Origin: Laetmonice hystrix
Lineage: Eukaryota
Assembly: GCA_965235115.1 (NCBI GenBank)
Contig: OZ249436.1
Span: forward strand, 28,832,001 to 28,896,000
Reading direction: 5' to 3'
DNA length: 64,000 bases
Made by a program: the position numbers and the translations under genes. This document shows, one piece after another, positions 1-64,000 of this stretch. The stretch's first letter is position 1; every line of letters begins with the position of its first letter. The notes under the pieces were generated by a model. That model had not been told where the DNA came from and ran no database searches. It saw only the letters and a list, made by a program, of their open reading frames with translations.

Positions 1-328
1 AGGTGACTGGGTGCTTTGAAAAAGCTTTGGGATCATCGGGAGCCATGTGGAACCGTCGGGAGGCATCGGAAGAACTGCGGAAAATTTCAATGCCTGCATT
101 AAATTTTTTCCTGATGTGGGGGCCGGGGAACAATAGGTGCCATCCGTTTCATCACTATATGGGGGTGAGGGTGGGGAAGGTGTTGGTTGTGTGGTCAGAG
201 GTAATGTCTGAGGGCCAGACAGCCATAGCATGTGGATTGGGAAGGGGATGAGATGTTGGCTAAGTGTTTGGAGGGAATGTCTGAGGACCAATCAGTCATG
301 TTAGGGATTGGAAAGGGGGATATTGGAT

Positions 329-583
329 TGGTTGGAGGTGGTAGTATAGAAGAAAACGAAAAATACCCCCAAAAAATTGCAAAAGAAAAAAATGAAACCG
401 CAGTTTGTGGGTGATGCATGTCGCAATACTGAGACATGTCTGCTGGGTGTTTATATCAGGGGTAATCTGATTTCGCTGTTCTGGTGAGTCACTGTGGGTG
501 GTTGGAGGTGGTAGTATAGAAGTAAAACGAAAAATACCCAAAAAAATCACAAAAGAAAAAAAATGAAAAAATGTTTGTGGGTG
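329..583 (+). repeat. Direct duplication of a ~85 bp A-tract block within the monomer (329-413 and 499-583)
   Basis: TGGTTGGAGGTGGTAGTATAGAAG(T)AAAACGAAAAATACCC...AAAAGAAAAAAATGAAA...GTTTGTGGGTG occurs twice, 170 bp apart, in each monomer. Confidence 0.92.
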
Positions 584-698
584 TTGACCCTTCAGATGAG
601 ATATCTGCACTGTGACACTACGCCACTCCTGCACACATGTCATTCTTGTCTTGTTGTAACTGAATGACTATAGTAAAAATCAACAATGATGAATTTGA

Positions 699-1330
699 GT
701 GAGTAGTTCGGGATAATGTTTTAAGGCCACTCGGCCATATCATGGGGATTGTGAAGGGATGAAGGTGTTGGCTGAGTGGTTAGGGGTAACGTCTGAGGGT
801 CAATCAGCCATATTATGGGGATTGGGAAATGGGGGTGTTGGCTGAATGCTTGAGGGGTAATGTCAGGAGGTCCGTCAGCCATATCAAGAAAGTTGAGAAG
901 AAGGGAGGTGTTGGGTGGGTGGTACGGGGTAATGTCTTAAGGCCACTCGGCCATTCCTGGGGGCTTAGGTCTTAGGGGTAAAGTCTGGGGGCCAGTGAGC
1001 CATATCATGGGGAGTGGGAAGGGAGATGTTGTTGTCTGAGATGTTGAGGGTAACGTCTGGTAACGTTGGTAATTTTGAGTCATTTTATCCTCATTTATTT
1101 TCATTATCATTCCCAGTGGGGCCCGGGGAACAATAGGCCCCATCCGTTTCAACACCCTATGGGTATGTGTGAGGGTGGAGAAGTTGTTGGCTGAGTGGTA
1201 CGGGGGAGGCCTGAGGGTCATTTGGCCATATCATCGGGGCTGGGAAGGGGGGGGGAAGGTGTTGGCTGATTGGTTAGGGGTAACGTCTGACTGCCAGCCA
1301 GCCATATCATGGGGTTTGGGGAATGGGAGG
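699..1330 (+). repeat. Degenerate G-rich ~70 bp subrepeat cluster within the monomer (about 7 copies here, plus about 2 at 179-320); repeated in every monomer
   Basis: Approximate consensus GGTGTTGGCTGAGTGGTTAGGGGTAA(C/T)GTCTGAGGGCCANTCAGCCATATCATGGGGATTGGGAAGGG. Copies begin near 179, 252, 699, 764, 834, 907, 968, 1183 and 1258. Confidence 0.9.
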
Positions 1331-1599
1331 CAGGGTCATGCTTACTTACAAAAACAGAAAGAGTTTACGATCACTCTCCATCTACATGGGCCAAAGGCCT
1401 ACAAGTACCTGCGAGAAAAAACTGACGTGGCATCTGAAGCACTCATGTTCATGGTAGTGGGAATGAAGGGCATCTGGAAGTCACCGACTGGATACTTATA
1501 ACACGGACACTCAAGCCTGACACTCAAAAAGTTCTTGTGGAACGTGCATTAAATATGCTTCATGAATGCAGTATCAGGGTTTTGTGCTTAACCATGGAT
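1328..1599 (+). pseudogene. P-element/THAP9-type transposase fragment (internally deleted, frameshifted), monomer 1; one copy in every monomer
   Basis: Translates to RQGHAYLQKQKEFTITLHLHGPKAYKYLREK / TDVASEALMFMVVGMKGIWKSPTGY / (frameshift) ITRTLKPDTQKVLVE(R/H)ALNMLHECSIRVLCLTMD. This resembles the P/THAP9 motifs FA(L/I)TLHxxSPKAYxY(L/V)R, A(S/T)EALVFMxVGxxGxWKxPIxY and IxVxxxTxD. Other copies start at about 3540, 6187, 8398, 10610, 12798, 15007, 17220, 19430, 21644, 23857, 26071, 28288, 30499, 32712, 34926, 37138, 39349, 41565, 43779, 45989, 48202, 50410, 52620, 54833, 57012, 59223, 61432 and 63640 (each ~270 bp). Confidence 0.85.
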
Positions 1600-1781
1600 A
1601 ATCAACAACCTTGTAAAGGGGCTGCTAAAAATGTCCATGTAAAAGGCTTGTTAGTAGATAGTACTGTTCATGTGACAGCCTTGCCTTGAAACCATTATGA
1701 TTTTGACATACGTTTTTTATATATTTTTTATACTTGTTTTACTTATAAATTATACGTGACAAACTAAGAAATAAGTTCCAT

Positions 1782-1898
1782 AGGAGATAAGACCTTAAAC
1801 AGGATCTGATTTGCTACATTAGTGAGGTATCCTGGCATGGTCAGCTCTGCCTCATGAACATATGGGTAAATTAGATCCTGTCTCAAGTTTTACCTCCT
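1782..1898. other. Long imperfect inverted repeat / fold-back hairpin (~117 nt), one per monomer
   Basis: Arm AGGAGATAAGACCTTAAACAGGATCTGATTTGCT (1782-1815) pairs with GGTAAATTAGATCCTGTCTCAAGTTTTACCTCCT (1865-1898) with 4 mismatches and 4 G-U pairs. Inner stems are TGAGGTA/TGCCTCA and CTGGC/GTCAG. Confidence 0.8.
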
Positions 1899-3539
1899 TA
1901 TTTGTTTAACAGCCCCCCCCCCGCCCAGTCTAAAAAAAGACGTTCCTGTTTTCTTGTTATTATTAAATGAGCAGCCTAAAAGGCCTAATCCAAAATTTCA
2001 CATATATGGAGCCCTTCTCTTTTGGGCAGGCACCGACTTCTGAAATTTTGGGAGCCTAACGTCACTTTTTTTTAACCGTTTTAACATAGCTTTGCTGGAC
2101 TACTATTTCAGCTTTTACATAGACCTAGTGAGGGCTTAGTCCCACTATGCATTTTTGGCCCTGGGGATGTTCTCCCAATGTAAACTGAAAAGCCTCCGGA
2201 GACTTCGGGAACAGGTGACTGGGTGCTTTGAAAAAGCTTTGGGATCATCGGTAGCCATGTGGAACCGTCGGGAGGCATCGGAAGAACTGCGGAAAATTTC
2301 AATGCCTGCATTAAATTTTTTCCTGATGTGGGGGCCGGGGAACAATAGGTGCCATCCGTTTCATCACTATATGGGGGTGAGGGTGGGGAAGGTGTTGGTT
2401 GTGTGGTCAGAGGTAATGTCTGAGGGCCAGACAGCCATAGCATGTGGATTGGGAAGGGGATGAGATGTTGGCTAAGTGTTTGGAGGGAATGTCTGAGGAC
2501 CAATCAGTCATGTTAGGGATTGGAAAGGGGGATATTGGATTGGTTGGAGGTGGTAGTATAGAAGAAAACGAAAAATACCCCCAAAAAATTGCAAAAGAAA
2601 AAAATGAAACCGCAGTTTGTGGGTGATGCATGTCGCAATACTGAGACATGTCTGCTGGGTGTTTATATCAGGGGTAATCTGATTTCGCTGTTCTGGTGAG
2701 TCACTGTGGGTGGTTGGAGGTGGTAGTATAGAAGTAAAACGAAAAATACCCAAAAAAATCACAAAAGAAAAAAAATGAAAAAATGTTTGTGGGTGTTGAC
2801 CCTTCAGATGAGATATCTGCACTGTGACACTACGCCACTCCTGCACACATGTCATTCTTGTCTTGTTGTAACTGAATGACTATAGTAAAAATCAACAATG
2901 ATGAATTTGAGTGAGTAGTTCGGGATAATGTTTTAAGGCCACTCGGCCATATCATGGGGATTGTGAAGGGATGAAGGTGTTGGCTGAGTGGTTAGGGGTA
3001 ACGTCTGAGGGTCAATCAGCCATATTATGGGGATTGGGAAATGGGGGTGTTGGCTGAATGCTTGAGGGGTAATGTCAGGAGGTCCGTCAGCCATATCAAG
3101 AAAGTTGAGAAGAAGGGAGGTGTTGGGTGGGTGGTACGGGGTAATGTCTTAAGGCCACTCGGCCATTCCTGGGGGCTTAGGTCTTAGGGGTAAAGTCTGG
3201 GGGCCAGTGAGCCATATCATGGGGAGTGGGAAGGGAGATGTTGTTGTCTGAGATGTTGAGGGTAACGTCTGGTAACGTTGGTAATTTTGAGTCATTTTAT
3301 CCTCATTTATTTTCATTATCATTCCCAGTGGGGCCCGGGGAACAATAGGCCCCATCCGTTTCAACACCCTATGGGTATGTGTGAGGGTGGAGAAGTTGTT
3401 GGCTGAGTGGTACGGGGGAGGCCTGAGGGTCATTTGGCCATATCATCGGGGCTGGGAAGGGGGGGGGGAGGTGTTGGCTGATTGGTTAGGGGTAACGTCT
3501 GACTGCCAGCCAGCCATATCATGGGGTTTGGGGAATGGG

Positions 3540-3811
3540 AGGCAGGGTCATGCTTACTTACAAGAACAGAAAGAGTTTACGATCACTCTCCATCTACATG
3601 GGCCAAAGGCCTACAAGTACCTGCGAGAAAAAACTGACGTGGCATCTGAAGCACTCATGTTCATGGTAGTGGGAATGAAGGGCATCTGGAAGTCACCGAC
3701 TGGATACTTATAACACGGACACTCAAGCCTGACACTCAAAAAGTTCTTGTGGAATGTGCATTAAATATGCTTCATGAATGCAGTATCAGGGTTTTGTGCT
3801 TAACCATGGAT
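3540..3811 (+). pseudogene. P-element/THAP9-type transposase fragment, monomer 2
   Basis: The C-terminal half of ORF 3381..3713 reads EQKEFTITLHLHGPKAYKYLREKTDVASEALMFMVVGMKGIWKSPTGY. The two pieces are in frame here and in monomer 1 (A6 run), and the similarity continues after a frameshift to ...IRVLCLTMD. Confidence 0.85.
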
Positions 3812-4273
3812 AATCAACAACCTTGTAAAGGGGCTGCTAAAAATGTCCATGTAAAAGGCTTGTTAGTAGATAGTACTGTTCATGTGACAGCCTTGCCTTG
3901 AAACCATTATGATTTTGACATACGTTTTTTATATATTTTTTATACTTGTTTTACTTATAAATTATACGTGACAAACTAAGAAATAAGTTCCATAAGACAT
4001 AAGACCTTAAACAGGATCTGATTTGCTACATTAGTGAGGTATCCTGGCATGGTCAGCTCTGCCTCATGAACATATGGGTAAATCAGATCCTGTCTCAAGT
4101 TTTACCTCCTTATTTGTTTAACAGCCCCCCCCCCCCGCCCAGTCTAAAAAAAGACGTTCCTGTTTTCTTGTTATTATTAAATGAGCAGCCTAAAAGGCCT
4201 AATCCAAAATTTCACATATATGGAGCCCTTCTCTTTTGGGCAGGCACCGACTTCTGAACTTTTGGGAGTCTAA

Positions 4274-4714
4274 GGCTGAGTTCACATAGGAGTATACGGT
4301 ATTCGCTATTCGGTATTCGCTATACGCTATACGGGCACGGCGAGTCCCGCCCGCCAGTGTCTTAATTCACGACATGAATTGAAAGGTGACCCCATGCCAC
4401 TCCCCTTGAACTGATTTCTTTGATATTTTCAGAGTCAATACCCCTATATATCGGCCCTTAGATCTGAAAATTTAGTTTAAAAATATCAAGAACTGTGTAA
4501 ATGCTGAACTTTTAAACACAGGCACCCCAAGGTATACGCTGCACTAAAATCAAACACGCACGATTCCCACTATACTATACTATACGCCTTTTCGAATAGT
4601 GCCCTCTGATGTGACCCGGTATTATAAGATCCTATTGTACGATTTAAGCTATTCGCGTGCCCTGCAAAACGTGCACCGTATACCCGTGCCGTATACTCCT
4701 ATGTGAACTCAGCC
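4274..4714. mobile_element. Non-autonomous MITE, PIF/Harbinger (Tourist-like) superfamily, 441 bp
   Basis: Perfect 26 bp TIRs: GGCTGAGTTCACATAGGAGTATACGG (4274-4299) and CCGTATACTCCTATGTGAACTCAGCC (4689-4714). Flanked by a TAA duplication (4271-4273 and 4715-4717). Sister monomers show the empty site GGGAGTC-TAA-CGTCAC. This monomer is ~444 bp longer than the others (441+3). No coding capacity. A TAA/TWA target duplication and GG(C)-starting TIRs are typical of PIF/Harbinger. Confidence 0.93.
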
Positions 4715-7700
4715 TAACGTCACTTTTTTAACCGTTTTAACATAGCTTTGCTGGACTACTATTTCAGCTTTTACATAGACCGAGTGAGGGCTTAGTCTCA
4801 CTAGGCATTTTTGTGGCCTTGGGATGTTCTCCCAATGTAAACTGAAAAGCCTCGGGAGACTTCGGGAACAGGTGACTGGGTGCTTTGAAAAAGCTTTGGG
4901 ATCATCGGGAGCCATGTGGAACCGTCGGGAGGCATCGGAAGAACTGCGGAAAATTTCAATGCCTGCATTAAATTTTTTCCTGATGTGGGGGCCGGGGAAC
5001 AATAGGTGCCATCCGTTTCATCACTATATGGGGGTGAGGGTGGGGAAGGTGTTGCTTGTGTGGTCAGAGGTAATGTCTGAGGGCCAGACAGCCATAGCAT
5101 GTGGATTGGGAAGGGGATGAGATGTTGGCTAAGTGTTTGGAGGGAATGTCTGATGACCAATCAGTCATGTTAGGGATTGGAAAGGGGGATATTGGATTGG
5201 TTGGAGGTGGTAGTATAGAAGAAAAACGAAAAATACCCCCAAAAAATCGCAAAAGAAAAAAATGAAACAACAGTTTGTGTGTGATGCATGTCGCAATACT
5301 GAGACATGTCTGCTGGGTGTTTATATCAGGGGTATTCTGATTTCGCTGTTCTGGTGAGTCACTGTGGGTGGTTGGAGGTGGTAGTATAAAAGAAAAACGA
5401 AAAATACCAAAAAAATCACAAAAGAAAAAAATGAAAAAATGTTTGTGGGTGTTGACCCTTCAGATGAGATATCTGCACTGTGACACTACGCCACTCCTGC
5501 ACACATGTCATTCTTGTCTTGTTGTAACTGAATGACTATAGTAAAAATCAATAATGATGAATTTGAATGAGTAGTTCGGGATAATGTTTTAAGGCCACTC
5601 GGCCATATCATGGAGATTGTGAAGGGATGAAGGTGTTGGCTGAGTGGTTAGGGGTAACGTCTGAGGGTCAATCAGCCATATTATAGGGATTGGGAAATGG
5701 GGGTGTTGGCTGAATGCTTGAGGGGTAGTGTCAGGAGGTCCGTCAGCCATATCATGAAAGTTGAGAAAAAGGGAGGTGTTGGGTGGGTGGTACGGGGTAA
5801 TGTCTTAAGGCCACTCGGCCATTCCTGGGGGCTTAGGTCTTAGGGGTAAAGTCTGGGGGCCAGTGAGCCATATCATGGGGAGTGGGAAGGGAGATGTTGT
5901 TGTCTGAGATGTTGAGGGTAACGTTGGTAATTTTGAGTCATTTTATCCTCATTTATTTTCATTATCATCCCCCGTGGGGCCCGGGGAACAATAGGCCCCA
6001 TCCGTTTCAACACCCTATGGGTATGTGTGAGGGTGGAGAAGTTGTTGGCTGAGTGGTACGGGGTAAGGCCTGAGGGTCATTTGGCCATATCATCGGGGCT
6101 GGGAAGGGGGGGGGAAGGTGTTGGCTGATTGGTTAGGGGTAACGTCTGACTGCCAGCCAGCCATATCATAGGGTTTGGGGAATGGGAGGCAGGGTCATGC
6201 TTACTTACAAGAACAGAAAGAGTTTACGATCACTCTCCATCTACATGGGCCAAAGGCCTACAAGTACCTGCGAGAAAAACTGACGTGACATCTGAAGCAC
6301 TCATGTTCATGGTAGTGGGAATGAAGGGCATCTGGAAGTCACCGACTGGATACTTATAACACGGACACTCAAGCCTGACACTCAAAAAGTTCTTGTGGAA
6401 CATGCATTAAATATGCTTCATGAATGCAGTATCAGCCTTTTGTGCTTAACCATGGATAGTCAACAACCTTGTAAAAGGGCTGCTAAAAATGTCCATGTAA
6501 AAGGTTTGTTAGTAGATAGTACTGTTCATGTGACAGCCTTGCCTTGAAACCATTATGATTTTGACATACGTTTTTTATATATTTTTTATACTTGTTTTAC
6601 TTATAAATTATACGTGACAAACTAAGAAATAAGTTCCATAGGAGATAAGACCTTAAACAGGATCTGATTTGCTACATTAGTGAGGTATCCTGGCATGGTC
6701 AGCTCTGCCTCATGAACATATGGGTAAATTAGATCCTGTCTCAAGTTTTACCTCCTTATTTGTTTAACAGGCCCCCCCCCCCGCCCAGTCTAAAAAAGAC
6801 GTTCCTGTTTTCTTGTTATTATAAAATGAGCAGCTTAAAAGGCCTCATCCAAAATTTCACATATATGGAGCCCTTCTCTTTTGGGCAGGCACCGACTTCT
6901 GAACTTTTGGGAGTCTAACGTCACTTTTTTAACCGTTTTAACATAGCTTTGCTGGGCTACTATTTCAGCTTTTACATAGACCTAGTGAGGGCTTAGTCCC
7001 ACTAGGCATTTTTTGGCCTTGGGATGTTCTCCCAATGTAAACTGAAAAGCCTCGGGAGACTTCGGGAACAGGTTACTGGGTGCTTTGAAAAAGCTTTGGG
7101 ATCATCGGGAGCCATGTGGAACCGTCGGGAGGCATCGGAAGAACTGCGGAAAATTTCAATGCCTGCATTAAATTTTTTCCTGATGTGGGTGCCGGGGAAC
7201 AATAGGTGCCATCCGTTTCATCACCATATGGGGGTGAGGGTGGGGAAGGTGTTGGTTGTGTGGTCAGAAGTAATGTCTGAGGGCCAGACAGCCATAGCAT
7301 GTGGATTGGGAAGGGGATGAGATGTTGGCTAAGTGTTTGGAGGGAATGTCTGAGGACCAATCAGTCATGTTAGGGATTGGAAAGGGGGATATTGGATTGG
7401 TTGGAGGTGGTAGTATAGAAGAAAAACGAAAAATACCCCCCAAAAAATCGCAAAAGAAAAAAATGAAACAACAGTTTGTGGGTGATGCATGTCGCAATAC
7501 TGAGACATGTCTGCTGGGTGTTTATATCAGGGGTAACCTGATTTCGCTGTTCTGGTGAGTCACTGTGGGTGGTTGGAGGTGGTAGTATAGAAGAAAAACG
7601 AAAAATACAAAAAAAATCACAAAAGAAAAAAATGAAAAAATGTTTGTGGGTGTTGACCCTTCAGATGAGATATCTGCACTGTGACACTACGCCACTCCTG

Positions 7701-8397
7701 CACACAATGTCATTCTTGTCTTGTTGTAACTGAATGACTATAGTAAAAATCAACAATGATGAATTTGAGTGAGTAGTTCGGGATAATGTTTTAAGGCCAC
7801 TCGGCCATATCATGGGGATTGTGAAGGGATGAAGGTGTTGGCTGAGTGGTTAGGGGTAACGTCTGAGGGTCAATCAGCCATATTATGGGGATTGGGAAAT
7901 GTGGGTGTTGGCTGAATGCTTGAGGGGTAATGTCAGGAGGTCCGTCAGCCATATCAAGAAAGTTGAGAAGAAGGGAGGTGTTGGGTGGGTGGTACGGGGT
8001 AATGTCTTAAGGCCACTCGGCCATTCCTGGGGGCTTAGGTCCCAGGGGTAAAGTCTGGGGGCCAGTGAGCCATATCATGGGGAGTGGGAAGGGAGATGTT
8101 GTTGTCTGAGATGTTGAGGGTAACGTCTGGTAACGTTGGTAATTTTGAGTCATTTTATCCTCATTTATTTTCATTATCATCCCCCGTGGGGCCCGGGGAA
8201 CAATAGGCCCCATCCGTTTCAACACCCTATGGGTATGTGTGAGGGTGGAGAAGTTGTTGGCTGAGTGGTACGGGGTAAGGCCTGAGGGTCATTTGGCCAT
8301 ATCATCGGGGCTGGGAAGGGGGGGGAAGGTGTTGGCTGATTGGTTAGGGGTAACGTCTGACTGCCAGCCAGCCATATCATGGGGTTTGGGGAATGGG

Positions 8398-8668
8398 AGG
8401 CAGGGTCATGCTTACTTACAAGAACAGAAAGAGTTTACGATCACTCTCCATCTACATGGGCCAAAGGCCTACAAGTACCTGCGAGAAAAACTGACGTGAC
8501 ATCTGAAGCACTCATGTTCATGGTAGTGGGAATGAAGGGCATCTGGAAGTCATGGACTGGATACTTATAACACGGACACTCAAGCCTGACACTCAAAAAG
8601 TTCTTGTGGAACATGCATTAAATATGCTTCATGAATGCAGTATCAGGGTTTTGTGCTTAACTATGGAT
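8398..8668 (+). pseudogene. P-element/THAP9-type transposase fragment, monomer 4 (three pieces in three ORFs)
   Basis: ORFs 8239..8499 (EFTITLHLHGPKAYKYLREK), 8379..8570 (TDVTSEALMFMVVGMKGIWK) and 8552..8758 (ITRTLKPDTQKVLVEHALNMLHECSIRVLCLTMD) carry consecutive transposase segments separated by two frameshifts. Confidence 0.85.
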
Positions 8669-11600
8669 AGTCAACAACCTTGTAAAGGGGCTGCTGAAAA
8701 TGTCCATGTAAAAGGGTTGTTAGTAGATAGTACTGTTCATGTGACAGCCTTGCCTTGAAACCATTATGATTTTGACATACGTTTTTTATATATTTTTTAT
8801 ACTTGTTTTACTTATAAATTATACGTGACAAACTAAGAAATAAGTTCCATAGGAGATAAGACCTTAAACAGGATCTGATTTGCTACATTAGTGAGGTATC
8901 CTGGCATGGTCAGCTCTGCCTCATGAACATATGGGTAAATTAGATCCTGTCTCAAGTTTTACCTCCTTATTTGTTTAACAGCCCCCCCCCCCCCGCCCAG
9001 TCTAAAAAAGACGTTCCTGTTTTCTTGTTATTATAAAATGAGCAGCCTAAAAGGCCTAATCCAAAATTTCACATATATGGAGCCCTTCTCTTTTGGGCAG
9101 GCACCGACTTCTGAACTTTTGGGAGTCTAACATCACTTTTTTAACCGTTTTAACATAGCTTTGCTGGGCTACTATTTCAGCTTTTACATAGACCTAGTGA
9201 GGGCTTAGTCCCACTAGGCATTTTTTGGCCTTGGGATGTTCTCCCAACGTAAACTGAAAAGCCTCGGGAGACTTCGGGAACAGGTTACTGGGTGCTTTGA
9301 AAAAGCTTTGGGATCATCGGGAGCCATGTGGAACCGTCGGGAGGCATCGGAAGAACTGCGGAAAATTTCAATGCCTGCATTAAATTTTTTCCTGATGTGG
9401 GTGCCGGGGAACAATAGGTGCCATCCGTTTCATCACCATATGGGGGTGAGGGTGGGGAAGGTGTTGGTTGTGTGGTCAGAAGTAATGTCTGAGGGCCAGA
9501 CAGCCATAGCATGTGGATTGGGAAGGGGATGAGATGTTGGCTAAGTGTTTGGAGGGAATGTCTGAGGACCAATCAGTCATGTTAGGGATTGGAAAGGGGG
9601 ATATTGGATTGGTTGGAGGTGGTAGTATAGAAGAAAAACGAAAAATACCCCCAAAAAAATCGCAAAAGAAAAAAATGAAACAACAGTTTGTGTGTGATGC
9701 ATGTCGCAATACTGAGACATGTCTGCTGGGTGTTTATATCAGGGGTAACCTGATTTCGCTGTTCTGGTGAGTCACTGTGGGTGGTTGGAGGTGGTAGTAT
9801 AGAAGAAAAACGAAAAATACCAAAAAAATCACAAAAGAAAAAAATGAAAAAATGTTTGTGGGTGTTGACCCTTCAGATGAGATATCTGCACTGTGACACT
9901 ACGCCACTCCTGCACACATGTCATTCTTGTCTTGTTGTAACTGAATGACTATAGTAAAAATCAACAATGATGAATTTGAGTGAGTAGTTCGGGATAATGT
10001 TTTAAGGCCACTCAGCCATATCATGGGGATTGTGAAGGGATGAAGGTGTTGGCTGAGTGGTTAGGGGTAACGTCTGAGGGTCAATCAGCCATATTATGGG
10101 GATTGGGAAATGGGGGTGTTGGCTGAATGCTTGAGGGGTAGTGTCAGGAGGTCCGTCAGCCATATCATGAAAGTTGAGAAAAAGGGAGGTGTTGGGTGGG
10201 TGGTACGGGGTAATGTCTTAAGGCCACTCGGCCATTCCTGGGGGCTTAGGTCTTAGGGGTAAAGTCTGGGGGCCAGTGAGCCATATCATGGGGAGTGGGA
10301 AGGGAGATGTTGTTGTCTGAGATGTTGAGGGTAACGTCTGGTAACGTTGGTAATTTTGAGTCATTTTATCCTCATTTATTTTCATTATCATCCCCCGTGG
10401 GGCCCGGGGAACAATAGGCCCCATCCGTTTCAACACCCTATGGGTATGTGTGAGGGTGGAGAAGTTGTTGGCTGAGTGGTACGGGGTAAGGCCTGAGGGT
10501 CATTTGGCCATATCATCGGGGCTGGGAAGGGGGGGGGAAGGTGTTGGCTGATTGGTTAGGGGTAACGTCTGACTGCCAGCCAGCCATATCATGGGGTTTG
10601 GGGAATGGGAGGCAGGGTCATGCTTACTTACAAGAACAGAAAGAGTTTACGATCACTCTCCATCTACATGGGCCAAAGGCCTACAAGTACCTGCGAGAAA
10701 AACTGACGTGACATCTGAAGCACTCATGTTCATGGTAGTGGGAATGAAGGGCATCTGGAAGTCACCGACTGGATACTTATAACACGGACACTCAAGCCTG
10801 ACACTCAAAAAGTTCTTGTGGAACATGCATTAAATATGCTTCATGAATGCAGTATCAGCCTTTTGTGCTTAACCATGGATAGTCAACAACCTTGTAAAAG
10901 GGCTGCTAAAAATGTCCATGTAAAAGGCTTGTTAGTAGATAGTACTGTTCATGTGACAGCCTTGCCTTGAAACCATTATGATTTTGACATACGTTTTTTT
11001 ATATATTTTTTATACTTGTTTTACTTATAAATTATACGTGACAAACTAAGAAATAAGTTCCATAGGAGATAAGACCTTAAACAGGATCTGATTTGCTACA
11101 TTAGTGAGGTATCCTGGCATGGTCAGCTCTGCCTCATGAACATATGGGTAAATAAGATCCTGTCTCAAGTTTTACCTCCTTATTTGTTTAACAGCCCCCC
11201 CCCCCCCCGCCCAGTCTAAAAAAGACGTTCCTGTTTTCTTGTTATTATAAAATGAGCAGCCTAAAAGGCCTAATCCAAAATTTCACATATATGGAGCCCT
11301 TCTCTTTTGGGCAGGCACCGACTTCTGAACTTTTGGGAGTCTAACATCACTTTTTTAACCGTTTTAACATAGCGTTGCTGGGCTACTATTTCAGCTTTTA
11401 CATAGACCTAGTGAGGGCTTAGTCCCACTAGGCATTTTTGGCCTTGGGATGTTCTCCCAACGTAAACTGAAAAGCCTCGGGAGACTTCGGGAACAGGTTA
11501 CTGGGTGCTTTGAAAAAGCTTTGGGATCATCGGGAGCCATGTGGAACCGTCGGGAGGCATCGGAAGAACTGCGGAAAATTTCAATGCCTGCATTAAATTT

Positions 11601-14600
11601 TTTCCTGATGTGGGTGCCGGGGAACAATAGGTGCCATCCGTTTCATCACCATATGGGGGTGAGGGTGGGGAAGGTGTTGGTTGTGTGGTCAGAAGTAATG
11701 TCTGAGGGCCAGACAGCCATAGCATGTGGATTGGGAAGGGGATGAGATGTTGGCTAAGTGTTTGGAGGGAATGTCTGAGGACCAATCAGTCATGTTAGGG
11801 ATTGGAAAGGGGGATATTGGATTGGTTGGAGGTGGTAGTATAGAAGAAAAACGAAAAATACCCCCCAAAAAATCGCAAAAGAAAAAAATGAAACAACAGT
11901 TTGTGTGTGATGCATGTCGCAATACTGAGACATGTCTGCTGGGTGTTTATATCAGGGGTAACCTGATTTCGCTGTTCTGGTGAGTCACTGTGGGTGGTTG
12001 GAGGTGGTAGTATAGAAGAAAAACGAAAAATACCAAAAAAATCACAAAAGAAAAAAATGAAAAAATGTTTGTGGGTGTTGACCCTTCAGATGAGATATCT
12101 GCACTGTGACACTACGCCACTCCTGCACACATGTCATTCTTGTCTTGTTGTAACTGAATGACTATAGTAAAAATCAACAATGATGAATTTGAGTGAGTAG
12201 TTCGGGATAATGTTTTAAGGCCACTCAGCCATATCATGGGGATTGTGAAGGGATGAAGGTGTTGGCTGAGTGGTTAGGGGTAACGTCTGAGGGTCAATCA
12301 GCCATATTATGGGGATTGGGAAATGGGGGTGTTGGCTGAATGCTTGAGGGGTAGTGTCAGGAGGTCCGTCAGCCATATCATGAAAGTTGAGAAAAAGGGA
12401 GGTGTTGGGTGGGTGGTACGGGGTAATGTCTTAAGGCCACTCGGCCATTCCTGGGGGCTTAGGTCTTAGGGGTAAAGTCTGGGGGCCAGTGAGCCATATC
12501 ATGGGGAGTGGGAAGGGAGATGTTGTTGTCTGAGATGTTGAGGGTAACGTCTGGTAACGTTGGTAATTTTGAGTCATTTTATCCTCATTTATTTTCATTA
12601 TCATCCCCCGTGGGGCCCGGGGAACAATAGGCCCCATCCGTTTCAACACCCTATGGGTATGTGTGAGGGTGGGTAAGGCCTGAGGGTCATTTGGCCATAT
12701 CATCGGGGCTGGGAAGGGGGGGGGGAAGGTGTTGGCTGATTGGTTAGGGGTAACGTCTGACTGCCAGCCAGCCATATCATGGGGTTTGGGGAATGGGAGG
12801 CAGGGTCATGCTTACTTACAAGAACAGAAAGAGTTTACGATCACTCTCCATCTACATGGGCCAAAGGCCTACAAGTACCTGCGAGAAAAACTGACGTGAC
12901 ATCTGAAGCACTCATGTTCATGGTAGTGGGAATGAAGGGCATCTGGAAGTCACCGACTGGATACTTATAACACGGACACTCAAGCCTGACACTCAAAAAG
13001 TTCTTGTGGAACATGCATTAAATATGCTTCATGAATGCAGTATCAGCCTTTTGTGCTTAACCATGGATAGTCAACAACCTTGTAAAAGGGCTGCTAAAAA
13101 TGTCCATGTAAAAGGCTTGTTAGTAGATAGTACTGTTCATGTGACAGCCTTGCCTTGAAACCATTATGATTTTGACATACGTTTTTTATATATTTTTTAT
13201 ACTTGTTTTACTTATAAATTATACGTGACAAACTAAGAAATAAGTTCCATAGGAGATAAGACCTTAAACAGGATCTGATTTGCTACATTAGTGAGGTATC
13301 CTGGCATGGTCAGCTCTGCCTCATGAACATATGGGTAAATTAGATCCTGTCTCAAGTTTTACCTCCTTATTTGTTTAACAGCCCCCCCCCCCCGCCCAGT
13401 CTAAAAAAGACGTTCCTGTTTTCTTGTTATTATAAAATGAGCAGCCTAAAAGGCCTAATCCAAAATTTCACATATATGGAGCCCTTCTCTTTTGGGCAGG
13501 CACCGACTTCTGAACTTTTGGGAGTCTAACATCACTTTTTTAACCGTTTTAACATAGCGTTGCTGGGCTACTATTTCAGCTTTTACATAGACCTAGTGAG
13601 GGCTTAGTCCCACTAGGCATTTTTGGCCTTGGGATGTTCTCCCAACGTAAACTGAAAAGCCTCGGGAGACTTCGGGAACAGGTTACTGGGTGCTTTGAAA
13701 AAGCTTTGGGATCATCGGGAGCCATGTGGAACCGTCGGGAGGCATCGGAAGAACTGCGGAAAATTTCAATGCCTGCATTAAATTTTTTCCTGATGTGGGT
13801 GCCGGGGAACAATAGGTGCCATCCGTTTCATCACCATATGGGGGTGAGGGTGGGGAAGGTGTTGGTTGTGTGGTCAGAAGTAATGTCTGAGGGCCAGACA
13901 GCCATAGCATGTGGATTGGGAAGGGGATGAGATGTTGGCTAAGTGTTTGGAGGGAATGTCTGAGGACCAATCAGTCATGTTAGGGATTGGAAAGGGGGAT
14001 ATTGGATTGGTTGGAGGTGGTAGTATAGAAGAAAAACGAAAAATACCCCCCAAAAAATCGCAAAAGAAAAAAATGAAACAACAGTTTGTGTGTGATGCAT
14101 GTCGCAATACTGAGACATGTCTGCTGGGTGTTTATATCAGGGGTAACCTGATTTCGCTGTTCTGGTGAGTCACTGTGGGTGGTTGGAGGTGGTAGTATAG
14201 AAGAAAAACGAAAAATACCAAAAAAATCACAAAAGAAAAAAATGAAAAAATGTTTGTGGGTGTTGACCCTTCAGATGAGATATCTGCACTGTGACACTAC
14301 GCCACTCCTGCACACATGTCATTCTTGTCTTGTTGTAACTGAATGACTATAGTAAAAATCAATAATGATGAATTTGAATGAGTAGTTCGGGATAATGTTT
14401 TAAGGCCACTCGGCCATATCATGGAGATTGTGAAGGGATGAAGGTGTTGGCTGAGTGGTTAGGGGTAACGTCTGAGGGTCAATCAGCCATATTATGGGGA
14501 TTGGGAAATGGGGGTGTTGGCTGAATGCTTGAGGGGTAGTGTCAGGAGGTCCGTCAGCCATATCATGAAAGTTGAGAAAAAGGGAGGTGTTGGGTGGGTG

Positions 14601-17600
14601 GTACGGGGTAATGTCTTAAGGCCACTCGGCCATTCCTGGGGGCTTAGGTCTTAGGGGTAAAGTCTGGGGGCCAGTGAGCCATATCATGGGGAGTGGGAAG
14701 GGAGATGTTGTTGTCTGAGATGTTGAGGGTAACGTCTGGTAACGTTGGTAATTTTGAGTCATTTTATCCTCATTTATTTTCATTATCATCCCCCGTGGGG
14801 CCCGGGGAACAATAGGCCCCATCCGTTTCAACACCCTATGGGTATGTGTGAGGGTGGAGAAGTTGTTGGCTGAGTGGTACGGGGTAAGGCCTGAGGGTCA
14901 TTTGGCCATATCATCGGGGCTGGGAAGGGGGGGGAAGGTGTTGGCTGATTGGTTAGGGGTAACGTCTGACTGCCAGCCAGCCATATCATGGGGTTTGGGG
15001 AATGGGAGGCAGGGTCATGCTTACTTACAAGAACAGAAAGAGTTTACGATCACTCTCCATCTACATGGGCCAAAGGCCTACAAGTACCTGCGAGAAAAAC
15101 TGACGTGACATCTGAAGCACTCATGTTCATGGTAGTGGGAATGAAGGGCATCTGGAAGTCACCGACTGGATACTTATAACACGGACACTCAAGCCTGACA
15201 CTCAAAAAGTTCTTGTGGAACATGCATTAAATATGCTTCATGAATGCAGTATCAGCCTTTTGTGCTTAACCATGGATAGTCAACAACCTTGTAAAAGGGC
15301 TGCTAAAAATGTCCATGTAAAAGGCTTGTTAGTAGATAGTACTGTTCATGTGACAGCCTTGCCTTGAAACCATTATGATTTTGACATACGTTTTTTATAT
15401 ATTTTTTATACTTGTTTTACTTATAAATTATACGTGACAAACTAAGAAATAAGTTCCATAGGAGATAAGACCTTAAACAGGATCTGATTTGCTACATTAG
15501 TGAGGTATCCTGGCATGGTCAGCTCTGCCTCATGAACATATGGGTAAATTAGATCCTGTCTCAAGTTTTACCTCCTTATTTGTTTAACAGCCCCCCCCCC
15601 CCCGCCCAGTCTAAAAAAGACGTTCCTGTTTTCTTGTTATTATAAAATGAGCAGCCTAAAAGGCCTAATCCAAAATTTCACATATATGGAGCCCTTCTCT
15701 TTTGGGCAGGCACCGACTTCTGAACTTTTGGGAGTCTAACATCACTTTTTTACCCGTTTTAACATAGCTTTGCTGGGCTACTATTTCAGCTTTTACATAG
15801 ACCTAGTGAGGGCTTAGTCCCACTAGGCATTTTTTGGCCTTGGGATGTTCTCCCAACGTAAACTGAAAAGCCTCGGGAGACTTCGGGAACAGGTTACTGG
15901 GTGCTTTGAAAAAGCTTTGGGATCATCGGGAGCCATGTGGAACCGTCGGGAGGCATCGGAAGAACTGCGGAAAATTTCAATGCCTGCATTAAATTTTTTC
16001 CTGATGTGGGTGCCGGGGAACAATAGGTGCCATCCGTTTCATCACCATATGGGGGTGAGGGTGGGGAAGGTGTTGGTTGTGTGGTCAGAAGTAATGTCTG
16101 AGGGCCAGACAGCCATAGCATGTGGATTGGGAAGGGGATGAGATGTTGGCTAAGTGTTTGGAGGGAATGTCTGAGGACCAATCAGTCATGTTAGGGATTG
16201 GAAAGGGGGATATTGGATTGGTTGGAGGTGGTAGTATAGAAGAAAAACGAAAAATACCCCCAAAAAAATCGCAAAAGAAAAAAATGAAACAACAGTTTGT
16301 GTGTGATGCATGTCGCAATACTGAGACATGTCTGCTGGGTGTTTATATCAGGGGTAACCTGATTTCGCTGTTCTGGTGAGTCACTGTGGGTGGTTGGAGG
16401 TGGTAGTATAGAAGAAAAACGAAAAATACCAAAAAAATCACAAAAGAAAAAAATGAAAAAATGTTTGTGGGTGTTGACCCTTCAGATGAGATATCTGCAC
16501 TGTGACACTACGCCACTCCTGCACACATGTCATTCTTGTCTTGTTGTAACTGAATGACTATAGTAAAAATCAACAATGATGAATTTGAGTGAGTAGTTCG
16601 GGATAATGTTTTAAGGCCACTCAGCCATATCATGGGGATTGTGAAGGGATGAAGGTGTTGGCTGAGTGGTTAGGGGTAACGTCTGAGGGTCAATCAGCCA
16701 TATTATGGGGATTGGGAAATGGGGGTGTTGGCTGAATGCTTGAGGGGTAGTGTCAGGAGGTCCGTCAGCCATATCATGAAAGTTGAGAAAAAGGGAGGTG
16801 TTGGGTGGGTGGTACGGGGTAATGTCTTAAGGCCACTCGGCCATTCCTGGGGGCTTAGGTCTTAGGGGTAAAGTCTGGGGGCCAGTGAGCCATATCATGG
16901 GGAGTGGGAAGGGAGATGTTGTTGTCTGAGATGTTGAGGGTAACGTCTGGTAACGTTGGTAATTTTGAGTCATTTTATCCTCAATTATTTTCATTATCAT
17001 CCCCCGTGGGGCCCGGGGAACAATAGGCCCCATCCGTTTCAACACCCTATGGGTATGTGTGAGGGTGGAGAAGTTGTTGGCTGAGTGGTACGGGGTAAGG
17101 CCTGAGGGTTATTTGGCCATATCATCGGGGCTGGGAAGGGGGGGGGGAAGGTGTTGGCTGATTGGTTAGGGGTAACGTCTGACTGCCAGCCAGCCATATC
17201 ATGGGGTTTGGGGAATGGGAGGCAGGGTCATGCTTACTTACAAGAACAGAAAGAGTTTACGATCACTCTCCATCTACATGGGCCAAAGGCCTACAAGTAC
17301 CTGCGAGAAAAACTGACGTGACATCTGAAGCACTCATGTTCATGGTAGTGGGAATGAAGGGCATCTGGAAGTCACCGACTGGATACTTATAACACGGACA
17401 CTCAAGCCTGACACTCAAAAAGTTCTTGTGGAACATGCATTAAATATGCTTCATGAATGCAGTATCAGCCTTTTGTGCTTAACCATGGATAGTCAACAAC
17501 CTTGTAAAAGGGCTGCTAAAAATGTCCATGTAAAAGGCTTGTTAGTAGATAGTACTGTTCATGTGACAGCCTTGCCTTGAAACCATTATGATTTTGACAT

Positions 17601-20600
17601 ACGTTTTTTATATATTTTTTATACTTGTTTTACTTATAAATTATACGTGACAAACTAAGAAATAAGTTCCATAGGAGATAAGACCTTAAACAGGATCTGA
17701 TTTGCTACATTAGTGAGGTATCCTGGCATGGTCAGCTCTGCCTCATGAACATATGGGTAAATTAGATCCTGTCTCAAGTTTTACCTCCTTATTTGTTTAA
17801 CAGCCCCCCCCCCCGCCCAGTCTAAAAAGACGTTCCCGTTTTCTTGTTATTATAAAATGAGCAGCCTAAAAGGCCTAATCCAAAATTTCACATATATGGA
17901 GCCCTTCTCTTTTGGGCAGGCACCGACTTCTGAACTTTTGGGAGTCTAACATCACTTTTTTAACCGTTTTAACATAGCTTTGCTGGGCTACTATTTCAGC
18001 TTTTACATAGACCTAGTGAGGGCTTAGTCCCACTAGGCATTTTTTGGCCTTGGGATGTTCTCCCAACGTAAACTGAAAAGCCTCGGGAGACTTCGGGAAC
18101 AGGTTACTGGGTGCTTTGAAAAAGCTTTGGGATCATCGGGAGCCATGTGGAACCGTCGGGAGGCATCGGAAGAACTGCGGAAAATTTCAATGCCTGCATT
18201 AAATTTTTTCCTGATGTGGGTGCCGGGGAACAATAGGTGCCATCCGTTTCATCACCATATGGGGGTGAGGGTGGGGAAGGTGTTGGTTGTGTGGTCAGAA
18301 GTAATGTCTGAGGGCCAGACAGCCATAGCATGTGGATTGAGAAGGGGATGAGATGTTGGCTAAGTGTTTGGAGGGAATGTCTGAGGACCAATCAGTCATG
18401 TTAGGGATTGGAAAGGGGGATATTGGATTGGTTGGAGGTGGTAGTATAGAAGAAAAACGAAAAATACCCCCAAAAAAATCGCAAAAGAAAAAAATGAAAC
18501 AACAGTTTGTGTGTGATGCATGTCGCAATACTGAGACATGTCTGCTGGGTGTTTATATCAGGGGTAACCTGATTTCGCTGTTCTGGTGAGTCACTGTGGG
18601 TGGTTGGAGGTGGTAGTATAGAAGAAAAACGAAAAATACCAAAAAAATCACAAAAGAAAAAAATGAAAAAATGTTTGTGGGTGTTGACCCTTCAGATGAG
18701 ATATCTGCACTGTGACACTACGCCACTCCTGCACACATGTCATTCTTGTCTTGTTGTAACTGAATGACTATAGTAAAAATCAACAATGATGAATTTGAGT
18801 GAGTAGTTCGGGATAATGTTTTAAGGCCACTCGGCCATATCATGGGGATTGTGAAGGGATGAAGGTGTTGGCTGAGTGGTTAGGGGTAACGTCTGAGGGT
18901 CAATCAGCCATATTATGGGGATTGGGAAATGGGGGTGTTGGCTGAATGCTTGAGGGGTAGTGTCAGGAGGTCCGTCAGCCATATCAAGAAAGTTGAGAAG
19001 AAGGGAGGTGTTGGGTGGGTGGTACGGGGTAATGTCTTAAGGCCACTCGGCCATTCCTGGGGGCTTAGGTCCCAGGGGTAAAGTCTGGGGGCCAGTGAGC
19101 CATATCATGGGGAGTGGGAAGGGAGATGTTGTTGTCTGAGATGTTGAGGGTAACGTCTGGTAACGTTGGTAATTTTGAGTCATTTTATCCTCATTTATTT
19201 TCATTATCATCCCCCGTGGGGCCCGGGGAACAATAGGCCCCATCCGTTTCAACACCCTATGGGTATGTGTGAGGGTGGAGAAGTTGTTGGCTGAGTGGTA
19301 CGGGGTAAGGCCTGAGGGTCATTTGGCCATATCATCGGGGCTGGGAAGGGGGGGGGGAAGGTGTTGGCTGATTGGTTAGGGGTAACGTCTGACTGCCAGC
19401 CAGCCATATCATGGGGTTTGGGGAATGGGAGGCAGGGTCATGCTTACTTACAAGAACAGAAAGAGTTTACGATCACTCTCCATCTACATGGGCCAAAGGC
19501 CTACAAGTACCTGCGAGAAAAACTGATGTGACATCTGAAGCACTCATGTTCATGGTAGTGGGAATGAAGGGCATCTGGAAGTCACCGACTGGATACTTAT
19601 AACACGGACACTCAAGCCTGACACTCAAAAAGTTCTTGTGGAACATGCATTAAATATGCTTCATGAATGCAGTATCAGCCTTTTGTGCTTAACCATGGAT
19701 AGTCAACAACCTTGTAAAAGGGCTGCTAAAAATGTCCATGTAAAAGGCTTGTTAGTAGATAGTACTGTTCATGTGACAGCCTTGCCTTGAAACCATTATG
19801 ATTTTGACATACGTTTTTTATATATTTTTTATACTTGTTTTACTTATAAATTATACGTGACAAACTAAGAAATAAGTTCCATAAGACCTAAGACCTTAAA
19901 CAGGATCTGATTTGCTACATTAGTGAGGTATCCTGGCATGGTCAGCTCTGCCTCATGAACATATGGCTAAATAAGATCCTGTCTCAAGTTTTACCTCCTT
20001 ATTTGTTTAACAGCCCCCCCCCCCCCCGCCCAGTCTAAAAAAAGACGTTCCTGTTTTCTTGTTATTATTAAATGAGCAGCCTAAAAGGCCTAATCCAAAA
20101 TTTCACATATATGGAGCCCTTCTCTTTTGGGCAGGCACCGACTTCTGAAATTTTGGGACTCTAACGTCACTTTTTTAACCGTTTTAACATAGCTTTGCTG
20201 GACTACTATTTCAGCTTTTACATAGACCGAGTGAGGGCTCAGTCTCACTAGGCATTTTTGTGGCCTTGGGATGTTCTCCCAATGTAAACTGAAAAGCCTC
20301 GGGAGACTTCGGGAACAGGTGACTGGGTGCTTTGAAAAAGCTTTGGGATCATCGGGAGCCATGTGGAACCGTCGGGAGGCATCGGAAGAACTGCGGAAAA
20401 TTTCAATGCCTGCATTAAATTTTTTCCTGATGTGGGTGCCGGGGAACAATAGGTGCCATCCGTTTCATCACTATATGGGGGTGAGGGTGGGGAAGGTGTT
20501 GGTTGTGTGGTCAGAAGTAATGTCTGAGGGCCAGACAGCCATAGCATGTGGATTGGGAAGGGGATGAGATGTTGGCTAAGTGTTTGGAGGGAATGTCTGA

Positions 20601-23600
20601 GGACCAATCAGTCATGTTAGGGATTGGAAAGGGGGATATTGGATTGGTTGGAGGTGGTAGTATAGAAGAAAAACGAAAAATACACCCAAAAAAATCGCAA
20701 AAGAAAAAAATGAAACAACAGTTTGTGTGTGATGCATGTCGCAATACTGAGACATGTCTGCTGGGTGTTTATATCAGGGGTAACCTGATTTCGCTGTTCT
20801 GGTGAGTCACTGTGGGTGGTTGGAGGTGGTAGTATAGAAGAAAACGAAAAATACCAAAAAAATCACAAAAGAAAAAAATGAAAAAATGTTTGTGGGTGTT
20901 GACCCTTCAGATGAGATATCTGCACTGTGACACTACGCCACTCCTGCACACATGTCATTCTTGTCTTGTTGTAACTGAATGACTATAGTAAAAATCAATA
21001 ATGATGAATTTGAATGAGTAGTTCGGGATAATGTTTTAAGGCCACTCGGCCATATCATGGAGATTGTGAAGGGATGAAGGTGTTGGCTGAGTGGTTAGGG
21101 GTAACGTCTGAGGGTCAATCAGCCATATTATGGGGATTGGGAAATGGGGGTGTTGGCTGAATGCTTGAGGGGTAGTGTCAGGAGGTCCGTCAGCCATATC
21201 ATGAAAGTTGAGAAAAAGGGAGGTGTTGGGTGGGTGGTACGGGGTAATGTCTTAAGGCCACTCGGCCATTCCTGGGGGCTTAGGTCTTAGGGGTAAAGTC
21301 TGGGGGCCAATGAGCCATATCATGGGGAGTGGGAAGGGAGATGTTGTTGTCTGAGATGTTGAGGGTAACGTCTGGTAACGTTGGTAATTTTGAGTCATTT
21401 TATCCTCAATTATTTTCATTATCATCCCCCGTGGGGCCCGGGGAACAATAGGCCCCATCCGTTTCAACACCCTATGGGTATGTGTGAGGGTGGAGAAGTT
21501 GTTGGCTGAGTGGTACGGGGTAAGGCCTGAGGGTCATTTGGCCATATCATCGGGGCTGGGAAGGGGGGGGGGAGGTGTTGGCTGATTGGTTAGGGGTAAC
21601 GTCTGACTGCCAGCCAGCCATATCATGGGGTTTGGGGAATGGGAGGCAGGGTCATGCTTACTTACAAGAACAGAAAGAGTTTACGATCACTCTCCATCTA
21701 CATGGGCCAAAGGCCTACAAGTACCTGCGAGAAAAACTGACGTGACATCTGAAGCACTCATGTTCATGGTAGTGGGAATGAAGGGCACCTGGAAGTCACC
21801 GACTGGATATTATAACACGGACACTCAAGCCTGACACTCAAAAAGTTCTTGTGGAACATGCATTAAATATGCTTCATGAATGCAGTATCAGCCTTTTGTG
21901 CTTAACCATGGATAGTCAACAACCTTGTAAAAGGGCTGCTAAAAATGTCCATGTAAAAGGCTTGTTAGTAGATAGTACTGTTCATGTGACAGCCTTGCCT
22001 TGAAACCATTATGATTTTGACATACGTTTTTTATATATTTTTTATACTTGTTTTACTTATAAATTATACGTGACAAACTAAGAAATAAGTTCCATAGGAG
22101 ATAAGACCTTAAACAGGATCTGATTTGCTACATTAGTGAGGTATCCTGGCATGGTCAGCTCTGCCTCATGAACATATGGGTAAATCAGATCCTGTCTCAA
22201 GTTTTACCTCCTTATTTGTTTAACAGCCCCCCCCCCCCCCCCGCCCAGTCTAAAAAAGACGTTTCTGTTTTCTTGTTATTATAAAATGAGCAGCCTAAAA
22301 GGCCTAATCCAAAATTTCACATATATGGAGCCCTTCTCTTTTGGGCAGGCACCGACTTCTGAACTTTTGGGAGTCTAACGTCACTTTTTTAACCGTTTTA
22401 ACATAGCTTTGCTGGGCTACTATTTCAGCTTTTACATAGACCGAGTGAGGGCTTAGTCCCACTAGGCATTTTTTGGCCTTGGGATGTTCTCCCAATGTAA
22501 ACTGAAAAGCCTCGGGAGACTTCGGGAACAGGTTACTGGGTGCTTTGAAAAAGCTTTGGGATCATCGGGAGCCATGTGGAACCGTCGGGAGGCATCGGAA
22601 GAACTGCGGAAAATTTCAATGCCTGCATTAAATTTTTTCCTGATGTGGGTGCCGGGGAACAATAGGTGCCATCCGTTTCATCACCATATGGGGGTGAGGG
22701 TGGGGAAGGTGTTGGTTGTGTGGTCAGAAGTAATGTCTGAGGGCCAGACAGCCATAGCATGTGGATTGGGAAGGGGATGAGATGTTGGCTAAGTGTTTGG
22801 AGGGAATGTCTGAGGACCAATCAGTCATGTCAGGGATTGGAAAGGGGGATATTGGATTGGTTGGAGGTGGTAGTATAGAAGAAAAACGAAAAATACACCC
22901 AAAAAAATCGCAAAAGAAAAAAATGAAACAACAGTTTGTCGGTGATGCATGTCGCAATACTGAGACATGTCTGCTGGGTGTTTATATCAGGGGTAACCTG
23001 ATTTCGCTGTTCTGGTGAGTCACTGTGGGTGGTTGGAGGTGGTAGTATAGAAGAAAACGAAAAATACCAAAAAAATCACAAAAGAAAAAAATGAAAAAAT
23101 GTTTGTGGGTGTTGACCCTTCAGATGAGATATCTGCACTGTGACACTACGCCACTCCTGCACACATGTCATTCTTGTCTTGTTGTAACTGAATGACTATA
23201 GTAAAAATCAATAATGATGAATTTGAATGAGTAGTTCGGGATAATGTTTTAAGGCCACTCGGCCATATCATGGAGATTGTGAAGGGATGAAGGTGTTGGC
23301 TGAGTGGTTAGGGGTAACGTCTGAGGGTCAATCAGCCATATTATGGGGATTGGGAAATGGGGGTGTTGGCTGAATGCTTGAGGGGTAGTGTCAGGAGGTC
23401 CGTCAGCCATATCATGAAAGTTGAGAAAAAGGGAGGTGTTGGGTGGGTGGTACGGGGTAATGTCTTAAGGCCACTCGGCCATTCCTGGGGGCTTAGGTCT
23501 TAGGGGTAAAGTCTGGGGGCCAATGAGCCATATCATGGGGAGTGGGAAGGGAGATGTTGTTGTCTGAGATGTTGAGGGTAACGTCTGGTAACGTTGGTAA

Positions 23601-26600
23601 TTTTGAGTCATTTTATCCTCAATTATTTTCATTATCATCCCCCGTGGGGCCCGGGGAACAATAGGCCCCATCCGTTTCAACACCCTATGGGTATGTGTGA
23701 GGGTGGAGAAGTTGTTGGCTGAGTGGTACGGGGTAAGGCCTGAGGGTCATTTGGCCATATCATCGGGGCTGGGAAGGGGGGGGGAAGGTGTTGGCTGATT
23801 GGTTAGGGGTAACGTCTGACTGCCAGCCAGCCATATCATGGGGTTTGGGGAATGGGAGGCAGGGTCATGCTTACTTACAAGAACAGAAAGAGTTTACGAT
23901 CACTCTCCATCTACATGGGCCAAAGGCCTACAAGTACCTGCGAGAAAAACTGACGTGACATCTGAAGCACTCATGTTCATGGTAGTGGGAATGAAGGGCA
24001 CCTGGAAGTCACCGACTGGATATTATAACACGGACACTCAAGCCTGACACTCAAAAAGTTCTTGTGGAACATGCATTAAATATGCTTCATGAATGCAGTA
24101 TCAGCCTTTTGTGCTTAACCATGGATAGTCAACAACCTTGTAAAAGGGCTGCTAAAAATGTCCATGTAAAAGGCTTGTTAGTAGATAGTACTGTTCATGT
24201 GACAGCCTTGCCTTGAAACCATTATGATTTTGACATACGTTTTTTATATATTTTTTATACTTGTTTTACTTATAAATTATACGTGACAAACTAAGAAATA
24301 AGTTCCATAGGAGATAAGACCTTAAACAGGATCTGATTTGCTACATTAGTGAGGTATCCTGGCATGGTCAGCTCTGCCTCATGAACATATGGGTAAATCA
24401 GATCCTGTCTCAAGTTTTACCTCCTTATTTGTTTAACAGCCCCCCCCCCCCCCGCCCAGTCTAAAAAAGACGTTTCTGTTTTCTTGTTATTATAAAATGA
24501 GCAGCCTAAAAGGCCTAATCCAAAATTTCACATATATGGAGCCCTTCTCTTTTGGGCAGGCACCGACTTCTGAACTTTTGGGAGTCTAACGTCACTTTTT
24601 TAACCGTTTTAACATAGCTTTGCTGGGCTACTATTTCAGCTTTTACATAGACCGAGTGAGGGCTTAGTCCCACTAGGCATTTTTTGGCCTTGGGATGTTC
24701 TCCCAATGTAAACTGAAAAGCCTCGGGAGACTTCGGGAACAGGTTACTGGGTGCTTTGAAAAAGCTTTGGGATCATCGGGAGCCATGTGGAACCGTCGGG
24801 AGGCATCGGAAGAACTGCGGAAAATTTCAATGCCTGCATTAAATTTTTTCCTGATGTGGGTGCCGGGGAACAATAGGTGCCATCCGTTTCATCACCATAT
24901 GGGGGTGAGGGTGGGGAAGGTGTTGGTTGTGTGGTCAGAAGTAATGTCTGAGGGCCAGACAGCCATAGCATGTGGATTGGGAAGGGGATGAGATGTTGGC
25001 TAAGTGTTTGGAGGGAATGTCTGAGGACCAATCAGTCATGTTAGGGATTGGAAAGGGGGATATTGGATTGGTTGGAGGTGGTAGTATAGAAGAAAAACGA
25101 AAAATACCCCACCAAAAAAATCGCAAAAGAAAAAAATGAAACAACAGTTTGTCGGTGATGCATGTCGCAATACTGAGACATGTCTGCTGGGTGTTTATAT
25201 CAGGGGTAACCTGATTTCGCTGTTCTGGTGAGTCACTGTGGGTGGTTGGAGGTGGTAGTATAAAAGAAAAACGAAAAATACCAAAAAAATCACAAAAGAA
25301 AAAAATGAAAAAATGTTTGTGGGTGTTGACCCTTCAGATGAGATATCTGCACTGTGACACTACGCCACTCCTGCACACATGTCATTCTTGTCTTGTTGTA
25401 ACTGAATGACTATAGTAAAAATCAACAATGATGAATTTGAGTGAGTAGTTCGGGATAATGTTTTAAGGCCACTCGGCCATATCATGGGGATTGTGAAGGG
25501 ATGAAGGTGTTGGCTGAGTGGTTAGGGGTAACGTCTGAGGGTCAATCAGCCATATTATGGGGATTGGGAAATGGGGGTGTTGGCTGAATGCTTGAGGGGT
25601 AATGTCAGGAGGTCCGTCAGCCATATCAAGAAAGTTGAGAAGAAGGGAGGTGTTGGGTGGGTGGTACGGGGTAATGTCTTAAGGCCACTCGGCCATTCCT
25701 GGGGGCTTAGGTCCCAGGGGTAAAGTCTGGGGGCCAGTGAGCCATATCATGGGGAGTGGGAAGGGAGATGTTGTTGTCTGAGATGTTGAGGGTAACGTCT
25801 GGTAACGTTGGTAATTTTGAGTCATTTTATCCTCATTTATTTTCATTATCATCCCCCGTGGGGCCCGGGGAACAATAGGCCCCATCCGTTTCAACACCCT
25901 ATGGGTATGTGTGAGGGTGGAGAAGTTGTTGGCTGAGTGGTACGGGGTAAGGCCTGAGGGTCATTTGGCCATATCATCGGGGCTGGGAAGGGGGGGGGAA
26001 GGTGTTGGCTGATTGGTTAGGGGTAACGTATGACTGCCAGCCAGCCATATCATGGGGTTTGGGGAATGGGAGGCAGGGTCATGCTTACTTACAAGAACAG
26101 AAAGAGTTTACGATCACTCTCCATCTACATGGGCCAAAGGCCTACAAGTACCTGCGAGAAAAACTGACGTGACATCTGAAGCACTCATGTTCATGGTAGT
26201 GGGAATGAAGGGCATCTGGAAGTCACCGACTGGATACTTATAACACGGACACTCAAGCCTGACACTCAAAAAGTTCTTGTGGAACATGCATTAAATATGC
26301 TTCATGAATGCAGTATCAGCCTTTTGTGCTTAACCATGGATAGTCAACAACCTTGTAAAAGGGCTGCTAAAAATGTCCATGTAAAAGGGTTGTTAGTAGA
26401 TAGTACTGATCATGTGACAGCCTTGCCTTGAAACCATTATGATTTTGACATAAGTTTTTTTATATATTTTTTATACTTGTTTTACTTATAAATTATACGT
26501 GACAAACTAAGAAATAAGTTCCATAAGACATAAGACCTTAAACAGGATCTGATTTGCTACATTAGTGAGGTATCCTGGCATGGTCAGCTCTGCCTCATGA

Positions 26601-29600
26601 ACATATGGGTAAATCAGATCCTGTCTCAAGTTTTACCTCCTTATTTGTTTAACAGCCCCCCCCCCCCCCGCCCAGTCTAAAAAAAGACGTTCCTGTTTTC
26701 TTGTTATTATTAAATGAGCAGCCTAAAAGGCCTAATCCAAAATTTCACATATATGGAGCCCTTCTCTTTTGGGCAGGCACCGACTTCTGAAATTTTGGGA
26801 GTCTAACGTCACTTTTTTAACCGTTTTAACATAGCTTTGCTGGACTACTATTTCAGCTTTTACATAGACCGAGTGAGGGCTTAGTCTCACTAGGCATTTT
26901 TGTGGCCTTGGGATGTTCTCCCAATGTAAACTGAAAAGCCTCGGGAGACTTCGGGAACAGGTTACTGGGTGCTTTGAAAAAGCTTTGGGATCATCGGGAG
27001 CCATGTGGAACCGTCGGGAGGCATCGGAAGAACTGCGGAAAATTTCAATGCCTGCATTAAATTTTTTCCTGATGTGGGTGCCGGGGAACAATAGGTGCCA
27101 TCCGTTTCATCACCATATGGGGGTGAGGGTGGGGAAGGTGTTGGTTGTGTGGTCAGAAGTAATGTCTGAGGGCCAGACAGCCATAGCATGTGGATTGGGA
27201 AGGGGATGAGATGTTGGCTAAGTGTTTGGAGGGAATGTCTGAGGACCAATCAGTCATGTTAGGGATTGGAAAGGGGGATATTGGATTGGTTGGAGGTTGT
27301 AGTATAGAAGAAAAACGAAAAATACACCCAAAAAAATCGCAAAAGAAAAAAATGAAACAACAGTTTGTCGGTGATGCATGTCGCAATACTGAGACATGTC
27401 TGCTGGGTGTTTATATCAGGGGTAACCTGATTTCGCTGTTCTGGTGAGTCACTGTGGGTGGTTGGAGGTGGTAGTATAGAAGAAAACGAAAAATACCAAA
27501 AAAATCACAAAAGAAAAAAATGAAAAAATGTTTGTGGGTGTTGACCCTTCAGATGAGATATCTGCACTGTGACACTACGCCACTCCTGCACACATGTCAT
27601 TCTTGTCTTGTTGTAACTGAATGACTATAGTAAAAATCAATAATGATGAATTTGAATGAGTAGTTCGGGATAATGTTTTAAGGCCACTCGGCCATATCAT
27701 GGAGATTGTGAAGGGATGAAGGTGTTGGCTGAGTGGTTAGGGGTAACGTCTGAGGGTCAATCAGCCATATTATGGGGATTGGGAAATGGGGGTGTTGGCT
27801 GAATGCTTGAGGGGTAGTGTCAGGAGGTCCGTCAGCCATATCATGAAAGTTGAGAAAAAGGGAGGTGTTGGGTGGGTGGTACGGGGTAATGTCTTAAGGC
27901 CACTCGGCCATTCCTGGGGGCTTAGGTCTTAGGGGTAAAGTCTGGGGGCCAATGAGCCATATCATGGGGAGTGGGAAGGGAGATGTTGTTGTCTGAGATG
28001 TTGAGGGTAACGTCTGGTAACGTTGGTAATTTTGAGTCATTTTATCCTCAATTATTTTCATTATCATCCCCCGTGGGGCCCGGGGAACAATAGGCCCCAT
28101 CCGTTTCAACACCCTATGGGTATGTGTGAGGGTGGAGAAGTTGTTGGCTGAGTGGTACGGGGTAAGGCCTGAGGGTCATTTGGCCATATCATCGGGGCTG
28201 GGAAGGGGGGGGGGGAAGGTGTTGGCTGATTGGTTAGGGGTAACGTCTGACTGCCAGCCAGCCATATCATGGGGTTTGGGGAATGGGAGGCAGGGTCATG
28301 CTTACTTACAAGAACAGAAAGAGTTTACGATCACTCTCCATCTACATGGGCCAAAGGCCTACAAGTACCTGCGAGAAAAACTGACGTGACATCTGAAGCA
28401 CTCATGTTCATGGTAGTGGGAATGAAGGGCACCTGGAAGTCACCGACTGGATATTATAACACGGACACTCAAGCCTGACACTCAAAAAGTTCTTGTGGAA
28501 CATGCATTAAATATGCTTCATGAATGCAGTATCAGCCTTTTGTGCTTAACCATGGATAGTCAACAACCTTGTAAAAGGGCTGCTAAAAATGTCCATGTAA
28601 AAGGCTTGTTAGTAGATAGTACTGTTCATGTGACAGCCTTGCCTTGAAACCATTATGATTTTGACATACGTTTTTTATATATTTTTTATACTTGTTTTAC
28701 TTATAAATTATACGTGACAAACTAAGAAATAAGTTCCATAGGAGATAAGACCTTAAACAGGATCTGATTTGCTACATTAGTGAGGTATCCTGGCATGGTC
28801 AGCTCTGCCTCATGAACATATGGGTAAATCAGATCCTGTCTCAAGTTTTACCTCCTTATTTGTTTAACAGCCCCCCCCCCCGCCCAGTCTAAAAAAGACG
28901 TTTCTGTTTTCTTGTTATTATAAAATGAGCAGCCTAAAAGGCCTAATCCAAAATTTCACATATATGGAGCCCTTCTCTTTTGGGCAGGCACCGACTTCTG
29001 AACTTTTGGGAGTCTAACGTCACTTTTTTAACCGTTTTAACATAGCTTTGCTGGGCTACTATTTCAGCTTTTACATAGACCGAGTGAGGGCTTAGTCCCA
29101 CTAGGCATTTTTTGGCCTTGGGATGTTCTCCCAATGTAAACTGAAAAGCCTCGGGAGACTTCGGGAACAGGTTACTGGGTGCTTTGAAAAAGCTTTGGGA
29201 TCATCGGGAGCCATGTGGAACCGTCGGGAGGCATCGGAAGAACTGCGGAAAATTTCAATGCCTGCATTAAATTTTTTCCTGATGTGGGTGCCGGGGAACA
29301 ATAGGTGCCATCCGTTTCATCACCATATGGGGGTGAGGGTGGGGAAGGTGTTGGTTGTGTGGTCAGAAGTAATGTCTGAGGGCCAGACAGCCATAGCATG
29401 TGGATTGGGAAGGGGATGAGATGTTGGCTAAGTGTTTGGAGGGAATGTCTGAGGACCAATCAGTCATGTTAGGGATTGGAAAGGGGGATATTGGATTGGT
29501 TGGAGGTGGTAGTATAGAAGAAAAACGAAAAATACCCCACCAAAAAAATCGCAAAAGAAAAAAATGAAACAACAGTTTGTCGGTGATGCATGTCGCAATA

Positions 29601-32600
29601 CTGAGACATGTCTGCTGGGTGTTTATATCAGGGGTAACCTGATTTCGCTGTTCTGGTGAGTCACTGTGGGTGGTTGGAGGTGGTAGTATAAAAGAAAAAC
29701 GAAAAATACCAAAAAAATCACAAAAGAAAAAAATGAAAAAATGTTTGTGGGTGTTGACCCTTCAGATGAGATATCTGCACTGTGACACTACGCCACTCCT
29801 GCACACATGTCATTCTTGTCTTGTTGTAACTGAATGACTATAGTAAAAATCAACAATGATGAATTTGAGTGAGTAGTTCGGGATAATGTTTTAAGGCCAC
29901 TCGGCCATATCATGGGGATTGTGAAGGGATGAAGGTGTTGGCTGAGTGGTTAGGGGTAACGTCTGAGGGTCAATCAGCCATATTATGGGGATTGGGAAAT
30001 GGGGGTGTTGGCTGAATGCTTGAGGGGTAATGTCAGGAGGTCCGTCAGCCATATCAAGAAAGTTGAGAAGAAGGGAGGTGTTGGGTGGGTGGTACGGGGT
30101 AATGTCTTAAGGCCACTCGGCCATTCCTGGGGGCTTAGGTCCCAGGGGTAAAGTCTGGGGGCCAGTGAGCCATATCATGGGGAGTGGGAAGGGAGATGTT
30201 GTTGTCTGAGATGTTGAGGGTAACGTCTGGTAACGTTGGTAATTTTGAGTCATTTTATCCTCATTTATTTTCATTATCATCCCCCGTGGGGCCCGGGGAA
30301 CAATAGGCCCCATCCGTTTCAACACCCTATGGGTATGTGTGAGGGTGGAGAAGTTGTTGGCTGAGTGGTACGGGGTAAGGCCTGAGGGTCATTTGGCCAT
30401 ATCATCGGGGCTGGGAAGGGGGGGGGAAGGTGTTGGCTGATTGGTTAGGGGTAACGTATGACTGCCAGCCAGCCATATCATGGGGTTTGGGGAATGGGAG
30501 GCAGGGTCATGCTTACTTACAAGAACAGAAAGAGTTTACGATCACTCTCCATCTACATGGGCCAAAGGCCTACAAGTACCTGCGAGAAAAACTGACGTGA
30601 CATCTGAAGCACTCATGTTCATGGTAGTGGGAATGAAGGGCATCTGGAAGTCACCGACTGGATACTTATAACACGGACACTCAAGCCTGACACTCAAAAA
30701 GTTCTTGTGGAACATGCATTAAATATGCTTCATGAATGCAGTATCAGCCTTTTGTGCTTAACCATGGATAGTCAACAACCTTGTAAAAGGGCTGCTAAAA
30801 ATGTCCATGTAAAAGGGTTGTTAGTAGATAGTACTGTTCATGTGACAGCCTTGCCTTGAAACCATTATGATTTTGACATAAGTTTTTTTATATATTTTTT
30901 ATACTTGTTTTACTTATAAATTATACGTGACAAACTAAGAAATAAGTTCCATAAGACATAAGACCTTAAACAGGATCTGATTTGCTACATTAGTGAGGTA
31001 TCCTGGCATGGTCAGCTCTGCCTCATGAACATATGGGTAAATCAGATCCTGTCTCAAGTTTTACCTCCTTATTTGTTTAACAGCCCCCCCCCCCGCCCAG
31101 TCTAAAAAAAGACGTTCCTGTTTTCTTGTTATTATTAAATGAGCAGCCTAAAAGGCCTAATCCAAAATTTCACATATATGGAGCCCTTCTCTTTTGGGCA
31201 GGCACCGACTTCTGAAATTTTGGGAGTCTAACGTCACTTTTTTAACCGTTTTAACATAGCTTTGCTGGACTACTATTTCAGCTTTTACATAGACCGAGTG
31301 AGGGCTTAGTCTCACTAGGCATTTTTGTGGCCTTGGGATGTTCTCCCAATGTAAACTGAAAAGCCTCGGGAGACTTCGGGAACAGGTGACTGGGTGCTTT
31401 GAAAAAGCTTTGGGATCATCGGGAGCCATGTGGAACCGTCGGGAGGCATCTGAAGAACTGCGGAAAATTTCAATGCCTGCATAAAATTTTTTCCTGATGT
31501 GGGGGCCGGGGAACAATAGGTGCCATCCGTTTCATCACTATATGGGGGTGAGGGTGGGGAAGGTGTTGGTTGTGTGGTCAGAGGTAATGTCTGAGGGCCA
31601 GACAGCCATAGCATGTGGATTGGGAAGGGGATGAGATGTTGGCTAAGTGTTTGGAGGGAATGTCTGATGACCAATCAGTCATGTTAGGGATTGGAAAGGG
31701 GGATATTGGATTGGTTGGAGGTGGTAGTATAGAAGAAAAACGAAAGATACCCCCAAAAAATCGCAAAAGAAAAAAATGAAACAACAGTTTGTGGGTGATG
31801 CATGTCGCAATACTGAGACATGTCTGCTGGGTGTTTATATCAGGGGTATTCTGATTTCGCTGTTCTGGTGAGTCACTGTGGGTGGTTGGAGGTGGTAGTA
31901 TAAAAGAAAAACGAAAAATACCAAAAAAATCACAAAAGAAAAAAATGAAAAAATGTTTGTGGGTATTGACCCTTCAGATGAGATATCTGCACTGTGACAC
32001 TACGCCACTCCTGCACACATGTCATTCTTGTCTTGTTGTAACTGAATGACTATAGTAAAAATCAATAATGATGAATTTGAATGAGTAGTTCGGGATAATG
32101 TTTTAAGGCGACTCGGCCATATCATGGAGATTGTGAAGGGATGAAGGTGTTGGCTGAGTGGTTAGGGGTAACGTCTGAGGGTCAATCAGCCATATTATGG
32201 GGATTGGGAAATGGGGGTGTTGGCTGAATGCTTGAGGGGTAGTGTCAGGAGGTCCGTCAGCCATATCATGAAAGTTGAGAAAAAGGGAGGTGTTGGGTGG
32301 GTGGTACGGGGTAATGTCTTAAGGCCACTCGGCCATTCCTGGGGGCTTAGGTCTTAGGGGTAAAGTCTGGGGGCCAGTGAGCCATATCATGGGGAGTGGA
32401 AAGGGAGATGTTGTTGTCTGAGATGTTGAGGGTAACGTCTGGTAACGTTGGTAATTTTGAGTCATTTTATCCTCAATTATTTTCATTATCATCCCCCGTG
32501 GGGCCCGGGGAACAATAGGCCCCATCCGTTTCAACACCCTATGGGTATGTGTGAGGGTGGAGAAGTTGTTGGCTGAGTGGTACGGGGTAAGGCCTGAGGG

Positions 32601-35600
32601 TCATTTGGCCATATCATCGGGGCTGGGAAGGGGGGGGGGAAGGTGTTGGCTGATTGGTTAGGGGTAACGTCTGACTGCCAGCCAGCCATATCATGGGGTT
32701 TGGGGAATGGGAGGCAGGGTCATGCTTACTTACAAGAACAGAAAGAGTTTACGATCACTCTCCATCTACATGGGCCAAAGGCCTACAAGTACCTGCGAGA
32801 AAAACTGACGTGACATCTGAAGCACTCATGTTCATGGTAGTGGGAATGAAGGGCATCTGGAAGTCACCGACTGGATATTATAACACGGACACTCAAGCCT
32901 GACACTCAAAAAGTTCTTGTGGAACATGCATTAAATATGCTTCATGAATGCAGTATCAGCCTTTTGTGCTTAACCATGGATAGTCAACAACCTTGTAAAA
33001 GGGCTGCTAAAAATGTCCATGTAAAAGGCTTGTTAGTAGATAGTACTGTTCATGTGACAGCCTTGCCTTGAAACCATTATGATTTGGACATACGTTTTTT
33101 ATATATTTTTTATACTTGTTTTACTTATAAATTATACGTGACAAACTAAGAAATAAGTTCCATAGGAGATAAGACCTTAAACAGGATCTGATTTGCTACA
33201 TTAGTGAGGTATCCTGGCATGGTCAGCTCTGCCTCATGAACATATGGGTAAATCAGATCCTGTCTCAAGTTTTACCTCCTTATTTGTTTAACAGCCCCCC
33301 CCCCCCCGCCCAGTCTAAAAAAGACGTTTCTGTTTTCTTGTTATTATAAAATGAGCAGCCTAAAAGGCCTAATCCAAAATTTCACATATATGGAGCCCTT
33401 CTCTTTTGGGCAGGCACCGACTTCTGAACTTTTGGGAGTCTAACGTCACTTTTTTAACCGTTTTAACATAGCTTTGCTGGGCTACTATTTCAGCTTTTAC
33501 ATAGACCTAGTGAGGGCTTAGTCCCACTAGGCATTTTTGTGGCCTTGGGATGTTCTCCCAATGTAAACTGAAAAGCCTCGGGAGACTTCGGGAACAGGTT
33601 ACTGGGTGCTTTGAAAAAGCTTTGGGATCATCGGGAGCCATGTGGAACCGTCGGGAGGCATCGGAAGAACTGCGGAAAATTTCAATGCCTGCATTAAATT
33701 TTTTCCTGATGTGGGTGCCGGGGAACAATAGGTGCCATCCGTTTCATCACCATATGGGGGTGAGGGTGGGGAAGGTGTTGGTTGTGTGGTCAGAAGTAAT
33801 GTCTGAGGGCCAGACAGCCATAGCATGTGGATTGGGAAGGGGATGAGATGTTGGCTAAGTGTTTGGAGGGAATGTCTGAGGACCAATCAGTCATGTTAGG
33901 GATTGGAAAGGGGGATATTGGATTGGTTGGAGGTGGTAGTATAGAAGAAAAACGAAAAATACCCCACCAAAAAAATCGCAAAAGAAAAAAATGAAACAAC
34001 AGTTTGTCGGTGATGCATGTCGCAATACTGAGACATGTCTGCTGGGTGTTTATATCAGGGGTAACCTGATTTCGCTGTTCTGGTGAGTCACTGTGGGTGG
34101 TTGGAGGTGGTAGTATAAAAGAAAAACGAAAAATACCAAAAAAATCACAAAAGAAAAAAATGAAAAAATGTTTGTGGGTGTTGACCCTTCAGATGAGATA
34201 TCTGCACTGTGACACTACGCCACTCCTGCACACATGTCATTCTTGTCTTGTTGTAACTGAGTGACTATAGTAAAAATCAACAATGATGAATTTGAGTGAG
34301 TAGTTCGGGATAATGTTTTAAGGCCACTCGGCCATATCATGGGGATTGTGAAGGGATGAAGGTGTTGGCTGAGTGGTTAGGGGTAACGTCTGAGGGTCAA
34401 TCAGCCATATTATGGGGATTGGGAAATGGGGGTGTTGGCTGAATGCTTGAGGGGTAATGTCAGGAGGTCCGTCAGCCATATCAAGAAAGTTGAGAAGAAG
34501 GGAGGTGTTGGGTGGGTGGTACGGGGTAATGTCTTAAGGCCACTCGGCCATTCCTGGGGGCTTAGGTCCCAGGGGTAAAGTCTGGGGGCCAGTGAGCCAT
34601 ATCATGGGGAGTGGGAAGGGAGATGTTGTTGTCTGAGATGTTGAGGGTAACGTCTGGTAACGTTGGTAATTTTGAGTCATTTTATCCTCATTTATTTTCA
34701 TTATCATCCCCCGTGGGGCCCGGGGAACAATAGGCCCCATCCGTTTCAACACCCTATGGGTATGTGTGAGGGTGGAGAAGTTGTTGGCTGAGTGGTACGG
34801 GGTAAGGCCTGAGGGTCATTTGGCCATATCATCGGGGCTGGGAAGGGGGGGGGAAGGTGTTGGCTGATTGGTTAGGGGTAACGTATGACTGCCAGCCAGC
34901 CATATCATGGGGTTTGGGGAATGGGAGGCAGGGTCATGCTTACTTACAAGAACAGAAAGAGTTTACGATCACTCTCCATCTACATGGGCCAAAGGCCTAC
35001 AAGTACCTGCGAGAAAAACTGACGTGACATCTGAAGCACTCATGTTCATGGTAGTGGGAATGAAGGGCATCTGGAAGTCACCGACTGGATACTTATAACA
35101 CGGACACTCAAGCCTGACACTCAAAAAGTTCTTGTGGAACATGCATTAAATATGCTTCATGAATGCAGTATCAGCCTTTTGTGCTTAACCATGGATAGTC
35201 AACAACCTTGTAAAAGGGCTGCTAAAAATGTCCATGTAAAAGGGTTGTTAGTAGATAGTACTGTTCATGTGACAGCCTTGCCTTGAAACCATTATGATTT
35301 TGACATACGTTTTTTTATATATTTTTTATACTTGTTTTACTTATAAATTATACGTGACAAACTAAGAAATAAGTTCCATAAGACATAAGACCTTAAACAG
35401 GATCTGATTTGCTACATTAGTGAGGTATCCTGGCATGGTCAGCTCTGCCTCATGAACATATGGCTAAATAAGATCCTGTCTCAAGTTTTACCTCCTTATT
35501 TGTTTAACAGCCCCCCCCCCCGCCCAGTCTAAAAAAAGACGTTCCTGTTTTCTTGTTATTATTAAATGAGCAGCCTAAAAGGCCTAATCCAAAATTTCAC

Positions 35601-38600
35601 ATATATGGAGCCCTTCTCTTTTGGGCAGGCACCGACTTCTGAAATTTTGGGAGTCTAACGTCACTTTTTTAACCGTTTTAACATAGCTTTGCTGGACTAC
35701 TATTTCAGCTTTTACATAGACCGAGTGAGGGCTTAGTCTCACTAGGCATTTTTGTGGCCTTGGGATGTTCTCCCAATGTAAACTGAAAAGCCTCGGGAGA
35801 CTTCGGGAACAGGTGACTGGGTGCTTTGAAAAAGCTTTGGGATCATCGGGAGCCATGTGGAACCGTCGGGAGGCATCGGAAGAACTGCGGAAAATTTCAA
35901 TGCCTGCATTAAATTTTTTCCTGATGTGGGGGCCGGGGAACAATAGGTGCCATCCGTTTCATCACTATATGGGGGTGAGGGTGGGGAAGGTGTTGGTTGT
36001 GTGGTCAGAGGTAATGTCTGAGGGCCAGACAGCCATAGCATGTGGATTGGGAAGGGGATGAGATGTTGGCTAAGTGTTTGGAGGGAATGTCTGATGACCA
36101 ATCAGTCATGTTAGGGATTGGAAAGGGGGATATTGGATTGGTTGGAGGTGGTAGTATAGAAGAAAAACGAAAAATACCCCCAAAAAATCGCAAAAGAAAA
36201 AAATGAAACAACAGTTTGTGGGTGATGCATGTCGCAATACTAAGACATGTCTGCTGGGTGTTTATATCAGGGGTATTCTGATTTCGCTGTTCTGGTGAGT
36301 CACTGTGGGTGGTTGGAGGTGGTAGTATAAAAGAAAAACGAAAAATACCAAAAAAATCACAAAAGAAAAAAATGAAAAAATGTTTGTGGGTATTGACCCT
36401 TCAGATGAGATATCTGCACTGTGACACTACGCCACTCCTGCACACATGTCATTCTTGTCTTGTTGTAACTGAATGACTATAGTAAAAATCAATAATGATG
36501 AATTTGAATGAGTAGTTCGGGATAATGTTTTAAGGCGACTCGGCCATATCATGGAGATTGTGAAGGGATGAAGGTGTTGGCTGAGTGGTTAGGGGTAACG
36601 TCTGAGGGTCAATCAGCCATATTATGGGGATTGGGAAATGGGGGTGTTGGCTGAATGCTTGAGGGGTAGTGTCAGGAGGTCCGTCAGCCATATCATGAAA
36701 GTTGAGAAAAAGGGAGGTGTTGGGTGGGTGGTACGGGGTAATGTCTTAAGGCCACTCGGCCATTCCTGGGGGCTTAGGTCTTAGGGGTAAAGTCTGGGGG
36801 CCAGTGAGCCATATCATGGGGAGTGGGAAGGGAGATGTTGTTGTCTGAGATGTTGAGGGTAACGTCTGGTAACGTTGGTAATTTTGAGTCATTTTATCCT
36901 CATTTATTTTCATTATCATCCCCCGTGGGGCCCGGGGAACAATAGGCCCCATCCGTTTCAACACCCTATGGGTATGTGTGAGGGTGGAGAAGTTGTTGGC
37001 TGAGTGGTACGGGGTAAGGCCTGAGGGTCATTTGGCCATATCATCGGGGCTGGGAAGGGGGGGGGAAGGTGTTGGCTGATTGGTTAGGGGTAACGTCTGA
37101 CTGCCAGCCAGCCATATCATGGGGTTTGGGGAATGGGAGGCAGGGTCATGCGTATTTACAAGAACAGAAAGAGTTTACGATCACTCTCCATCTACATGGG
37201 CCAAAGGCCTACAAGTACCTGCGAGAAAAACTGACGTGACATCTGAAGCACTCATGTTCATGGTAGTGGGAATGAAGGGCATCTGGAAGTCACCGACTGG
37301 ATACTTATAACACGGACACTCAAGCCTGACACTCAAAAAGTTCTTGTGGAACATGCATTAAATATGCTTCATGAATGCAGTATCAGCCTTTTGTGCTTAA
37401 CCATGGATAGTCAACAACCTTGTAAAAGGGCTGCTAAAAATGTCCATGTAAAAGGGTTGTTAGTAGATAGTACTGTTCATGTGACAGCCTTGCCTTGAAA
37501 CCATTATGATTTTGACATACGTTTTTTATATATTTTTTATACTTGTTTTACTTATAAATTATACGTGACAAACTAAGAAATAAGTTCCATAGGAGATAAG
37601 ACCTTAAACAGGATCTGATTTGCTACATTAGTGAGGTATCCTGGCATGGTCAGCTCTGCCTCATGAACATATGGGTAAATTAGATCCTGTCTCAAGTTTT
37701 ACCTCCTTATTTGTTTAACAGCCCCCCCCCCCCCCCGCCCAGTCTAAAAAAGACGTTCCTGTTTTCTTGTTATTATAAAATGAGCAGCCTAAAAGGCCTA
37801 ATCCAAAATTTCACATATATGGAGCCCTTCTCTTTTGGGCAGGCACCGACTTCTGAACTTTTGGGAGTCTAACGTCACTTTTTTAACCGTTTTAACATAG
37901 CTTTGCTGGGCTACTATTTCAGCTTTTACATAGACCTAGTGAGGGCTTAGTCCCACTAGGCATTTTTTGGCCTTGGGATCTTCTCCCAATGTAAACTGAA
38001 AAGCCTCGGGAGACTTCGGGAACAGGTTACTGGGTGCTTTGAAAAAGCTTTGGGATCATCGGGAGCCATGTGGAACCGTCGGGAGGCATCGGAAGAACTG
38101 CAAAAATTTCAATGCCTGCATTAAATTTTTTCCTGATGTGGGTGCCGGGGAACAATAGGTGCCATCCGTTTCATCACCATATGGGGGTGAGGGTGGGGAA
38201 GGTGTTGGTTGTGTGGTCAGAAGTAATGTCTGAGGGCCAGACAGCCATAGCATGTGGATTGGGAAGGGGATGAGATGTTGGCTAAGTGTTTGGAGGGAAT
38301 GTCTGAGGACCAATCAGTCATGTTAGGGATTGGAAAGGGGGATATTGGATTGGTTGGAGGTGGTAGTATAGAAGAAAACGAAAAATACCCCCAAAAAATC
38401 GCAAAAGAAAAAAATAAAACAACAGTTTGTGGGTGATGCATGTCGCAATACTGAGACATGTCTGCTGGGTGTTTATATCAGGGGTAACCTGATTTCGCTG
38501 TTCTGGTGAGTCACTGTGGGTGGTTGGAGGTGGTAGTATAAAAGAAAAACGAAAAATACCAAAAAAATCACAAAAGAAAAAAATGAAAAAATGTTTGTGG

Positions 38601-41600
38601 GTGTTGACCCTTCAGATGAGATATCTGCACTGTGACACTACGCCACTCCTGCACACATGTCATTCTTGTCTTGTTGTAACTGAATGACTATAGTAAAAAT
38701 CAATAATGATGAATTTGAATGAGTAGTTCGGGATAATGTTTTAAGGCCACTCGGCCATATCATGGAGATTGTGAAGGGATGAAGGTGTTGGCTGAGTGGT
38801 TAGGGGTAACGTCTGAGGGTCAATCAGCCATATTATGGGGATTGGGAAATGGGGGTGTTGGCTGAATGCTTGAGGGGTAGTGTCAGGAGGTCCGTCAGCC
38901 ATATCATGAAAGTTGAGAAAAAGGGAGGTGTTGGGTGGGTGGTACGGGGTAATGTCTTAAGGCCACTCGGCCATTCCTTGGGGCTTAGGTCTTAGGGGTA
39001 AAGTCTGGGGGCCAGTGTGCCATATCATGGGGAGTGGGAAGGGAGATGTTGTTGTCTGAGATGTTGAGGGTAACGTCTGGTAACGTTGGTAATTTTGAGT
39101 CATTTTATCCTCATTTATTTTCATTATCATCCCCCGTGGGGCCCGGGGAACAATAGGCCCCATCCGTTTCAACACCCTATGGGTATGTGTGAGGGTGGAG
39201 AAGTTGTTGGCTGGGTGGTACGGGGTAAGGCCTGAGGGTCATTTGGCCATATCATCGGGGCTGGGAAGGGGGGGGGAAGGTGTTGGCTGATTGGTTAGGG
39301 GTAACGTCTGACTGCCAGCCAGCCATATCATGGGGTTTGGGGAATGGGAGGCAGGGTCATGCTTACTTACAAGAACAGAAAGAGTTTACGATCACTCTCC
39401 ATCTACATGGGCCAAAGGCCTACAAGTACCTGCGAGAAAAACTGACGTGACATCTGAAGCACTCATGTTCATGGTAGTGGGAATGAAGGGCATCTGGAAG
39501 TCACCGACTGGATACTTATAACACGGACACTCAAGCCTGACACTCAAAAAGTTCTTGTGGAACATGCATTAAATATGCTTCATGAATGCAGTATCAGCCT
39601 TCTGTGCTTAACCATGGATAGTCAACAACCTTGTAAAAGGGCTGCTAAAAATGTCCATGTAAAAGGCTTGTTAGTAGATAGTACTGTTCATGTGACAGCC
39701 TTGCCTTGAAACCATTATGATTTGGACATACGTTTTTTATATATTTTTTATACTTGTTTTACTTATAAATTATACGTGACAAACTAAGAAATAAGTTCCA
39801 TAGGAGATAAGACCTTAAACAGGATCTGATTTGCTACATTAGTGAGGTATCCTGGCATGGTCAGCTCTGCCTCATGAACATATGGGTAAATCAGATCCTG
39901 TCTCAAGTTTTACCTCCTTATTTGTTTAACAGCCCCCCCCCCCCCGCCCAGTCTAAAAAAGACGTTTCTGTTTTCTTGTTATTATAAAATGAGCAGCCTA
40001 AAAGGCCTAATCCAAAATTTCACATATATGGAGCCCTTCTCTTTTGGGCAGGCACCGACTTCTGAACTTTTGGGAGTCTAACGTCACTTTTTTAACCGTT
40101 TTAACATAGCTTTGCTGGGCTACTATTTCAGCTTTTACATAGACCTAGTGAGGGCTTAGTCCCACTAGGCATTTTTGTGGCCTTGGGATGTTCTCCCAAT
40201 GTAAACTGAAAAGCCTCGGGAGACTTCGGGAACAGGTTACTGGGTGCTTTGAAAAAGCTTTGGGATCATCGGGAGCCATGTGGAACCGTCGGGAGGCATC
40301 GGAAGAACTGCGGAAAATTTCAATGCCTGCATTAAATTTTTTCCTGATGTGGGTGCCGGGGAACAATAGGTGCCATCCGTTTCATCACCATATGGGGGTG
40401 AGGGTGGGGAAGGTGTTGGTTGTGTGGTCAGAAGTAATGTCTGAGGGCCAGACAGCCATAGCATGTGGATTGGGAAGGGGATGAGATGTTGGCTAAGTGT
40501 TTGGAGGGAATGTCTGAGGACCAATCAGTCATGTTAGGGATTGGAAAGGGGGATATTGGATTGGTTGGAGGTGGTAGTATAGAAGAAAAACGAAAAATAC
40601 CCCACCAAAAAAATCGCAAAAGAAAAAAATGAAACAACAGTTTGTCGGTGATGCATGTCGCAATACTGAGACATGTCTGCTGGGTGTTTATATCAGGGGT
40701 AACCTGATTTCGCTGTTCTGGTGAGTCACTGTGGGTGGTTGGAGGTGGTAGTATAAAAGAAAAACGAAAAATACCAAAAAAATCACAAAAGAAAAAAATG
40801 AAAAAATGTTTGTGGGTGTTGACCCTTCAGATGAGATATCTGCACTGTGACACTACGCCACTCCTGCACACATGTCATTCTTGTCTTGTTGTAACTGAGT
40901 GACTATAGTAAAAATCAACAATGATGAATTTGAGTGAGTAGTTCGGGATAATGTTTTAAGGCCACTCGGCCATATCATGGGGATTGTGAAGGGATGAAGG
41001 TGTTGGCTGAGTGGTTAGGGGTAACGTCTGAGGGTCAATCAGCCATATTATGGGGATTGGGAAATGGGGGTGTTGGCTGAATGCTTGAGGGGTAATGTCA
41101 GGAGGTCCGTCAGCCATATCAAGAAAGTTGAGAAGAAGGGAGGTGTTGGGTGGGTGGTACGGGGTAATGTCTTAAGGCCACTCGGCCATTCCTGGGGGCT
41201 TAGGTCCCAGGGGTAAAGTCTGGGGGCCAGTGAGCCATATCATGGGGAGTGGGAAGGGAGATGTTGTTGTCTGAGATGTTGAGGGTAACGTCTGGTAACG
41301 TTGGTAATTTTGAGTCATTTTATCCTCATTTATTTTCATTATCATCCCCCGTGGGGCCCGGGGAACAATAGGCCCCATCCGTTTCAACACCCTATGGGTA
41401 TGTGTGAGGGTGGAGAAGTTGTTGGCTGAGTGGTACGGGGTAAGGCCTGAGGGTCATTTGGCCATATCATCGGGGCTGGGAAGGGGGGGGGGAAGGTGTT
41501 GGCTGATTGGTTAGGGGTAACGTATGACTGCCAGCCAGCCATATCATGGGGTTTGGGGAATGGGAGGCAGGGTCATGCTTACTTACAAGAACAGAAAGAG

Positions 41601-44600
41601 TTTACGATCACTCTCCATCTACATGGGCCAAAGGCCTACAAGTACCTGCGAGAAAAACTGACGTGACATCTGAAGCACTCATGTTCATGGTAGTGGGAAT
41701 GAAGGGCATCTGGAAGTCACCGACTGGATACTTATAACACGGACACTCAAGCCTGACACTCAAAAAGTTCTTGTGGAACATGCATTAAATATGCTTCATG
41801 AATGCAGTATCAGCCTTTTGTGCTTAACCATGGATAGTCAACAACCTTGTAAAAGGGCTGCTAAAAATGTCCATGTAAAAGGGTTGTTAGTAGATAGTAC
41901 TGTTCATGTGACAGCCTTGCCTTGAAACCATTATGATTTTGACATACGTTTTTTTATATATTTTTTATACTTGTTTTACTTATAAATTATACGTGACAAA
42001 CTAAGAAATAAGTTCCATAAGACATAAGACCTTAAACAGGATCTGATTTGCTACATTAGTGAGGTATCCTGGCATGGTCAGCTCTGCCTCATGAACATAT
42101 GGCTAAATAAGATCCTGTCTCAAGTTTTACCTCCTTATTTGTTTAACAGCCCCCCCCCCCCCGCCCAGTCTAAAAAAAGACGTTCCTGTTTTCTTGTTAT
42201 TATTAAATGAGCAGCCTAAAAGGCCTAATCCAAAATTTCACATATATGGAGCCCTTCTCTTTTGGGCAGGCACCGACTTCTGAAATTTTGGGAGTCTAAC
42301 GTCACTTTTTTAACCGTTTTAACATAGCTTTGCTGGACTACTATTTCAGCTTTTACATAGACCGAGTGAGGGCTTAGTCTCACTAGGCATTTTTGTGGCC
42401 TTGGGATGTTCTCCCAATGTAAACTGAAAAGCCTCGGGAGACTTCGGGAACAGGTGACTGGGTGCTTTGAAAAAGCTTTGGGATCATCGGGAGCCATGTG
42501 GAACCGTCGGGAGGCATCGGAAGAACTGCGGAAAATTTCAATGCCTGCATTAAATTTTTTCCTGATGTGGGGGCCGGGGAACAATAGGTGCCATCCGTTT
42601 CATCACTATATGGGGGTGAGGGTGGGGAAGGTGTTGGTTGTGTGGTCAGAGGTAATGTCTGAGGGCCAGACAGCCATAGCATGTGGATTGGGAAGGGGAT
42701 GAGATGTTGGCTAAGTGTTTGGAGGGAATGTCTGATGACCAATCAGTCATGTTAGGGATTGGAAAGGGGGATATTGGATTGGTTGGAGGTGGTAGTATAG
42801 AAGAAAAACGAAAAATACCCCCAAAAAATCGCAAAAGAAAAAAATGAAACAACAGTTTGTGGGTGATGCATGTCGCAATACTAAGACATGTCTGCTGGGT
42901 GTTTATATCAGGGGTATTCTGATTTCGCTGTTCTGGTGAGTCACTGTGGGTGGTTGGAGGTGGTAGTATAAAAGAAAAACGAAAAATACCAAAAAAATCA
43001 CAAAAGAAAAAAATGAAAAAATGTTTGTGGGTATTGACCCTTCAGATGAGATATCTGCACTGTGACACTACGCCACTCCTGCACACATGTCATTCTTGTC
43101 TTGTTGTAACTGAATGACTATAGTAAAAATCAATAATGATGAATTTGAATGAGTAGTTCGGGATAATGTTTTAAGGCGACTCGGCCATATCATGGAGATT
43201 GTGAAGGGATGAAGGTGTTGGCTGAGTGGTTAGGGGTAACGTCTGAGGGTCAATCAGCCATATTATGGGGATTGGGAAATGGGGGTGTTGGCTGAATGCT
43301 TGAGGGGTAGTGTCAGGAGGTCCGTCAGCCATATCATGAAAGTTGAGAAAAAGGGAGGTGTTGGGTGGGTGGTACGGGGTAATGTCTTAAGGCCACTCGG
43401 CCATTCCTGGGGGCTTAGGTCTTAGGGGTAAAGTCTGGGGGCCAGTGAGCCATATCATGGGGAGTGGGAAGGGAGATGTTGTTGTCTGAGATGTTGAGGG
43501 TAACGTCTGGTAACGTTGGTAATTTTGAGTCATTTTATCCTCATTTATTTTCATTATCATCCCCCGTGGGGCCCGGGGAACAATAGGCCCCATCCGTTTC
43601 AACACCCTATGGGTATGTGTGAGGGTGGAGAAGTTGTTGGCTGAGTGGTACGGGGTAAGGCCTGAGGGTCATTTGGCCATATCATCGGGGCTGGGAAGGG
43701 GGGGGGAAGGTGTTGGCTGATTGGTTAGGGGTAACGTCTGACTGCCAGCCAGCCATATCATGGGGTTTGGGGAATGGGAGGCAGGGTCATGCGTATTTAC
43801 AAGAACAGAAAGAGTTTACGATCACTCTCCATCTACATGGGCCAAAGGCCTACAAGTACCTGCGAGAAAAACTGACGTGACATCTGAAGCACTCATGTTC
43901 ATGGTAGTGGGAATGAAGGGCATCTGGAAGTCACCGACTGGATACTTATAACACGGACACTCAAGCCTGACACTCAAAAAGTTCTTGTGGAACATGCATT
44001 AAATATGCTTCATGAATGCAGTATCAGCCTTTTGTGCTTAACCATGGATAGTCAACAACCTTGTAAAAGGGCTGCTAAAAATGTCCATGTAAAAGGGTTG
44101 TTAGTAGATAGTACTGTTCATGTGACAGCCTTGCCTTGAAACCATTATGATTTTGACATACGTTTTTTATATATTTTTTATACTTGTTTTACTTATAAAT
44201 TATACGTGACAAACTAAGAAATAAGTTCCATAGGAGATAAGACCTTAAACAGGATCTGATTTGCTACATTAGTGAGGTATCCTGGCATGGTCAGCTCTGC
44301 CTCATGAACATATGGGTAAATTAGATCCTGTCTCAAGTTTTACCTCCTTATTTGTTTAACAGCCCCCCCCCCCCCCGCCCAGTCTAAAAAAGACGTTCCT
44401 GTTTTCTTGTTATTATAAAATGAGCAGCCTAAAAGGCCTAATCCAAAATTTCACATATATGGAGCCCTTCTCTTTTGGGCAGGCACCGACTTCTGAACTT
44501 TTGGGAGTCTAACGTCACTTTTTTAACCGTTTTAACATAGCTTTGCTGGGCTACTATTTCAGCTTTTACATAGACCTAGTGAGGGCTTAGTCCCACTAGG

Positions 44601-47600
44601 CATTTTTTGGCCTTGGGATCTTCTCCCAATGTAAACTGAAAAGCCTCGGGAGACTTCGGGAACAGGTTACTGGGTGCTTTGAAAAAGCTTTGGGATCATC
44701 GGGAGCCATGTGGAACCGTCGGGAGGCATCGGAAGAACTGCAAAAATTTCAATGCCTGCATTAAATTTTTTCCTGATGTGGGTGCCGGGGAACAATAGGT
44801 GCCATCCGTTTCATCACCATATGGGGGTGAGGGTGGGGAAGGTGTTGGTTGTGTGGTCAGAAGTAATGTCTGAGGGCCAGACAGCCATAGCATGTGGATT
44901 GGGAAGGGGATGAGATGTTGGCTAAGTGTTTGGAGGGAATGTCTGAGGACCAATCAGTCATGTTAGGGATTGGAAAGGGGGATATTGGATTGGTTGGAGG
45001 TGGTAGTATAGAAGAAAACGAAAAATACCCCCAAAAAATCGCAAAAGAAAAAAATAAAACAACAGTTTGTGGGTGATGCATGTCGCAATACTGAGACATG
45101 TCTGCTGGGTGTTTATATCAGGGGTAACCTGATTTCGCTGTTCTGGTGAGTCACTGTGGGTGGTTGGAGGTGGTAGTATAAAAGAAAAACGAAAAATACC
45201 AAAAAAATCACAAAAGAAAAAAATGAAAAAATGTTTGTGGGTGTTGACCCTTCAGATGAGATATCTGCACTGTGACACTACGCCACTCCTGCACACATGT
45301 CATTCTTGTCTTGTTGTAACTGAATGACTATAGTAAAAATCAATAATGATGAATTTGAATGAGTAGTTCGGGATAATGTTTTAAGGCCACTCGGCCATAT
45401 CATGGAGATTGTGAAGGGATGAAGGTGTTGGCTGAGTGGTTAGGGGTAACGTCTGAGGGTCAATCAGCCATATTATGGGGATTGGGAAATGGGGGTGTTG
45501 GCTGAATGCTTGAGGGGTAGTGTCAGGAGGTCCGTCAGCCATATCATGAAAGTTGAGAAAAAGGGAGGTGTTGGGTGGGTGGTACGGGGTAATGTCTTAA
45601 GGCCACTCGGCCATTCCTTGGGGCTTAGGTCTTAGGGGTAAAGTCTGGGGGCCAGTGTGCCATATCATGGGGAGTGGGAAGGGAGATGTTGTTGTCTGAG
45701 ATGTTGAGGGTAACGTCTGGTAACGTTGGTAATTTTGAGTCATTTTATCCTCATTTATTTTCATTATCATCCCCCGTGGGGCCCGGGGAACAATAGGCCC
45801 CATCCGTTTCAACACCCTATGGGTATGTGTGAGGGTGGAGAAGTTGTTGGCTGGGTGGTACGGGGTAAGGCCTGAGGGTCATTTGGCCATATCATCGGGG
45901 CTGGGAAGGGGGGGGGAAGGTGTTGGCTGATTGGTTAGGGGTAACGTCTGACTGCCAGCCAGCCATATCATGGGGTTTGGGGAATGGGAGGCAGGGTCAT
46001 GCTTACTTACAAGAACAGAAAGAGTTTACGATCACTCTCCATCTACATGGGCCAAAGGCCTACAAGTACCTGCGAGAAAAACTGACGTGACATCTGAAGC
46101 ACTCATGTTCATGGTAGTGGGAATGAAGGGCATCTGGAAGTCACCGACTGGATACTTATAACACGGACACTCAAGCCTGACACTCAAAAAGTTCTTGTGG
46201 AACATGCATTAAATATGCTTCATGAATGCAGTATCAGCCTTCTGTGCTTAACCATGGATAGTCAACAACCTTGTAAAAGGGCTGCTAAAAATGTCCATGT
46301 AAAAGGCTTGTTAGTAGATAGTACTGTTCATGTGACAGCCTTGCCTTGAAACCATTATGATTTTGACATACGTTTTTTATATATTTTTTATACTTGTTTT
46401 ACTTATAAATTATACGTGACAAACTAAGAAATAAGTTCCATAGGAGATAAGACCTTAAACAGGATCTGATTTGCTACATTAGTGAGGTATCCTGGCATGG
46501 TCAGCTCTGCCTCATGAACATATGGGTAAATTAGATCCTGTCTCAAGTTTTACCTCCTTATTTGTTTAACAGCCCCCCCCCCCCCCGCCCAGTCTAAAAA
46601 AGACGTTCCTGTTTTCTTGTTATTATAAAATGAGCAGCCTAAAAGGCCTAATCCAAAATTTCACATATATGGAGCCCTTCTCTTTTGGGCAGGCACCGAC
46701 TTCTGAACTTTTGGGAGTCTAACGTCACTTTTTTAACCGTTTTAACATAGCTTTGCTGGGCTACTATTTCAGCTTTTACATAGACCTAGTGAGGGCTTAG
46801 TCCCACTAGGCATTTTTTTGGCCTTGGGATCTTCTCCCAATGTAAACTGAAAAGCCTCGGGAGACTTCGGGAACAGGTTACTGGGTGCTTTGAAAAAGCT
46901 TTGGGATCATCGGGAGCCATGTGGAACCGTCGGGAGGCATCGGAAGAACTGCGGAAAATTTCAATGCCTGCATTAAATTTTTTCCTGATGTGGGTGCCGG
47001 GGAACAATAGGTGCCATCCGTTTCATCACCATATGGGGGTGAGGGTGGGGAAGGTGTTGGTTGTGTGGTCAGAAGTAATGTCTGAGGGCCAGACAGCCAT
47101 AGCATGTGGATTGGGAAGGGGATGAGATGTTGGCTAAGTGTTTGGAGGGAATGTCTGAGGACCAATCAGTCATGTTAGGGATTGGAAAGGGGGATATTGG
47201 ATTGGTTGGAGGTGGTAGTATAGAAGAAAACGAAAAATACCCCCAAAAAATCGCAAAAGAAAAAAATAAAACAACAGTTTGTGGGTGATGCATGTCGCAA
47301 TACTGAGACATGTCTGCTGGGTGTTTATATCAGGGGTAACCTGATTTCGCTGTTCTGGTGAGTCACTGTGGGTGGTTGGAGGTGGTAGTATAAAAGAAAA
47401 ACGAAAAATACCAAAAAAATCACAAAAGAAAAAAATGAAAAAATGTTTGTGGGTGTTGACCCTTCAGATGAGATATCTGCACTGTGACACTACGCCACTC
47501 CTGCACACATGTCATTCTTGTCTTGTTGTAACTGAATGACTATAGTAAAAATCAATAATGATGAATTTGAATGAGTAGTTCGGGATAATGTTTTAAGGCC

Positions 47601-50600
47601 ACTCGGCCATATCATGGAGATTGTGAAGGGATGAAGGTGTTGGCTGAGTGGTTAGGGGTAACGTCTGAGGGTCAATCAGCCATATTATGGGGATTGGGAA
47701 ATGGGGGTGTTGGCTGAATGCTTGAGGGGTAGTGTCAGGAGGTCCGTCAGCCATATCATGAAAGTTGAGAAAAAGGGAGGTGTTGGGTGGGTGGTACGGG
47801 GTAATGTCTTAAGGCCACTCGGCCATTCCTTGGGGCTTAGGTCTTAGGGGTAAAGTCTGGGGGCCAGTGTGCCATATCATGGGGAGTGGGAAGGGAGATG
47901 TTGTTGTCTGAGATGTTGAGGGTAACGTCTGGTAACGTTGGTAATTTTGAGTCATTTTATCCTCATTTATTTTCATTATCATCCCCCGTGGGGCCCGGGG
48001 AACAATAGGCCCCATCCGTTTCAACACCCTATGGGTATGTGTGAGGGTGGAGAAGTTGTTGGCTGGGTGGTACGGGGTAAGGCCTGAGGGTCATTTGGCC
48101 ATATCATCGGGGCTGGGAAGGGGGGGGGGAAGGTGTTGGCTGATTGGTTAGGGGTAACGTCTGACTGCCAGCCAGCCATATCATGGGGTTTGGGGAATGG
48201 GAGGCAGGGTCATGCTTACTTACAAGAACAGAAAGAGTTTACGATCACTCTCCATCTACATGGGCCAAAGGCCTACAAGTACCTGCGAGAAAAACTGACG
48301 TGACATCTGAAGCACTCATGTTCATGGTAGTGGGAATGAAGGGCATCTGGAAGTCACCGACTGGATACTTATAACACGGACACTCAAGCCTGACACTCAA
48401 AAAGTTCTTGTGGAACATGCATTAAATATGCTTCATGAATGCAGTATCAGCCTTCTGTGCTTAACCATGGATAGTCAACAACCTTGTAAAAGGGCTGCTA
48501 AAAATGTCCATGTAAAAGGCTTGTTAGTAGATAGTACTGTTCATGTGACAGCCTTGCCTTGAAACCATTATGATTTTGACATACGTTTTTTATATATTTT
48601 TTATACTTGTTTTACTTATAAATTATACGTGACAAACTAAGAAATAAGTTCCATAGGAGATAAGACCTTAAACAGGATCTGATTTGCTACATTAGTGAGG
48701 TATCCTGGCATGGTCAGCTCTGCCTCATGAACATATGGGTAAATTAGATCCTGTCTCAAGTTTTACCTCCTTATTTGTTTAACAGCCCCCCCCCCCGCCC
48801 AGTCTAAAAAAGACGTTCCTGTTTTCTTGTTATTATAAAATGAGCAGCCTAAAAGGCCTAATCCAAAATTTCACATATATGGAGCCCGTCTCTTTTGGGC
48901 AGGCACCGACTTCTGAACTTTTGGGAGTCTAACGTCACTTTTTTAACCGTTTTAACATAGCTTTGCTGGGCTACTATTTCAGCTTTTACATAGACCTAGT
49001 GAGGGCTTAGTCCCACTAGGCATTTTTTGGCCTTGGGATCTTCTCCCAATGTAAACTGAAAAGCCTCGGGAGACTTCGGGAACAGGTTACTGGGTGCTTT
49101 GAAAAAGCTTTGGGATCATCGGGAGCCATGTGGAACCGTCGGGAGGCATCGGAAGAACTGCGGAAAATTTCAATGCCTGCATTAAATTTTTTCCTGATGT
49201 GGGTGCCGGGGAACAATAGGTGCCATCCGTTTCATCACCATATGGGGGTGAGGGTGGGGAAGGTGTTGGTTGTGTGGTCAGAAGTAATGTCTGAGGGCCA
49301 GACAGCCATAGCATGTGGATTGGGAAGGGGATGAGATGTTGGCTAAGTGTTTGGAGGGAATGTCTGAGGACCAATCAGTCATGTTAGGGATTGGAAAGGG
49401 GGATATTGGATTGGTTGGAGGTGGTAGTATAGAAGAAAACGAAAAATACCCCCAAAAAATCGCAAAAGAAAAAAATAAAACAACAGTTTGTGGGTGATGC
49501 ATGTCGCAATACTGAGACATGTCTGCTGGGTGTTTATATCAGGGGTAACCTGATTTCGCTGTTCTGGTGAGTCACTGTGGGTGGTTGGAGGTGGTAGTAT
49601 AAAAGAAAAACGAAAAATACCAAAAAAATCACAAAAGAAAAAAATGAAAAAATGTTTGTGGGTGTTGACCCTTCAGATGAGATATCTGCACTGTGACACT
49701 ACGCCACTCCTGCACACATGTCATTCTTGTCTTGTTGTAACTGAATGACTATAGTAAAAATCAATAATGATGAATTTGAATGAGTAGTTCGGGATAATGT
49801 TTTAAGGCCACTCGGCCATATCATGGAGATTGTGAAGGGATGAAGGTGTTGGCTGAGTGGTTAGGGGTAACGTCTGAGGGTCAATCAGCCATATTATGGG
49901 GATTGGGAAATGGGGGTGTTGGCTGAATGCTTGAGGGGTAGTGTCAGGAGGTCCGTCAGCCATATCATGAAAGTTGAGAAAAATGGAGGTGTTGGGTGGG
50001 TGGTACGGGGTAATGTCTTAAGGCCACTCGGCCATTCCTTGGGGCTTAGGTCTTAGGGGTAAAGTCTGGGGGCCAGTGAGCCATATCATGGGGAGTGGGA
50101 AGGGAGATGTTGTTGTCTGAGATGTTGAGGGTAACGTCTGGTAACGTTGGTAATTTTGAGTCATTTTATCCTCATTTATTTTCATTATCATCCCCCGTGG
50201 GGCCCGGGGAACAATAGGCCCCATCCGTTTCAACACCCTATGGGTATGTGTGAGGGTGGAGAAGTTGTTGGCTGGGTGGTACGGGGTAAGGCCTGAGGGT
50301 CATTTGGCCATATCATCGGGGCTGGGAAGGGGGGGGGAAGGTGTTGGCTGATTGGTTAGGGGTAACGTCTGACTGCCAGCCAGCCATATCATGGGGTTTG
50401 GGGAATGGGAGGCAGGGTCATGCTTACTTACAAGAACAGAAAGAGTTTACGATCACTCTCCATCTACATGGGCCAAAGGCCTACAAGTACCTGCGAGAAA
50501 AACTGACGTGACATCTGAAGCACTCATGTTCATGGTAGTGGGAATGAAGGGCATCTGGAAGTCACCGACTGGATACTTATAACACGGACACTCAAGCCTG

Positions 50601-53600
50601 ACACTCAAAAAGTTCTTGTGGAACATGCATTAAATATGCTTCATGAATGCAGTATCAGCCTTCTGTGCTTAACCATGGATAGTCAACAACCTTGTAAAAG
50701 GGCTGCTAAAAATGTCCATGTAAAAGGCTTGTTAGTAGATAGTACTGTTCATGTGACAGCCTTGCCTTGAAACCATTATGATTTTGACATACGTTTTTTA
50801 TATATTTTTTATACTTGTTTTACTTATAAATTATACGTGACAAACTAAGAAATAAGTTCCATAGGAGATAAGACCTTAAACAGGATCTGATTTGCTACAT
50901 TAGTGAGGTATCCTGGCATGGTCAGCTCTGCCTCTTGAACATATGGGTAAATTATATCCTGTCTCAAGTTTTACCTCCTTATTTGTTTAACAGCCCCCCC
51001 CCCCGCCCAGTCTAAAAAAGACGTTCCTGTTTTCTTGTTATTATAAAATGAGCAGCCTAAAAGGCCTAATCCAAAATTTCACATATATGGAGCCCTTCTC
51101 TTTTGGGCAGGCACCGACTTCTGAACTTTTGGGAGTCTAACGTCACTTTTTTAACCGTTTTAACATAGCTTTGCTGGGCTACTATTTCAGCTTTTACATA
51201 GACCTAGTGAGGGCTTAGTCCCACTAGGCATTTTTTGGCCTTGGGATGTTCTCCCAATGTAAACTGAAAAGCCTCGGGAGACTTCGGGAACAGGTTACTG
51301 GGTGCTTTGAAAAAGCTTTGGGATCATCGGGAGCCATGTGGAACCGTCGGGAGGCATCGGAAGAACTGCGGAAAATTTCAATGCCTGCATTAAATTTTTT
51401 CCTGATGTGGGTGCCGGGGAACAATAGGTGCCATCCGTTTCATCACCATATGGGGGTGAGGGTGGGGAAGGTGTTGGTTGTGTGGTCAGAAGTAATGTCT
51501 GAGGGCCAGACAGCCATAGCATGTGGATTGGGAAGGGGATGAGATGTTGGCTAAGTGTTTGGAGGGAATGTCTGAGGACCAATCAGTCATGTTAGGGATT
51601 GGAAAGGGGGATATTGGATTGGTTGGAGGTGGTAGTATAGAAGAAAAACGAAAAATACCCCACCAAAAAAATCGCAAAAGAAAAAAATGAAACAACAGTT
51701 TGTCGGTGATGCATGTCGCAATACTGAGACATGTCTGCTGGGTGTTTATATCAGGGGTAACCTGATTTCGCTGTTCTGGTGAGTCACTGTGGGTGGTTGG
51801 AGGTGGTAGTATAGAAGAAAAACGAAAAATACCAAAAAAATCACAAAAGAAAAAAATGAAAAAATGTTTGTGGGTGTTGACCCTTCAGATGAGATATCTG
51901 CACTGTGACACTACGCCACTCCTGCACACATGTCATTCTTGTCTTGTTGTAACTGAATGACTATAGTAAAAATCAACAATGATGAATTTGAGTGAGTAGT
52001 TCGGGATAATGTTTTAAGGCCACTCGGCCATATCATGGGGATTGTGAAGGGATGAAGGTGTTGGCTGAGTGGTTAGGGGTAACGTCTGAGGGTCAATCAG
52101 CCATATTATGGGGATTGGGAAATGGGGGTGTTGGCTGAATGCTTGAGGGGTAATGTCAGGAGGTCCGTCAGCCATATCAAGAAAGTTGAGAAGAAGGGAG
52201 GTGTTGGGTGGGTGGTACGGGGTAATGTCTTAAGGCCACTCGGCCATTCCTGGGGGCTTAGGTCCCAGGGGTAAAGTCTGGGGGCCAGTGAGCCATATCA
52301 TGGGGAGTGGGAAGGGAGATGTTGTTGTCTGAGATGTTGAGGGTAACGTCTGGTAACGTTGGTAATTTTGAGTCATTTTATCCTCATTTATTTTCATTAT
52401 CATCCCCCGTGGGGCCCGGGGAACAATAGGCCCCATCCGTTTCAACACCCTATGGGTATGTGTGCGGGTGGAGAAGTTGTTGGCTGAGTGGTACGGGGTA
52501 AGGCCTGAGGGTCATTTGGCCATATCATCGGGGCTGGGAAGGGGGGGGAGGTGTTGGCTGATTGGTTAGGGGTAACGTATGACTGCCAGCCAGCCATATC
52601 ATGGGGTTTGGGGAATGGGAGGCAGGGTCATGCTTACTTACAAGAACAGAAAGAGTTTACGATCACTCTCCATCTACATGGGCCAAAGGCCTACAAGTAC
52701 CTGCGAGAAAAACTGACGTGACATCTGAAGCACTCATGTTCATGGTAGTGGGAATGAAGGGCATCTGGAAGTCACCGACTGGATACTTATAACACGGACA
52801 CTCAAGCCTGACACTCAAAAAGTTCTTGTGGAACATGCATTAAATATGCTTCATGAATGCAGTATCAGCCTTTTGTGCTTAACCATGGATAGTCAACAAC
52901 CTTGTAAAAGGGCTGCTAAAAATGTCCATGTAAAAGGCTTGTTAGTAGATAGTACTGTTCATGTGACAGCCTTGCCTTGAAACCATTATGATTTTGACAT
53001 ACGTTTTTTTATATATTTTTTATACTTGTTTTACTTATAAATTATACGTGACAAACTAAGAAATAAGTTCCATAAGACATAAGACCTTAAACAGGATCTG
53101 ATTTGCTACATTAGTGAGGTATCCTGGCATGGTCAGCTCTGCCTCATGAACATATGGGTAAATCAGATCCTGTCTCAAGTTTTACCTCCTTATTTGTTTA
53201 ACAGCCCCCCCCCCCCGCCCAGTCTAAAAAAAGACGTTCCTGTTTTCTTGTTATTATTAAATGAGCAGCCTAAAAGGCCTAATCCAAAATTTCACATATA
53301 TGGAGCCCTTCTCTTTTGGGCAGGCACCGACTTCTGAAATTTTGGGAGTCTAACGTCACTTTTTTAACCGTTTTAACATAGCTTTGCTGGACTACTATTT
53401 CAGCTTTTACATAGACCGAGTGAGGGCTTAGTCTCACTAGGCATTTTTGTGGCCTTGGGATGTTCTCCCAATGTAAACTGAAAAGCCTCGGGAGACTTCG
53501 GGAACAGGTGACTGGGTGCTTTGAAAAAGCTTTGGGATCATCGGGAGCCATGTGGAACCGTCGGGAGGCATCGGAAGAACTGCGGAAAATTTCAATGCCT

Positions 53601-56600
53601 GCATTAAATTTTTTCCTGATGTGGGGGCCGGGGAACAATAGGTGCCATCCGTTTCATCACTATATGGGGGTGAGGGTGGGGAAGGTGTTGGTTGTGTGGT
53701 CAGAGGTAATGTCTGAGGGCCAGACAGCCATAGCATGTGGATTGGGAAGGGGATGAGATGTTGGCTAAGTGTTTGGAGGGAATGTCTGATGACCAATCAG
53801 TCATGTTAGGGATTGGAAAGGGGGATATTGGATTGGTTGGAGGTGGTAGTATAGAAGAAAAACGAAAAATACCCCCAAAAAATCGCAAAAGAAAAAAATG
53901 AAACAACAGTTTGTGGGTGATGCATGTCGCAATACTGAGACATGTCTGCTGGGTGTTTATATCAGGGGTATTCTGATTTCGCTGTTCTGGTGAGTCACTG
54001 TGGGTGGTTGGAGGTGGTAGTATAAAAGAAAAACGAAAAATACCAAAAAAATCACAAAAGAAAAAAATGAAAAAATGTTTGTGGGTATTGACCCTTCAGA
54101 TGAGATATCTGCACTGTGACACTACGCCACTCCTGCACACATGTCATTCTTGTCTTGTTGTAACTGAATGACTATAGTAAAAATCAATAATGATGAATTT
54201 GAATGAGTAGTTCGGCATAATGTTTTAAGGCCACTCGGCCATATCATGGAGATTGTGAAGGGATGAAGGTGTTGGCTGAGTGGTTAGGGGTAACGTCTGA
54301 GGGTCAATCAGCCATATTATGGGGATTGGGAAATGGGGGTGTTGGCTGAATGCTTGAGGGGTAGTGTCAGGAGGTCCGTCAGCCATATCATGAAAGTTGA
54401 GAAAAAGGGAGGTGTTGGGTGGGTGGTACGGGGTAATGTCTTAAGGCCACTCGGCCATTCCTGGGGGCTTAGGTCTTAGGGGTAAAGTCTGGGGGCCAGT
54501 GAGCCATATCATGGGGAGTGGGAAGGGAGATGTTGTTGTCTGAGATGTTGAGGGTAACGTCTGGTAACGTTGGTAATTTTGAGTCATTTTATCCTCATTT
54601 ATTTTCATTATCATCCCCCGTGGGGCCCGGGGAACAATAGGCCCCATCCGTTTCAACACCCTATGGGTATGTGTGAGGGTGGAGAAGTTGTTGGCTGAGT
54701 GGTACGGGGTAAGGCCTGAGGGTCATTTGGCCATATCATCGGGGCTGGGAAGGGGGGGGGAAGGTGTTGGCTGATTGGTTAGGGGTAACGTCTGACTGCC
54801 AGCCAGCCATATCATGGGGTTTGGGGAATGGGAGGCAGGGTCATGCGTATTTACAAGAACAGAAAGAGTTTACGATCACTCTCCATCTACATGGGCCAAA
54901 GGCCTACAAGTACCTGCGAGAAAAACTGACGTGACATCTGAAGCACTCATGTTCATGGTAGTGGGAATGAAGGGCATCTGGAAGTCACCGACTGGATACT
55001 TATAACACGGACACTCAAGCCTGACACTCAAAAAGTTCTTGTGGAACATGCATTAAATATGCTTCATGAATGCAGTATCAGCCTTTTGTGCTTAACCATG
55101 GATAGTCAACAACCTTGTAAAAGGGCTGCTAAAAATGTCCATGTAAAAGGCTTGTTAGTAGATAGTACTGTTCATGTGACAGCCTTGCCTTGAAACCATT
55201 ATGATTTTGACATACGTTTTTTATATATTTTTTATACTTGTTTTACTTATAAATTATACGTGACAAACTAAGAAATAAGTTCCATAGGAGATAAGACCTT
55301 AAACAGGATCTGATTTGCTACATTAGTGAGGTATCCTGGCATGGTCAGCTCTGCCTCATGAACATATGGGTAAATTAGATCCTGTCTCAAGTTTTACCTC
55401 CTTATTTGTTTAACAGCCCCCCCCCCCGCCCAGTCTAAAAAAGACGTTCCTGTTTTCTTGTTATTATAAAATGAGCAGCCTAAAAGGCCTAATCCAAAAT
55501 TTCACATATATGGAGCCCTTCTCTTTTGGGCAGGCACCGACTTCTGAACAACATAGCTTTGCTGGGCTACTATTTCAGCTTTTACATAGACCTAGTGAGG
55601 GCTTAGTCCCACTAGGCATTTTTTGGCCTTGGGATGTTCTCCCAATGTAAACTGAAAAGCCTCGGGAGACTTCGGGAACAGGTTACTGGGTGCTTTGAAA
55701 AAGCTTTGGGATCACCAGGAGCCATGTGGAACCGTCGGGAGGCATCGGAAGAACTGCGGAAAATTTCAATGCCTGCATTAAATTTTTTCCTGATGTGGGT
55801 GCCGGGGAACAATAGGTGCCATCCGTTTCATCACCATATGGGGGTGAGGGTGGGGAAGGTGTTGGTTGTGTGGTCAGAAGTAATGTCTGAGGGCCAGACA
55901 GCCATAGCATGTGGATTGGGAAGGGGATGAGATGTTGGCTAAGTGTTTGGAGGGAATGTCTGAGGACCAATCAGTCATGTTAGGGATTGGAAAGGGGGAT
56001 ATTGGATTGGTTGGAGGTGGTAGTATAGAAGAAAAACGAAAAATACCCCCCAAAAAATCGCAAAAGAAAAAAATGAAACAACAGTTTGTGGGTGATGCAT
56101 GTCGCAATACTGAGACATGTCTGCTGGGTGTTTATATCAGGGGTAACCTGATTTCGCTGTTCTGGTGAGTCACTGTGGGTGGTTGGAGGTGGTAGTATAG
56201 AAGAAAAACGAAAAATACAAAAAAAATCACAAAAGAAAAAAAAATGAAAAAATGTTTGTGGGTGTTGACCCTTCAGATGAGATATCTGCACTGTGACACT
56301 ACGCCACTCCTGCACACATGTCATTCTTGTCTTGTTGTAACTGAATGACTATAGTAAAAATCAACAATGATGAATTTGAGTGAGTAGTTCGGGATAATGT
56401 TTTAAGGCCACTCGGCCATATCATGGGGATTGTGAAGGGATGAAGGTGTTGGCTGAGTGGTTAGGGGTAACGTCTGAGGGTCAATCAGCCATATTATGGG
56501 GATTGGGAAATGGGGGTGTTGGCTGAATGCTTGAGGGGTAATGTCAGGAGGTCCGTCAGCCATATCAAGAAAGTTGAGAAGAAGGGAGGTGTTGGGTGGG

Positions 56601-59600
56601 TGGTACGGGGTAATGTCTTAAGGCCACTCGGCCATTCCTGGGGGCTTAGGTCTTAGGGGTAAAGTCTGGGGGCCAGTGAGCCATATCATGGGGAGTGGGA
56701 AGGGACATGTTGTTGTCTGAGATGTTGAGGGTAACGTCTGGTAACGTTGGTAATTTTGAGTCATTTTATCCTCATTTATTTTCATTATCATCCCCCGTGG
56801 GGCCCGGGGAACAATAGGCCCCATCCGTTTCAACACCCTATGGGTATGTGTGAGGGTGGAGAAGTTGTTGGCTGAGTGGTACGGGGTAAGGCCTGAGGGT
56901 CATTTGGCCATATCATCGGGGCTGGGAAGGGGGGGGGGGAAGGTGTTGGCTGATTGGTTAGGGGTAACGTCTGACTGCCAGCCAGCCATATCATGGGGTT
57001 TGGGGAATGGGAGGCAGGGTCATGCTTACTTACAAGAACAGAAAGAGTTTACGATCACTCTCCATCTACATGGGCCAAAGGCCTACAAGTACCTGCGAGA
57101 AAAACTGACGTGACATCTGAAGCACTCATGTTCATGGTAGTGGGAATGAAGGGCATCTGGAAGTCACCGACTGGATACTTATAACACGGACACTCAAGCC
57201 TGACACTCAAAAAGTTCTTGTGGAACATGCATTAAATATGCTTCATGAATGCAGTATCAGGGTTTTGTGCTTAACTATGGATAGTCAACAACCTTGTAAA
57301 GGGGCTGCTGAAAATGTCCATGTAAAAGGGTTGTTAGTAGATAGTACTGTTCATGTGACAGCCTTGCCTTGAAACCATTATGATTTTGAAATACGTTTTT
57401 TATATATTTTTTATACTTGTTTTACTTATAAATTATACGTGACAAACTAAGAAATAAGTTCCATAGGAGATAAGACCTTAAACAGGATCTGATTTGCTAC
57501 ATTAGTGAGGTATCCTGGCATGGTCAGCTCTGCCTCATGAACATATGGGTAAATCAGATCCTGTCTCAAGTTTTACCTCCTTATTTGTTTAACAGCCCCC
57601 CCCCCCCCGCCCAGTCTAAAAAAAGACGTTCCTGTTTTCTTGTTATTATTAAATGAGCAGCCTAAAAGGCCTAATCCAAAATTTCACATATATGGAGCCC
57701 TTCTCTTTTGGGCAGGCACCGACTTCTGAACTTTTGGGAGTCTAACGTCACTTTTTTAACCGTTTTAACATAGCTTTGCTGGACTACTATTTCAGCTTTT
57801 ACATAGACCGAGTGAGGGCTTAGTCTCACTAGGCATTTTTGTGGCCTTGGGATGTTCTCCCAATGTAAACTGAAAAGCCTCGGGAGACTTCGGGAACAGG
57901 TGACTGAGTGCTTTGAAAAAGCTTTGGGATCATCGGGAGCCATGTGGAACCGTCGGGAGGCATCGGAAGAACTGCGGAAAATTTCAATGCCTGCATTAAA
58001 TTTTTTCCTGATGTGGGGGCCGGGGAACAATAGGTGCCATCCGTTTCATCACTATATGGGGGTGAGGGTGGGAAAGGTGTTGGTTGTGTGGTCAGAGGTA
58101 ATGTCTGAGGGCCAGACAGCCATAGCATGTGGATTGGGAAGGGGATGAGATGTTGGCTAAGTGTTTGGAGGGAATGTCTGATGACCAATCAGTCATGTCA
58201 GGGATTGGAAAGGGGGATATTGGATTGGTTGGAGGTGGTAGTATAGAAGAAAAACGAAAAATACCCCCAAAAAATCGCAAAAGAAAAAAATGAAACAACA
58301 GTTTGTGGGTGATGCATGTCGCAATACTGAGACATGTCTGCTGGGTGTTTATATCAGGGGTATTCTGATTTCGCTGTTCTGGTGAGTCACTGTGGGTGGT
58401 TGGAGGTGGTAGTATAAAAGAAAAACGAAAAATACCAAAAAAATCACAAAAGAAAAAAATGAAAAAATGTTTGTGGGTATTGACCCTTCAGATGAGATAT
58501 CTGCACTGTGACACTACGCCACTCCTGCACACATGTCATTCTTGTCTTGTTGTAACTGAATGACTATAGTAAAAATCAACAATGATGAATTTGAGTGAGT
58601 AGTTCGGGATAATGTTTTAAGGCGACTCGGCCATATCATGGAGATTGTGAAGGGATGAAGGTGTTGGCTGAGTGGTTAGGGGTAACGTCTGAGGGTCAAT
58701 CAGCCATATTATGGGGATTGGGAAATGGGGGTGTTGGCTGAATGCTTGAGGGGTAATGTCAGGAGGTCCGTCAGCCATATCAAGAAAGTTGAGAAGAAGG
58801 GAGGTGTTGGGTGGGTGGTACGGGGTAATGTCTTAAGGCCACTCGGCCATTCCTGGGGGCTTAGGTCCCAGGGGTAAAGTCTGGGGGCCAGTGAGCCATA
58901 TCATGGGGAGTGGGAAGGGACATGTTGTTGTCTGAGATGTTGAGGGTAACGTCTGGTAACGTTGGTAATTTTGAGTCATTTTATCCTCATTTATTTTCAT
59001 TATCATCCCCCGTGGGGCCCGGGGAACAATAGGCCCCATCCGTTTCAACACCCTATGGGTATGTGTGAGGGTGGAGAAGTTGTTGGCTGAGTGGTACGGG
59101 GTAAGGCCTGAGGGTCATTTGGCCATATCATCGGGGCTGGGAAGGGGGGGAAGGTGTTGGCTGATTGGTTAGGGGTAACGTCTGACTGCCAGCCAGCCAT
59201 ATCATGGGGTTTGGGGAATGGGAGGCAGGGTCATGCTTATTTACAAGAACAGAAAGAGTTTACGATCACTCTCCATCTACATGGGCCAAAGGCCTACAAG
59301 TACCTGCGAGAAAAACTGACGTGACATCTGAAGCACTCATGTTCATGGTAGTGGGAATGAAGGGCATCTGGAAGTCACCGACTGGATACTTATAACACGG
59401 ACACTCAAGCCTGACACTCAAAAAGTTCTTGTGGAACATGCATTAAATATGCTTCATGAATGCAGTATCAGCCTTTTGTGCTTAACCATGGATAGTCAAC
59501 AACCTTGTAAAAGGGCTGCTAAAAATGTCCATGTAAAAGGCTTGTTAGTAGATAGTACTGTTCATGTGACAGCCTTGCCTTGAAACCATTATGATTTTGA

Positions 59601-62600
59601 CATACGTTTTTTATATATTTTTTATACTTGTTTTACTTATAAATTATACGTGACAAACTAAGAAATAAGTTCCATAGGAGATAAGACCTTAAACAGGATC
59701 TGATTTGCTACATTAGTGAGGTATCCTGGCATGGTCAGCTCTGCCTCATGAACATATGGGTAAATTAGATCCTGTCTCAAGTTTTACCTCCTTATTTGTT
59801 TAACAGCCCCCCCCCCCGCCCAGTCTAAAAAAGACGTTCCTGTTTTCTTGTTATTATAAAATGAGCAGCCTAAAAGGCCTAATCCAAAATTTCACATATA
59901 TGGAGCCCTTCTCTTTTGGGCAGGCACCGACTTCTAAACTTTTGGGAGTCTAACGTCACTTCTTTAACCGTTTTAACATAGCTTTGCTGGGCTACTATTT
60001 CAGCTTTTACATAGACCTAGTGAGGGCTTAGTCCCACTAGGCATTTTTGTGGCCTTGGGATGTTCTCCCAATGTAAACTGAAAAGCCTCGGGAGACTTCG
60101 GGAACAGGTTACTGGGTGCTTTGAAAAAGCTTTGGGATCATCGGGAGCCATGTGGAACCGTCGGGAGGCATCGGAAGAACTGCGGAAAATTTCAATGCCT
60201 GCATTAAATTTTTTCCTGATGTGGGTGCCGGGGAACAATAGGTGCCATCCGTTTCATCACCATATGGGGGTGAGGGTGGGGAAGGTGTTGGTTGTGTGGT
60301 CAGAAGTAATGTCTGAGGGCCAGACAGCCATAGCATGTGGATTGGGAAGGGGATGAGATGTTGGCTAAGTGTTTGGAGGGAATGTCTGATGACCAATCAG
60401 TCATGTCAGGGATTGGAAAGGGGGATATTGGATTGGTTGGAGGTGGTAGTATAGAAGAAAAACGAAAAATACCCCCAAAAAATCGCAAAAGAAAAGAAAA
60501 AAAACAACAGTTTGTGGGTGATGCATGTCCCAATACTGAGACATGTCTGCTGGGTGTTTATATCAGGGGTATTCTGATTTCGCTGTTCTGGTGAGTCACT
60601 GTGGGTGGTTGGAGGTGGTAGTATAAAAGAAAAACGAAAAATACCAAAAAAATCACAAAAGAAAAAAATGAAAAAATGTTTGTGGGTATTGACCCTTCAG
60701 ATGAGATATCTGCACTGTGACACTACGCCACTCCTGCACACATGTCATTCTTGTCTTGTTGTAACTGAATGACTATAGTAAAAATCAATACTGATGAATT
60801 TGAATGAGTAGTTCGGGATAATGTTTTAAGGCGACTCGGCCATATCATGGAGATTGTGAAGGGATGAAGGTGTTGGCTGAGTGGTTAGGGGTAACGTCTG
60901 AGGGTCAATCAGCCATATTATGGGGATTGGGAAATGGGGGTGTTGGCTGAATGCTTGAGGGGTAGTGTCAGGAGGTCCGTCAGCCATATCATGAAAGTTG
61001 AGAAAAAGGGAGGTGTTGGGTGGGTGGTACGGGGTAATGTCTTAAGGCCACTCGGCCATTCCTGGGGGCTTAGGTCTTAGGGGTAAAGTCTGGGGGCCAG
61101 TGAGCCATATCATGGGGAGTGGGAAGGGAGATGTTGTTGTCTGAGATGTTGAGGGTAACGTCTGGTAACGTTGGTAATTTTGAGTCATTTTATCCTCATT
61201 TATTTTCATTATCATCCCCCGTGGGGCCCGGGGAACAATAGGCCCCATCCGTTTCAACACCCTATGGGTATGTGTGAGGGTGGAGAAGTTGTTGGCTGAG
61301 TGGTACGGGGTAAGGCCTGAGGGTCATTTGGCCATATCATCGGGGCTGGGAAGGGGGGGAAGGTGTTGGCTGATTGGTTAGGGGTAACGTCTGACTGCCA
61401 GCCAGCCATATCATGGGGTTTGGGGAATGGGAGGCAGGGTCATGCTTATTTACAAGAACAGAAAGAGTTTACGATCACTCTCCATCTACATGGGCCAAAG
61501 GCCTACAAGTACCTGCGAGAAAAACTGACGTGACATCTGAAGCACTCATGTTCATGGTAGTGGGAATGAAGGGCATCTGGAAGTCACCGACTGGATACTT
61601 ATAACACGGACACTCAAGCCTGACACTCAAAAAGTTCTTGTGGAACATGCATTAAATATGCTTCATGAATGCAGTATCAGCCTTTTGTGCTTAACCATGG
61701 ATAGTCAACAACCTTGTAAAAGGGCTGCTAAAAATGTCCATGTAAAAGGCTTGTTAGTAGATAGTACTGTTCATGTGACAGCCTTGCCTTGAAACCATTA
61801 TGATTTTGACATACGTTTTTTATATATTTTTTATACTTGTTTTACTTATAAATTATACGTGACAAACTAAGAAATAAGTTCCATAGGAGATAAGACCTTA
61901 AACAGGATCTGATTTGCTACATTAGTGAGGTATCCTGGCATGGTCAGCTCTGCCTCATGAACATATGGGTAAATTAGATCCTGTCTCAAGTTTTACCTCC
62001 TTATTTGTTTAACAGCCCCCCCCCCGCCCAGTCTAAAAAAGACGTTCCTGTTTTCTTGTTATTATAAAATGAGCAGCCTAAAAGGCCTAATCCAAAATTT
62101 CACATATATGGAGCCCTTCTCTTTTGGGCAGGCACCGACTTCTAAACTTTTGGGAGTCTAACGTCACTTTTTTAACCGTTTTAACATAGCTTTGCTGGGC
62201 TACTATTTCAGCTTTTACATAGACCTAGTGAGGGCTTAGTCCCACTAGGCATTTTTGTGGCCTTGGGATGTTCTCCCAATGTAAACTGAAAAGCCTCGGG
62301 AGACTTCGGGAACAGGTTACTGGGTGCTTTGAAAAAGCTTTGGGATCATCGGGAGCCATGTGGAACCGTCGGGAGGCATCGGAAGAACTGCGGAAAATTT
62401 CAATGCCTGCATTAAATTTTTTCCTGATGTGGGTGCCGGGGAACAATAGGTGCCATCCGTTTCATCACCATATGGGGGTGAGGGTGGGGAAGGTGTTGGT
62501 TGTGTGGTCAGAAGTAATGTCTGAGGGCCAGACAGCCATAGCATGTGGATTGGGAAGGGGATGAGATGTTGGCTAAGTGTTTGGAGGGAATGTCTGATGA

Positions 62601-63639
62601 CCAATCAGTCATGTCAGGGATTGGAAAGGGGGATATTGGATTGGTTGGAGGTGGTAGTATAGAAGAAAAACGAAAAACACCCCCAAAAAATCGCAAAAGA
62701 AAAGAAAAAAAACAACAGTTTGTGGGTGATGCATGTCCCAATACTGAGACATGTCTGCTGGGTGTTTATATCAGGGGTATTCTGATTTCGCTGTTCTGGT
62801 GAGTCGTTGTGGGTGGTTGGAGGTGGTAGTATAAAAGAAAAACGAAAAATAACAAAAAAATCACAAAAGAAAAAAATGAAAAAATGTTTGTGGGTATTGA
62901 CCCTTCAGATGAGATATCTGCACTGTGACACTACGCCACTCCTGCACACATGTCATTCTTGTCTTGTTGTAACTGAATGACTATAGTAAAAATCAATAAT
63001 GATGAATTTGAATGAGTAGTTCGGGATAATGTTTTAAGGCGACTCGGCCATATCATGGAGATTGTGAAGGGATGAAGGTGTTGGCTGAGTGGTTAGGGGT
63101 AACGTCTGAGGGTCAATCAGCCATATTATGGGGATTGGGAAATGGGGGTGTTGGCTGAATGCTTGAGGGGTAGTGTCAGGAGGTCCGTCAGCCATATCAT
63201 GAAAGTTGAGAAAAAGGGAGGTGTTGGGTGGGTGGTACGGGGTAATGTCTTAAGGCCACTCGGCCATTCCTGGGGGCTTAGGTCTTAGGGGTAAAGTCTG
63301 GGGGCCAGTGAGCCATATCATGGGGAGTGGGAAGGGAGATGTTGTTGTCTGAGATGTTGAGGGTAACGTCTGGTAACGTTGGTAATTTTGAGTCATTTTA
63401 TCCTCATTTATTTTCATTATCATCCCCCGTGGGGCCCGGGGAACAATAGGCCCCATCCGTTTCAACACCCTATGGGTATGTGTGAGGGTGGAGAAGTTGT
63501 TGGCTGAGTGGTACGGGGTAAGGCCTGAGGGTCATTTGGCCATATCATCGGGGCTGGGAAGGGGGGGAAGGTGTTGGCTGATTGGTTAGGGGTAACGTCT
63601 GACTGCCAGCCAGCCATATCATGGGGTTTGGGGAATGGG

Positions 63640-63910
63640 AGGCAGGGTCATGCTTATTTACAAGAACAGAAAGAGTTTACGATCACTCTCCATCTACATG
63701 GGCCAAAGGCCTACAAGTACCTGCGAGAAAAACTGACGTGACATCTGAAGCACTCATGTTCATGGTAGTGGGAATGAAGGGCATCTGGAAGTCACCGACT
63801 GGATACTTATAACACGGACACTCAAGCCTGACACTCAAAAAGTTCTTGTGGAACATGCATTAAATATGCTTCATGAATGCAGTATCAGCCTTTTGTGCTT
63901 AACCATGGAT
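63640..63910 (+). pseudogene. P-element/THAP9-type transposase fragment, last monomer in the window
   Basis: Same sequence as in the other monomers. ORF 63621..63812 carries TDVTSEALMFMVVGMKGIWKSPTGY. Confidence 0.8.
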
Positions 63911-64000
63911 AGTCAACAACCTTGTAAAAGGGCTGCTAAAAATGTCCATGTAAAAGGCTTGTTAGTAGATAGTACTGTTCATGTGACAGCCTTGCCTTGA

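What the first reader, a model, noticed from the sequence alone, without database searches (positions are those of the whole stretch)
1328..1599. A dead P-element/THAP9 transposase piece is built into the satellite monomer and amplified at least 29-fold
Seen: every monomer carries ~270 bp translating to P/THAP9-like motifs, with no THAP domain, terminal repeats or full ORF. Established: P-type transposases have an RNase H-like D-D-E core, and the D in LTMD falls where the second acidic residue is expected. Inference: a transposon fragment was captured before the monomer amplified. If the array is transcribed, it could supply piRNAs or siRNAs against the cognate P family, acting as a tandemly amplified transposon memory. 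It may equally be a neutral passenger.
Basis: partly seen in the sequence, partly recalled or inferred. Interest (0 to 1): 0.7.

Follow-up and report, generated by a model that had tools for sequence, protein, structure and literature searches.

The report
Dead P-transposon scrap in tandem repeat
Each of 29 head-to-tail copies of a 2.2-kb repeat carries the same broken scrap of a P-type jumping-gene enzyme, likely copied along as a passenger when a patch of repeat debris was amplified, which is a known and fairly ordinary way for satellite DNA to arise.

Summary
Observation confirmed. All 29 units (about 2212 bp, 1.1% apart) carry a 272-bp P/THAP9-like transposase remnant (Pfam PF12017 and PF21787; 57 of 88 residues identical to teleost proteins). 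The D of LTMD aligns with catalytic D303 of Drosophila P transposase. The remnant is dead: about 80 codons with the first catalytic D are deleted, it ends at that second D, every unit has a frameshift, and 27 of 29 have a second. Contigs of one sample hold P copies about 90% alike that run on across both breaks, so a cognate family exists. The remnant is 12% of a composite unit and varies as much as the rest (14 sites, 14.6 expected). Best reading: a likely neutral passenger in a composite 'TE-graveyard' satellite, a described kind. The piRNA role is untested and has precedent (Su(Ste) units carry a deleted P-superfamily hoppel). Side lead: the remnant groups with fish-type proteins, while unchecked earlier notes call the host an annelid, so horizontal transfer is possible. 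The scan's notes hold no earlier report of this sequence; they record similar passengers in other satellites of this genome.

The parts
1..64000 (+). Head-to-tail array of 29 units of about 2212 bp (2174-2218; unit 2 is 2657 with an insertion; unit 29 is cut by the window end). Unit starts: 1, 2213, 4870, 7070, 9282 ... 60106, 62314
   Evidence: mean pairwise divergence 1.1%, range 0-2.0%, 28 whole units; no minus-strand copy of unit 1
1328..1417 (+). Block A: part of the helix-turn-helix domain of a P/THAP9-like transposase (P0010 residues 265-294, 20 of 30 identical)
   Evidence: PF12017 E 3e-8
1416..1421 (+). Deletion joint (run of A): about 80 codons missing, including the first catalytic D (P0010 D346 = Drosophila D230). 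Six A (in frame) in units 1-2, five A (frameshift) in 27 of 29 units
   Evidence: host contigs run on with other letters at this place (loose end before 10700 in 3 of 3 runs)
1421..1495 (+). Block B: RNase H-like strands (P0010 376-400, 18 of 25 identical)
   Evidence: PF21787 positions 65-89, E 9.1e-6
1496..1500 (+). Frameshift present in all 29 units; units 10, 11, 13 and 15 lack one more base nearby
   Evidence: a related host contig has one more letter here (table 4, place 10776)
1501..1599 (+). Block C: RNase H-like helix and strand ending in LTMD; D = second catalytic residue (P0010 403-435, 19 of 33 identical)
   Evidence: PF21787 positions 91-127, E 2.6e-5; D in this column in 49 of 53 rows
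1600..1781 (.). AT-rich stretch (GC 0.30) after the second break; no transposase homology found; its start is shared with another host contig
   Evidence: best six-frame score reached by 26-155 of 200 shuffles, 5 relatives; (loose end before 10908)
198..326 (+). Two decayed copies of a G-rich subrepeat of about 72 bp
   Evidence: nhmmer E 1e-16 and 4e-6
710..1326 (+). Seven more copies of the 72-bp subrepeat with other DNA between; the last (1276-1326) is cut at profile position 53 of about 72, exactly where the transposase remnant begins
   Evidence: far higher summed contig depth than the remnant
1782..1898 (.). 117-nt hairpin (31-nt arms, 81% complementary) in each unit; likely a decayed small foldback element
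   Evidence: folding z -6.7 and -5.2 on the two strands, 0 of 200 shuffles; no Rfam family at its cut-off
4274..4714 (.). 441-bp insertion in unit 2 only: 26-bp perfect terminal inverted repeats, TAA duplicated; likely a PIF/Harbinger-type non-autonomous element
   Evidence: 3-bp duplication is a PIF/Harbinger mark (PMC2213677, listing only)

Best explanation
The 272 bp are a doubly broken, frameshifted remnant of a P/THAP9-like transposase gene present in all 29 units, likely carried as a neutral passenger when a 2.2-kb patch of old repeat debris was tandemly amplified. Shown: identity, the breaks, presence in every unit, 1.1% divergence between units, a unit built of unrelated parts (72-bp subrepeats, remnant, hairpin), and P copies about 90% alike elsewhere in the host. 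Inferred order: a P element came to abut a decayed 72-bp satellite block; deletions removed its front, about 80 codons with the first catalytic D, and the coding part after the second D; a frameshift followed; the patch was then duplicated and spread by unequal exchange and conversion, which would explain the mosaic of shared variants among non-adjacent units; later still a small TIR element landed in unit 2. The remnant cannot make a transposase. If the array is read by a germline small-RNA pathway, some P-matching RNAs would be a by-product, not the reason for the amplification.
For: Pfam and fish THAP9-like hits. D230 equivalent deleted, D303 kept, nothing beyond. Frameshift in 29 of 29 units, a second in 27 of 29. 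14 of 119 variable sites fall in the remnant against 14.6 expected, p = 1.0; 9 of the 14 change a residue; 11 of 49 sliding 272-bp windows are as uniform or more so. The remnant is 12% of the unit; subrepeat hits cover 605 of 2212 bp. Identical or near-identical units lie far apart (units 16 and 19, 17 and 20: 0 substitutions). Contigs in 3 of 3 runs share the satellite-P joint over 1209-1359 at about 90% and then differ, and others match 1934-2133 or the unit border at 85-90%, so the parts are older than this array. Composite monomers of this kind are described (PMC12628747 section 5).
Against: Neutrality is argued from variation inside one array, which has little power against a role as RNA. 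The host does hold a cognate family close enough to be targeted: Su(Ste) silences Ste at about 90% identity (PMC10567549). Heterochromatic position was not tested. Only one other part of the unit has a transposon-like shape (the hairpin), and no repeat library was at hand to name the parts. The three runs are one sample and may be the source of the assembly, so they are not independent. The array's ends lie outside the window, so a carrier element cannot be excluded.
Confidence: 0.7

Rival explanations
1. Small-RNA memory: the array is transcribed in the germline and its 29 or more P pieces supply, or trigger, piRNAs that silence the host's P family, much as hoppel/1360 does in Su(Ste) units.
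For: Host contigs 88-92% alike to the remnant run on across both breaks, one for about 2.5 kb. Precedent: Su(Ste) 2843-bp units with a centrally deleted hoppel/1360, a P-superfamily element (PMC3698922); piRNAs against small P segments suffice to suppress dysgenesis (PMC7776569).
Against: No extra uniformity of the remnant. It lacks element ends, whereas Su(Ste) transcription starts inside a hoppel that keeps its 31-bp ends. Two related host contigs differ from the array at different places and one has several gaps, so an active parent is not shown.
Confidence: 0.08
2. The unit is itself a non-autonomous P element multiplied in tandem by double insertion, its ends later eroded, as in the D. 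guanche P array or Bari1.
For: P dimers form readily and older arrays lose their ends (PMC5932611). The DNA just after the second break is shared with another host contig of depth similar to the P relatives, so the P-derived part may extend past 1599.
Against: No end-to-end junction with a short spacer and CA/TG termini among 10 short inverted repeats, and none of 3 CA..TG 13-mer pairs has matching 8-bp flanks (unit 5). The remnant abuts a cut subrepeat, and the subrepeat is far more abundant than the P part.
Confidence: 0.1
3. The array is cargo or product of another mobile element (Helentron rolling circle, or a foldback element with satellite arms), which captured the P piece and multiplied it.
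For: Such routes are described (PMC12628747 section 4). Unchecked notes report satellite-armed and Helentron elements elsewhere in this genome. Contigs 85-90% alike match other parts of the unit.
Against: All 29 units face one way. Sequence look-ups of 700-1330 and 1328-2212 in the scan's notes found 0 look-alikes. The candidate end hairpin at 2100-2200 folds no better than shuffles (z -0.2 and -1.6).
Confidence: 0.09
4. The remnant is a domesticated, translated piece (a short repressor-like peptide).
For: Blocks A and B are in one frame in units 1 and 2.
Against: No THAP domain; join out of frame in 27 of 29 units; 9 of 14 variants change a residue; longest ATG frame per unit 77-115 codons.
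Confidence: 0.01
5. The array is an assembly artefact.
For: Two pairs of units have no substitutions between them.
Against: Units differ by up to 2% with shared, structured variants; contigs of 3 of 3 runs cover all 30 bins of the unit and show several of the same variants. Copy number may still be off.
Confidence: 0.02

Closest known systems
Composite satellite monomers from 'TE graveyards' (Satovic-Vuksic, Majcen and Plohl 2025, PMC12628747; abstract, section 5 and part 1 of 2 of section 4 read)
   Same: A tandem unit made of short stretches of decayed repeats and transposon pieces, amplified as a block.
   Different: Here one piece is still readable transposase-coding DNA, the unit is long (2.2 kb), and only one part is assigned to a named transposon family.
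Drosophila crystal/Su(Ste) repeat with hoppel/1360 (PMC13643785 and PMC10567549, passages; hoppel is P superfamily, PMC3698922, passages)
   Same: Head-to-tail units of 2-3 kb, a few dozen copies, each with an internally deleted P-superfamily remnant.
   Different: Hoppel keeps its 31-bp ends, holds the transcription start and is cut by maternal piRNAs, and the target is Stellate. Here no ends were found, the remnant is coding debris, and no RNA has been shown.
Tandem arrays of whole DNA transposons: P dimers, D. guanche P array, Bari1, hobo (McGurk and Barbash 2018, PMC5932611, passages)
   Same: P-derived DNA in a head-to-tail array; a piRNA role was suggested for Bari1.
   Different: Those units are nearly whole elements; here P is 12% of the unit and no end junction was found.
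Chenopodium CficCl-61-40 satellite from a CACTA tnp2 fragment (PMC7320549, abstract only)
   Same: Transposase-coding DNA ends up in a satellite monomer.
   Different: There a 40-bp piece is the monomer; here a 272-bp piece is one part of a large unit; different superfamily and kingdom.
Zebrafish Pdre/THAP9 elements (bioRxiv 10.1101/2024.03.22.586318, passages) and teleost THAP9-like proteins such as P0010
   Same: Domain order (HTH, RNase H) and second catalytic D; 57 of 88 residues identical to P0010, P0007 and P0002.
   Different: No THAP domain, first or third catalytic residue, terminal repeats or 8-bp duplication. Zebrafish THAP9 itself was not compared.

Membership tests
P superfamily transposase (origin of the remnant) | HTH domain PF12017 followed by RNase H N-terminal domain PF21787 | tested here: met
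   both above Pfam cut-off, in this order
P superfamily transposase (origin of the remnant) | Second catalytic aspartate (Drosophila D303) | tested here: met
   LTMD D = P0010 D435 = 6P5A residue 303
P superfamily transposase (working enzyme) | First and third catalytic residues (D230, E531), THAP domain, open frame | tested here: not met
   D230 equivalent in the deleted 80 codons; nothing after D303; frameshifts
P element (mobile or non-autonomous) / double-insertion tandem | Terminal inverted repeats with a 7-8-bp target duplication at the unit junction | tested here: not met
   scan of unit 5 only; strongly decayed ends could be missed
Composite 'TE-graveyard' satellite | Head-to-tail array of homogenised units | tested here: met
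   29 units, 1.1% mean divergence, one orientation
Composite 'TE-graveyard' satellite | Unit holds stretches of several different transposons or repeats | tested here: inconclusive
   one named transposon piece, an older 72-bp repeat, an unnamed hairpin and parts shared with other host contigs; no eukaryotic repeat library at hand
Composite 'TE-graveyard' satellite | Heterochromatic location | not testable with these tools
   no genome held for this window
Su(Ste)-type piRNA-producing array | A target about 90% alike exists in the genome | tested here: met
   related contigs at 88-92% over 59-146 letters; one sample; activity unknown
Su(Ste)-type piRNA-producing array | Germline transcription and phased or ping-pong piRNAs from the unit | not testable with these tools
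   only contigs of unrecorded kind were offered
Su(Ste)-type piRNA-producing array | Transposon remnant keeps its ends and holds the transcription start | tested here: not met
   no ends found; the start of transcription itself could not be tested

The most novel reading that the evidence does not exclude
A fish-type P element that crossed into an annelid by horizontal transfer left a remnant that the host then amplified at least 29-fold in a tandem array, which serves as a piRNA source against the P copies, still about 90% alike, in its genome: a Su(Ste)-like anti-transposon array outside flies. The transfer part alone is likelier (about 0.3) than the silencing part (about 0.08).
Probability: 0.04. 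Interest if true: 0.65.

Novelty: new member of a known kind. Interest (0 to 1): 0.22.

Why it matters
As it stands it is a clean example of a satellite unit built from transposon debris, with the order of events readable (joint with an older repeat, deletion, frameshift, amplification, later insertion) and relatives of the parent still in the genome. That makes it a usable test case for the open question of whether composite satellites gain functions. If small RNAs from the remnant silence the host's P family, it would show tandem amplification acting as a dose booster for transposon defence outside Drosophila. If the host is an annelid and the fish-type placement holds, it adds a cross-phylum transfer of a P element.

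Tried and rejected
No whole genome is held for this window, so intact parent elements and the array's ends could not be searched. Sequencing runs: 3 listed, one sample, kind not on record; no RNA holder listed, which says nothing on expression. The remnant alone found no solved structure (1 chance hit, E 4.9); the relative P0010 was used as a bridge. The 43-residue block C found no candidates in the word-based protein search. Rfam on 1-7100: one match at 23 bits against a cut-off of 95.5, E 0.33, rejected. ARAGORN: 0 tRNA genes. A suspected transposase C-terminus in 1596-1800 scored no better than shuffles for 5 of 5 relatives. P-type termini in unit 5: none. Second hairpin 2100-2200: not significant. 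Nesting inside the fish group: suggested at bootstrap 98 under LG+G4, but the mixture model left the remnant unresolved at the base of the fish-type group (93/96), and a tree with the fish-type rows as one clade without it was not rejected (p-AU 0.485); only 'closer to fish-type than to any sampled invertebrate' stands. I first assumed a fish host from the protein hits and dropped that after the notes; I could not test the host either way. Contig depth was not used as a copy number.

Full report
Observation. The window is one array of 29 head-to-tail units of about 2212 bp. The 28 whole units differ by 1.1% on average, 0 to 2.0%, and all face one way. Each holds the stretch 1328-1599; the other 28 copies are 97.1-99.3% identical to the first. 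The array runs off both ends of the window, so 29 is a minimum.

Identity. The frame 1328-1498 matches Pfam PF12017 (P-element HTH, E 3e-8) and PF21787 (RNase H N-terminal, E 2.3e-6); 1492-1620, in another frame, continues PF21787 (E 2.6e-5); all pass the curated cut-offs. A protein search gave 37 hits of 46 candidates, 35 named and all of these teleost; a search without a word index gave 57. Three blocks map on the relative P0010: 1328-1417 to residues 265-294, 1421-1495 to 376-400, 1501-1599 to 403-435, with 57 of 88 residues identical. P0010 aligns with Drosophila P transposase, PDB 6P5A, at E 2.8e-30. Counting along that alignment, D435 is D303 and D346 is D230; D230, D303 and E531 are the catalytic residues (PMC7776569, passages).

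How dead. About 80 codons are missing between blocks A and B (81 between my block borders in most full relatives). The join is in frame only in units 1 and 2; 27 of 29 units have one A fewer. A frameshift near 1496-1500 is in all 29. Homology ends at the second D: all 360 tblastn stretches from 112 relatives on units 1-2 overlap the remnant, and 1596-1800 scores no better than shuffles against 5 of 5 long relatives. A scan of unit 5 found no P-type end junction.

The rest of the unit. A G-rich subrepeat of about 72 bp gives 11 profile hits (9 at E below 1e-5) covering 605 of 2212 bp; the last copy is cut at position 53 exactly where the remnant starts. After the remnant come an AT-rich stretch and a 117-nt hairpin at 1782-1898 (z -6.7, 0 of 200 shuffles) with no Rfam family. 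Unit 2 alone has a 441-bp insertion with 26-bp perfect inverted ends and a TAA duplication, so the array still takes insertions. The remnant is 12% of the unit.

The host's other copies. Three runs of one sample, kept as contigs, kind not on record, hold the unit; they may be the source of the assembly and are not independent. Laid on unit 5, most contigs match closely, but in 3 of 3 runs some match at 88-92% and then run on with other letters exactly at the breaks: before place 10700 (first deletion) and behind 10879 (second break, in contigs of 2550 and 2548 letters in two runs). Read by hand in the transposase frame, these loose letters continue like the motifs that flank the same points in the fish proteins. 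One such contig has one more letter at the shared frameshift. So the host keeps less deleted P copies, and the array's breaks are derived. Whether any copy is intact is unknown; two related contigs differ from the array at different places and one has 7 gaps. Laid on unit 1, contigs in 3 of 3 runs share the satellite-P joint over 1209-1359 with 14 other letters and 3 gaps and then differ, which suggests that the joint is older than this array. Summed depth is about 1,300-13,000 over the remnant and up to 750,000 over the subrepeat; the tool warns that this is no copy number, so I take from it only that the subrepeat is a far commoner family. Both answers show only part of their rows.

Passenger or function. 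Of 119 variable sites in 28 units, 14 fall in the remnant against 14.6 expected by length (p = 1.0); 9 change a residue and 5 do not; its diversity, 0.0082, is matched or undercut by 11 of 49 sliding windows. This excludes constraint on a protein and gives no sign of special care, but it has little power against a role as RNA. No RNA evidence could be had either way. I commit to a passenger (0.7). The inferred mechanism: P element beside an old satellite block, deletions and a frameshift, duplication of a 2.2-kb patch, spread by unequal exchange and conversion. The last step is inferred from variants shared by distant units, such as units 16 and 19 or 17 and 20 with no substitutions between them.

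What is known. Composite monomers arising from transposon debris are proposed and exemplified in PMC12628747 (abstract, section 5 whole, section 4 part 1 of 2), which names their function as an open question. A transposase fragment founding a satellite is reported in Chenopodium (PMC7320549, abstract). P dimers, the D. guanche P array and the idea that the Bari1 array is kept as a piRNA source are in PMC5932611 (passages). Also seen: PMC9659126 (abstract), PMC6947457 (passages), bioRxiv 10.1101/2024.03.22.586318 (passages), PMC2213677 (listing). In the listings of searches I saw no report of a THAP9-like coding piece inside a satellite unit outside Drosophila; the library lacks most subscription journals, I read listings only, and no supplements were opened.

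Side lead. The remnant is 49-57 of 88 identical to the 19 best collinear relatives (17 fish-named, 2 unnamed), against 37-40 for the best named invertebrates (Plakobranchus, Clavelina, Patella). A search with the P0010 core gave 25 hits of 206 candidates; every named hit was a teleost except Patella at 48%. For a tree I kept 52 of 126 proteins, dropping 74 as short or not collinear, then 33 of these 53 rows for a mixture model. The remnant joins the fish-type group (93/96), but nesting within it is not shown (p-AU 0.485), its branch is long, and there are only 88 columns. Earlier notes of this scan call the host an annelid; these are unchecked and I could not test them. If right, transfer between fish and a worm lineage is possible, but annelid transposases are probably thinly sampled (my assumption). 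Transfers among animal phyla are known and commonest between close kin (bioRxiv 10.1101/2024.12.18.629015, passages).

Verdict. A real feature, correctly identified; a new member of a known kind. The scan's notes hold nothing near this place or like this sequence. Interest 0.22. The bold reading, a horizontally acquired P family held down by an amplified remnant, is not excluded: probability 0.04, interest 0.65.

Noticed in passing
window 4274-4714: 441-bp element in unit 2 only, 26-bp perfect terminal inverted repeats, TAA duplicated against the empty site in other units; likely PIF/Harbinger-type and recent. Short internal repeats at 4292-4334.
   Followed up: partly
window 1782-1898 and each unit: 117-nt hairpin, folding z -6.7 (+) and -5.2 (-); no Rfam family. 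Would give double-stranded RNA if the unit is transcribed, but does not overlap the P remnant.
   Followed up: partly
window 1328-1599: The remnant is much closer to teleost P/THAP9-like proteins (up to 57 of 88 identical) than to named invertebrate ones (37-40 of 88), while unchecked notes call the host an annelid: candidate horizontal transfer.
   Followed up: partly
window 198-326 and 710-1326: A G-rich 72-bp subrepeat with very high contig depth and many rearranged joints in the host's runs; probably a major satellite family with several higher-order forms. Unit 1 holds four TTAGGG and no CCCTAA.
   Followed up: no
window 1209-1359 (contigs of runs X1-X3): A sister locus about 90% alike shares the satellite-P joint and then continues differently, apparently with another internal deletion of the P element.
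   Followed up: no
window 329-416 and 499-586; 116-175 and 1116-1175: Two further internal duplications within the unit (88 bp at 78%, 60 bp at 82%), signs of older rounds of duplication.
   Followed up: no
whole window: Units fall into variant groups that interleave along the array (for example 12, 14, 16, 19, 24 versus 15, 17, 20, 25); units 1 and 2 are the most distinct and may lie towards an array edge. Units 3, 6 and 25 have private deletions of about 10, 26 and 35 bp.
   Followed up: partly
window 1934-2133 and 2070-2210 joined to 10-211: Contigs 85-90% alike match these parts and continue into other DNA, so this part of the unit also belongs to other repeat families.
   Followed up: no
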